From assembly GCF_002113885.1 (NCBI RefSeq), contig NW_018405252.1:302001-366000 (forward strand): a stretch of 64,000 nucleotides of DNA, written 5' to 3'. This DNA comes from Mizuhopecten yessoensis. Its lineage: Eukaryota. The notes beneath the pieces are model-generated. The model had not been told where the DNA came from. It ran no database searches and saw nothing but the letters and a program-made list of their open reading frames with translations. Positions within the stretch are counted from its first letter, which is position 1, and the number at the start of each line of letters is the position of its first letter. Of this stretch, positions 1 to 64,000 are shown in pieces. The position numbers and the translations under genes were made by a program.

Positions 1-92
1 AGACTGATCATTATACCGTCAACTGGTCATGGTTGATATAGTAGACTGATCATTATACCGTCAAGTGGTCATGGCTGATTAGTTACAGCTGA

Positions 93-445
93 TACAGTTG
101 ACTGATCACAGTTCATAAAGTTAACTGGTCATGGCCGACTGGTCAGGATAAACACAGTTGACTTGTCACGGTCTTGTTCATACAGTTGACTGATCACAGT
201 TTATAAAGTTAACTGGTCATGGCCGACTGGTCAGGATAGACACAGTTGACTTGTCACGGTCTTGTTCATACAGTTGACTGATCACAGTTTATAAAGTTAA
301 CTGGTCATGGCCGACTGGCCAGGATAGACACAGTTGACTTGTCATGGTCTTGTTCATACAGTTGACTGATCACAGTTTATAAAGTTAACTGGTCACGGTC
401 AACTGGTCAGGATCGAAACAGTTGACTCATCACAGTTTATACAGT
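93..445. repeat. 88-bp tandem repeat, ~4 copies, built from short gttgact..tca sub-units
   Basis: Units start at 93, 181, 269, 357. Confidence 0.9.
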
Positions 446-1074
446 CGAAAATTTATCTTAACTCGCCCCTAAACTAAACCTCATGAAAACATAGAATGTA
501 TGGGTTACTAAATGTCAGCAGTGTTTATACCACTGTCCAAAATAAGGTATTAGTAAGTATAGTATCAGTGTCAGATTTCTGGTCATTTCATTGTCAGATT
601 TAGATATCTGTGTCAGAAGGTATGTTTCAGGTAGTGTATTGCTCATTTCACTGGCATTGTGATGAATGCTCATCATTTTTTATTCCATTGTTCCATCCCC
701 ACTCTAAGGTGCATGTAGAAAAACAAAATCATTTTTCATTTATTTACAAAATTCTTCTGGTGCAATTATATTTTTTTTTCTATTTTTCTACCTTTTATAA
801 CCTAGCTTTATGTCAATAGCATTTTCAAAATAAGTCTTGGTGCATTTGTTCGGCAAATTGTAGACTTTCCAATACAAATACGTTAACAGAAAGGGTCCAC
901 CAACTGACTCTAGATAATTGAGGAGAAACATGGGATCTTACAATCAGTAGGTAATCATTAGTGATAGCTCCTAGTAACTGCACTATAAGTGTAGTCAATC
1001 AGGTAGACCACTACCTTCCACTTGAAACCCTACCATCTGTAGGTAAATAGAATTTCCTGTAATGTTAGTGCAAT

Positions 1075-1345
1075 CAGCAAAACACATGATTGGTCAATAC
1101 CTAACTTAACATCAGACATCCTAATAAAATGTATGATTGGTAACAGACATATAACAAAATACTATAACAAAGCATATGATTGGTCAATACCAGACAACTC
1201 ATAAACAGATTATAACAAGGCATATGATTGGTCAATACCAGAAAATTCATAAACAGATTATGACAAGGCAATAATGTGATAGGTCACTTCCAGAAAACTC
1301 CTAAAAATGTAAAGCAAAGCACTTGATTGGTGAGTAACTTACAAC
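1075..1345. repeat. Degenerate ~48-bp tandem repeat with TGATTGG core
   Basis: catatgattggtcaatacc at 1173 and 1221, diverged copies on either side. Confidence 0.7.
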
Positions 1346-1402
1346 TCATCAACAGGCTTATCTGAATATTCCGCTTTTGTAAAGCTTGAATTTTTCTATT
1401 CA

Positions 1403-1592
1403 TATTGCATGTGTGAATAGGGCACTCTTTTAAGGCTTCCTTCTCCTATTGCATGTGTGAATAGGGCACTCTTTTAAGGCTTCCTTCTCCTAATACATGT
1501 GTGAATAGGGCACTCTTTTAAGGCTTCCTTCTCCTAATACATGTGTGAATAGGGCACTCTTTTAAGGCTTCCTTCTCCTAATGCATTTGTGA
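1403..1592. repeat. 44-bp minisatellite, ~4 copies
   Basis: catgtgtgaatagggcactcttttaaggcttccttctcc. Confidence 0.92.
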
Positions 1593-2534
1593 AAACAACA
1601 CTGTGGTATCCATTCCATTAGCTGTCTGTTTGCAGGTTGTTACAATATTTTGATTAAGAAAATAAGGTAATGAAGTGGTTTTACATGAATACCGGTTATA
1701 GCATGTTAGAGTGATCATCTGATAATAAGCTGTGTTTATTCGTTTGGTCACCTAATAATCAGCTGTGTTTGTTGTGAATTCAAACATATTAAGGAGTATG
1801 CTACCTTACCAAAATAAATCTCCTTGTCAGAAAAGATGTTCATAACCTGGTCAATTATTATTTAATCGTATTTTACAGACTGGTATGCATCATTGATTGC
1901 ATTGGTTACACTTCTGAATTTTCAGATACAGTTAATGATAAGGGAGATAACTCTAACACAAAACGCAGGTAAAGTTTGTGAGGTAGCATATTTCCTTAGG
2001 TGTAATCGTACTAGTTGCATTAATTGTGTGGATGTGATTTTTATAGTTATACAGATATTCTTATCAGTAGTATCTATTGTTATTTTGTGCCGTATAATAT
2101 TAAGTTTGTAAGTTCTATTTAATTTCTGTAAATATGTACATATGTTGTATACTCTTGTGACTTTATATATAAATATATATATACACCGAGTCCTTTACCA
2201 ATCAGAAGCACATTGTAGTTTTAGTATCTATCTGTATATATTGGAGGTGTTTAACAAAATCCTTCTGATTGGAAATATGATTTAACTATTTCATGTTGGG
2301 CCTATTCCAGATAGAAATAAAGGAAAGGGACAGAGAGCCACATTTCGGTAACCCACCACCATGCACAGTAGTGTATTTCCTGGGGCTCACTAACAGTGAT
2401 ATTAGTGCCCCCCGTCCCACCCCAATCTTACCCCACCATTCAAATATTTATATCTGGATCAGCCTTTAGTGAATATCTTATGTGTGAGTCTGTGTTTATG
2501 CATAATTCGGTTTATGAAGTTAGTAAATTTCTGA

Positions 2535-3953
2535 TCTCTGTGGGAGAGTGTGATCAACGTGTCAGTATGGCTGTGAACCTGAGGAATGTTTGAGGTCGTT
2601 AAGTAAGACTTGTGATTCTCTTTTAACTGTTACAATCTGTGTGGGAGAGTGTGATTAACGTGTCAGTATGGCTGTGAACATGAGGAATTTTTGATGTCGT
2701 TCAGTAAGACTTGTGATTCTCTTATAACTATTACAATCTCTGTGGGAGAGTGTGATTAACGTGTCAGTATGGCTGTGAACATGAGGAATTTTTGATGTCG
2801 TTCAGTAAGACTTGTGATTATCTTATAACTGTTACAATCTCTGTGGGAGAGTGGGATCAACGTGTCAGTATGGCTGTGAACCTGAGGAATCTTTGATGTC
2901 GTTAAGTAAAACTTGTGATTCTCTTTTAACTGTTACCAACTCTGTGGGAGAGTGTGATCAACGTGTCAGTATAGCTGTGAACATGAGGAATGTTTGATGT
3001 CGTTAAGTAAGACTGGTGATTCTCTTTTAACTGTTACAATCTGTGTGGGAGAGTGTGATTAACGTGTCAGTATGGCTGTGAACATGAGGAATTTTTGATG
3101 TCGTTCAGTAAGACTTGTGATTCTCTTATAACTGTTACAATCTCTGTGGGAGAGTATGATCAACGTGTCAGTATGGCTGTGAAACTGAGGAATGTTTGAT
3201 GTCGTTAAGTAAGACTTGGGATTCTCTTTTAACTGTAACAATCTCTGTGGGAGAGGGTGATCAACGTGTCAGTATGGCTGTGAACCTGAGGAGTGTTTGA
3301 TGTCGTTCAGTAAGACTTGTGATTCTCTTATAACTATTACAATCTCTGTGGGAGAGTGTGATTAACGTGTCAGTATGGCTGTGAACATGAGGAATTTTTG
3401 ATGTCGTTCAGTAAGACTTGTGATTCACTTTTAACTGTTACAATCTCTGTGGGAGAGTGTCATCAACGTGTCAGTATGGCTGTGAAACTGAGGAATGTTT
3501 GATGTCGTTAAGTAAGACTTGTGATTCTCTGTTAACTGTTACAATCTCTGTGGGAGAGTGTGATTAACGTGTCAGTATGGCTGTGAACCTGAGGAGTGTT
3601 TGATGTCGTTCAGTAAGACTTGTGATTCACTTTTAACTGTTACAATCTCTGTGGGAGAGTGTGATTAACGTGTCAGTATGGCTGTGAACCTGAGGAATGT
3701 TTGATGTCGTTAAGTAAGACTGGTGATTCTCTTTTAACTGTTACAATCTGTGTGGGAGAGTGTGATTAACGTGTCAGTATGGCTGTGAACCTGAGGAATG
3801 TTTGATGTCGTTATGTAAGACTTGTGATTCTCTTTTAACTGTTACCAACTCTGTGGGAGAGTGTGATCAACGTGTCAGTATAGCTGTGAACATGAGGAAT
3901 GTTTGATGTTGTTAAGTAAGACTTGTGATTCTCTTTTAACTGTAACAATCTCT
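2535..3953. repeat. 101-bp tandem array, 14 copies
   Basis: tctctgtgggagagtgtgatcaacgtgtcagtatggctgtgaac... at 2535, 2636, 2737... Confidence 0.97.
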
Positions 3954-4894
3954 AGTATATCTGTGTTTTATTGTGCTACAGTTGTTTTCTATATAAACCG
4001 TACACATGACAGTCACCGTGGTTCGGTTCCCTTCATTTGTTTTATCGTTTGTTGAAGTCGAGCTGTGTAATATGTTAAGGGGAGTCTAAGTCACAAGGGG
4101 GGATTTTTATCTATGTATTAATTTGCCAAACAAAAGCTGAAATATCTTTAAAAAAGATTTGTTTCTGAACGTAATTGTATAATTGATTGTTCACTATAGA
4201 AGTCTAAAAATAACTTTTTAGAACTTGCATTATAGACGATGAACATGACCTGACCTTTTTATTCTTGTCTTTTTATTTTTCCAATCTTAAAAAAAAGTAC
4301 AGGAAAAAAGGTAACTACTTTCACCATCAAACAAATGCCTGCTTAGTTTCATTTGCAAAAAAAAAAAGTATGAAATAGATAACTGCTTTTCTGGGGTTCA
4401 TTTTTTTCACAGATAATACTTTTTAGCTGTGTAATTATTTTTTACATAACAATGATGTACTTTTTGTACCAATCTGTAGGTCTAATATTTTAAGAACTTC
4501 CTATATGACTGTACAGGTTAAACGTAAGGGGTTCTCTAATAGAGATGTGTTCAGCACCATTTCTATTTTTGTCCTATTTACAATAGGACAAAAACCATGA
4601 CCATGTACAAGAGGGGAAAAATTCAGCATGACTTAATTTATCATTTTAACATGCTTTTTACTTAGGAAAACGTAACGGTATATACAGAAGAGGACAGTTA
4701 TATTGTGAAAGAAATAAGGGAGAAAAGTTAGTATATAAAATGTGATATTTAACTTAAGACCACCTTTACAAATGAAATTATGAAATTAAAAAAAAAAAAA
4801 GGTTGTCCAGATAAATGATTTACGAACACAATTTCATACAAAACCATACATATGTGATCAATTTGTGATAAAATACTACCATGACAATTATTAC

Positions 4895-4977
4895 CTCATT
4901 CACCCCTGAAATTTCAAAATGAACTATTCCAACCTCTGAAATGGAAGAGTTCAATTGTGTCTTCAGTGGTGAATGAG
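4895..4977 (-). mobile_element. 83-bp TTAA-type (piggyBac-like) MITE, copy 1
   Basis: TIR ctcattcacc(c)ctg; reverse-orientation copy of 7856-7938 and 50540-50622. Confidence 0.75.
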
Positions 4978-5390
4978 TTAAAAAAAGTTTACTGATGCAG
5001 AATGTCAGAACGAAAAAGGGGAAAAATCTAGATACTGTACAATAATAAAACATATCACAGTGTGTTATTAACCACAAGTAAGACACGATTAAAGGTAACA
5101 AATAGTCATGTTTCCCTATTACAAGGACAAAATAGAACAATATTGGAATGGTAAAGAGCATCAGGGTGTTTTACCAAAAAGATATAAGAGAACTTGTTGG
5201 ATAAAATGCAAGATGCTCCAAGAAGGATATTGACCAGGGAAAATTAATCCGAGAGAATCATTGTTCATTTAAGTCTCCACATCATATTTAGTGAAAAAGA
5301 ACACTTTGATTTTAGATGAAGTCCCATCAAATATCAAGGTCATTATTACTAAACAATGATTTAACTAAACAAATAGTCTGTCTGGATGAT

Positions 5391-5651
5391 AACTTCAGGA
5401 TGAGTAATCGCACAAAGCTCTAATGTAGGATGTGGGTGCCCTAACTTCAGGATGAGTAATCGCACAAAGCTCTAATGTAGGATGTGGGTGCCCTAACTTC
5501 AGGATGAGTAATCGCACAAAGCTCTAATGTAGGATGTGGGTGCCCTAACTTCAGGATGAGTAATCGCACAAAGCTCTAATGTAGGATGTGGGTGCCCTAA
5601 CTTCAGGATGAGTAATCGCACAAAGCTCTAATGTAGGATGTGGGTGCCCTA
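5391..5651. repeat. 52-bp perfect minisatellite x5 inside a degraded ggtcaaggtcac-type element (~5.3-6.1 kb)
   Basis: aacttcaggatgagtaatcgcacaaagctctaatgtaggatgtgggtgccct. Confidence 0.92.
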
Positions 5652-6786
5652 AGACACAGGCAGAACCATATGTTGATGATGGGCATGATTTGTCAAAGGT
5701 CAAGGTCACTAACGAAAGTAGAATTTCACGTAAGTAATAACCTGTATGGATGATAATTTTAAAACAAATCAATACACAAAGCTCAGACTTGGTATGTGGA
5801 TCGTTGTAGGGAAGAGAAAGGACTCTGATTTAGGCGGGCTTCTCTAAAGGTCAAGGTCACATAGAATATGTTTGTCCAGATTCTACCTTCAAATCAAATG
5901 ATCATATGAAGCTCTGACTTGGTCCGTATGTTGATCACCAAGGGAAGAGAAAAAATCCATTGATTCTGGCCATCGGCAACCAAAGGTCAAGGTCACTTTA
6001 AAATAGAAATTGGCCTATCCTAACTTAAGAACAAATAACTTAAACCCACAGCTTCCTCCCTAATGAAAATCATTCATGTATCAATATCAAATATTGCTCA
6101 GAGTTATTTTAATTTTTCGGGGGGGGGGGGGGGGGGGGGGTCCTTCTGCCCTTGCAGCTATCATGTTAAATCTTAGGAACTAATTTAATTTCAAGCCAGT
6201 TCTAGTCATACAAATCTTAATTGACGTACTACAACCATGTAAGGCATGGTTTATTTCAAAATTTTGATATAATATGAAATCAAGGAAAAAGGCTATCAGT
6301 ATTTTTCAGCTCTTTGAATTTACTGTTGACTTATTTTTCTGTCTTTGGACAGATATTCTGAGGTAATTTATTTTGAATATGAATATCTAAGTGCAGAAAT
6401 GTAGTACACAGAAAAAAGCCTTTGTTATTTAACTTATATTTACATATTATTGATATTAAAATCTATTGTAATTCTATTATATACTGCTCTGTATCTCAGT
6501 TAAGAATTGGATGCATTTTGGGAATAAATCATGTTGTAAACAGAAAGGGAGACAACTCTAATACCCACCAAATATATGTTAGTATTATTTCTAGTATTAT
6601 TTCTGTGTTAAGATCACGTCTTGTATTTTGTACTAATTTTCAGCTGGTCTTTTCTTTTCTTCAACAGTCAAGTGATGATCTGAGCTCTTACAGAAAGGTT
6701 ATATGTTACAAACTTAAGGTACTAATCGTTATGATGCATTTTAGAAGGTTTTTATGAAGGATCAATTTCTTGAAATTGGTTGACAG

Positions 6787-6873
6787 CAATCTAATTACAA
6801 TCAAATCTCTCATTACACTACATTATAGAGTCCATAACGCAGTGTAATGAGAGATCTGATTGTAATTAGATTG
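6787..6873. mobile_element. 87-bp palindromic mini-MITE with 9-bp TSD
   Basis: caatctaattacaatc..gattgtaattagattg flanked by ggttgacag at 6778-86 and 6874-82. Confidence 0.85.
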
Positions 6874-6904
6874 GGTTGACAGAAGTCTATTTGTTAACAA
6901 GTAC

Positions 6905-7575
6905 TTGATTTACAGACTTGAACATGTGGGTATAAGACAGTTACCCCCCGGGGGTATAAGACAGTTCCCCCCGGTGGGTATAAGACAGTTCCCCCCGTTT
7001 GGTATAAGACAGTTACCCCCCGTTTGGTATAAGACAGTTACCCCCCGTTTGGTATAAGACAGTTACCCCCGGGGATACAGAGTTATGTTTTTGATTTACA
7101 GACTTGAACATGTGGGTATAAGACAGTTCCCCCCGGTGGGTATAAGACAGTTATCCCCCGTTGGGTATAAGACAGTTACCCCCCGTTTGGTATAAGACAG
7201 TTACCCCCCGTTTGGTATAAGACAGTTACCCCCGGGGGTACAGAGTTAAGTTTTTGATTTACAGACTTGAACATGTGGGTATAAGACAGTTACCCCCCGT
7301 TGGGTATAAGACAGTAACCCCCGGGGATACAGAGTTAAGTTTTTGATTTACAGACTTAAACATGTGGGTATAAGACAGTTACCCCCCGGTGGGTATAAGA
7401 CAGTTACCCCCTGTTTGGTATAAGACAGTTGACCCCCGGGGGTACAGAGTTATGTTTTTGATTTACAGACTTAAACATGTGGGTATAAGACAGTTACCCC
7501 CTGTTGGGTATAAGACAGTTACCCCACAGTGGGTATAAGACAGTTACCCCCCGGGGGTACAGAGTTATGTTTTTG
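6905..7575. repeat. Nested minisatellite: ~24-bp gggtataagacagttacccccc units within five larger units
   Basis: Variable numbers of short units separated by agagttatgtttttgatttacagacttgaacatgt. Confidence 0.9.
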
Positions 7576-7855
7576 TTTGTGTACTGTTTTAGATGTGCAC
7601 GTTATCTACCTCAGAGGTCCCAACTGTACAGTAGAACATCAGTGTATTACACCGTTTACATAGCGAGATTCCAACTTAATACCAAGATTGGGCAGGCCCA
7701 TCATATGTTCCCTCTCTTTGTGATGGAACATAGTTGGTGATCATTGTGATTTTAGGACAAACGATAGCCAGGTTTCTATGATAAGGGCATTGATAAGTTA
7801 ATGTCACAATAGGATGATCAGCTGTTAACAGATATTCACTATGGAACAAGTTTAA

Positions 7856-7938
7856 CTCATTCACCCCTGTAGACACATTTGAACTCCTCTAATTCAAAGG
7901 GTTGAATAGTTCATTATAAAATTTCAGGGGTCAATGAG
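7856..7938 (+). mobile_element. 83-bp TTAA-type MITE, copy 2
   Basis: TTAA flanks at 7852-55 and 7939-42, imperfect TIR. Confidence 0.8.
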
Positions 7939-8202
7939 TTAAATAATGAGACCAGAAATACGTCATATATATATATATATAAAATCTGAAGTGTGGAATC
8001 ATTTATTATGATGTCTTGTGATTTTAATTTTTGAGAATTTGTTTTTTTGCCTCAGTGTATAAAGTACTAGGTGATTTGGTGTACCAGGCGTAGACTAATG
8101 GTACCTAACTAGAGACTGTGATACGTGTGTTCCCTTATATATACCCACTCATGGCTATACCACCGTCTATAGTGCTGAACAGGCACCATTCCTATCTATG
8201 TG

Positions 8203-8208
8203 AATAAA
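8203..8208 (+). terminator. Candidate poly(A) signal of an upstream plus-strand gene (1-8.2 kb would be its long 3'UTR)
   Basis: AATAAA followed by U/GU-rich tgtcttctcttcttattgt; preceding 8 kb is T-rich with no convincing exon. Confidence 0.35.
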
Positions 8209-8329
8209 TTCTTATAACACTATCGCTCATGTCTTCTCTTCTTATTGTCTAGCGCTGCTAAACCTTGTGTTATACATGCATCAGTGAAGTTGTGCAGGTA
8301 ACATTTTGAATTGAAAATTACATAAATAT

Positions 8330-8745
8330 AGGATCTTACATGAGTTTCCATTTCATATGAAATTTATGAAACAAGTCTTAGAATTTTTCAATTTAGCAAG
8401 CCTCTGGTGAGCTAAAATGAAAAATTTGTGACAGGTTTCATAAATTTCATATGAAATGAAAATGAGTTTAAGATCTTTTTTATCACATAATCAAGACTTG
8501 TGGCATTTATTCGTGTAAAACGACAATTTTCATGCAACCTTGAAATGTAAAAAGCCGCCATTTAGACTCCAGTGCACAAGTCTGTGAAGTCATGTACTTG
8601 TCCTAGGCTTGACGTCACAATTGAAACATATGAAACTTACAACCAATCACAGGACTGATGGGTCATATTACATGGGTTAATACACAAAAAAATATGACAT
8701 GGGTATATTCACTGGATTATAACACAGTACATTATGTGATAAATA
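8330..8745. mobile_element. Non-autonomous element with two nested inverted repeats
   Basis: ttcatatgaaatttatgaaac / gtttcataaatttcatatgaa and tttatcacataa / ttatgtgataaa. Confidence 0.55.
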
Positions 8746-9463
8746 TGGTTCTAGTACTTTGGGTATTAATTTACATCATAATGGTAATGGTTTCTGAATT
8801 TGACCCAAGATGAAATGCAGACTAAAAATGTTCCTGTAATCCGTGCATGCCGATCAACATTGCCAGTAATGAATTTTTGAGAAAGATGGTGCAACGACAT
8901 TTGAACGCGAGAAGTGCATGTCGATATTAATAGATTACCAGGGTATACTAGCCTCATCTAACACATAAAGCAAGTGTATTAATGATCTGTCCATTCAGAG
9001 AAGACACTCTTCAGATAATAATTCTATATAATTTAGGAGATAACAATTTCTTAAGGTAACTTTCTTACAAATTGAGTTTATAAAGAACTGTTTCAGCCTC
9101 AAAATATTACATGGAAATTTGGTTAAAAAAAAATAATCATAACAGAACACTCTATATATTTGTTATGTTCAAGGGTTGATGAATGTTATTCATTACCCCA
9201 TGAACACAATGACACATTCAACTCATGATTTACATCTTTCAAAAGATCATAGAATATCTATTTGGTAATTTCATGGTATGAACTAATATTATGCCACGTA
9301 ATCACAACAAATACGACTTTCATGTCTTTCACAGAATTTTTTCTCCCCAATGGAGAATTCGAATTGTGCGTTTAGTTTAAAGAAAACCTAATTTTCTTCA
9401 ACATGTAATATGGATTATGGATATAAGCACATTTCTATCTCATGACAATTGTTAATGATTTCC

Positions 9464-10596
9464 TTGGTTTGGTTTGTTTGTGTTTCATGTCCTATTAACA
9501 GCTTTGGTCATTTAAGGATTTGGTAGTGAAGGAAAGCCGGAGTTCCCATAGAACGAGGCCCAATGGGCCCGCATCGCTCACCTGGTATTAATCTCACACT
9601 TGTAATCTTAAAAGTGGACTAAAATACAGCTACAGGCAAAATATCAGTGTTTCATTCATAAGAACCTATTTAAAGATTTAAATATATGACACCTGTGACC
9701 TTGAATGTCGAACAAGGACATTATAATATTAGGTTGAACAGAGTTGATAGTCTTCCAACCCAGCATGCTTCTGGAAAAATATCATTACCCTGGACCTTTT
9801 GGTTATACAAAACAAATCATTTAAAGATTTAAACATATATTGACCACTGTGACCTTGAATATGGGTGAAGGTCATTCACTTGGTAGTCCTTCATCCAAGC
9901 ATGTTCCTGGCATTATCCTAGGCCTCTTGGTTATTCAGAAGAAGTTGTTTAAAGGTTTAGAACATATTTGACCATGTGACCTTGAAAAAAGATGAAGGTC
10001 ATTCATTTAAACAAACTTTATAGCCCTTCATCCCAGCATGCTACTAGCCAAATATCATCACCCTAGGCCTATTCGTTATTTAGAAGAAGTTGTTTAAATG
10101 TTTAAAACATATTTGCCTTCTGTGACCTTGGATATAAGTCAAGTTCATTTCTTTGAACAAACTTGGTAGGCCCTTCATCCCAGCATGTTACTGGCCAAAT
10201 ATTATCACCCTAGGCCTCTTGGTTATTCAGAAGAAGTTGTTTAAAAGATTTTAACATATTTGACCCCTGTGACCTTGAAAATTGATGAAGGTCATTCATT
10301 TGAACAAACTTGGTAGCCCTTCATCCAAGCATGCTTCTAGCCAAATATCATCACCCTAGGCCTTTTGGTTACTGAGAAGAAGTTGTTTAAAGTAAAAAGT
10401 TGACGCCGGATGGATGCCGGCCGCCGCACCATGCCATTAGCTCACTTGGCCCTTCGGGCCAGGTGAGCTAAAAACCACCGACTTAGGGTCAGTACCTGGC
10501 GACTGCCCCATGTCGGTCTTGAACCAGCAACCCAGTGGTGGAGGGCCAGTGGTAGCAGAATGTCAGACGCCTTAACCACTTGGCCACCGGGGCCCT
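9464..10596 (-). mobile_element. tRNA-derived V-domain-type SINE interrupted by a HINE-like insertion
   Basis: Minus strand: box A TGGCCAAGTGG, box B GGTTCAAGAC, V-like ggtttt..actccggctttcct split at 9552/10472, (aaacc)n tail. Confidence 0.75.
9552..10472 (+). mobile_element. Pearl/HINE (Helentron-associated)-like element with ~5 core repeats of ~145 bp
   Basis: 5' hairpin ggcccaatgggcc, subterminal IR gctcacctgg/ccaggtgagc, 3' hairpin tagctcacttggcccttcgggccaggtgagcta, tgaccttga core repeats. Confidence 0.8.
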
Positions 10597-10968
10597 CTTA
10601 ATGATTTATATGCTATCTTAGAAATTTTCTTAGTTACAACATATTTTCTGATGCCTGTAAATTCTGTATCTGTATAATACTGGAAGAGAACTCGATATCA
10701 AGTATATTTCTCGGGCTGGAGGAGTGTACTTCGGATTTAATTTGTTGGCAGTAAAATTTTAAAAGTTCTTATGTCAGTTGTTTTGACCAGATCTTCTGGG
10801 AGGTTTGTTCCAGTCAGTGATTGTACATGTAAAGAATAAGATTATACTTCAAAATAAACTCACTCTATCGGATATCATTTATAAGATTGTCACTGGTTAG
10901 ATATCCTCTAAAAATGTTGATATAAATTTCAATGAAGATGGACATGGTAATACGGCATCTCACCATCA

Positions 10969-11950
10969 GTTTTCTGTTGTGAGGATGGAGATAACGAGCA
11001 CGACATGAGACCAGTCAGGGATTTGTTTTGTTTGTGATACCTTGTTCATTACAGGTTGTTTTCTGTTGTGAGGATGGAGATACTGAGCACGACATGAGAC
11101 CAGTCAGGGATTTGTTTTGTTTGTGATACCTTGTTCATTACAGGTTGTTTTCTGTTGTGAGGATGGAGATACTGAGCACGACATGAGACCAGTCAGGGAT
11201 TTGTTTTGTTTGTGATACCTTGTTCATTACAGGTTGTTTTCTGTTGTGAGGATGGAGATACTGAGCACGACATGAGACCAGTCAGGGATTTGTTTTGTTT
11301 GTGATACCTTGTTCATTACAGGTTGTTTTCTGTTGTGAGGATGGAGATACTGAGCACGACATGAGACCAGTCAGGGATTTGTTTTGTTTGTGATACCTTG
11401 TTCATTACAGGTTGTTTTCTGTTGTGAGGATGGAGATACTAGCACGACATGAGACCAGTCAGGGATTTGTTTTGTTTGTGATACCTTGTTCATTACAGGT
11501 TGTTTTCTGTTGTGAGGATGGAGATACTAGCACGACATGAGACCAGTCAGGGATTTGTTTTGTTTGTGATACCTTGTTCATTACAGGTTGTTTTCTGTTG
11601 TGAGGATGGAGATACTAGCACGACATGAGACCAGTCAGGGATTTGTTTTGTTTGTGATACCTTGTTCATTACAGGTTGTTTTCTGTTGTGAGGATGGAGA
11701 TACTAGCACGACATGAGACCAGTCAGGGATTTGTTTTGTTTGTGATACCTTGTTCATTACAGGTTGTTTTCTGTTGTGAGGATGGAGATACTAGCACGAC
11801 ATTAGACCAGTCAGGGATTTGTTTTGTTTGTGATACCTTGTTCATTACAGGTCGTTTTCTGTTGTGAGGATGGAGATACTGAGCACGACATGAGACCAGT
11901 CCGGGATTTGTTTTGTTTGTGATACCTTGTTCATTACAGGTCGTTTTCTT
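10969..11950. repeat. 88-89-bp tandem array, 11 copies
   Basis: gttttctgttgtgaggatggagatactgagcacgacatgagaccagtcaggg... Confidence 0.97.
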
Positions 11951-12188
11951 TTGGCTGCCTTAAATTTAACCCCTATTTTGCCCCGTATCGGCTTATGGAT
12001 CCATAAAGGCGTCCAGTCCCTTTATTCCATAGCAAATCCATATCGGTATCACCTAGGAATATTTCCTGCCACACTAAGATATAAATGACCTATTGCTTTT
12101 GGAAAAAAGGTCGTTGAAAAAAAGTTTACAGATGAATTGCAATTGATTGCAAAAGCTGTGTTTGGTCCAGGTCAGCAAGGTTTAGAAG

Positions 12189-12490
12189 AACAAGGCAGAG
12201 TATTGCAAGGCAATCCAGTCCCCCACCGGTAATGATTTCTATATCTAACAAACAGCACACCTATGTCAGGAAGCTTAGGTCACAGTGAGGATATAGTGAC
12301 CTACTTATTGCACTCCGTCATTCTATGATGTCCTTGTACACCTAATCTGGTTACTCCAGGTGAAATAGTACAGAAGATATGCCCCAGACAAACTTTTTCA
12401 AAACGTCGGACGGAATGACGGACGGACGGAGTGCAAACCTATAATCTCCCCCCCCCCCCCCCCCGGGTACAGTACAGGTAGGGGACTAAC
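12189..12490 (+). mobile_element. Short HINE-like element
   Basis: Subterminal IR agtcccccacc/ggtaggggact, (acgg)n microsatellite. Confidence 0.55.
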
Positions 12491-12589
12491 AAAGCAACAG
12501 AGTATGAAATATGAAATTGAACCAGAACAACAATACAGTATGGTATTAAAATGTACGAGAACAACAATGCAATATGGTATTAAAATGTA

Positions 12590-12595
12590 TTTATT
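12590..12595 (-). terminator. Candidate SETD1 polyadenylation signal (implies ~4 kb 3'UTR)
   Basis: AATAAA on minus followed by duplicated GU-rich ttgttgttct downstream elements; no evident coding exons between 12.6 and 16.6 kb. Confidence 0.45.
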
Positions 12596-12964
12596 TGGTA
12601 CTCACAGTAATCACTTTCACCTGGTACTTTACAAACAACTTTTCACATTTACTAATATATATATTATATACAAATGGATTTATCAAGTAACAATTTCTCT
12701 ATGTACATAGCACTATTAACATCTACCATGTACAAAGATCACTAGCTTGCCAATTGCACTTGACTATTTTGTTAAATAGAATGCATTCTAATAAATCATT
12801 CAATATTTACAAATAGATTAAATCAACACATACCAATAAAAATTCTGAACACATTCAGCAAATATAAAAAAGCGCTTAACATAAGTGAAAAACAGAGAAG
12901 CAATTGATTTTCTTTCACAAATAGGTGAGAACTTCTTTTTATTATACAAACCACAAAATCTGGC

Positions 12965-13250
12965 CTGTGTGAGTAGGGTCACTAGATAATGGGGGAAATC
13001 GAGGTGTAGAAGGTCATCACCGAGACCAGAGGTCACCAACCTGTGCGAGTAGGGTCACTAGATAATGGGGGAATCGAGGTGTAGAAGGTCATCACAGAGA
13101 CCAGAGGTCACTAGATAATGCGGGAATCGAGGTGTAGAAGGTCATCACCGAGACCAGAGGTCACCAACCTGTCTGAGTAAGGTCACTAGATAATGGGGGA
13201 ATCGAGGTGTAGAAGGTCATCGCCGAGACCAGAGGTCACCAACCTGTCTG
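12965..13250. repeat. ~55-78-bp repeat x4 in the putative SETD1 3'UTR
   Basis: ggtcactagataatgggggaatcgaggtgtagaaggtcatc. Confidence 0.85.
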
Positions 13251-14159
13251 AGGAATCCTGACATTAGACAAAAATCCTGGCCTAAGTGGAGACACCAGAA
13301 TGAAGCTTCATTAAATATGTTTCAAGACATGAAATTGACCAAAGCAAGACTCAATCCTTAATTAATCAAACAATCTACATTGGGTCAACAGTTGGAGGAA
13401 TCACTACATATATGTATCAATTGGTATATTAACCAATACTGTATACACAAATTTACTTCTTATCTGGTGTGGTAATGTGAAGGTCAATTTCATTGACAAT
13501 TTAAGAAGGTGTGTTATGTTAATATTCAAATTTATGATCATGATTAACCAGATTTCTATTAAAAAGCAAGTATTACTGTCTAAACTAGTATGAAATAAAT
13601 TCCTACACAAAGCAAAAGAGTTTCAGCACATCTACATTATTACGTAAACAAATCTGTCCCAACTTCCTCTATTTCTTTAAATAGAACATTAGTGTTGGTT
13701 AACGTTGATGTTGGTTAAGGTGTAATACCCCAATGCTTGGTGTTGTATCTCCCACACAGAAGAGTTCTAAATTATTCACACTTGGAGGTGCTTGCCAATA
13801 TAGTAAGGCAAAATGAGTACTATATGTTCATTAGTATATATATAATTTCTTTTTTTCACAGAAACGTTTTCAATCTCTTCGGAGGTTTGGAATACCTGAC
13901 CTGATAACATAGAAAGGTGCTTAACGAATGTGCTACCCTTCTGAGGTTTGGAATACCTGACCTGATAACATAGGTGTCTCTCCTGACCTGATAACATAGA
14001 AAGGTACCTAACGAATGTGTTACCCTTCACCATGTTAGTTACTTTCGTGATTTTTCTTCAATACAGAACATTATCACTCTCATGCAGGACATCTGAAACA
14101 TAACTGTGGATAATTTCAAAATGTTTTAACTCCCTAAAAAGGCCTCCAACCAGAAACTT

Positions 14160-14385
14160 GGGTAGTCGGATAGCAGGGCGGACAGCTCACATGCCTTTCA
14201 CAAAGACAGTTGGGATACAATTGCCCGATAGGATGTGGAAAGGTAAGAGATCACCTGTCTGACCACGCAAGTTTTCCCCATTCAGGTCAACCAGTGAGTG
14301 ATTATTGATATAACTTGCTTCTTAATTGTTGTAAAATAAAGTTGATATAACTTGCTTCTTAATTGTTGTAAAATAAAGTTTATTT
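14160..14385 (+). mobile_element. Degraded V-type SINE (same family as 35200 and 45634 copies) with duplicated tail
   Basis: gcctttcac, cacctgtctgaccacg, ttgttgtaaaataaa tail x2. Confidence 0.55.
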
Positions 14386-14454
14386 CACTTTGTGTTCACG
14401 CGTTTATCTCTAAAAGCACAATAACAAGCATTTCTGTGACACAGTTGAGCCCTA

Positions 14455-14712
14455 GTTACAAACATTTTCATGACAGAGTAGAGCCTTGGTTACAAACATT
14501 TTCATGACAGAGGAAAGCCCTGGTTACAAACATTTCCATGACAGAGTAGAGCCTTGGTTACAAATATTTCCATGACAGAGGAAAGCCCTGGTTACAAACA
14601 TTTCCATGACAGAGTAGAGCCTTGGTTACAAACATTTCCATGACAGTAAAGCCCTGGTTACAAACATTTCCATGACAGAGTAGAGCCTTGGTTACAAACA
14701 ATTCCATGACAC
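14455..14712. repeat. ~33-bp minisatellite, ~8 copies
   Basis: ggttacaaacatttccatgacagagtagagcctt. Confidence 0.9.
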
Positions 14713-16600
14713 ATACCCAAATTACAAACACACCAATGACAGGGTTGACCTTACATTCCACACTCCATCAAACTTAATGAGCATTTACATATCAAAATCA
14801 AGAAAATAAAGAAGCACTACTATCTACAGTATTAATACTGTAGATAGTATTTACATCAAAATCACAATAACAAAACACTTCAGGTAAAAACCTCTTTGAC
14901 ATCAAACGTTAACATATTAGAACAAAATTTGATTTGTAGATGACATGGATTTCATATTCAACGCACAATCTGGTAGTAAGTTATGTATTCTCTTGTTGTA
15001 ATTATACATTAGTATCCGTAACTTGATTAGAACACTTAAGCTTGGACCTTTTTATTGATGCAGCTGCAAAGCTACACTTCCTCTGTGCATTAAGGTAAAA
15101 AAAAGAAGAGGATTGGAGTTTCAGAAGAGAAACAACGAACTAACTTGTTTTGGTCTGTATCAGTATTTCCTTCATGTTTTTTAATTCGTCATAAAAAATA
15201 TGTGAACAGATAACCTCATAAAACATGCTTATGTCATGTTACTCTTTCGTTGGATGATGAAGATTAGGAATAAATTTTGAAGGTTACAATAGTTCAAACT
15301 ATACAGGGTTTTTTTATGATACGGAAATAGCACTAAGCTGTACTCATTATTATGCAACTATTGACAGCAAAATCATGAACTATACACACACACATACCCC
15401 CCTCTCTAACAACATTCGAGTGGAAAGAAAAATCTGATAGACATATGGTTCACATATAATCAGATGAAATGCAAAAACTGGCGTATATTTCTTACAGATA
15501 CATGAACATATAAAATCTGCAGTCCAGCTGCTCCCTGAATGTTGAAGCCTGTCACCAGACCTGTTACCCTGTTGGTAACTTGAAGCCTGTCACCAGACCA
15601 GTTACCCTGTTGGTAACACTTGAGTTTATCTGGTACGACAACAATGGCTGTTGTGAGATCGTAGTTGAGTATAAGTCTATCAGGAAGGTCAACAATATCT
15701 GAAGGATATAGCACTTTTAATTATGTCAAGGTCATAAAACCTATAATTAAACATTCTGTAAAAAGAACTCAAGATCTTCTAACCCATGCAACTTCTTCCG
15801 TATTCTTCTGCATTTTGAAATAACTTCTTGAATAATTTAATGTCTCATTTATTATCATGCAGATTTTCTAATTTATAAATTGATTTTTTGAAGTACAATT
15901 GTTAATCAACCTCCAGACCTATTCGACACAGTATGGTTTGTAATGTCAGAGTGTAGGCTATTGTCTTTTCTATACATATTTGCATTGTCGTTTCAACTCA
16001 TGTACAACAACCATGGTTACTCCTGACTTACATATCCCCTTGAAGTCTTCCTGAAAATATATATCCCCTCAACAAAATCTGCAAGGGAGTAGTTGCTATT
16101 ACATTTGAAAAGGTCATCCTTTAGGACTAAGTATTACCAGGTAGATGCCGGTCTTGTAATGCACAACTGACTGACACACCTCTTCTTATGCATATTGACC
16201 TTTTGGTAACCTTTGGCAACAATTCTGGCGAATCATATTAACCTTTTCACCCCTATGTAACTTGAGTAAACTCTACCATGCATTGACTGGACAAGTCCAT
16301 TACGGTCTTTGTGGTGATCCATGTTAAACTTTCTAGCGATCCATTGTGATGTATCCAGTGCCCCATGCAGACCTTCCTGGTGACAGGTGTTGACTTTTAT
16401 TGCTGATCTTTGATGACAGTTCTGGTATCATGTTGACGTCTCTCATGATTACTGGGAAACCTCCTAATGACACATTGATTATTTTGATAATCTTCGATGA
16501 CAATTCTGTTTACTTCTGTATACCTTGCTATAACCCATGGCGACATTTCTGTCCATCCTAGCTTGCTCACCTATTTGATTCAGAATATTTTTAACCCCCC

Positions 16601-16774
16601 TCAATTGAGCGTACCGCGACAAGACGACGCCCCACATAGACACGGAATCTTTTCATCCTCAATGGGGAATTTGTAGTCATATGTTATTTCCTCATTAACA
16701 TCAATGTCTCTCTTGGAATAGATTACAATTTTCTTATGACTCTCCACTGTGATCACCTTAGCGTAACAGTTTGG
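16601..16774 (-). CDS. SETD1: SETD1 last coding exon (SET C-terminus and post-SET)
   Basis: [60 protein letters not shown]. Confidence 0.98.
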
Positions 16775-19700
16775 CTACAAAAACAAAAGCATTAGGTAAT
16801 CAGGGATGGATAATTGTTGGTTTTATTATCACCTCAATTTTATTTCTGTGCGTGAATGAAAGGTTGAACTAAAAATTTCAGTACGTTGTTTGTCAGCTTT
16901 GACATCACAAATCTGCTTAAAGATTATATCATTGCAATGTTACGTGAACATGATTCCTTTTTATATTTAAGGATTTTACTGTGACTAAAAGGATCATACC
17001 AAACAGTGAATTGAGAACACTATTCAGTTTTATCTGTACTAACATCTCAGTCACTAACAGGGGTACCTCAGCCACTATACTTACATTACAACAGTGGTTA
17101 ATAAAGCGAGCCAGATTGCCACACTTCGTGGCGTCGATGATAGTTTCAGCGTCCACCCTGAACATGTAGCTACTGCCGATACCGTCAGCCTCGTACTTCT
17201 TCTCACGGAGGTCTGCTACTGACTGACGCACACCCTGCCCTACGTACTCTATCACCATCTCATCTGCCGCAATCGGCTCCAGTGCAAACAGGCCCCAGTC
17301 GTGGATATCTGAGCGGGCAAACCTCAGCTGCTTCTTACGGTACTGCGGTGGAAGGGGACAGTGTTACAACAACATTCTTAATGTGAACATAGTACATTAG
17401 TACTTTGAAAACTTGAGTTTAAAATATGATTTGGTTTATAAGAATTACCAATTCTAGTATAAATTGGTTTATAATCAAAAATCTAATATTAATTGGTTCA
17501 TAATCCATTCTAGTATAAATTGGTTTATAATCATAAATCTAATATTAACTGGTTTATAAATACCAATTCTAGCATTAACTGATTTAAAAAAAAAAATATG
17601 ACCTTTAAAAAGGTAAATACCTTGAGCTGATTGAAGCGCAGCAGGTCACCCACATCAAGGTCAGCAAATGTTGTTTGGAGTCTCCTGTTTTCATGTCGAG
17701 CTTCTCTGGAGGTGTGTGCTTTCTTTTTAAATAATAATCGAAAATTATCTCATTACCAAGAATCAATTAAAATATGTAAATTAATTCCATATATTTAAAC
17801 AGTTGTGTGGCAAAAACACTAAGATCATTTGAATTTATTTAGTCATTCAAAATAATGCAATGCAATAAATCCTTGACAAGGGAGGTAACCCACATTAATC
17901 CACAAGATGTAGAGTTTGGCTGGGACATCTATTTTACGTTCTGGAAGGATGATTTATAATTATAATTTAAATGAACCTGTAAAAATGTTTACATTTGATC
18001 CCATTAATGATTCATCAAAGTTATCAACATAGATTTGGAATCTTGATTTAATCACAATCTTTGTTTGGTCTATACTCTATGAGCCAATTTGAAACAATGT
18101 GTACATTATGCATGGCACTCATTTTCATTACTGTATACCAGGAAATTTTAGCTGCAGTTGAATTTTTGCCTTTTTCGACATCCGTAATGAGGGCAAATTC
18201 ATTATTACAGCGAACATTGGTAAACAACATAGTAAACATTGTAATTAAATGTGAAGGGCGATCTAATATAGGGTGAAAATGGATTTTACTGTTGAAGGGT
18301 GATCTAATATAGGGTGAAAATGGATTTTACTGTTGAAGGGCGATCTAATATAGGGTGAAAATGGATTTTACTGTTGAAGGGTGATCTAATATAGGGTGAA
18401 AATGGATTTTACTGTTGAAGGGCGATCTAATATAGGGTGAAAATGGATTTTACTGTTGAAGGGCGATCTAATATAGGGTGAAAATGGATTTTACTGTTGA
18501 AGGGCGATCTAATATAGGGTGAAAATGGATTTTACTGTTGAAGGGCGATCTAATATAGGGTGAAAATGGATTTTACTGTTGAAGGGCGATCTAATATAGG
18601 GTGAAAATGGATTTTACTGTTGAAGGGCGATCTAATATAGGGTGAAAATGGATTTTACTGTTGAAGGGCGATCTAATATAAGGTGAAAATGGATTTTACT
18701 GTTGAAGGGCGATCTAATATAAGGTGAAAATGGATTTTACTGTTGAAGGGCGATCTAATATAAGGTGAAAATGGATTTTACTGTTGAAGGGCGATCTAAT
18801 ATAAGGTGAAAATGGATTTTACTGTTGAAGGGCGATCTAATATAAGGTGAAAATGGATTTTACTGTTGAAGGGCGATCTAATATAAGGTGAAAATGGATT
18901 TTACTGTTGAAGGGCGATCTAATATAAGGTGAAAATGGATTTTACTGTTGAAGGGCGATCTAATATAAGGTGAAAATGGATTTTACTGTTGAAGGGCGAT
19001 CTAATATAGGGTGAAAATGGATTTTACTGTTGAAGGGTGATCTTATATAGGGTGAAAATGGATTTTACTGTTGAAGGGCAATCTAATATAAGGTGAAAAT
19101 AGATTTTACTGTTGAAGGGTGATCTAATATAGGGTGAAAATGGATTTTACTGTTGATGGGCGATCTAATATAGGGTGAAAATGGATTTTACTGTTGAAGG
19201 GCGATCTAAAATAGGGCGAAAATGGATTTTACTGTTGAAGGGCAAACATTTAACTGGCGAATTTTCCCTGTATACAATATCACAGAAAAGTAAAACAAAT
19301 AGGAGACTAAATATGGCTCTGATATAAACTTCAGTTCATCACATCACTTTTACGGGTCAGATATTGTTTGTTGAGTAAAGCTGCTGTTAAAGGTTTATTA
19401 TCCAGTATACTTACCAGTCTTGTGTCAGAATCCATGCCAGCCTTGAAGGCATCAAGTTTGTTTCCAGTCTTGTCTTTCACACTCAGCTTGTAGAAACCTT
19501 CTGTTCTGGCACTCCCTACAACATACACCATAGAAATAAAGTAAGTGTAAGCTTACCTATAGCTAGCTATACATGTTTACCTGTACTCCGGCTCAACATA
19601 AAAATTAACACCTCCAAAGACAAGAGATCCCAGAGGGATCCTGGCGCCCACCATTGTACCATCTTCATTAATATTAGTTCTTTGTCAGTTCGATCTTTTC

Positions 19701-22700
19701 TCTTCTTTTCTCTGATCTGTTTGATCGAGTCATGTTAACTGTAAATGCACCTTGAGGTTACTTTTGATCTTAACTTAATACTGCTGTGTATAAAAGACAA
19801 CCTTCAAAGTGAGTTTGTCTTTTCACATATTTACTAGCACAGTATAACATACTTAATGTGAAAGGATTGGATCGATCATTGCAATATGAGAAAGATCTGT
19901 TTAGTTCCTCCTTAAGCCATTTTGTTTTTATGCTCAGTCTCAAAATATAACATGCACAATGAGGGATCTAGGGTAACCCACATATCAAATTTGAGAAAGA
20001 TCCCTCAAGTTATTCTTGAGAATAACTTGAGGGATATACTAACAAATCCACTATGTCAAAATTCGAAGCCTGTCTGTCATTTTGTGTATATGATCAGTCT
20101 CAAAAGTAAATATGCACAACTAGGGACCTAGGGGAACCTACATGTAAGATTTGAGAAAGATCCACTACTTATTGAGAAACAGCGATAACAAACATTCATT
20201 TTCAAAATCCAAGATGGCTGCCTGTCGACCATTTTGTTTATCTGATCAGTACCAAAAGTTAACCTGCACAACAATTAAAAAAATCAAGGACCAAGGGGAA
20301 CCTCCATATAAAATTTGAGAAAGATCCCTCTGGTACTTCCTGAGAAATAGCCATAACAAACCTTCACTGTCAAAATCAATGATGGCTGCCTGTCATCCAT
20401 GTTGTTTATCCAATCAGTCTCAAAAGTTGCCCTGCACAACTAGGGACCAAGGCGAACCTACATATAAAATTTGAGGAAGACCCATCTCGTACTTCCTGAG
20501 AACATCTAGGTACTTTCTAAGAAATAGTGATAACAAACCTTCACTATCAAAATCCAAGATGGCTGCCTCTCGGCCATGTTGTTTATCATATCAGTCTCAA
20601 TAGTTGCCCAGCACAACTAAGGACCAAGGGGAACCTACATATAAAATTTGAGAAAGATCCCTCTCGTACTTCCTGAGAAATAGTGATAACAAACCTTCAC
20701 TATCAAAATCCAAGATGGCTGCCTGTCGGCCATGTTGTTTATCATATCAGTCTCAAAAGCTGCCCTGCACAATTAAGGATCAATTGCAAGCTGGGGGAAC
20801 CTACTTATAAAATTTTAGAACGATCCCTCTGGTACTTTCTGAGAAATAGCGATAACAAGAATTGTTTAAGGACGGACCACGTCACCACGGACAACGGATG
20901 CAGGGCGATTTGAATAGCCCACCATCAGATGGTCATGATGATATATATGGTGGGCTAATATAATAAATATAACCTGATGTGTAGACGTAACACACTGTGC
21001 ATCTATAGAAAACTGATAAATAATTGCATTACCCCTTAATTCTGTGACCGTTACTGTACAGCCTTGTGTATGAAACAGAACACACTATCTTCCAGGGGTC
21101 AGAAAGGCTGCACCATATGATAGACAATTTTCCTGTTTCTCTACTAGTTCTATATTAGCCATATACTCATGCGTGACCAATGTGTCTTTATTAAATTCTC
21201 TAATCTAAATGGAGCATTTTAAAGTTAACTGCATGAACCCAGCCTTTTCACTGGTATTAGTCTATAATTGAGGGAGGTTTTAACAGGACTATTTAGTGGT
21301 TCAACAGAAACCTTTTTTGTCATAAATTGATGAGAAAAAAAGAATTTTGTTGAATAACAAGAACAAATCTTACTCTAAGAGAAATTAAATTTCTTTGGAA
21401 CTTGTATGCAGTATCTGGAACTCATTTTCAAAGACCATATTACTTTACCAATTACCAATTACATCTGCTTAAATTAACGGGAGGATTCTATTATTAAAAT
21501 TAACCATATGATGTGTGATGTCTTGACCAAAAACACCATCCTAGATAAGTTGAATAATTTGATATAGTGGGTCTATATAACTTGTAATACCTTGGTTCTA
21601 TGCAGTCTAGAAAGAGTTGAAATAATTTACATCCTGGATAAACACCTGAAAACATTAAGGATAAAATGAACAGCTCCACTAGAGCAGCACACTTGGACGA
21701 TGACTACAAACCTGTTGAATGTATCTTTGGCAAGTCTTCTAGTTTCCGTCTCTTTCTGGGAGGAACAGGGTCGGGTATATTTGTAACCGGATGGTCCACC
21801 CACAGAATGTCATTAATCCAGTAACACGAGGGATCCTCAGATTGAAGTTGGTTCTCGTATGTCCTTTTAAGGAACATAATATCCTCGTTATCAAGACCAC
21901 TTGTGTACATATCAAAGAAAACTTTCCGCTCATCGTCCAAATTCCTGGGATCAAACTTTGAAATAGGTTTGATGGGTTCAAGAAGATTTGCCAACTCTCT
22001 ACTTCCTCGTTGTTTATTTAAATGAACTGTCTCTTCTGTAATGTCTGTTAATGTTGGTTGTTTCTGTTTTCTCGGCTTTCTCTTTGCCGGTGATTTTTTG
22101 TTTTCCTGAGGTACCTCGGTTTTCACTTCCTTGGGTTTAACTTCCTTCACAGGTTCTGGTTTCAGTTCCTCCACTGGCATTTCCAGTTTGGGAGGTATTT
22201 TAGGAGGAAGACAGTAATTGTGGTCCATGAACACTTCCACAGGCGACGTTTCCTCATCAGCTGACATGGTCCCATCGGAATCAATTTCATCAGCCTCTTT
22301 TTGTTCTGGAGGTAATACTGGTGGAGCAAAGTAATCATGCTCCGCGAGGAATCCAAACCTTTCCTCCTTGTCAGGCTCAGACTCCACAACATCTATAACC
22401 TCCTCCTTCACTTTCTCCTTCACTTTCTCCTTCACTTTATCTGTCTCTTTCAGAATGGATGGCTTTTGTACGAGTTCTCGTAAACTAAGAATTTCAGATG
22501 CATCTAGTAACGTCTGAAAGTTGGATTTAGTTAAATGTTTGGCTAATTCAAGATTTGCATCTAAGGAAGACCGTGTATTATTGATATTCACACTTTCACT
22601 CTCTGTTTGTGTGTCTTCCTTCTCAGCATTGTCTTTATCACAGATTTCTTCCTTTGTGGGCAACACCCGATCAGAGGGTTGGGGCGACTCGGGCTTCTCC

Positions 22701-25700
22701 TCCCTGTAAAATGCATGAAAAACATGAAAATAACAAGTCTTCAAATATTGTATCCCTGACATATAACAATTTCTCATATTTCAATTTTCATATTTCCTTT
22801 TTAAGACAATTAAATCCTCTTTACAACAATTTCATTATTCCTTCACAAAAAATGGGATTTTAATTAAACACCGTCTTACAACAATTAAGAAACATTTTTT
22901 TTCAATTAGTGTTGGTTGGGGTGGTAGTATTCAGAGGGTTTTGATGTGATAGGAGAATGGAACCAACATTATTAGAGAGGTGACGCCTACCTTTTCAACC
23001 ATCAACTTGAGAATAAAATCCCTGTTGTCTCGGTGAAAGGTAAGTGCCAAGCACCAACCTATCATTTGGATGATCAGCTCTATGTATATATAGTTTCACT
23101 GTTACATTAACAAACTACCTAAAGTGCTTTCTATTTCTATCAAAATCAAACATCATGAACAAATTTGATTCTAGTTTTAAATCAAAAGTTGCTGGGCTTC
23201 AGTTTTAAGAGACGTTCTCTGCCAAAAACTCACTTTTCTTCAGTCTCTGAGAGAGACATATCAATTTCCTCATCTTCTTCATCTTCTTTGTCATCCTCCT
23301 CCTCCTCCTCTTCGTCCTCCTCCTCTTTCTCTACCTTAGCTGGCTCACCAACTGACAACTCCTCATCTTCATCCTCTCTGTAAAACCAAACAATCTCACT
23401 TAATGATTTGCTGTGTATAAAGAAAGGTGTAGCTATAAACCTAGAATTACAAAACAGTCTTCGAATTTCATGTTGATACTGTAATAATGCTCTTAGATAT
23501 CAACCCCAATTATTGGAGTGAAATTATACATACAAACAACATGGTCCTATATCTCATTCTGATATGGCAATGAAACCCCAGGCAACACTTGCCTTAGTGT
23601 GTTCCAACTTTCTCGATCCAGCTGGAGCTTGATCTCTGTCTGATTTCAACTTTAAACCGTGGACAAATGTTTACTGGTCTATCCTTTTCCTATTTCTTAC
23701 GATCTATCATGTGAAGATGTTATTACTGTCAAATTTTTACTATCCATGATGTGAAGACAGTTTACTGTTAGACAACAAAATAGTGAAGATATCTGTAAGT
23801 TAGCAATACAAGAGCAACTGTTAGCACTAATGAGGAGGTTGTGTTAGCACTAATGAGGGGGTTGTGTTAGCACTAATGAGGGGGTTGTGTTAGCACTAAT
23901 GAGGAGGTTGTGTCGTTATCTACAAACCTATCATCTTTAGATATCACATCTATGATGGGATCCTCTTCATCTTCATCATCCTTCCCTTCTACATCTACTG
24001 TTGCGTCCTCTTCATCCTCCTCCTCTTCCTCATCATCCGAATCTGATGCTGATGCTTCGCTCTCATCTTCTTCTTCACTCTCTTCCTCACTACTCTCTGC
24101 GCTGGCCTCTTCATCTGTTGATATGAATAATTGTGTTGATTAATGAATGTGCTAATTGAATGAATTATATATCTGTGTACTGTAAAGTGCTTTAGAGTGG
24201 CTTATTCTAGCTAGATAGGGCGCTATATCAAATGTTGTATATTTCATTTCATTGTATATCTATGTACTGTAAAGCGCTTTAGAGTGGCTTATTCTAGCTA
24301 GATAGGGCGCTATATCAAATGTTGTATATTTTATTTTCTTATTTATTTATAATGAACAGAGACACAAGATCTACCAGAAATTAAACACTTGCATTAACTG
24401 GCTTTGTCACTATAATGTCACTGCCTGATTGTTGTTGATTTTCATTATGAGATGCAGCCAGAAAATGTGAAATATTCATATGCTCCAGCTGCCGTTTTGA
24501 TGAAAATGGAGCTAAATGCAAAGTCTAACCAAAGTCAGTGAAGTGGAAAACATAGGTCAAAGTGACCTACATTTGAAATATTGGTGTTGTACTAATGAAG
24601 ATATATGTACATGTGGAGTTTGAGGACAGGGACGTGAAGAATCAGTGAAATGGAGCTAATCACAGTTTAACCAAACTCAGTGAGTGGTGTAACTTGGGCC
24701 AAAATTGTGTACCCATTACAGCCTCAATAAATGATTTAATGCGCTAATTTTTTTCACAAAACATCTGCCGTAATGTTAGAAATACATAAGGAGAGCTGTG
24801 AAAACAAACTGCCAAATCTCGTAGATGGCTGCTTTGTTGGAACACAGATTACACTTCACAACTAAATAAAGTAGATCTATTACTTGCAAAACAAAATGCA
24901 TTAATCAATCAAACATTTTCACAGATAAATTTAAGTATACCATCATCTTCATCTTCATCCTCATCTTCATCATCATCGTCATCATCACTGCTATCACTGA
25001 CAACAGCCTTCCTCGACGCTCTCGTGGATGTGACTTCATCATCTAGAAAAGATTTGTTAAATCAAACTGAAAAATGTTTCTACGCGAATAGCAGTTCAGG
25101 TTTCCAATTTTGCCTGTTTGCTTGTGCTTGGCGATTCATGTACATTGAATTGCCACTAACCCTTTCACCACTTTAGACCATAATAGACTCAACCAGATCA
25201 ATGCATGGTAGAGTTTTCTAAAGTTACATAGGGGTGAAAGGGTTAAGGTGATGTGTGGCAGTGCTTTATGACACTCGTGGTAGTCTACACTTGGTCCAGA
25301 CACTATAGGGGTGTGTCTTGCATACTGTTGGTCTGATCGTAGATTACACCTCCCACTGAACACATATATTTCATAGCTATTAAACATATATCTTGTAGCC
25401 TTCTTGCAACATAATACCTATCTTTTTTGTCTCCTTGATATTATATGTGTTCTCAATTCTATCAGCATACTTTCAAACAAGATGTAAATGATTCAGTTCT
25501 ATGTTTTATTCTGTACCACAATGCCACCTGACCACCACCAGGGGTTTGGCTGAGTGGAGGAGAGAGTAATTACCTGATCCAGCTTCATCCTCCCTCTTGG
25601 CCTCATCATCACCCTCCTCCTCCTCCTCGTGAGCACCCTTACTCTCCTCATCCTCGGGAGGTGGGGACGGTGGACGGAACTTCTTCTACAATAGTACCGA

Positions 25701-28700
25701 ATATCAAATTAACATCATTTAATGGTACTTTTCCTACACAAGGTTTGGAAATCAAACCCAGGAAGTTGCATCTCGGACACAGTGTAAGAAATTTAACATC
25801 TTAAATTAGTAATTTTAAACATTTTTTTGTCTTTTTCTCGAATAAAAACAATTGATGCACAAGAAAAAGAAAGCACCAACTTTGGTAAAAATCATATCGG
25901 ACACTTTCTACCGTAAATATTTGTGTACCTTAAATGAGGGGAGGCGCGGCATCCCTCCCCTGATGCCAAGAAATCCCCCGCCCATACCACTGGAGTAGCT
26001 GCCAAAGTTAATCTCGCCTTCCTTGGTCCAGGGGTGCTGTGGCTCAAACAAAGACGCAATGGTGGAGCTGACCTCCTTCTTACCTACTGTCACAGTCGGC
26101 TTGACAGAGGACGACTTCTCTGTCGGCTTTTCTTGTACAGTTTTTTGTGGCTGTTAAATAAGACACAAATATCACCATGATGACGTATCCAGTATAGAAT
26201 CTTGTCCCTCCATATATGAAAATTTTATTCTCAAGATTATTTATAAATTTGAAGAAACTTTTCAGGAACACATCCTAGTATGTTTTCTTCAGTTACTCAA
26301 ACAATAACATAACTTAAATGAAACACTTGAACTTTCAAGTTTTCCACATATAGTGAGATTTTAAGTAGAACATTGCATTAAATCATATTGACATTGTATA
26401 GCTTATGTGTTTTAAAAACAGTGAGATAAAATAGGCTTCTACACCATATAATATATATATATAATACCAACATTACCCAAACAAAAACTCAATATATGAA
26501 ATTTTATTACTGAATTACTATATACAATTGCACTGTCGAATCTTTATCTGATGGAATTAATTTAAGCATCTGCTAGAACAGGAAATGTACATTTAATACT
26601 TTATATTTAATTACCTTAACCTTTGACAAAAAGATTTTTAACAAAAATAACAGACTTTTGACAAACCGACCCTGAAACTGTCTACTTTTTACTAAGTATG
26701 GAAACTTGATACAGTTTGGTGAGGATGACATGACTAATGTTGTAGAGCAAAACAATACTTCTGATTAACAGACACGTTAATACTTATACGACACATACTT
26801 ACCAGAAGTTTGTGTCTCTGTTCCTCGTTGTTCCACCAACCATCAAAGGATTTAAAAGCCGAGTTTTCTACCATTTTCTTACACATATCTTTTTGCATTA
26901 TCTGTTTTAATTCCTTAATACAACCATCCAGAACAGCTGCAAAAGTTTTCTCTATTTTCTCATCCTCCTCGGACTGATCTACGACCTGTCCTTGAGAGGC
27001 GACGACATTCAGAGAGTTATTGACATACTGGTTGTAATAGTTTTGGTTGTACACATTATAACCGGACATGTCTACATTTTGACCATAATTAAAACCGTAG
27101 TTGTACGAGCCCGTCTGCCAGGCCAGGGGCTGAGATGTGTTTGGTGACATGAAGTCAGTATTTACTAGGGGCGCCATTGTCTGACTGGGTACTTCACCAG
27201 AAGGATGAATTATGGGATTGACTTCTATATTCTGTTCACCACTTCCACCTGATGAGATACTCATCCTGTCGTCGTCGTCTGATGCACTTTTAGTGTCTTG
27301 AACAATTTCTTGTGACGTTGTTGGAGTCCCAACATCTAGAGATGATTGAAGTTTACTGTACATGTCTGGCATTGCAGGAATATTTGCAGGATGAAATGAG
27401 GGTGGGGGCAAACTCACATCGATGCTACCGTTCACACTGCTCTGAACACTGTTAACGTCCCTGAAGTCAGGCGTGCTGTGGGGCCCCGAGTCCCGTGGTG
27501 TACTGAAGTGTGACATGTGGTTAAAGGGGGTGCGGGGCTGGTCCACCACAGGAATGGGTGGTACACGTGGGGCCTCTGGTTCGGGAGTTCGGGGCCCAGA
27601 CACAGGTTTCTCCCACCGACTTGGAGGGGGGGTGGGCTCCTTTTTCCTTGAATCACTAGTTGAGTCCGAAGAGGGGCTGCCAAACCCTTCACCCATTGAA
27701 TTTTGCAGCAAGCTTTGAATACGAGACTCCAAACTCATGCTGCGGGGCTCCTCCTCTTGTACAGGTTCTGATTCTGGTGTTTTAGGTTTAGGGGGTTGGG
27801 GTGGAGGTTTCTCCCTTTCCATACTCCTTTCAGCAGATTCTTGTCTATGACGAAACCTGCCACCATCCCTTTCCCCTCTTCCATCCTTCCTGTCTTTCCC
27901 TCGCCCTGGTCCTGCCCTGACATCCGTTCTATCCTTTACTCCACCGCCTCTTTTGTTGTCCCTCACATCCCTGTTATACCTGTCGTGATGATTCCTATCC
28001 CTACTGTTGCTGCGGTCATTGTCACGGTCATTATTTCGTCGGTTAAACCTATCTCTCTGCGGTTCTCTGTTATATTCATCCCGATCGTCCCCTCGATCTC
28101 TGTGATCGCGTGAGTCGCGAGAATGTCTGTGTTCTCTGTCCCTCCGCCAGTCCCGGTTACGGTGATCACTTCGAGCACCACCTTCGCTATTTTGTCTGTT
28201 TCTGTGATGATTGCTTCCCCTCTGACGTGGTTCTGGCGGGAACCGATCCATGTCCTGGTTTGAGGAATACTGATTCTCACTATTATTGTACGACATGTGA
28301 TGATGCTGGTTCTGATGTAGTGGCGATGGGTGAGGCGGGTGAGGTGGCAGATGAGGAGGATGAGAGGGAAGGTGAGGAGGAGGATGAGAAGGGAGATGAG
28401 GTGGTGGCTGATGAGGAGGTGGCTGATGAGGAGGTGGCTGATGAGGTGGCGGCTGTGGAGGAAGTGGAGGTGGCGGTTGCTGCTGCTGTTGCTGCTGGAA
28501 GCCATACCCACTATTAGCACCACCGTTACCATGACTTTGTGACATGCCAAATTGATTGTGATTGCCCCCAGGATAGAAGCTGCCACTGGGAGTGCTGGTC
28601 TGCGAGTCATAGGCCTTGTTATAGCTGTCATGAGTGTAGTTAGACATTGGCGTCCCTGTCCCATACCCAAGGTCTGACTGGCTGCTGCTAAAGCTCTTCT

Positions 28701-31700
28701 CAGATGAGGCATACATTGGCTGGGCAGGTAACGGAGGTGGCGGCTGAGTAGGAAGGTGTGGAGGGGGCTGGGTCAATGAATATTCAAATTCAGGGTCATA
28801 TGCCTCGGGGTCATATGCATCAAAACTTGACTGTGATTGGATACTTGTAGAGAAATCTGATTGAATACTAGAGGCTGACTGAAGTGTTGGGAATGATGAA
28901 GATGAGGACAAGCGTCGGTTCCTGCGTGGATCAGTCAAAACAGGAGGAGGAGCACTAACAGGTGCTGCTGTCTTAGGCTTGTCCGACAACATGTCATCCA
29001 CAATCTTCTGTCTCTCTTTACCTACAAAATAACATACATAGATTGGCAATTGGTCTTGTTTTTATACTTCAATGACTTATAAACATATTCCAGGAAACTG
29101 ATGAACTAAAAGTTTTAAGTAGATTATCAACTAAATTGTGTCGCCTTAATGTTACTAAATACAATTTATTGCTGTGATTTAAATTTATGTTAGATTTATC
29201 ACCCTTGAAACCTTATATGATATTTCTGAATTAAGAAAGATAATAGAAGTATTTTAGAAATACGCAGGTATTATTGATGCATGAATCTTGGGTATCTTTC
29301 AACTTTAAACATGATGCGTAATTAATAACTTGATCAAATCCAAATTTCTGGTCATAGCAGACACTTCAGAGGTAAGGAGAAGAACTTGTATCAAAGCAAG
29401 ATAGACTTGCAAATCTTTAAAGAAATCATGTATCATATGCATGTACCAACACTATGGCAAAGTGCAATGACTAAATTATTCAAATTCTTACAGAAACATA
29501 TAATAATTTTATTCAAACTATTAATATCTATCTTTCATCAAATTTAAACCAAATTTGTAACATTAGTTTCATACATACCCCCAGCATCAACAAACACAGT
29601 CATCACATTTCCCATCTTAGAGGACTGATTGAGTTTATCAGCACACATCTTCGCTGACTTTGAGGATAAGAACATGACCTGCAGGAAACAAAGTCAAACA
29701 AAATTATTTCAGAACACATATTTTACATACAGTCAACACTACAATGCAATCAACTGAATGTGGGGAACGGCCACCAAGAACTGTTCTAATTTACAGCATT
29801 TGTTTTGTTTTAGTGAACTGTACACTTGGACAAAAAATACTTAGTTTAAACCAACAGCTTTTAAATCTATGAATTATGAACACTTGGTCCTTGAATTAAC
29901 AATGCTGTCATTGACAATATGGAAGCCCATTATCAGCTGTAGTTTGCCTACTGTAATCTGTAGCACAGTAAACATTCTACCTTCATTTGTTGTCATACAA
30001 CTGGCTCAATCATTCTGTCTTTATTTTTGTCAGATACACAGAGATGTTTTCACACAGATACACAGCTATCATATTACCTAAAAGTAATTCTGTTTTTAAA
30101 TGTTTTTATGATATTAAGGAGCCATACTTTTTTCTGTGTTTATATAATTTACAAACCTTTCCAACACCTAAATGTTTTTTGTTCTTTGGGTTGTAATAAA
30201 TCTTGGCCTCTTCCACACTTCCATACACCTTCACCATGTTTTCAAGGAAATCTTGATTGATGTTATCGTTCAAGTTGGTAAATGTGACTTCATTTGGTGG
30301 TGGTTCTCCAACATAGTGTTCATCATACTGAAATTACAATTGAAATAAACTCATTAACAAACTCTTACACTTTTTAATGATTTTTTGTGTTTGCTTAGAA
30401 AAACAAACTATTGCAGCTACTCCCCTAATCTGTGATACTTTTTTTCTAATTAATTAAATTTCATAAAGTAACAAATTTCATAAAGTAAAAGTGAATCTGT
30501 TTTCAAGATGCTCTCTGGTTTTGTAAGGCTTACTTTTCTGTTACTATTACCTCATAAAACAACCAACATTATTATGAAATATTAAAACTGTGCACTTGCA
30601 AACTTTATAACATATGGCAGAGATTGTGTTTACCTTGTTTTTGGTAATAAAATGAGCAAAACACCTGCAAAGGACCCATATTACATGTATTTCATTTTTG
30701 TCTCCTTTTTCTTATGTATATTCAAATAGATCAATTATTTTAATTTTATGCATGAAGCATCATTTTTCAAATGTATCCACTTGATACACCAAAGGTTTAT
30801 TTAAGAACCTTAAATCTGGGAATTGGTAAGTCTGCTGCTAATTTCTTTGACCAAAGTCTTGTTAATCGGGAGCGTGGATCTCGCACATGAATGGGTCGGT
30901 TATCCTGGAACAGAAAAACAAACATCCTTTACATACATGCCATAACTTTCCGGTGTAAAATAGTGAGATCAGTGAATATTTTTAGTGAGATTTGGTCAAA
31001 AATAGTGAGATTTTTTCTCTGAATTAGTGAGAAATTTGTGAAACATTTAAAACATAAATTATATAGCATATAACATAGTATTGAATCAGTTTTTGTTAAA
31101 CTGAAGCCTCTAATTACTTTGTTAGAGCCAAAATTGAAGATTTATTGATATTTTAAAGGACTTTCGGAAGGTTTACACATGACATACGGTCCAGATAAAG
31201 CTATCAACATTTAAAAGTATATAAATCACATAAAAGGCAAAAAATAAGAGTAATTAAAAAAAAGAAGAAATTCTAGAGGGAAGTCCTCGTTAACCCAGGT
31301 TAGAAAAAAATATATCTCAAAACATTAGGAATATTTAATATTAATTTGTTGGGGAAAAATTAACCAATAACTAATATTTTTATATATCCAATTCTGAAGA
31401 AACTTGTTTTTTTCTTCTGTTTGTTATTTTCATTAACACTCAATCCCATCCCGACGGCAAAAGAATGAATTCCGGATTCGATGCCAGTGTTCGGTTTCAA
31501 TTTTATAGGCACCTCTAACATTTCTGTTTCGGTAAACCATGTTTTTCGATTGTAATGAATTAACAGGTCTTATGTTGCTGTTTAATGTTAATATCAACTG
31601 TCATCACAAATTAATTAGCAACTAGCCCCCTCTGGATGTGGGATCACTGATTTAATTGCTTAACAGTTCACAAATCGGTGAGCAAGTCACCAAGCCATGC

Positions 31701-33793
31701 CCGCTTAATTGGACAGTTATATTTGTCTAAAATGTCAACTAGACAATGATTGCACTCAATTTAATCTATCAGTATATTTCTTTATAGAGTTCAGTTGATT
31801 AACTTACATCAGACAAGGATGAAAACTAACCCAGTCAGAATTAATGTTCTTATTCTAAGTAGTAACAGCAAGGATTTATCAATGTTTTAAACTCAAATAT
31901 TCATAAGAAAACAACATCTTGATCCTGATGTCTACCTATTTTTCATTAAAACTCGACCTTAGTCCAACCAATCAATAGCACAACTATGGTCCCATCAATG
32001 ATGAAACATAACACTAATGGATGCATTTTCGTGACATTTATTGCCTTCATAAAATCACTATAACCCATCTAAAATATATCAATCAACATTTCAGTTTAGA
32101 TACCCAAGTTTCTGATTCACATACAAAATTCTGGATACAGATAATTCATTTCATCCATTTTTCTGAAAATTTCATTGAAATTCGGAAGAAAATTTGTGAT
32201 TTATAGATGGATCACATCAAAATCTGCAAAAAATCTTGTTAAGACCCAAAATATCCCCGTCTTTCAATATGGTACCCTTGTGTTTAAACAAATTTACTTG
32301 AAGCAGGGACCTCCGACCTCTGTCGGACAAGGAGTTGAACCCTTGTCATACTTTAAACTCCAGAAGGATGATCTACCTTGTGGCCGGCGAACAACCCAAT
32401 CCAGTTCCTTGACACTAGTATTATTACCTTTCTAAAATTATTATTATTATAACATGTCCTGACGCTGTAAAATTTCCATTAATAAAAATAGTTCCATTCT
32501 ATGAACAAAAACATGATTAAGTAAAATATTAGAGCTAGCCTGGGATGTTGATTGTTATCTATGTAGTGAAACTGGACTGGGTCAACTGTCAGCGACCAAT
32601 TCAATGCAAGTGGCTGAATTTGTAAACCATCTGTCTCGAGTCCAGTTTGAATCCCGGTCTGGCTGTAGCATTTCTCCTGTTATACTAGTCCGAATTATTC
32701 TGACGTTTTATCGACTTTTTTCATATCGGTCTGTCATCGATTAACGTCAGAACTCCGGCCCTCTATAATATGCGGGAAATATGCGACCCGCGCCCGGAGC
32801 CCACTTCAAACTGATATTTTAGAAACAAATCGTCACTTTCACACACATGTCGCACATGGATCGAAAGATCTTTTCATTATGCACAAGATGAACATACATA
32901 ACATGCCTCAAACAACTAACACAATCACTAAAAACATATTTTTTCAAACTTACTCTGTTTTACTCTAGTTTTTTGATAGCCCGCCTTCTAATGCCACGTG
33001 ACTAAAATCTCGCCGGCCTACGTCATAACGTTGGGAAATACCTTCGGTAACGCGAGATCTCGTCAAGTCATGTGACATTTCTCATGGCCTAATTTCCATA
33101 AAAAACATGGGTTGGTATAGAAAACGTTGGAAAATTCTTTTCGTAATGATCTTTGAAACATGTTATTGATACCACCTAGTGCATAAAGAATAGATCTTTC
33201 GATCCATGTGCGACATGTGTGTGAAAGTGACGATTTGTTTCTAAAATCTCAGTTTGAAGTGCGCTCCGGGCGCGGGTCGCATATTTCCCGCATATTATAG
33301 AGGGCCGGAGTTCTGACGTTAATCGACGACAGACCGATATGAAAAAAGTCGATAAAACGTCAGAATAATTCGGACTACTGTTATACTTAAGACAAATATC
33401 CAGTGGCTAATACCAAATTGATCGCTCATGGCATACGTCAGTCTGCCAATGATATATTTTTAGGTGTGCTGTTTCTCTGCTAGATTTTTTCCTTTCAAGT
33501 CCATTATTACCATAGGATCCAATCCTTCAAAGCGATACAACTTTTGTCCACCCCCTCTCAGCATTGGATCCACTATCAGCTTATAGTTCCTCCTCTTTTT
33601 CTCATTCTGGCTATCCACAGAGTGTCTGGACAATCCATTGAAACCTGAAATAAGTAAAAAACAGAGTATGAAAATATGCAAATGGTTGAGTTCTCGAAAA
33701 ATACTGGAATCTAAATAAGTTTCACTTCAAAACATAAACATTGCTTTAGTGAATAAGGTCCTCACTTGTGTTTCCTTTCCTATCGTGTTCCAT
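16601..33793 (-). CDS. SETD1: Histone H3K4 methyltransferase Set1/SETD1 (SETD1A/B orthologue), 16 coding exons, ~1713 aa
   Basis: Phase-consistent GT-AG model, exons: 33793-33766, 33644-33511, 30904-30809, 30327-30157, 29678-29579, 29021-26803, 26150-25929, 25685-25574, 25042-24941, 24114-23928, 23377-23234, 22703-21712, 19515-19415, 17722-17621, 17342-17085, 16774-16601 (5142 nt incl. TGA). Motifs: N-terminal [23 protein letters not shown] motif [42 protein letters not shown], post-[16 protein letters not shown]. Confidence 0.97.
17085..17342 (-). CDS. SETD1: SETD1 exon 15 (SET domain)
   Basis: [36 protein letters not shown]...[12 protein letters not shown]. Confidence 0.98.
17621..17722 (-). 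CDS. SETD1: SETD1 exon 14 (N-SET RxxxRR basic motif)
   Basis: [34 protein letters not shown]; the acceptor is an unusual AAG. Confidence 0.85.
18130..19278 (+). mobile_element. TA-flanked MITE carrying an internal 41-bp array (~24 copies, 18252-19245)
   Basis: TIR ctgtataccagg / ccctgtataca; unexpanded relative at 44129-44311. Confidence 0.85.
19415..19515 (-). CDS. SETD1: SETD1 exon 13 (WDR5-interacting WIN motif)
   Basis: [10 protein letters not shown]; gtag acceptor, gtaagt donor. Confidence 0.95.
19620..20958 (+). mobile_element. Pearl/HINE-like element with core repeats (aaaatccaagatggctgcc...)
   Basis: acaagagatcccagagggatc 5' hairpin, subTIR gcccacca/tggtgggc, (acgg)-like microsatellite, ~6 core repeats. 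Confidence 0.8.
21712..22703 (-). CDS. SETD1: SETD1 exon 12 (HCF-binding motifs, start of N-SET region)
   Basis: 357-aa ORF trimmed to splice sites; EHDY and DHNY; [26 protein letters not shown]. Confidence 0.95.
23820..23912. repeat. 23-bp minisatellite x4 next to the SETD1 exon 10 donor
   Basis: gttagcactaatgagg(a/g)ggttgt. Confidence 0.88.
24170..24335 (+). mobile_element. Duplicated SINE/L2-type 3' tail (87-bp period)
   Basis: tgtaaagcgctttagag...gggcgctatatcaaatgttgtat x2. Confidence 0.6.
25160..25242. mobile_element. 83-bp TTAA-type MITE (second family)
   Basis: ccctttcacc..ggtgaaaggg flanked by ctaa/ttaa. Confidence 0.65.
26803..29021 (-). CDS. SETD1: SETD1 exon 6 (Pro/His/Gln- and Arg/Asp-rich region, conserved [19 protein letters not shown] block)
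   Basis: 771-aa ORF trimmed to tag acceptor at 29022-24 and gtaagt donor at 26802. Confidence 0.95.
29579..29678 (-). CDS. SETD1: SETD1 exon 5 (RRM second half)
   Basis: [33 protein letters not shown]; ctgcag/gtatgt. Confidence 0.93.
30157..30327 (-). CDS. SETD1: SETD1 exon 4 (RRM first half)
   Basis: [57 protein letters not shown]; canonical splice sites. Confidence 0.95.
32686..33377. mobile_element. Young 692-bp foldback non-autonomous DNA transposon, ~190-bp TIRs, TAG..CTA ends, 9-bp TSD (AcademH-like)
   Basis: TSD ctgttatac at 32677-85 and 33378-86; TIR arms nearly identical. Confidence 0.92.
33511..33644 (-). CDS. SETD1: SETD1 exon 2 (N-terminal [17 protein letters not shown])
   Basis: tttcag acceptor, gtaata donor; conserved Set1 N-terminal motif. 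Confidence 0.93.
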
Positions 33794-34292
33794 GGCTTTA
33801 GAAGCGTGATTGCAACAAATTCCATAAAAATAAAGCTAGATATAACATCGTATGTTAATACACATGGAGAAATCTACACGTTTCCCTCCCTATACACGGA
33901 GGGAGACAAAACTGTGAGAGCTTCACATTGCAACCACTATCAAAGCATCAAAATTTCTTTGCTATCCCACAATTCAACTTTACTGAAGCAAAGTCAACAA
34001 TTACGTGTCTTTTTATTTTCGTATAAAATTCCGAAATTCTAAATTTGCACCTTATACTTTATTTTTTCATTATTTCAGATTTTATATGATCGGATATTTA
34101 ATAAAAATTGCCGAAAGTTGCTTTATGATACGTGATAATAGGACAAATTAATGATTATGGAAGAGCATCCCTGATTATGTAAACGGATGGCTGATTGGCT
34201 CGATAGAAAAGGGTTTCCCCGTCCCATGAACCAATCAGATATTCTGTTTTATAATAGTTAGTCTAGCACGTGGAGCAGAACCTAATGCAAGG
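33794..34292. promoter_or_regulatory. Bidirectional promoter shared by SETD1 and the plus-strand gene
   Basis: Divergent ATGs at 33793 and 34293; inverted CCAAT pair CTGATTGG (34191-98) and CCAATCAG (34231-38); E-box CACGTG 34267-72; CpG elevated versus flanks. Confidence 0.75.
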
Positions 34293-37200
34293 ATGGAGAC
34301 AGCGAAGCCTACGAAATTTATTAGATTGCTAGCAAAGCGTTTAGTATCTAATGGTATAAACTCTTTAGATTTAGATAGACAACATATTTAATATAATTTT
34401 GTGTCGACCACTGGCTATCTGTTCACCTGTTCACAGGGTGTTGTTGACACTGTCACTGAGTATGACTTGGTTAGAAGATAGTTCGGGTCCGGGGTCGATG
34501 GGAATTTTGTATTTAATAGCAATGTCAACAAGACCTTATGACATGACCGAAATTAACAGATTCAGAATCCCTTGTCTGCAGTATTGTTCCGAGACAAAAT
34601 GTCATGGAAGCGGTAGTGGAAATTGTCCCAGAAAAGTTTGTGCTCATTGATTGACCCTTTCATTTTTCAAGAATTTTGTGATTTAAGTATACAAGAAGGT
34701 TTTTCTTGGTAGTAAATATATAACATGAAACATTAGCCCGGAAGAGCTTCTCTTATGATAGAATATATGAAAAATACCACAGTGGACAGGGAATAGATTT
34801 AACAAAAACGTGCAATAAGAAACAAAATGCACATCAAAGTTGAAACTAAAATATACATGTATATTGCTAGAAACATGCAGGAAATAACATGCTTCTAAGA
34901 CTTAAGTTATAAAGTTCCATCAAATAAAATCACACTTAACTTCTTCAGTATTTGAATTGGAAGTTCAAGTTGAAATCAAAGGAATGGGCAATATCTGTCA
35001 AATCCAGGTTTAGTACTTTTACCTCCGCCTACTTCAGAACTGATGTCAAGTCTCCTATGAAAGTTTTGGTGGTATATTTGAATTGAGATGGGATTGAGGT
35101 TCAAAGGATGTTGTAAATTCTGGACATGGGGAGATTCCTAAGAGAATGTTATGAAGCTGTAGTTGTGTGATCTGTGATTAAACTTTTGTTAATGTTAATC
35201 GGTGGTCGGGTGGTGCAGTGGATAGATAGCACATTCACCTTTCACCAAGGTATGGGGTCACCTGCCCGACCACGTGGGTTTTCTCTGGGTACTCCGGTTT
35301 CCTCCCACATTTGGACCCTACGCACGTTTACATCTGGGCTAACAAGAATGATTAATATAAGTTGAAATAACATGATTGTTGTAAAATAAATATAGTTTTA
35401 TTTAACTGTATTCTTTACATAATTTTAACCTGCATTGAATTAAAAACCATTTCTTTCCAGGCTGTGTGAAAGACACCCACAACCTTAAGCCAAGAAGACT
35501 ACTGAAGGAAGCTGTAGCTAGCTTACCAGAAGGAACTATAAAAGATACTGTTAACAAAAGATTTGGATTTTATGTAAAGAAATTGAAATTGTAAGCTCTT
35601 TTGTAACATTGAATATACATATTACCTTGAATTTTAAGAAACAGTGGCTAAATTTACCGTGCCACAATCTTTCAGAAGAATTGTGATTAAAATTGAACTT
35701 TGAAGTCATAAAATTTCAAGTTTATTGATATGAAAAGATTTACACAATACTATGTATTTAACAGGGTCAAATGTAATGTCTACAAAAAATGTGTAATTAA
35801 TTTACATCACATGGTTTGCTGAATGACCTAGCTTTTAATTCACTTATGAAGTAGCATAAACGGAAAATGATCGTAATAGCAGAAGGAGCATGCAAAACTT
35901 TGACAAGGAAAATTTTGTCATTTTAAAGGGGCCCATTGGGCATGATAGACATGCAAATCTTCATTTTTTTTTACAGAACGTAAGAAATAAACTTTTATTC
36001 CTTTTTGTTTTATATCTTTTACATGTTTCACACCCAAGTGTGGTGTAATGGAAAGAATACCTTTTGCTATGTAAGAAAAACAAGAAATGTAAGTTTTATC
36101 CTGCTGATAAGAAAAAAGAGCAAACATTAATGGCAAAATGCAAGGTATCTTTTTTGTATATTTGATCTAATAATTTGAAATTTGCTTCTAAGGCAATTTT
36201 TGGATGTTGTGTAAGCATGGTCTACATTTCTCTTGAAAAATGTACAACCAAGATATTTTGTAAATATTTTCACATCGTTAAATTTGATGTTCTATTAACA
36301 CACTTTCACATCGTTGGTATTATGTTCTGAAATAAGAATGAGATCGTAATTTTTTTTTTTTTTTTTTTTTCAGATCTATTTTTGAGCAACATAAGAGAAA
36401 AGTTTCAGCAGAACCACATAAAAAAGACAAGTTCCCCTATAACCTGTATACAAAGAAAAAACATTGTGTCACTGGAACTATTGATGATGACCAGGTACAA
36501 CAAACATGTAAGCGTTTACTCTCAAACATAAAAAAAAATCTATAGCAACTGTGGTGATAGTATCACGCTGTTTCCAGATTTGGATAATGGTGTCTTGTTT
36601 ATGAATCTAGATTAATACCTTCACTTTTTAGCCCACTACATCAGATAGTGTGGGCTGATTAAATTGTCCTTTGTCCGTCATCCATCCTTAAACAATTCTT
36701 TTTGTTACTACTTCTCAGAAAGTACTTAAGAGATTTTGTTTTCAAATATAATACGTAGATTCCCCATCGTCCATAGTTGTGCTTGTTTCATTTTAGGACT
36801 GATTGGGAAGCAAAATGGCTACCAGGCATTCATCTTGTATTTTGGAAGTTTAAGTTAATCTGTTTGTTACTGCTATTTCTCAAGAAGTACTTGACTGACT
36901 TTTTCGAATTTCCCTATGGTCCATAGTTGTTGATGTTTCATTTTGGGACTGATTGGGAAGACAAAATTATTGCCAGTCAGCCATCTTGGATTTTGACAGT
37001 TCAAGTTTGTTATCGCTATTTCTCAAGAAAAAACAACAATGACCTTAATTTGAAAAAAAATAAAAGCCAGCTATATATGCACAGATAAAGAAAATAAGAG
37101 AAATGAAGGACAAAAATCATACTTACATAGAATGAATGAAGATTGTACAATGATTGGTGCCAACATCTCCAGGATCTCTTGTTGGGGAAATACTCAATTC

Positions 37201-40200
37201 TAGTTATCCTCTTCCAACTGCCAGTATAGGGATATTAGGAGATAATTAAGTTGCCCACTACATGATCATAAGAGATGACTAATGTGGGGCCCCATACAGG
37301 GTCTAGGGGTTTCTTAACTTAGTTTAATCTGAACGCAGGTATATCTGCCTCTATATTCCGATCATAGTCCATATTTACCTGTATTTAATCATAATAAATA
37401 ACAATGTTTTTGATGTGACGTCACTCCGATGTTGTTGTGAATCTCCTTTCATCACTTTCCCAAAATTTATCAATGCTTATTAAGATTTTAAACACCAATG
37501 TCACCGATGTCTCCACTATTACCTCTATAGAATAAGATGTGAGTTAAAGACAACGCAATCTTTCCTCGTATAAAATTCATTAATTCCTGGCAGTACAGTA
37601 ATTTAGTCGCTCTCCGTTAGACATTTCTAGTTGTTCAATATCCTGTTGTTTGTGTGGTTTCCATACACATGCTCCATACTCTAGATGGGGTCGAACTAAA
37701 GCTTTAAACAGTAGGCAGAATGATTATCCAAGTATGTATATGTTCTTCTGATGGCTCCAAGTATTCGGTTTAATCTGTGCCCTCATCATGGGTACACCAA
37801 GGGGACCAACTCATCCTGCTGCCTCGGTCATTGCAATATGTGGGACATTTTTCTATTCTCTCTTTTCTATCTTTGTGTAGTCTTCAAAGGGGTTGCTGTT
37901 CAGCAAAAAGTGATATTATTTATTTGTGACAGGATGGATGCTGTCATGTCCAGATAATGAAATTTCAGTGAAATGACACTTTAAAAATGGTCCTCAAACA
38001 GCATTATAATCTTTAGAAGCCATTATTCACATGACCTTAGCTGTTGTGAAGTTTGGAAACCTCAATCAGTCCATCACTCGATCAATTCTTTGAGTTCGAT
38101 TGTTTCCCCATGGTAGAATTGGGATATATTAAACAGACTCAAGATCACTTCAAATTGTTACTGAAATTTTGTGAAGAAGACTTGCTAAGTATGTATGTAT
38201 ACAGTAGATCATTGTTTTGTACAGATGGAACCTTGCTGTGTAGGAAGCTAGAAGAGGATCCTGTGGAAAAATTGGTTGGATTGCTAGCTGTAAGTTTTGT
38301 GTTGTGACTGTAGATATACAGACAAACTACTGGTAACAGTAAGTTGTGACAACAACAGATACTAGATAATTGTTACATGTAATTTCAGGGAGACAGATTT
38401 TCCTGTTATTTTTCTTTGTGGCCATATTTTAGCCAGTTGTCACATTAATTTGTTAATGCGCCAGTATTATTGTGATTCCAATCCACAGTATCCAGATTCT
38501 TACTTATTACTGAACAGTGAAGCTCCTGTTAATATATCGTGGGAAATACAAGGTGGAGGTAACCTAATGATTGTACTGCTTTAATTACAGAAAATTGATG
38601 AGGAGAACCAGGACTCTGTGCTACTTAACCTGACATGTGGGACCACTTCTTATCTTGGTCTTCTCAAAACGATGCATCTATACTATCTGTAAGTAGAGTT
38701 CACTCCCGTCTCCATTCTTCTTTTACCCATTTAAAAATACATACTGTATACTGGGAATTTCAGCCACAGTTTTACATTCACCTTTTTACCCAAGGTCAAA
38801 TGAGTGCAAAAGTTCAGTGAAATGGTGTACAGGCGTAACTTTTAAATTGTTGAAGACATCTTGATAAAACATGTAGTATACCTAGGTATAACTTCTGGGT
38901 TAAGCAAACTGAAACTCTTTTTGTTGAAAATACAACACCTTTGGATTGCACAAATATACATGTAATTCAACACATGATCATGAGGTGATAACATTAGCGT
39001 TGTTTTAGCTGTTTCACATGGCAATGTTAAAAAATGTTCAGCCTAAAGTTTATAGCTGTCTATGCATACATGAATTTGGAAAATATAGTATGAATTTCAT
39101 AAAAATTTAGAAAATATTCCTGGCTTTTTCCTATTCCTTGGTAGTACGAGGAATTCCAATGGAGAAGTATGTTAAATATTAAACCATCATTGACCATACA
39201 TGGAAAGAAGTAATACTTTAGCTGATATATTAGTAAATTGTTATTTTGTACTACATGTGTTTAACTCTCTTCTTCAGTATTGTTCAACCAAAGTCGGAGA
39301 ACACTATAAGAGATTATGGAGAGACGGGAAATGCAGAAGAGAGAAAAACAGATAAAAATGCCATGTAAGTAAATGTATTACAGATATGACTTTGACCTAA
39401 AACAAATTCAGTCAAATGGATAAAAATTCCTCAAAGCTGCATGTGCATTTAAATTTTGGAGGTTGAATTTCTATCCAAAATATATAAGCAGGAGAAACTG
39501 GTATTTTGTGAACAGACTGAAGGTCAGTGCCATCTTTTTATGCAAATATTCATTACACTTTTACTCTGAAATCTGACCAAGATTTATGCATAGAAAAACA
39601 CTATTTTCAACAAAAACAGGTAGTCAGATTGTGCCTGGCTTTTCACTTAGACGATCCTGGTTCAATTCCCACTCTATCTGGTCCAAAAAAACTGATTAGT
39701 TCATGACTTGTTATATAAAAGTTTAACTCACAAATTTGTTTTCATCAGGCAATATCTTCATCCTTCAGAATCAAATATTGTTTATCAAGTAAATGAAAAT
39801 AAAAAATGATTACACTGAGAGTTCTATGCAGTTTTATTTACGAGATATTCTTTGCACATGCTGTCTTTGTGAAAAGTGTTATGTATTCCCTTGTTGTCCT
39901 ATAAATGTCTTACCACAGTGACTGATTATGCATAACTTCCACATCTGAGGTATGTACATGGTTTATGCTCTTATGATTAAGGCATTCTTGCCTATTGCCA
40001 AAAAAAAAATGGAAGGGAGATCATATTTGGTGAAAAATACCAAATTTTAGTAACCCCTGATTACACTATCTGTTTTACTGAACTTGGTTTGATGTTAAGT
40101 TATTTGTTTCTTTGCAGGTGTCGTACATTATGTGATAAAGTGAAACATTTCCTGTCTGTGTGCCATCTTCGATATTCTGCCATACAAAAGGTATTATGTT

Positions 40201-43200
40201 ACACCTATTCTGTAGTAACACATTGCTAAGTACAAAGTCTACATCTATTTATCCAGTCTCGGTCCCCATCGAACCATGAAACATTGCTTCTCTAATTCTG
40301 TTTGTCCTCGGTTCCAGAGTCTAGTGTACCATAAAACATTGCCTCTGTAAAATTGTTTGTCCTCAGCCCCAGATTCAAATTATAATTTATTAGTCCATGA
40401 CCCAAGGATCCAATATAAACAGGAAAGCATTGCCACCTACAAAAGTAACCTTGTTTAACCTACTACAGCCTCAGACTCCAGTACACAACAACACAGTAAG
40501 TACAAACAATTACTTTACAATCTATCTGTCCACAGCCCGAGGCTCCAGTGTACCCGTACAGCTATTCGGATCTTCTGTCCACCATTATGGCCGTGTTTTT
40601 TGACCTGTTTCTTTTATCCAACAGGTAAGTTCTCCATCATCGAATTTCCTTTGAACAATCTAGTTTTCTTAAATTGTCTCTAAATTTGATTTAAGTACCT
40701 GTTAATTAATTTCCCTTGAAATATGTCAGTTAGAATTTTGTGATAATTCCTAATTACTAAAGTATTATCAAGATGTAATTCTTTTTAACATTAAATTATG
40801 AGTTGTATACCTGTTTACCGCCATAAGAATATGAACAGGAATGTTTCTTTGATCTTTCATAGAAAGTCAAAGAAACAGGAGCAGGCATCCAGGCGATTAT
40901 GTAATTTGGCTTGTTATCTGACGGAGGATAATCCCAGCTACCGACTGGACGTTCTAATACAGATGTCGAAGGTTCACACCGACACTGCCCTACTACTGCC
41001 CTATGTCAGGTATGTACCCTTGTCTGACGTAAGTTCTGGAGTAAAACCTTGTGTGCTGTTAGGGGTGGGCTCAACTCCTGGTGTCAGAGATTACCCGTGT
41101 TAGATCCCAAGGTTTTACGGTAGTTGGATAGAAAATGTTTATAAAGAATCATCCCAATTTGAAAGCATCCGTTGTCTGTGTCAAATTAAATGTAATATGT
41201 TTGTATGTGAAATAAAACAACAATACAGAGCAGTCGGAGAAATACCTTTGGGAATTGTCGAAGAAACTTTTGTGTTTAAAAAAGGGTAAATGAAAGACAT
41301 AGTGACCTAATCAAAATTGGTCCTGCGAGTATACCCAAGGATTCATGTATAATATGATATACATATGTAGTATTATTGATCCAGTAATTATTTGAGTTAT
41401 TGCTCTTTGTGTATTTAGTAAAACTGGAGTCTTGGCCCTTGAAACTTTAAATTTCTGCTCTGTGACTCTAACTTAACCGTTTGTTGGATATTTTGTAATC
41501 TGGCGTAGTGAAAGTACGTCATATGTAGATATGCATGAAGAAAGGAATTTGCGATTCAACTATCTTTCACTGAGTTATGGCCCTTGAAACTTAATTTCTG
41601 TTCCAGAAACTTTGCAAGTGCATCTCCTCCTTAACTGTTGGTTGCATAAAGGAAGGGATTTGTGATTTGAATATTATATCCCCTGCAAACAAAGTTTGAG
41701 GTGGTGTACTATATACAAATCACCTTGTCCATCCGTCTGTCTGTCTGTCTGTCTGTCTGTCTTAGTAGGGATATTTCTTTGTAAGTGTTCAAATTTTCTA
41801 TAGTTGTATTTAGTTTAAATAAGTTTTCATCAGCAGGTGCTACTTGTTTTAGTGGTACCCTAATTTACCTTTGTATCAGTTTATAATGTAGTTCCAGAAG
41901 ATGCTTTTACCAGCTTTTAGCAATGATGACAGGGTTTGTCATTTCTTGTTCTGATCAGCTAGATATAATTATATGTCAGTTTTCCCCCTACCTCTTTCAT
42001 GATTAGTTCTGGTTAAGTGATTTTACAGTATTCCGTGTTGGTGGGCAACTCATGATCACTACTACTAAAATACTTGTGTTATTTGTGTGTTTTGAGGAAG
42101 CTCTCTACAATTGAACTGTTTGTGTGATATTGTGTGGGTTAGTTAGATTATTCAGTACCTGTGCAGTATTGTGTTTAGATAGTTTACCTGGTACTAAGTA
42201 TCATGATGAGCTTATATGGTGTTGCTTTTTCCATCATCCATCAACATTTGCTGCAAACAACCTCTTCTCTCTACTGAGCTGATTTCAGCTGAACTGTACT
42301 AGTATCATGCTAGCCCATATGGATCAGAACTTAACAAATAAAGCAGCTGACTCTCCTAGGATCTGAATGTTGGGGTCAAAGGATGTCAGACCAACATATT
42401 TACATGCAATGACGTCTCCTCCCGACTTACTGGGCAGGTTTTAACCATCAATTATTCCTATTAGGAGTCTCTTTACTGTGTGTTGGTAGGAGAAGCTTTG
42501 AGAAGAAGCCAGATACTGGTGACTTCCACCACTACCTGAAATATGTGTTGGCCCTGCGCACTGTCTGTGACATCACTGATGAAAAGGACGAATCTGGTGA
42601 AATCAACACTCTGAAGCGACAGGCAAGTTTTTGTCATATCTGGCAATGATATCTGTTCTTATAGCTTGTAAATTTGTTAAATTCTTCATAGTGTAATAAT
42701 CAAAATACCAGTCCTCAAGAGTAACAAAATATCTTATCGTTCTACAGACCAGTAAGACTGTACCCGCCCCCAAACATTTCCTGGATTGGTTGGAGGAGAT
42801 TAATGAGGACATCCTTGATGAAATGCCGGTGGAAGACAGGCGCTTCAAGAGATCACAGGTCACCAAGTTCATCCTGGAGGAGGCAGATGATAAGCTGTTG
42901 TCTCTGCTGGCTGATGTAAGTACATATTACACGTCCTTCTCGTTTTCAGGCAACCAAGTATCCATTCTTGATTTGTCACTTTCATTTTTTGTAGCTGTTG
43001 GGCTAGAATTAAATTAGAAAAAACTGTGTTCTCAACACTGACACATAGATAATCTGTTATCCTGTACGATAATAAAGTATCCTGAATGGTTTGGTATCTC
43101 GTATGATATTCAGGTATTCTGGTGTCCTACACAATAAGTCGGTACTCCATGTGATGATTTGGTAACCTGCTCGGTAATCTGGTAACCTGTACACTAATCT

Positions 43201-46200
43201 GGTTACCTGTACACTAATCTGATAACCTGTACACTAATCTGGTAACCTGCTCTGTAATCTGGTAACCTGTACACTAATCTGGTAACCTGTACACTAATCT
43301 GGTAACCTAAATGACAATCTGGTATCCTATGAGATTGTCTGGTACCTGTTCGGTGATCTGACATTATTAACATTCATTAGTATTATAAAAAATGAAATAA
43401 AATAAATCATCTCTAACTTCTATTTCAGCTGATGTTGTTTTCAATATAGATTTTTATTCACAAAGAGACTAGTTGAAAACCCGAGGGGTCAGAATCGAAT
43501 GATCCAGCAGAATATCCTGTATTCCTATTTAGCAGAAACACCATTCAATTTCAGCTGTCTTAATTAACCTGACCTCAGGGCTCAACGTTAAGTTCAGAGT
43601 GTTGTTTCTTGATGTGCTGTGAAACTCCAACAATGAAACATGTACTGGAGAGAATAACTTGAAAGATATTTTGCTACCTTGTTTCATCTATTCTGAAATT
43701 ACTCATAACATGTTTCAGACGTTGACAAATGGCAATGAGGAGACGGAGGATCAAGTTTCAAAAAAGAAAAAGAAGGCCACAAAGAAGAACAAAAAAACAG
43801 ATGAAGAATCCAAAGAGGTAAAAAAATGACAGAAATTTATGTCAGAAAGGCTGCTATTCCGTCTTTTCATATTGCAGAGTTATCCGCTCTTGTGAGAAGG
43901 TATTGATTGTTACGTCATTTGTTTGTGAGAGTAACGTCATCAATTTTTGAGAAAACAACGTAATTTTCTTACACAAACCAATGACATAACAATCAATACC
44001 TGCTCACAAGAGAAGATATCTCTGCAATACGCAAAGACGGAATATATAATACACTGTAGTAGGTCACCAGTCAGATGTCAAATACTACTGTATATTGGGA
44101 ACACCAGTCATATGTCAAATACATGTACTACTGTATATCGGGAAAGTTTCACCTTTTTCGTCCTCCTTAATTAGGGCGAATTTATCATTACAGCAAACTT
44201 TCGTATGAGTAGCAATTAAATGTGAAGGGTGAATACAATATTGGGCGAAAATAGATTTTACAGTTGAAGGGCAAAAATTTGACTGGGCGAAAATTTACAT
44301 GGTATACAGTATAACTGTAGCACTAGCGTATTAATGTTTCCTAAACAGCCCTTGATATGACATAGTGTCGCATAATTAAACTGTTGGTAGACCCAAGTGT
44401 AGCGATATTGGTTATTTATTTGTATTGATTGTGTTTAAAAAGCCAATCATGTTAATCTCATTGCCACAATGCAAAATGTTTTACAGGTCTTTGAGGGTAA
44501 ATCTGAGGGTAATATCTAAATCTACAAATCTTAAAAGTAACAAGAATCAGGATAAAAGTAAAGATATTAACTTATGGTTTAAAGAAACAAATGTGAAATA
44601 CTTACTAAAAATGGACACTAACTAGTCAGTCAAAAGTAAGAAAGAAGAAAGAATTTCGACTTTAGTAAAAATAGAAAATCAGCCATGTAAAACTGGTGAT
44701 AATGTTGGCAAGCCCTACAGATCCAGTGTACCTCATGTTGATATCAATCTTCAGAAATGACACAAGCACTCTATGGTTGTTTTATAGATGGCAGAGGAAG
44801 ATGGCACACCAGACTCTGAGCTGTTCTTCTTAGACACTGGTGGCAATAACGAGGTAAGGTTACTCTGACTGATAAACCTACAGAATTAACATTAGTGTCC
44901 GTCACCATGACTGACGATCTAAACACGGATGTTGTCATTATATATGAAGTGTATATCACTGTATTCTGTTCACTACAGTTTGGATCAGGTCAATGTATGG
45001 TACCCTCAAAGCACGCTCCTAGTCTTGATCTAAAACAGTGAATAGATTAGGTAATAGATGCTGGCCCCAAGCACCTGTTGTTAAGATTGGTCTTTGTAAA
45101 TGACACAAGGTCTGTGTGGTTATTTTGTAGATGACTGAGCAAGAAAACCTTTCGGACTCTGAGCTATTCTTCCTAGACACAGGTCGCAGTAAGAAGGTAA
45201 GGATTGTTTCCCTAACTGAGAATCTTTAACTTCAATTATTGTTAGTTTCGGTCAACATCAAGGCAAATTATAGTTGTTATTGAGCAAACACAACAAGTCG
45301 TAGAGGGTATATAGGGATCTGCTAATACATACATTATGTGTCCTTAATGATGCTATCTCTCTATAGACTTTTCCTATCCAATTGCCATGAAATTTCTTGA
45401 ACAAAGGTTCGATTTGGCACTTTGGGGTCAAAAACAAGGTCACTGTTGCTATAAATAGAATTTTGGTGCCATTGCTCTACAGACTTAATTTCATTTCTGC
45501 TTGTCATGGAACTTTGATGTAATGTTCACGAAAGTCTTTTCTTATACATGTTTCATGTTAACAACATAAGGTGATCAACAAGGTCACTGTTACTTTAAAT
45601 AGAATCTTGGCATCTTGGCATATTTGTGAAATAGCACAGTGGATAGCACACCCGCCTTTCACCAAGACAGCCGGGGCTTTATTCTCCAATCAGACATGAA
45701 ATTGGATCATCTGCCCGACCCCGTGGGTTTTCTGGGGCTATGCTGGTTTCCTCCCACATTAAGACCCTCTGTGTACTTCCATCTGGGCCTACAAGAGTGA
45801 ATAATATAAGTTATAGAAACTTGTTTCATAACTGTTGTAAAATATATACAGTTTATATTATTGCGAAATGTAGGAACAAGTCAATTGTAGAAAGTGTGTC
45901 TCTCAACACATCCTTTCCAGGTCATTGTTATTGAAATGTCAAATCTTCATTTGTTTCATTACTTAAGGATCGAGATACAAAAATGGAGAATCAAGTTCTG
46001 CAAAAGAAGGTTAAGGCATCAAAAACGAAAAAGAAAGAACCCAAGGAGGTAAATACATGACCTTAAGTATGAACCGTTATAATGTAAAATATTAACGGTA
46101 CTAATATTTGCATAATTTCAATGTGTTGCTTTATTTATACAACTGATTTTGTCTTTAGTAATGACTTATATCAAACTGTTCAAAATGATTTGATGATAAT

Positions 46201-49200
46201 AACCATATTGACAGATATCAAATGATGAACTATTACTAAATTTACTGTCGCACAACACATTTAATACCCTCATTTCAAAGGTCAAATCACTATTATTTCT
46301 TTATTGATGCTATCAGGCTCCTGCTACAGAAACAGAGGATCAAGTTGTAAAGAAGAAGAAGAAAAAGGCAAAGAAGGAAAAGAAAGAATTAAAAGAGGTA
46401 AAACCCTGGCATAGAGATAATATCAGGAGGGCTGTCACAGTTCAGTATTACCACACTTGTTATCTCCTTGCATCAAAGTCGTGGAGGGATGTAGAGTTCT
46501 GTTTATACCGTGAGGCACGGTAGTCTAGTGGTAGGACGCTGGGCTCATGACTGAAGGGTTGTGGGTTCGAGTCATGTCATGGCACTGTGTTGTATACTTG
46601 GACAAGATACTTTACTCCGCTTGTTCCAGTCTACTCAGCTGTACGTGGTTGGGCAGTGCTAGAATTGTAGAATGCTAGCTGTGAGCGCCGAAATGGCAGC
46701 ACCGGCTGTATGCTCCCCATGGAGTTGAGAAAGATATTGGCTGGTTGCAAAGCCCCTAGAAACACGGATAATAATTTTTAAACCGCTTTGAGACGACCTA
46801 CGAACTAGGTTGTGATAAAGCGGTATATAAGAACCACCAATTATACATTAATACCTGTAGTCACTTATTGTGATAAAGCGATACATAAGAACCTCCAATT
46901 ATACATTAATACCTGTTTTCACTTGTTGTGATAAAGCGGTACCTAAGAACCTCCAATTATACATTAATACCTGTAGCCACTCATTGTGATAAAGCGGTAC
47001 ATAAGAACCTCCAATTATACATTAATACCTGTTTTCACTTATTGTGATAAAGCGGTATATAAGAACCACCAATTATACATTAATGCCTGTAGTCACTTAT
47101 TGTGATAAAGCGGTACATAAGAACCTCCAATTATACATTAATACCTGTTTTCACTTATTGTGATAAAGCGGTATATAAGAACCACCAATTACACATTAAT
47201 ATCTGTATTCACTTGTTGTGATAAAGCGGTATATAAGAACCTCCAATTATACATTAATACCTGTTTTCACTTATTGTGATAAAGCGGTACATAAGAACCT
47301 CCAATTATACATTAATACCTGTTTTCACTTATTGTGATAAAGCGGTACATAAGAACCTCCAATTATACATTAATACCTGTAGTCACTTATTGTGATAAAG
47401 CGGTATATAAGAACCTCCAATTATACATTAATACCTGTAGTCACTTATTGTGATAAAGCAGTACATAACCTCGAATTATACATTAATACCTGTAGTCACT
47501 TATTGTGATAAAGCGGTATATAAGAACCACCAATTATACATTAATACCTGTAGTCACTTGTTGTGATAAAGCGGTACCTAAGAACCTCCAATTACACATT
47601 AATACCTGTAGTCACTTATTGTGATAAAGCGGTACATAAGAACCTCCAATTATACATTAATACCTGTAGTCACTTATTGTCTTCACTCCAGGGACTTTAT
47701 TCGATTAAATCCAAAGATGCAAGCCAATGATTTTTTCTGAAGCCCAAGTTGAGGCAAATGTAAATGTGTTAGGAATTTGTTAAAGAAAATAGAAATGTGT
47801 ACATATGCAATTATATTTATACACGTCTTTGTAATAACTTCTAGTAGCTAAATAGTGTCACTAGAACTGTCATTACCTTCACTTCACAGCTAAATAGTGT
47901 CACTAGAACTGTCATTACCTTCACTTTACAGCTAAATAGTGTCACTAGAGCTGTCATTACCTTCACTTCACAGCTAAATAGTGTCACTAGAACTGTCATT
48001 ACCTTCACTTCACAGCTAAATAGTGTCACTAGAACTGTCATTACCTTCACTTCACAGCTAAATAGTGTCACTAGAACTGTCATTACCTTCACTTCACAGC
48101 TAAATAGTGTCACTAGAACTGTCATTACCTTCACTTCACAGCTAAATAGTGTCACTAGAACTGTCATTACCTTCACTTCACAGCTAAATAGTGTCACTAG
48201 AACTGTCATTACCTTCACTTCACAGCTAAATAGTGTCACTAGAACTGTCATTACCTTCACTTCACAGCTAAATAGTGTCACTAGAACTGTCATTACCTTC
48301 ACTTCACAGCTAAATAGTGTCACTAGAACTGTCATTACCTTCACTTCACAGCTAAATAGTGTCACTAGAACTGTCATTACCTTCACTTCAATGTTATTAC
48401 AAAGTCAAACCACTACACTGTATTTTCACTACTTCAGGATCAAGTTACAAAAACAGAGGATCAAGATACAAAAACAGAGGATCCAGTTTCAAAAACAGAG
48501 GATCCAGTTTCAAAAAAGAAAAAGAAGAAGAAGAAACAAAAAGAGTCAAAAGAGGTAAATACATGAGATTGCATTCATATTAACCCCAAATTGATGTGAA
48601 ATGACTTGTTTAGGGGGTCTATTTGAATAGTATCTGTACTGTCAACTTCAATACCAGGTGAAATGGCCTACTATAAACTCAACAATACCTTGTCAGGGTC
48701 AAAGTTTAACTGTATTACAATGAAGAATTTGTACTGAGGTAAAAACAGTCTCAACAGTGTTGTGTAGACAGGCCCTATGGAACTGTCTGTGAAAATGACT
48801 CCTCCTAAATAGTTGTCTTTGGAACCGACACAAACTGCATGGTTATTTTGTAGGCAATTGAGCTAGAAGAAAGACAAGACTCTCAGCTGTTCTTCCTAGA
48901 CACTGTTGGCGGTAAACAGAAACAGGTAGGCATGGTTACCATCTAATCTGAACCCAGAGTATATTAGTATTGATTGTTACCATGACTTGTACTCTTAATC
49001 AGATATTTTTATCATTAGCTCACCTGGTATGTCTGTCCATCTAGCTTGATATCCTGAGTAAAATCAACTGATCACCTTGGCTCACATTCAAAGTCACATG
49101 TCAAATATGTAAAGCAATTCAAATAATTTCTTTAAGAACCACAAGGCATGGGGACATTCTGAAGAACAAAATAGTCAGTGAGTCCATATTTGTGCTGTAG

Positions 49201-52200
49201 CTTGATGGGGAGAATTTTTGATCTGATAAATGACCTTGACCCAATTAAAATTTATAATTATCAAATATGAGAGAAAATTGAGTAAGTCATCTTAAGAACC
49301 ACAAGGCCTGATGAAATGACATTTCGTCTCTAGCTTCCTGGATTAAACCGCTTTCAAGTTCAAGTTTATTCAAATAAACCTCCAGTTCTTTGACTCACTT
49401 TCAAGGTCATAGTGATCAAATGTGTGAGATATTTCTAATGACATCTTCTGAAAGTTAATAGGCCTTTTGTGTATGGTTACACTAGCTAACAATATACAGA
49501 TAAAGTATTGTCATGTTATGTGTTGTTTGGTGTTTAATCTACTGCTTAACAGTCAATGACCTAATGTAGACCTTAGCTACCAAAACTATCCGAAGATAAT
49601 CTGATGTTTAGGTAATATTTTACTGACATAAATTTATGAACAGTTACTAGACATTGTGTCACACAGAACATTCAGTACCATCACTTAAAGTCATTGTTAC
49701 TTAAGAATGTTTTCTTTTTCAGGATCAAGATACAAAACCAGAGGGTCAAGTTCCTAAAAAGAAAGATAAATCTGCAAAGAAGAAAAAGAAGGAATCCAAA
49801 GAGGTAAATTTGAGATCAATGATGAAAACTTTGTTTCACTTTGTCCAAACCATGTTCTTATTGCTTGAAACACTGTAATACAACATCCATAAATGTTACA
49901 TCTAATTTTGTTGTTGTGAAGATATTCAAAACTCTCAAAAACATTAAGTAGTTACCATGTTTTACCAGAGCTAATCCCATGCTTTGATTTTGACTCCTGA
50001 AACTATCTGCTGCAAAACATTGTTAAGTCATCATTAGAAATGACGCAAAAAATGTTATTGTTTTATAGGCAACAAACATAGCAGATGAGAATCAGGAGAC
50101 TGAGGTGTTCTTCATAGACACAGGTGGGAGCTGGCATAAACAGGTAGGATTCTATCTCGCATGACACTGCACTGCATTAGTGTCTGATATATTAAGTAGT
50201 TATTTCCTATCCCATCCTATCAACCAGAGACCTCCAAATCAATTCCAGGCCAGATCCTACACACATGACCAGTTCTTCAAAACTCATGCAGATTTGTTAT
50301 AAATAAATATCCATTTCTTATAATAGCCTGTAGGGTGAATTTCCTATTTTTTGAAGGACCCATTAATAAAGAGTTATTTGATAAATGAATATTTGAAATG
50401 CTGTTTATATGTTTTGTAATTTATTAACATTAAAATATATTGTATTGGTCACCATGATTTTTTTTCTTTAGCTAAGGTGTACATTTTAAAGCCAGCACTA
50501 ACTAAAACATGGCAGAAAACCTTGTCTCCAAACTATTAACTCATTCACCCCTGAAGACACATTTGAACTCTTCCAATTCAAAGGTTGGAATAGTTCATTA
50601 TGAAATTTCAGGGGTGAATGAGTTAAAGACGTTTCAACTTTTATTTTGTTGACTTAAAACAAATAATGATTGCCTTCTATGATGATTAACATGTTAACCC
50701 TCACAGAAGTCCATACTTGTATTGTGTACTATAGACTGGTCAGTCACCTTTTATTATGGACTTCCATTATCAAATATTCATTTTATGTGATCTTTCAGGA
50801 TGACATTGACATTGAAGATAAAGAAGAGAGTGATGACTCCATAACAATAACCGATGTCACATTCGTCGAACAGACAGTAATATCCAGTGATAACGAGGTA
50901 AATTTAAATTCAAGTCTTGATATATGGTGGGTTAAGAGAGGGGAACTTTGTGCTGAATGAATGTTGATGCATGTTTAGTAGCTCAAGAGAGGAAACACTT
51001 TATGTTGTAGGGTCGAAGCTCATGAGAGATAAACTTATTGTTAAAAATTGATGTAGGTGGCTCAGGGGTTAAATTTAGGTTGAAGTGTAGAAACAAGAAA
51101 TGAAAGCCAACATACCATTGTATGACATAGAACATAGGTCTGTGTATCAATTTTAGTATTATTTTCTTTATGGTGGTATTCTACTCCCATAACATGAGAG
51201 GCCGCTGGTCGGCCTTTTTTCAATCGGATGTGATTTTGCCGACTGCGACCTCTCATTTCCGAAGCACTAATTCTTTGATGCAGTTTCCACCCGAAATCCG
51301 GGCGGAACAAAATCGGCTTGAAAAACTCACATAAGTGGTTAACAGTTCATGACAACGATGTCTACTCACGGTTTATATAATATAGATCTCATATATATGT
51401 CACAGACACAAATATATAGTATATTACGGAATAGAACACTCAAAATACATGTCCATGTCGTTGTAGCACATCTCTGACCTACATTTAAAACATGGCTTCT
51501 GGATTAATACAAAATATCAGGGGGGATTTCAAACGGAACGAAATGATACGGAGTTTGTTTGTATTCCGCTTGTGAAACATTACATGTAATCCATTTTTGT
51601 ATTAACCGGAAAAATCATGGCAAATGCTGTCTGCTTCGCTTCGAGTGAGGAAAAACTCATTATTTATGTCTTTGACATGAAATTTTTCTCATATAATCAT
51701 GGATTTATGGAAAGGAATATTTATTGGACCCTTTTGACCATTTAAATGTATGTAAACACGATATAATCTTTCTTAATCCGAACTTTGAAAATGTGATAGT
51801 CAGCATCGGGAAAATCAGCTATGGGCAGTTAGAGGTTACGCGGCGCCTGTCAAAAGTTTTTCGCCGTGTAAAACCTCAACATTGTTGGAGTAGATGGTAT
51901 TCCAACATTTTCACAACATAATGCAATAAAAGACATTGTTGAAAGCACAAATTGTTCATTCTTTTTTGGGATTTTGTGTGCCTTTGAGATTCTCCATACT
52001 TCTTTCTTTTTCTTCTATAAAAACGAAAAAGAAACTTTTTTGTTCAATAATGAGAACTAAGAAATAATAATGGTACAGATATGAACACATTTTCAATTGT
52101 CATAAGCATTTGTTAATGGTGTTTTTTGTCTAATGTTACATTGAATGTCTTAATATCTCTCTATAGGTTTTGTGTCTTCATATTTTTGGGCCAGAACTTG

Positions 52201-55200
52201 TTTATCATTAACAAAGAATTAACGATTATAAATACTTCACCTAAGGATCAATCTAATGCTAATAGTATTATAAATACTTCACCTAAGGATCAATCTAATG
52301 CTAAAAGTATCATAAATACTTCACCTAAGGATCAATCTAATGCTAAAAGTATCGTCGACCCGTGATTTCTAGTTATCCTGTACAATGACTTGTTTATACT
52401 TACTTTGATCAGTGATAGATACCTCTGTAAAATTCAAAGGCTTGCTTACAATTCTTGAGAAGCAAGAAGTGGTGAAGAGTATTATTAATGTAATATACAG
52501 TAAACAAAATTGTATCATATTCCTGTTACTCTTCAGGAAATTATGGCTGATGAAATGGACATACGAGACATGGAGGAGGAGGAAGACGAAGAGGAGGAGG
52601 AAGGCGAAGAGGAGGAGAAGGACATGGACGTCAAAAATGAGGATAGTGACAAGGAAAACATAGAGGAGAAAATGACAGTGAAGGAAAATCTGGAAGAAAC
52701 CACCATAAGACCAATGGACAAAGATTCTGAGGAAAAAGTTATGAACCTCAGTGAAGAAAACGGGTCGGACATTGAGGCAGATACAGAGGAAGATGTTGAT
52801 GTTAACACCGAGGATGCTGAGGATATAGATGAAGATCAAGAGGAAAATATCGAGGGATTTGATTCCGATGATTTAGTGAAACCAGATGAAACAGATGATG
52901 ATGAGTCAGACGAAGTGATTGCTGAAAGTGATGCTGAAGACAATGATGAAGTGGATAGTTTTGAAGTAAAATCTGATCATGGGCAAACAGAAGAAATGCT
53001 AGCATGTTTCGTAAATAAAAGTCCTAGAAGGGAAGATTCAGATGAAATGGAAGTTACCTTATCAACGCCTGACAAGATAGCGGAAAGCGTACCTTTACCA
53101 GAGATACCAGTATCTGGTAAGTCTACACGGCGAAGAAAGGCCGCTACAAACAGTCGGGATACATCAGATCACTCAAGTGGTGAACAACAGATGTTTACTC
53201 CTACTAGAAAACCATCTGCCAATACACCTAGGAACAGATCACCTGGGAAACAGTCCTCTGTCAATACACCTAGGAACAGAGCACCTGAGAAACAGTCCTC
53301 TGTCAAAACACCTAGGAACAGATCACCTGAGAAACAGTCCTCTGTCAATACACCTAGGAATAGATCACCTGAGAAACAGTCATCAGTCAATACACCTAGG
53401 AACAGATCAGCTGAGAAACAGTCTTCTGTCAATACACCTAGGAACAGATCACCTGAGAAACAGTCCTCTGTCAATGCACCTAGGAACAGATCACCTGAGA
53501 AACAGTCCTCTGTCCAAACACCTAGGAACAGATCACCTGAGAAACAGTCCTCTGTCAATACACCTAGGAACAGATCAACTGAGAAACAGTCATCAGTTGT
53601 CAAACCTAAAAACACCTCTCCGGAGAAACGATCATCAGCTATGACGCCTCGTAGTATCTCCCCCAAGAAACGATCGTCTGTTGCCACACCTACCAATATC
53701 GCACCTGAGAAAAGATTGTTCGAGGATGTGATCGGTACCTCAGACGACCCAGACGACTATGTATTTTCACCAAGGAAACTGGGAAAAACTGATGTGCATC
53801 AGATGATTCAAGGAACTACACCTGAGAAAAAAAGAAAGATGAGAAATGGGGAAGTAACAGAGGGAGCGTCATCAGAAACAGCACCAAGGAAAAGCAGGGC
53901 AGCAACTATCAAGTCTCCTGAGAAAAGTCAGCTGAAAGATGGAGCCAACTCCCCAGGAAATTCTGAACTCAAATATGAAATTTTTGAGTTTGAATCCGAT
54001 GAGGAAATGATTATGAAAAAAATCGAAAATAGGCAGAATGCTGAATCTGATCGACAGAAGTCTCCCAATACTAAATCTAACAGGCTGAATTCTCCCAAAA
54101 CTGAACCTAATAGACTGAAATCACCTAAAACTGAAGACAGATTGAAGACTCCGAAAAGTATGAAGGAAGAGAATAAGTCCACTCTGTCTGCTAAAAAATT
54201 GCAAACACCAAGGAACCAAATACAGTACAAGGACGAGGAAGAGATAGCTTCCTCATCAGATAAAGAGGAAGAAATATCGCTACATTTAAGGAGATCCACG
54301 AGGACACCAAAGAAAAGACAGATGGAGGTGTCATCATCTAGTAAACGGATCAAGACAAGAACTGTCACAAGTAACAATGTCTCCTCTTCAATGAAACAGC
54401 CAGAAGAAAGTGTAAATAATTTTGATATAACAGATGTACTATCAGGTGAAATAGGAAACGAAGTGATTCCAGATTCAAATGACTCTGAAAATGAAAGTCC
54501 ATGTGAAGAGGACTTTCCCTTGTTGAGTTCCCCTGTTAAAGAAAGTCACCAGGTGCCTTCAAGTTTTAATAAAACCCTTCATACAAAACAGACTGAACGG
54601 ACAGAAGTATATATTGACACTCAAAGTCCAGCAAAATCCAAGAAGACTTTATCTAAGACCCCTACTGAGAAATTCACGTCTGTTAAATCTCTCAATTTAC
54701 AACCTTCTCCTGGAATCGTTGATCAGCCTTCTCCTACTAAAGGTCAGTCCAACAGGAGGAAGGCTCGCTCCAGTACTAGTGTTGTCTCCAATTCAGTAAG
54801 CAATGGGGTTGATTCTGCAGTGTTGGCGCTTACCACAGAAAACCTAGCAGCAATGGCATCTCCAGGAAAACGATACTCCTTGAGGGCTACCAGGAAACGC
54901 AGGGAATCGGGGACTTCAGATGTTAGTGACCTTTCCTTAGTGACACGGTCGAGGAAAAGTGTTTCTGGATATGTGGACTCTACGTTGGAAAGTTCAAAAA
55001 AATATTCAATGACAGGAAATGATGAGTCCAACTCTGTCAGTGGCTCACCTGACAGAACTCAAGGTCGCTCAAGGTTGCAGACATTGGACGAGAACTCTTC
55101 TAATTTGATGATGGTCACAGACAAAAACTTCATCTTCTCAGAGAAGGTAAGGACATGGTGTGGGATGTTTTGTTTTATTTTGGTTATTAAACCTGTAACC

Positions 55201-55356
55201 TGTTTAATATCTTGTAATTTCCCAATATATGTTATACACACATTATATGAAGATGTCACAGTTTATTTACATAGTTGTTGCCTTTTGTAAGAATACAGAC
55301 TTGTTTAGAAAGGTAGCAAGTTCCTTTTAACTTTTTTGTTCGGGCATTTTGAAGAA

Positions 55357-55397
<41 letters not shown>

Positions 55398-58300
55398 TGT
55401 ACTTGTATGTGTAGATGGTTGAAGGCACCAGAGTTGACCTTTGACTTACAATTCTTGTTTAAAGTGTAGAAATGATAAACCTGTATAAACCAACATACAT
55501 TGTACCATATCAATGTGTCATTAATTATACTTGCAGGAAACACAGACTCCATCTTCAAGGAGGTAAGTAAGACGAGTTCATTTTAAACGAGTATATGATT
55601 AATATTCAGAATGAAATTCATCAGTTTGTTACAAATAATAAATGCTAAGTTTATTTTGAACACAAACAGTATTTGAAAACTGACTTCGCGAGCTTTTGAA
55701 AACGTCTGTTTCCTTTGTCAAGCAAAGAGAGCAAATAGCCAGTATAACAACTCTAACAGCTGACAAAGGAAGTCGACCTTTCAAATAGTCAGTATAACAA
55801 CTGTAACAGCTGACAAAGGATGTCAACCTTTCAAATAGTCAGTATAACAACTCTAACAGCTGACAAAGGATGTCAACCTTTCAAATAGCCAGTATAACAA
55901 CTCTAACAGCTGACAAGGATGTCAACCTTTCAAATAGCCAGTATAACAACTCTAACAGCTGACAAAGGATGTCAACCTTTCAAATAGTCAGTATAACAAC
56001 TCTAACAGCTGACAAAGGAAGTCAACCTTTCAAATAGTCAGTATAACAACTCTAACAGCTGACAAAGGATGTCAACCTTTCAAATAGTCAGTATAACAAC
56101 TCTAACAGCTGACAAAGGAAGTCAACCTTTCAAATAGTCAGTATAACAACTCTAACAGCTGACAAAGGATGTCAACCTTTCAAATAGTCAGTATAACAAC
56201 TCTAACAGCTGACAAAGGAAGTCAACCTTTCAAATAGTCAGTATAACAACTCTAACAGCTGACAAAGGATGTCAACCTTTCAAATAGTCAGTATAACAAC
56301 TCTAACAGCTGACAAAGGAAGTCAACCTTTCAAATAGTCAGTATAACAACTCTAACAGCTGACAAAGGATGTCAACCTTTCAAATAGTCAGTATAACAAC
56401 TCTAACAGCTGACAAAGGAAGTCAACCTTTCAAATAGTCAGTATAACAACTCTAACAGCTGACAAAGGATGTCAACCTTTCAAATAGTCAGTATAACAAC
56501 TCTAACAGCTGACAAAGGAAGTCAACCTTTCAAATAGTCAGTATAACAACTCTAACAGCTGACAAAGGATGTCAACCTTTCAAATAGTCAGTATAACAAC
56601 TCTAACAGCTGACAAAGGAAGTCAACCTTTCAAATAGTCAGTATAACAACTCTAACAGCTGACAAAGGATGTCAACCTTTCAAATAGTCAGTATAACAAC
56701 TCTAACAGCTGACAAAGGAAGTCAACCTTTCAAATAGTCAGTATAACAACTCTAACAGCTGACAAAGGATGTCAACCTTTCAAATAGTCAGTATAACAAC
56801 TCTAACAGCTGACAAAGGAAGTCAACCTTTCAAATAGTCAGTATAACAACTCTAACAGCTGACAAAGGATGTCAACCTTTCAAATAGTCAGTATAACAAC
56901 TCTAACAGCTGACAAAGGAAGTCAACCTTTCAAATAGTCAGTATAACAACTCTAACAGCTGACAAAGGATGTCAACCTTTCAAATAGTCAGTATAACAAC
57001 TCTAACAGCTGACAAAGGAAGTCAACCTTTCAAATAGTCAGTATAACAACTCTAACAGCTGACAAAGGATGTCAACCTTTCAAATAGTCAGTATAACAAC
57101 TCTAACAGCTGACAAAGGAAGTCAACCTTTCAAATAGTCAGTATAACAACTCTAACAGCTGACAAAGGATGTCAACCTTTCAAATAGTCAGTATAACAAC
57201 TCTAACAGCTGACAAAGGAAGTCAACCTTTCAAATAGTCAGTATAACAACTCTAACAGCTGACAAAGGATGTCAACCTTTCAAATAGTCAGTATAACAAC
57301 TCTAACAGCTGACAAAGGAAGTCAACCTTTCAAATAGTCAGTATAACAACTCTAACAGCTGACAAAGGATGTCAACCTTTCAAATAGTCAGTATAACAAC
57401 TCTAACAGCTGACAAAGGAAGTCAACCTTTCAAATAGTCAGTATAACAACTCTAACAGCTGACAAAGGATGTCAACCTTTCAAATAGTCAGTATAACAAC
57501 TCTAACAGCTGACAAAGGAAGTCAACCTTTCAAATAGTCAGTATAACAACTCTAACAGCTGACAAAGGATGTCAACCTTTCAAATAGTCAGTATAACAAC
57601 TCTAACAGCTGACAAAGGAAGTCAACCTTTCAAATAGTCAGTATAACAACTCTAACAGCTGACAAAGGATGTCAACCTTTCAAATAGTCAGTATAACAAC
57701 TCTAACAGCTGACAAAGGAAGTCAACCTTTCAAATAGTCAGTATAACAACTCTAACAGCTGACAAAGGATGTCAACCTTTCAAATAGTCAGTATAACAAC
57801 TCTAACAGCTGACAAAGGAAGTCAACCTTTCAAATAGTCAGTATAACAACTCTAACAGCTGACAAAGGATGTCAACCTTTCAAATAGTCAGTATAACAAC
57901 TCTAACAGCTGACAAAGGAAGTCAACCTTTCAAATAGTCAGTATAACAACTCTAACAGCTGACAAAGGATGTCAACCTTTCAAATAGTCAGTATAACAAC
58001 TCTAACAGCTGACAAAGGAAGTCAACCTTTCAAATAGTCAGTATAACAACTCTAACAGCTGACAAAGGATGTCAACCTTTCAAATAGTCAGTATAACAAC
58101 TCTAACAGCTGACAAAGGAAGTCAACCTTTCAAATAGTCAGTATAACAACTCTAACAGCTGACAAAGGATGTCAACCTTTCAAATAGTCAGTATAACAAC
58201 TCTAACAGCTGACAAAGGAAGTCAACCTTTCAAATAGTCAGTATAACAACTCTAACAGCTGACAAAGGATGTCAACCTTTCAAATAGTCAGTATAACAAC

Positions 58301-60647
58301 TCTAACAGCTGACAAAGGAAGTCAACCTTTCAAATAGTCAGTATAACAACTCTAACAGCTGACAAAGGATGTCAACCTTTCAAATAGTCAGTATAACAAC
58401 TCTAACAGCTGACAAAGGAAGTCAACCTTTCAAATAGCCAGTATAACAACTCTAACAGCTGACAAAGGATGTCAACCTTTCAAATAGTCAGTATAACAAC
58501 TCTAACTGCTGACAAAGGATGTCAACCTTTCAAATAGCCAGTATAACAACTCTAACTGCTGACAAGGAAGTCAACCTTTCAAAAGCTTGAATAATTAGTT
58601 TTCAATTACAGTTTGTGTTCAAAATAAACTTGAAGTTGATACATGGTTAAATTTGCTAAGTGGTAAAAGACAAAATAAATGTATTTAAATTGCATGAAAT
58701 TAAAATTTGAATCTTTGTTGCTGCTAGTTACTTTCAGAAATTACATTTACACGGTAGTTTTAAAATATGTTCAGTCAATGTTTTAATTTCCAAGTTTTTT
58801 AGGTTTCATTCTTAGTTTGTAAGTATATTATATAAGTTTTTTGTAATAATTGATTTACTCGACACTTTCTTGTTTTTGCCCTTTTCTTGTTATTATTGTG
58901 TAAACTCCGACAAAGTTTGGGTGACCTATTGTTATTGTTCTGTTTCTTTGTTTTGAAGTCACGCTTGAGTAATTTTGCTCCAAGTTTTTGTCCATGGCTA
59001 ATCTCAGAACGTACCAGTCAGATCCCAGTAAATCTTCTCACTGGTATAGGTGGGCATGTGTAGATGTACAGTCAACTGTTTCTTTCACTGTCCAAGATGG
59101 CTGCCACAGCCTCGGCAGAGACATATAGGGCTAAATTGTTTGTTCCATTTGATGGTATTTAATGAAACTTTGCGATAGGTATGTGTTCACAATTATCTCT
59201 AAGTGCGGGTTACAAAGTTGTCATTTAAACAGGCTTATTGTCATAATGTAACACAAATTGGTATACATGTTCATTCATGGGTGCTTCTTCCATAGTTGGT
59301 CTTCTTTTTTTTATCAACCAACAAACTGGCTGCCCTGCCACTAATTGGTAAAAATTGAGATATTTTCTGATTTCACTAAAATTTGGTATGTAGGTGTAGA
59401 AATGGTGCTGGGAACGCTACTGCAGTTTCTGTTTTCTGATTGGACAAAATGGCCACCATTTCCTGGCATATAATTGGTCAAAATTTAGGTATTTTCTGAA
59501 TTCACTCAAATTTGCTTTCTAGGTGTATGATGGTACTGTGAATACTACTGCAACTTCCTTTAGCATCAATTCTGACTGCAGGGGTAGTTTAAGGGGACTT
59601 TTGTAATGGCCACCATTACAATCAGTACTTGTTTCACTTTGTTTTCCTTAGTTTCAGTATTTGTATACCCAGGTCCCTTCTTCATGCTTGAGCAATGAAA
59701 TTTACAAATATTTAATCAGAAGTTTTTGTGATCAAATAAATACAACACCAGCAAATACATATGTATTGCCTTTTATTCATTTATCCTACCTGGTAGTTAA
59801 AATGCCCATGGACAGAGACAGGAGTTCACGTCCAAAACTTACCACAACGTTTTAAGACAGGAGCCTAGGGGGCTAGCTCTACACACAAATACAAATCGCT
59901 CACTCAGTCATAACTTGACAAAGGGACCAGTCGGTCTTGAAATGTTGCAACACGTTTAATATGTACATTGTGTAGAAAGTATTACTTTGTATCACATATT
60001 TCCAAACTGATGAATTTTATTGAAGATACTTATCACAATAGCTTCCTAATGATCTGTTATATAAAATCAGCTGTTCATCTGTTATATCAAATCAGCTGTT
60101 CATCTGTTATATCAAATCAGCTGTTCATATGTTATATCAAATCAGCTGTTCATCTGTTTATATCAAATCAGCAATTCGGCCTTCTGATAGTACAGCATGC
60201 TATGTCATCAGCACACTTATATTGAAATACCAAATCTGTATTTTGAAGGAGACGTGTTTATACCAGATCTTTGTTTATTGTAGGAAATCAACTTCGACCA
60301 CTTCAGTCGAGTCACCACGTAAATCAGAAAGAAGAAGTAAGTGTAGATAGAAACTGTCTTTTCTTCCAATTTTAAAAACTTCTCTTTTGTTATCATTTGA
60401 TAGCTGCAAAAAAATAATCAAATGGGACATCTTTGCTGTATATGTATATTAAATTTGAAACATAGTTATTTCTAACTCTACAAGAAATAAGTCTTCGAGT
60501 TCTACATATATAGCAAAAATAATTAATGGATAATTAATTTTAAATATAAGCTTTCTCTTTGGGTGTTAAATTTCATACCATTTATAGAATGTGGTAATTG
60601 TTTTATAATTTCTAATTGTAGGGTATTCGTTAAGAGGGAAAGACTAG
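34293..60647 (+). CDS. Uncharacterised ~1600-aa nuclear/nucleolar-type protein, 25 exons: predicted folded N-terminus, repeated Lys-rich and LFFLDT mini-exons, acidic and S/T-P repeat tail
   Basis: Phase-consistent model: 34293-34353, 35461-35590, 36374-36494, 38137-38289 (5' edge uncertain), 38591-38688, 39278-39364, 40118-40190, 40536-40624, 40863-41009, 42490-42622 (GC donor), 42748-42915, 43719-43817, 44788-44853, 45131-45196, 45968-46048, 46317-46397, 48438-48554, 48854-48925, 49723-49803, 50069-50143, 50799-50897, 52537-55146, 55537-55562, 60284-60336, 60622-60647; starts METAKPTKFIRLLAKRL, ends RRRYSLRGKD*. Confidence 0.85.
35200..35400 (+). mobile_element. V-domain SINE
   Basis: tggtgcagtgg box A; gggttttctctgggtactccggtttcctcccac V-domain; ttgttgtaaaataaa tail. 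Confidence 0.8.
36627..37183 (-). mobile_element. Degraded reverse copy of the 19620-20958 HINE-like family
   Basis: tagcccac..gtgggct hairpin, gccatcttggattttgacag core, ggatctcttgtt end. Confidence 0.7.
37460..37780 (-). mobile_element. CR1/L2-type LINE ORF2 C-terminal fragment (frameshifted)
   Basis: Minus strand reads LFKALVRPHLEYGACVWKPHKQQDIEQLE..RATKL..YEERLRCL. Confidence 0.85.
43161..43330. repeat. 20-bp minisatellite, ~8 copies
   Basis: ggtaacctgtacactaatct. Confidence 0.88.
43719..43817 (+). CDS. Gene 2 Lys-rich mini-exon (type A1)
   Basis: TLTNGNEETEDQVSKKKKKATKKNKKTDEESKE, phase 0/0. Confidence 0.85.
43855..44044. mobile_element. ~190-bp foldback MITE
   Basis: tattccgtcttt..ggtattgattgtta / taacaatcaatacc..aaagacggaata. 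Confidence 0.75.
44129..44311 (+). mobile_element. TA-flanked MITE (unexpanded relative of 18130-19278)
   Basis: tactgtata..tatacagta; single tgaagggtgaatacaatattgggcgaaaatagattttacagt unit. Confidence 0.8.
44788..44853 (+). CDS. Gene 2 LFFLD mini-exon (type B1)
   Basis: MAEEDGTPDSELFFLDTGGNNE; tttatag/gtaagg. Confidence 0.85.
45131..45196 (+). CDS. Gene 2 LFFLD mini-exon (type B2)
   Basis: MTEQENLSDSELFFLDTGRSKK; tttgtag/gtaagg. Confidence 0.85.
45634..45860 (+). mobile_element. V-domain SINE
   Basis: cagtggatagcac..gcctttcaccaag..ctgcccgacc..gggttttct..ggtttcctcccaca; colinear with the 35200 copy. Confidence 0.75.
45968..46048 (+). CDS. Gene 2 Lys-rich mini-exon (A2)
   Basis: DRDTKMENQVLQKKVKASKTKKKEPKE; acceptor ttaag. 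Confidence 0.75.
46317..46397 (+). CDS. Gene 2 Lys-rich mini-exon (A3)
   Basis: APATETEDQVVKKKKKKAKKEKKELKE. Confidence 0.82.
46512..46850 (+). mobile_element. tRNA-derived SINE with Meta/CORE-like and Deu-like blocks
   Basis: Box A tagtctagtgg, box B ggttcgagtc, cttggacaagatactttac, gcgccgaaatggcagc..gtatgctcccc, cgctttgag..gcggtatataa tail. Confidence 0.75.
46810..47680. repeat. 58-bp tandem array x15 seeded by the SINE tail
   Basis: ttgtgataaagcggtatataagaacc(a/t)ccaattatacattaatacctg... Confidence 0.95.
47846..48390. repeat. 42-bp near-perfect minisatellite x13
   Basis: agctaaatagtgtcactagaactgtcattaccttcacttcac. Confidence 0.96.
48438..48554 (+). CDS. Gene 2 Lys-rich mini-exon (A4, internal 21-nt repeat)
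   Basis: DQVTKTEDQDTKTEDPVSKTEDPVSKKKKKKKKQKESKE. Confidence 0.85.
48854..48925 (+). CDS. Gene 2 LFFLD mini-exon (B3)
   Basis: AIELEERQDSQLFFLDTVGGKQKQ. Confidence 0.82.
49723..49803 (+). CDS. Gene 2 Lys-rich mini-exon (A5)
   Basis: DQDTKPEGQVPKKKDKSAKKKKKESKE. Confidence 0.85.
50069..50143 (+). CDS. Gene 2 VFFID mini-exon (B4)
   Basis: ATNIADENQETEVFFIDTGGSWHKQ. Confidence 0.82.
50540..50622 (+). mobile_element. 83-bp TTAA-type MITE, copy 3
   Basis: TTAA flanks, perfect TIR ctcattcacccctgaa/ttcaggggtgaatgag. Confidence 0.85.
51181..51893. mobile_element. Probable non-autonomous DNA transposon
   Basis: ctactcc/ggagtag termini with imperfect extended IR, 8-bp TSD gtggtatt/atggtatt, CpG-rich body. 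Confidence 0.5.
52226..52352. repeat. 42-bp repeat x3
   Basis: ataaatacttcacctaaggatcaatctaatgctaa. Confidence 0.85.
52537..55146 (+). CDS. Gene 2 large exon (870 codons): acidic tract, 14-aa NTPRNRSPEKQSSV repeats, basic Ser-rich tail
   Basis: 926-aa ORF trimmed to ttcag acceptor and gtaagg donor. Confidence 0.92.
55647..58631. mobile_element. Foldback MITE whose centre is expanded into a 2.85-kb satellite
   Basis: aagtttattttgaacacaaac..gaaaact at 55647 is the inverse of agttttc..gtttgtgttcaaaataaactt ending at 58631. Confidence 0.8.
55731..58583. repeat. 50-bp satellite, ~57 monomers, organised as a perfect 100-bp dimer
   Basis: caaatagtcagtataacaactctaacagctgacaaagga(T/A)gtcaaccttt with strict T/A alternation. 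Confidence 0.97.
58895..59633 (-). mobile_element. Degraded HINE-like element
   Basis: caagatggctgcc and aatttggtatgtagg core motifs, tacttgtt end. Confidence 0.45.
60052..60172. repeat. 25-bp minisatellite, ~5 copies
   Basis: tctgttatatcaaatcagctgttca. Confidence 0.88.
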
Positions 60648-60825
60648 GTTGTGGAGGACTCTCTCTGTGGCAGCTGACCTCCCGTGTCATGAAGATCAAT
60701 GACAGGTTTTAATGAACCAACCATTCAGATTTTCATGGAATATCAGCAATCTTCTTTCCAACACTTATTGGTTGTGTGGAAACTCTTCATAATATTCTGT
60801 CTTGAATTTATTATTTTCCAAGCAT

Positions 60826-61155
60826 TTTTAGCTCATCTGGCCCAAGTGTAAGGTAGCTTATGTCGTGGTGTGGCATCAATAACCATGGATCCACTTTTCC
60901 TTAAAAAGCTACTTATAACAGCTTAAAGGGTCTTAACCAAATTTAATCTGGAGCATTGTTGGGCCAAAGGGATGCAACAAGTTTAAGCTATGGCTGATGG
61001 AGAGGCCCAGTTCAGTAGGAGTACACACTAGGACTCATTGACTCAAAAGTTTTGTCTGGTCTCAATTCATATTTGTTGTACTCTTTTGAAATACGTTACC
61101 ATGCTTCATATATTTTGAAACAAAAACAATTGAGCTATTAACGCCCATGGGCCTA
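60826..61155 (-). mobile_element. Degraded reverse copy of the 9552-10472 HINE-like family in the gene 2 3'UTR
   Basis: tttagctcatctggccc ... tgagc..gcccatgggcct. Confidence 0.5.
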
Positions 61156-62277
61156 TTTATATTTTCTCCTTCATAAAGTAGATTATACATATTTTCTGTA
61201 AGTATAAACCTACAAAGAATTTTGCTTCAGTATAAAGATAACTCCTCCACTCTTAGGATATTAATCACAAAGGGAGGTAAATCTTACTTCTTACTTGAAG
61301 ATAAATCCTATCAAAGCTATTTGATAAAGGCTGGGACAACTCGCTGTCATATGTTAATGAATGCAAAGGTCCCATAGAAATACATAATCTAGTGGCAGAA
61401 ATTAGGATAACCTCTAAATGATTCCTACATGTTATAAATAATTGAATTCCTAGCCTAAATCGTGATGCATGCATAATACATGTATATTGTCACTGATGTG
61501 TGGGAATAGGAGTTATAATATAAGTATCCTGTTAGCAAGTTCATGCCATGTTTATTTGTATACAATCGAAAAGTTGATGTTTACGCTGAATTTATCATTT
61601 TGGTTTTAAAAAAGGGGGACATGAAGTATTTGCCTTTTCTGTTGTTATAGCAAATAACAGTATCTTGATACAACTTGGCGTTTATCTTCATTGCTCACAT
61701 ACTAGAAGCTCAATAATTATTAAAAATCAAATGTGGAAACGTATGTAAGAGTATTACCCCAATTCAAATGTAGGTCACTGTGACCTTTATTTTCTGCTTC
61801 ACTGGCTTTGTACAGATTTTGTATTTAGCTTCATTTCAATCAGAGCAGGGACATATTTGTATTTTTTACAAACAATTGCTAGTATTTTTATTATTTCTTT
61901 TTTTATTTTATTACCATTGTTAAAGTGAATATTTTTCAGCTGTTCTTGTCAAAGAAAACAATCCTTAAAGGGGATTAGTGTCGCTGCTGGGTGATCAGTT
62001 GTTATAGTCAGCTATGTGGGGAGTGTTAAGCAATACATTGAATAGGAATTTGGTGCTCACTGTGAAATACAATAAGATTTGGGGGTTTTATCCTTGTTAA
62101 TTTTACCAAAAGAAAGTCTTCAAAATCTGTTCATTTTCATGTAACTGTGACTGTTCTTTGAAAATAGTTGTGTGTCCATATATAAAATATGATTGACTTC
62201 TCACCCACAAAAGATTTACTGTATGATTCGTTGACGTTGCTTATGATTGAATAATTATTAAACATTGTTTATCATTA

Positions 62278-62283
62278 AATAAA
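62278..62283 (+). terminator. Candidate poly(A) signal of gene 2
   Basis: AATAAA followed ~30 nt later by tgtgttttatttgt; ~1.6 kb after the stop codon. Confidence 0.4.
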
Positions 62284-63249
62284 TATCAAATTTTGACCAT
62301 AGAAAACGCCTGTGTTTTATTTGTAACAGTCTCGCTAGTGTGATTCACCTGTTTATAAACAGTACAAAAGACATTTTTATTTGATCACATTTTAACCAAA
62401 CTTGGCCAGAAGCATTACTAGGTCAAGGGACCTTTATTTTGTATTTAGGAAAGCCAGCATTATATCCGGGTACACATTCCATTGGTCATGAATCAGAAAG
62501 AGTTAAGATCCCAACCCCATAACTGTATATGCAGTTGCATTTTTGTTGGGCATAAAGAAATGACCATATTCATGCTTCCAATAGTGGCCCTGGGGTTTAG
62601 TACCCAAGACCCAATATGGAAACGGATCAATCGCTGCCCTATAACCAGACATACGCTAAGCATACGGGTATGAACACGCTCCTTCAACCAAGACTGTTCT
62701 CTAGGTACAAACTCCCTGATTCATAACATGGACATATTTGACATTCACACTCCATAACCGTATATGCTAGGCATGGAGACAGGAATGCATTGATGTTACC
62801 GCGATTAACTTTGGGGTCTGGCAACACCTGACATTAATAGGTCAAAATGGAATTAGTTGAGATCCCCATTTCCCATCCAATAATAAACGTTAAGAAATAT
62901 TTGGCAAGGGGTTATACCCTGTTCCTGGGGATTGAGTACTGGGACGTAACTCAGAAATTGTTGAGATCCTCGCCCTACTGCTTTATAAGCAATTGCTGCA
63001 CGTAAAGAGACAAAATCACTACCATGATTGCCTGCTGCTGACCGTCGGGCAGGTGACGCATTGCCTTTTCACGTCCGATTGGAGAGTCGCTTCCACAGCT
63101 GAAACAAAGAACATATTGTGAGCATCAGGCATATCATATATTCTGAAACCTACTGTATATTTCACAAAGTGTCCAAATGTCGGACTTCCCATAATTGACA
63201 TGTACATTAAATATATTATAGAAATCGATTAATATATTAGTATTATCAA

Positions 63250-64000
63250 ATTCCTCCTGCGAGGGACGGAGTTTTAAAAAAACAACTTGTTTTTCTCGTT
63301 CTTGATTCTGTCAGCAAGAGAAACGTTAACGGCGTAGTAACGACGTCACACTCCACATGTCATTGTAGTTGAAAACCATTATATTTCCAACGGTTCATTG
63401 TTCAATTGTGTTTCTACCTAAAAACGTCACACTCCACGTGTCATTGTAGTTTAAAACCATTAACAAGTTATAAAAAAATCCTATATCGAGACACACCCGA
63501 TAACCCGGAAGTCATATTTGTTAGCTTACGATAATTACCTACGGGTATATCTAATGCGTCTTCAATGTTTACCTGTCACTACGCCAGGGTCTATCTATAG
63601 ATCAACACGACTCCTAAATAACATCGAACGCTGTTCCTTCTTACTTTAAAGTAAAATAAGGAAGCCTTATACGATTTAAAGAGTTAGCGATTACTTAGGC
63701 GTTTGAACTACAAAATAACAATTAAAGTTTAGATTGCATCTCAAACAGACCACTTGATTATAACCCGATAGCCGAGTATGCCTAGAGAAAGCATTGCAGC
63801 GTTGCATTACGTTAAATAAAGGGAAACGTGTATAATGCAGCGCTAACAAACTATGACAAACTGAGTATCGAAGACCACAGCAGAACCCAGTAGAACGAAA
63901 ATGAAGGGCGCCTTAACCCCCAGAGTTAACCACAAGGATTAACGCAATGGCACTAAATCAAAAGGAAAGACAACATATACAAACTGGACATACATTCAAG
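63250..64000. promoter_or_regulatory. CpG-enriched, promoter-like region (probably of the next gene)
   Basis: Raised CpG density, ETS-like ccggaagt near 63505, duplicated acgtcacactccac block near 63343 and 63423. Confidence 0.3.

Follow-up and report, generated by a model that had tools for sequence, protein, structure and literature searches.

The window analysed here, a 64,000-nucleotide stretch of Mizuhopecten yessoensis contig NW_018405252.1, contains a gene with nine mini-exons of 66-117 nt at 43719-50143, arranged in the order A-B-B-A-A-A-B-A-B. The A exons are Lys-rich, and each B exon encodes one copy of a peptide resembling the arch-interacting motif (AIM) of MTR4 adaptors. Direct reading and codon-by-codon mapping of the database protein P0001 confirm the number, size and order of exons proposed in an initial annotation of this DNA, and the B-exon peptides given there (DSELFFLDTGG, DSELFFLDTGR, DSQLFFLDTVGG, and ETEVFFIDTGG) match exactly those that we read. 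The features of the locus are as follows:

34293..42915, plus strand: eleven exons encoding the family-defining, all-helical N-domain of ~395 aa (P0001 residues 1-395; P0001 mapping)
43719..43817, plus strand: exon A1, 99 nt, 33 aa, TLTNG...KKKKKATKKNKK...KE, Lys-rich linker exon
44748..44787, 45091-45130, 48814-48853, and 50029-50068, plus strand: conserved intron stretch upstream of B1, B2, B3, and B4, respectively
44788..44853, plus strand: exon B1, 66 nt, 22 aa, MAEEDGTPDSELFFLDTGGNNE, AIM-like copy 1
45131..45196, plus strand: exon B2, 66 nt, 22 aa, MTEQENLSDSELFFLDTGRSKK, AIM-like copy 2
45968..46048, plus strand: exon A2, 81 nt, 27 aa, Lys-rich
46317..46397, plus strand: exon A3, 81 nt, 27 aa, Lys-rich
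48438..48554, plus strand: exon A4, 117 nt, 39 aa, Lys-rich, with a 21-nt internal repeat (KTEDQ/PV three times)
48854..48925, plus strand: exon B3, 72 nt, 24 aa, AIELEERQDSQLFFLDTVGGKQKQ, AIM-like copy 3, with G two residues past D
49723..49803, plus strand: exon A5, 81 nt, 27 aa, Lys-rich
50069..50143, plus strand: exon B4, 75 nt, 25 aa, ATNIADENQETEVFFIDTGGSWHKQ, divergent AIM-like copy 4
50799..50897, plus strand: acidic exon 3′ of the cassette, 33 aa (P0001 mapping)
52537..55146, plus strand: giant exon, 870 aa, an acidic tract followed by nine 14-aa repeats (TPRNRSPEKQSSVN) and a Ser/Lys-rich disordered tail
55537..60647, plus strand: final three small coding exons (55537-55563, 60285-60335, and 60624-60644 plus the stop codon)

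Each of the nine cassette exons is bounded by an AG acceptor, preceded by a pyrimidine-rich tract, and by a GT donor; all nine are multiples of three in length and symmetric (phase 0/0), so that any A or B exon can be skipped without a frameshift. RefSeq isoform X2 omits exactly exon B4, and protein P0070 is otherwise the same as P0001 but lacks those 25 residues. The initial annotation described the cassette as not captured and the protein as unrecognised. This is true of the function only: RefSeq model XP_021349874.1, under the misnomer "titin-like," already includes all nine exons, and cassette exons are also found in XP_021349875.1 and GenBank OWF52142.1, with two independent annotations containing them. 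Exon A1 opens with a family-conserved xLT(D/E/N) junction (counterparts are "ALTDR" in oyster and "LLTEG" in amphioxus), and NLS-like K(K/R)x(K/R) clusters occur in the A exons. The acidic 33-aa exon is kept in pectinids, and oyster has an acidic exon at the equivalent position. The protein ends in RRYSLRGKD, a C-terminus that is conserved in the family.

The cores of the B exons read LFFLDTG in B1 and B2, LFFLDTVG in B3, and VFFIDTG in B4. The canonical AIM consensus is LFx-phi-D(x)1-2G/P, with a relaxed form x-aromatic-xxD(x)1/2G/P (PMC6662825); the core consensus L-F-x-hydrophobic-D was taken from PMC6662825 and PMC13542088. The earlier description of the B peptides as AIM-like holds at the canonical level for B1-B3 (LFFLD), whereas B4 (VFFID) fits the relaxed consensus only. 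In an AIM, the G or P that follows the Asp permits a bend in the chain; here a G stands one to two residues past the Asp in all four exons (DTG in B1, B2, and B4; DTVG in B3). The four motif occurrences exceed chance: the pattern [LIVMF]Fx[LIVMF]Dx(1-2)[GP] is found four times in the protein against 0.017 expected, and none of 2000 composition-preserving shuffles reached four. In a six-frame scan of the window, the four plus-strand matches all lie within B exons, and the only others that fit the loose pattern are two minus-strand matches outside the exons of the gene model. No additional copies of the cassette exons were found in the window by blastn.

Comparison of the four B exons as paralogues gives a pN/pS of 0.21 for the six codons of the core xFFxDT, against 1.03 in the upstream and 0.94 in the downstream flanks (small numbers and non-independent pairs in each case), and pS is similar across core and flanks (0.35-0.43; 0.35 in the core). 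The proposal that the core was kept while its flanks drifted, under selection on the motif, is borne out by this difference, which points to purifying selection among the paralogues and for which the core supplies only six codons. In the AlphaFold2 (AF2) model from a 19-sequence alignment, residues 401-480 (A1, B1, and B2) have pLDDT values of 34-40, without any strand and without docking on the protein's own domain; the motif is thus predicted to sit in an accessible, disordered segment. The model spans A1, B1, and B2; B3 and B4 lie in the same charged cassette.

The duplication history of the cassette can be read from its relatives. In the oyster orthologue, whose gene structure is conserved, a single motif exon (L001 8118-8240) occupies the corresponding position; the gene spans 9.8 kb, and transcripts of ~3.3 kb encode the full 1007 aa. 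The amphioxus orthologue, also of conserved gene structure, likewise has one motif exon (47 aa, phase 0; L002 10568-10708). Copy number differs among four pectinids, and the B4 orthologues of Pecten (EVYVIDTT) and Argopecten (EVFVIDTS) both lack the G/P. A DNA alignment of the B exons and their flanks shows an intron stretch of ~40 nt conserved upstream of each, ..AAATGACACAAG..TGGTT.TTTT.TAG; because all B exons share it, the B exon and its acceptor region were duplicated as one unit. B2 and B1 retain 85% identity across 48 nt (blastn within the window). In scallops, the motif exon and the preceding Lys-rich linker exon were tandemly duplicated with their acceptor regions to give five A and four B exons. 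The single motif exon in oyster and amphioxus and the variation among pectinids therefore support the earlier claim of multiplication by exon duplication. Multiple copies are not peculiar to M. yessoensis, however, since other family members carry two to three.

Relatives of the gene occur in molluscs, a brachiopod, an annelid, a sea cucumber, and amphioxus and together form an unnamed family (35 homologues by phmmer). Searches of vertebrates, insects, and nematodes, in which MTR4 adaptors have been studied, gave no homologue. Members share a helical N-domain of ~400 aa, a disordered stretch with one to four motif copies, and a long charged tail, which in many ends in a basic YSLR C-terminus. 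The N-domain is predicted to be all helices (AF2; pLDDT 89, pTM 0.72) and has no Pfam match, no match among PDB sequences, and no significant Foldseek match. A Pfam search found no RNA-binding domain in the gene or in family members.

The family motif is (L/I/V)F(F/Y/M)(I/L/V)D(K/T/R)G, preceded by acidic residues. Only three of 648 columns are invariant in the alignment running from the N-domain through the first motif (19 sequences, at least five phyla), and two of these are the motif residues F441 and D444, the positions by which arch-interacting motifs are defined. The core xFx-phi-D is present ~20-150 aa past the N-domain in 18 of 18 full-length members examined, 15 of which also have the G/P, and strict matches number 24 across the family against 0.31 expected. 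Phe at position 2 and Asp at position 5 (never Glu) do not vary in the family, whereas position 1 can be L, I, V, F, T, or N. Most copies have G/P within one to three residues past the Asp; it is absent in Lingula, amphioxus, the transcript-derived sequence P0012, and some extra copies. Apart from plain charge runs, the motif windows are the best-conserved windows of the tail, and across phyla the core is retained in surroundings that cannot be aligned. The orthologue alignment proposed at the outset thus finds the motif conserved across phyla, with one motif exon in oyster and amphioxus.

When a profile of 34 motif windows was compared with 177,635 PDB sequences, residues 80-96 of human NOP53 (EAPNEKLFFVDTGSKEK) ranked first, with an E-value of 0.14 that is not significant taken alone. 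NOP53 (Nop53) is a 60S assembly factor and the founding canonical AIM adaptor. Its motif is near-identical to the scallop DSELFFLDTGG, with similar flanks, and in both proteins it lies in a disordered segment with acidic residues before and G after. Residues L60-F61-H62-V63-D64-V65-x-G67 of yeast Nop53, whose contacts with the Mtr4 KOW domain are described in PMC5688999, align residue by residue with LFFLDTGG. The scallop protein is nevertheless not a NOP53 homologue or orthologue: Neither the window exons nor any family member matches the Nop53 Pfam domain or gives a Pfam match down to E = 10, and the architecture differs, NOP53 having a single N-terminal-proximal AIM and binding pre-60S particles through a C-terminal region, and the scallop family a novel helical N-domain, then one to four AIM-like copies and a long tail.

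Other adaptors offer partial parallels. The 90S pre-ribosome factor DNTTIP2 has a metazoan-specific AIM (LFVID), whose binding needs its Asp and R658/R743 of MTR4, and like the scallop motif this canonical AIM lies inside a long disordered, lineage-specific extension (PMC13542088). It is a single copy, however, in a protein anchored by a C-terminal Fcf2 domain that is absent from the scallop family, and there is no sequence relationship. The NEXT scaffold ZCCHC8 is the known case of an adaptor with two arch-interacting motifs, C-AIM and I-AIM (PMC6662825), and is therefore a precedent for several arch contacts per adaptor. Its two motifs differ in kind and use adjacent, non-identical KOW surfaces of one MTR4, whereas in the scallop array every repeat is of a single canonical type and would be expected to compete for one shared site. 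A zinc knuckle and a C-terminal helicase-binding domain further set ZCCHC8 apart. The AIM-subfamily peptide of NRDE2, SFRTDKKP, ends in D-K-x-P/G (PMC6662825) and in this resembles the FFIDKG seen in many family members. The 1:1 complex of NRDE2 with MTR4 involves a larger interacting domain, and the protein has HAT repeats and is not homologous. As a negative regulator, it shows that an AIM protein can sequester MTR4 instead of recruiting it (PMC6499326).

Sequence fit is not proof of binding, as NVL illustrates: it has an LFx-phi-D look-alike that is no true AIM and does not bind MTR4 (PMC6662825). Several observations speak against an AIM reading of the scallop peptide: The G/P is missing in Lingula, amphioxus, P0012, and the B4 orthologues of Pecten and Argopecten; B1-B3 also match the clathrin-box expression; the selection test is based on six codons; the NOP53 match is not significant taken alone; and vertebrates, insects, and nematodes gave no homologue.

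It is unlikely, but a serious contender, that the conserved short linear motif serves a partner other than MTR4, such as the clathrin heavy-chain N-terminal domain, SUMO, VAP (FFAT-like), or another beta-strand binder, the array then providing several sites for that partner. LFFLD satisfies the clathrin-box expression, the core is preceded by acidic residues and Ser, a feature of many SUMO-interacting and FFAT motifs, and cross-phylum conservation indicates a functional motif while remaining silent on the identity of its partner. The clathrin box (ELM pattern L-phi-x-phi-[DE]) requires Leu at position 1 and belongs to a cytoplasmic adaptor context; in the family this position is L/I/V/F/T/N, position 5 is always D, Phe 2 is invariant, G/P follows, and the context looks nuclear. 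Cores of SUMO-interacting motifs are psi-psi-x-psi or psi-x-psi-psi, with psi being V, I, or L, and LFFL and VFFI instead have aromatics at both central positions. In FFAT, E-F-F-D-A-x-E, the Asp comes right after the second aromatic residue and is followed by a small residue, and here every copy has a hydrophobic residue between FF and D. The family invariance pattern (Phe 2, Asp 5) suits an AIM better than these alternatives, as does G/P within one to three residues in most copies; the Lys-rich, NLS-like neighbours argue for a nuclear protein, and among the top-ranked PDB look-alikes, only the NOP53 AIM lies in a disordered region.

Far less probable is that the motif is a ligand of the family's own N-domain, in cis (autoinhibition) or in trans (self-assembly), with extra copies driving oligomerisation. 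Such an arrangement would account for why domain and motif are found together in all full-length members, separated by a short and rather constant stretch (~20-150 residues), but AF2 of the N-domain with A1, B1, and B2 leaves residues 401-480 undocked at pLDDT 34-40, and the N-domain is all-helical, whereas the motif resembles a beta-strand-addition peptide. That the cassette is functionless, a set of recently duplicated low-complexity spacer exons sharing a core through recent ancestry or gene conversion, is scarcely credible and already largely refuted by cross-phylum conservation. In its favour, the four matches are not independent because the exons are paralogues, the selection test has few codons, and copy number varies freely among pectinids. 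Against it, synonymous divergence in the core (pS 0.35) matches that of the flanks while non-synonymous divergence is six times lower, and the core is kept between phyla hundreds of millions of years apart amid unalignable surroundings.

On balance, and with a modest lean in its favour, we take the cassette to be the putative expanded docking region of an unnamed, ancient bilaterian family of AIM adaptors. Since related unnamed proteins from molluscs to amphioxus retain the peptide, they probably constitute a new family of exosome recruiters, likely of AIM type and with a lineage-specific multivalent array. The initial reading of the gene as an MTR4/exosome recruiter is partly supported, by motif fit, disorder, selection, conservation, the NOP53 profile match, and exon duplication, and loses its description of the cassette as uncaptured. 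MTR4 binding, nuclear or nucleolar location, and RNA binding by the Lys-rich exons are candidate roles suggested by motif resemblance alone.

If the peptides are docking sites, each copy would be a canonical AIM adding a beta-strand to the MTR4 KOW domain, its invariant Phe entering the KOW apolar patch and its invariant Asp forming salt bridges with the conserved pair of KOW arginines, in the manner of Nop53, NOP53, and DNTTIP2. In this way, the protein would recruit MTR4 and the nuclear exosome to whatever partner its N-domain or tail binds. Canonical AIMs all compete for a single site of weak affinity, and a flexible chain with four of them would for that reason raise MTR4 occupancy by rebinding or load several MTR4 molecules. 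Alternative splicing could tune copy number, and the Lys-rich A exons may serve in nuclear or nucleolar targeting or make non-specific RNA contacts. A bolder version, which we regard as tentative and possible rather than probable, is that an MTR4/exosome adaptor family with a new helical N-domain and an AIM in its own symmetric mini-exon dates from the protostome-deuterostome ancestor, and that scallops carry the first natural tandem array of canonical AIMs, tuned by exon skipping, which loads several MTR4 per target or acts as a high-capacity MTR4 sponge (an NRDE2-like negative regulator).

Known MTR4 arch adaptors are few; the field regards AIMs as hard to find from sequence and maintains that there must be further adaptors (PMC6662825, PMC13542088). 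In this family, evolution itself has singled out the motif as the sole conserved island among hundreds of disordered residues, from molluscs to amphioxus, and without MTR4 binding it would remain an orphan motif of deep conservation. If it does bind MTR4, a whole adaptor family with a putative targeting domain would be added, and hence possibly a new class of exosome substrate in invertebrates. The family would also provide a natural series of one, two, three, and four AIM copies of identical type in which to test site number against helicase recruitment, and would illustrate how placement in a symmetric mini-exon allows a docking motif to be multiplied and to be included or skipped in splicing.

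Direct reading and all-frame translation of the window, which contains no N, has ~36% G+C, and holds many satellites, identify nine short open segments between 43500 and 50400, each with an AG acceptor behind a pyrimidine-rich tract and a GT donor. All nine lengths are divisible by 3, and the exons are therefore all phase 0/0.

Mini-exons of the cassette
43719-43817, + strand, Lys-rich exon A1 (99 nt)
44788-44853, + strand, motif exon B1 (66 nt)
45131-45196, + strand, motif exon B2 (66 nt)
45968-46048, + strand, Lys-rich exon A2 (81 nt)
46317-46397, + strand, Lys-rich exon A3 (81 nt)
48438-48554, + strand, Lys-rich exon A4 (117 nt)
48854-48925, + strand, motif exon B3 (72 nt)
49723-49803, + strand, Lys-rich exon A5 (81 nt)
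50069-50143, + strand, motif exon B4 (75 nt)

The B exons encode, in order, the acidic peptides DSELFFLDTGG, DSELFFLDTGR, DSQLFFLDTVGG, and ETEVFFIDTGG; the A exons contribute 10-13 Lys/Arg apiece, with K(K/R)x(K/R) clusters. The nine exons and B peptides reported in the initial annotation are exact, since direct reading, translation, and protein mapping agree. Six-frame translation of the window yields four motifs on the + strand, all within B exons, and two further loose-pattern matches on the minus strand, outside the gene model; we found no extra exon copies in the window. Duplication operates inside an exon too: A4 holds an internal 21-nt repeat (48436-48516, 3.9 copies) that encodes KTEDQ/PV(T/S) three times. 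The 2-kb intron between A3 and A4 (46500-48390) includes a tRNA-like, SINE-looking stretch near 46505-46580 (ARAGORN calls no tRNA there or elsewhere in the window) and two satellites, 58-bp x15 (46810-47680) and 42-bp x13 (47846-48390), the last of which ends 48 nt before exon A4. Rfam screening of the window recovered neither an intronic snoRNA nor any other RNA family.

Used as a protein query, the 928-aa open segment at 52504-55287 matched, at 100%, M. yessoensis protein P0001 (XP_021349874.1), annotated "titin-like isoform X1" and 1578 aa long. Mapped back on the window, P0001 agrees with the nine exons at every codon and defines a + strand gene of 25 exons (34293-60647); this database protein was used as the joined product in full-length analyses. 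The same nine exons are present in OWF52142.1, an independent genome-project annotation named "Replicase polyprotein 1ab". An exon-skipping isoform exists as an annotation model: X2 (XP_021349875.1) differs from X1 solely in missing the 25 residues of exon B4 (50069-50143), the most divergent motif copy. The cassette had been thought uncaptured and its protein unrecognised; the exons prove to be annotated already, in both RefSeq and OWF52142.1, and it is the function that went unrecognised. The oyster orthologue is spliced and expressed, since its complete 1007-aa product is encoded in transcript-sized contigs of ~3.3 kb, whereas the gene spans 9.8 kb.

Nine tandem 42-nt repeats (53215-53591) encoding TPRNRSPEKQSSVN lie in the giant exon at 52537-55146. 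Each includes an SPEK site that fits the minimal CDK-type consensus, suggesting phospho-regulation of the tail; in Pecten and Argopecten the repeats have degenerated or are missing. Most of the intron preceding the final two coding exons is taken up by a 50-bp satellite (55732-58583; 57 copies, 97% identity). The upstream neighbour, head-to-head with the studied gene, is a SETD1-like histone methyltransferase gene.

Features of the upstream gene
16929-29049, minus strand, SETD1-like histone methyltransferase gene
16929-17258, minus strand, SET-domain ORF (Pfam SET, E 3.7e-6)
21704-22777, minus strand, weak N-SET match
26734-29049, minus strand, 771-aa Pro/Gln/Arg-rich exon

Searching P0001 residues 1-440 against 1.84 billion representative proteins with phmmer, we found 35 proteins. 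The named matches include bivalves (Pecten, Argopecten, Ylistrum, Potamilus, Mytilus, Dreissena, Pinctada, Saccostrea, and Crassostrea), gastropods (Babylonia, Haliotis, Lottia, Patella, and Batillaria), the chiton Liolophura, the brachiopod Lingula, the annelid Lamellibrachia, the sea cucumber Apostichopus, and Branchiostoma. All members are "uncharacterized" or named for composition ("caldesmon-like", "dentin sialophosphoprotein-like", "serine/arginine repetitive matrix protein 2-like"); further pipeline names are titin-like, kinX-like, Replicase polyprotein 1ab, enolase-phosphatase E1-like, uro-adherence factor A-like, and BOD1L1-like. These names are composition artefacts that conceal the family. 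The part common to its members is an N-terminal domain of ~400 aa, confidently predicted by AlphaFold2 to be all-helical (pLDDT 89, pTM 0.72), beyond which extends a disordered, highly charged tail. Pfam gave nothing above noise for the window exons or the family members, and no PDB sequence matched the N-domain profile at E <= 10. We assign no fold to this domain because Foldseek searches of its model against the PDB returned merely generic helical-repeat matches (TM <= 0.29, E >= 0.027).

The single-sequence scan, exhaustive over the 1.84 billion representatives, found no vertebrate, insect, or nematode homologues. Two word-indexed profile searches for vertebrate homologues returned Branchiostoma proteins only (search A6) and zero matches (search A7), and both also missed known members of suitable length, so that these blanks carry no weight as to vertebrates. 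Human LAS2 is reported to bind the arch (KOW) domain of the exosome helicase MTR4 via residues 487-533, without a recognisable arch-interacting motif (AIM) (PMC13542088); its size and the position of its binding site led us to consider it as a possible vertebrate relative, a lead and no more.

Many lophotrochozoan members (P0001, P0003-P0005, P0008, P0009, P0018, and others) end in (K/R)(K/R)YSLR(K/G)K, encoded in the scallop by the exon at 60624-60644, and pectinids have an additional internal KRYSLRATRKRRESG. This is a second conserved short motif, which perhaps acts as a basic anchor or as a site for basophilic kinases. A third island, (I/V)(F/Y)(D/E)(F/Y)xS(D/E), occurs in the tails of P0001 (~1150-1170), P0002, P0003, P0014, and P0018 (for example, EIFEFESDEE, VYDFTSDVE, and DIFEYSSESD), which represent pectinids, Lingula, and one transcript-derived member.

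In each of the 18 full-length members examined, a motif of the type acidic-(L/I/V)-F-(F/Y/M)-(I/L/V)-D-(K/T/R)-G occurs one to four times, beginning ~20-150 residues beyond the N-domain.

Motif copies in family members
Potamilus: DLFFLDTKG, DIFFLDTKG
Mytilus: NFFIDTG, DLFYIDKGG, EIFHIDTS
Pinctada: IFFIDKG, VFFIDKG
Crassostrea: ELFFIDKGKP
Babylonia: LFMIDRGG, VFFIDRG
Liolophura (chiton): LFYVDKKG
Lingula: TFFVDTT
Lamellibrachia: LFFIDKE, LFFIDKK
Apostichopus: LFFVDKS
Amphioxus: LFFVDTS

Only three of 648 columns are invariant in a 19-sequence alignment running from the N terminus through the first motif, and the motif Phe and Asp are two of them. Past the N-domain, the sole consensus in a 1000-residue alignment is LFFxDK. 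Motif windows also rank top when the scallop tail is compared window by window against 14 distant members and simple poly-E and poly-K runs are excluded. Summed over the 18 family proteins, the strict pattern [LIVMF]Fx[LIVMF]Dx(1-2)[GP] has 24 matches vs. 0.31 expected; the matches are not independent of one another but do show that the motif has been retained.

P0001 itself has four strict matches vs. 0.017 expected from shuffles, of which none in 2000 yielded as many as four. Since these copies are paralogous, a better test is how they have diverged from one another.

Divergence among the four B exons (small numbers)
Core, six codons xFFxDT: pS 0.35, pN 0.07, pN/pS 0.21
Upstream flank: pS 0.43, pN 0.44, pN/pS 1.03
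Downstream flank: pS 0.43, pN 0.41, pN/pS 0.94

Core Leu is encoded by CTG, CTA, and TTA, and Thr by ACT and ACA. The low core pN/pS and the varied Leu and Thr codons thus bear out, on small numbers, the earlier claim of a motif core retained while its codons drifted.

The last N-domain exon (56 aa in scallop, 55 aa in oyster, and 55 aa in the amphioxus Branchiostoma floridae) is phase 0/0 in all three, and the gene structure is conserved among them.

Exons following the last N-domain exon
Amphioxus (orthologue locus L002): 10568-10708, one 47-aa phase-0 exon, LLTEG...DTDLFFVDTTKDGDTAVQ
Oyster (orthologue locus L001): a short "ALTDR.." exon, one motif exon (8118-8240, ..APQELFFIDKGKPK), an acidic exon, and a giant exon
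Scallop: five A-type exons ("TLTNG..poly-K") and four B-type motif exons

All B exons have in common ~40 nt of intron directly upstream, and the duplicated unit was therefore exon plus acceptor region. The single motif exon of oyster and amphioxus, together with these shared flanks, upholds the proposal that the motif was multiplied through tandem duplication of symmetric exons. The motif is single-copy in the oyster and amphioxus orthologues but not throughout, and several copies are a family tendency carried furthest in scallops, since other members also carry two to three. Pecten maximus has three LFFLDT(G/V) copies and EVYVIDT, Argopecten irradians two copies (LFFLDIG and LFFLDKG) and EVFVIDT, and Ylistrum balloti three copies and a doubled EVYIIDT exon. 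The type of the last copy, B4, is a distinct, older subtype, and it is the least certain AIM because B4-type copies outside Mizuhopecten lack the G/P. In Ylistrum (P0004, XP_060064707.1; residues ~440-485), the 23-aa ATTKPGENEETEVYIIDTTQICQ stands twice in a row, which reflects a very recent duplication of the exon or else an error of assembly or annotation. In amphioxus, a CARD-domain gene (L002 6539-7819, minus strand) is nested in the 4.3-kb intron just before the motif exon.

The canonical AIM consensus, LFx-phi-D(x)1-2G/P, has been generalised to x-aromatic-xxD(x)1/2G/P (PMC6662825; PMC13542088). In the yeast Mtr4-Nop53 crystal, Nop53 Leu60 contacts KOW helix alpha-B, Phe61 and Val63 occupy an apolar patch, His62 is wedged between Arg774 and Tyr776, Asp64 forms a bidentate salt bridge to Arg774 and Arg678, and Val65 and Gly67 pack at a chain bend (PMC5688999). 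Scallop LFFLDTGG matches L60-F61-H62-V63-D64-V65-x-G67 position for position. The Phe and Asp that never vary in the family are the positions targeted in AIM-defining mutagenesis: F186A and D189R for NVL (PMC6662825), D492R in DNTTIP2 (PMC13542088), and Asp64 in Nop53 (PMC5688999). An LFx-phi-D look-alike in NVL that is no functional AIM counsels caution on sequence fit (PMC6662825).

When a profile of 34 motif windows was compared with 177,635 distinct PDB sequences, the top match was human NOP53 residues 80-96 (EAPNEKLFFVDTGSKEK, E 0.14), which adjoin and overlap the 84-123 fragment used for MTR4 binding (PMC6662825). By E-value alone this match is weak, yet its first rank is probably not due to chance, because canonical AIMs are present in very few PDB sequences. 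Neither B1 alone nor B4 alone matched the PDB; sufficient signal came from the 34-window profile only. The scallop protein is not a NOP53 orthologue, since the Nop53 domain is absent. The known AIM-bearing MTR4 adaptors are Nop53/NOP53, Utp18, Air2, NVL, ZCCHC8, NRDE2, and DNTTIP2, and it is homologous to none of them. ZCCHC8 has two different arch-binding motifs, whereas the scallop protein has up to four copies of one canonical type.

The family thus carries a conserved, predicted-exposed peptide of AIM type. We propose that each B copy would bind the MTR4 KOW domain through beta-strand addition and an Asp-Arg salt bridge, and that the protein would act as a nuclear-exosome adaptor or, like NRDE2, as a sequestering regulator. 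Because canonical AIMs compete for one site and NOP53-type binding is comparatively weak (the NVL W-AIM is an order of magnitude tighter; PMC6662825), a flexible chain bearing more than one of them would increase MTR4 occupancy or allow multiple helicases to load. The Lys-rich exons may serve nuclear or nucleolar targeting or RNA contacts. Taken whole, this mechanism has in our judgement slightly better than an even chance of being correct.

The same motif could instead serve another partner, in the manner of a clathrin-box, SUMO-, or FFAT-like element or otherwise; the pattern of invariance in the family fits this less well than it fits an AIM, and we regard it as rather unlikely. Binding to the family's own N-domain is quite improbable: in an AlphaFold2 model of the N-domain with A1, B1, and B2, residues 401-480 have pLDDT 34-40, a prediction of exposed motifs lying off that domain, and this led us to reject intramolecular docking as the main explanation. 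That the cassette has no specific function is barely credible given its conservation across phyla.

Docking of the repeated peptide on MTR4 is the reading we favour, for a family that is unnamed and has no Pfam entry. A literature string search found no paper containing its motif strings (LFFLDT-type), and we know of no prior description of up to four canonical-type AIM copies arranged in tandem. As judged from its sequences, the family is a well-supported candidate, open to direct testing, for a new family of adaptors.
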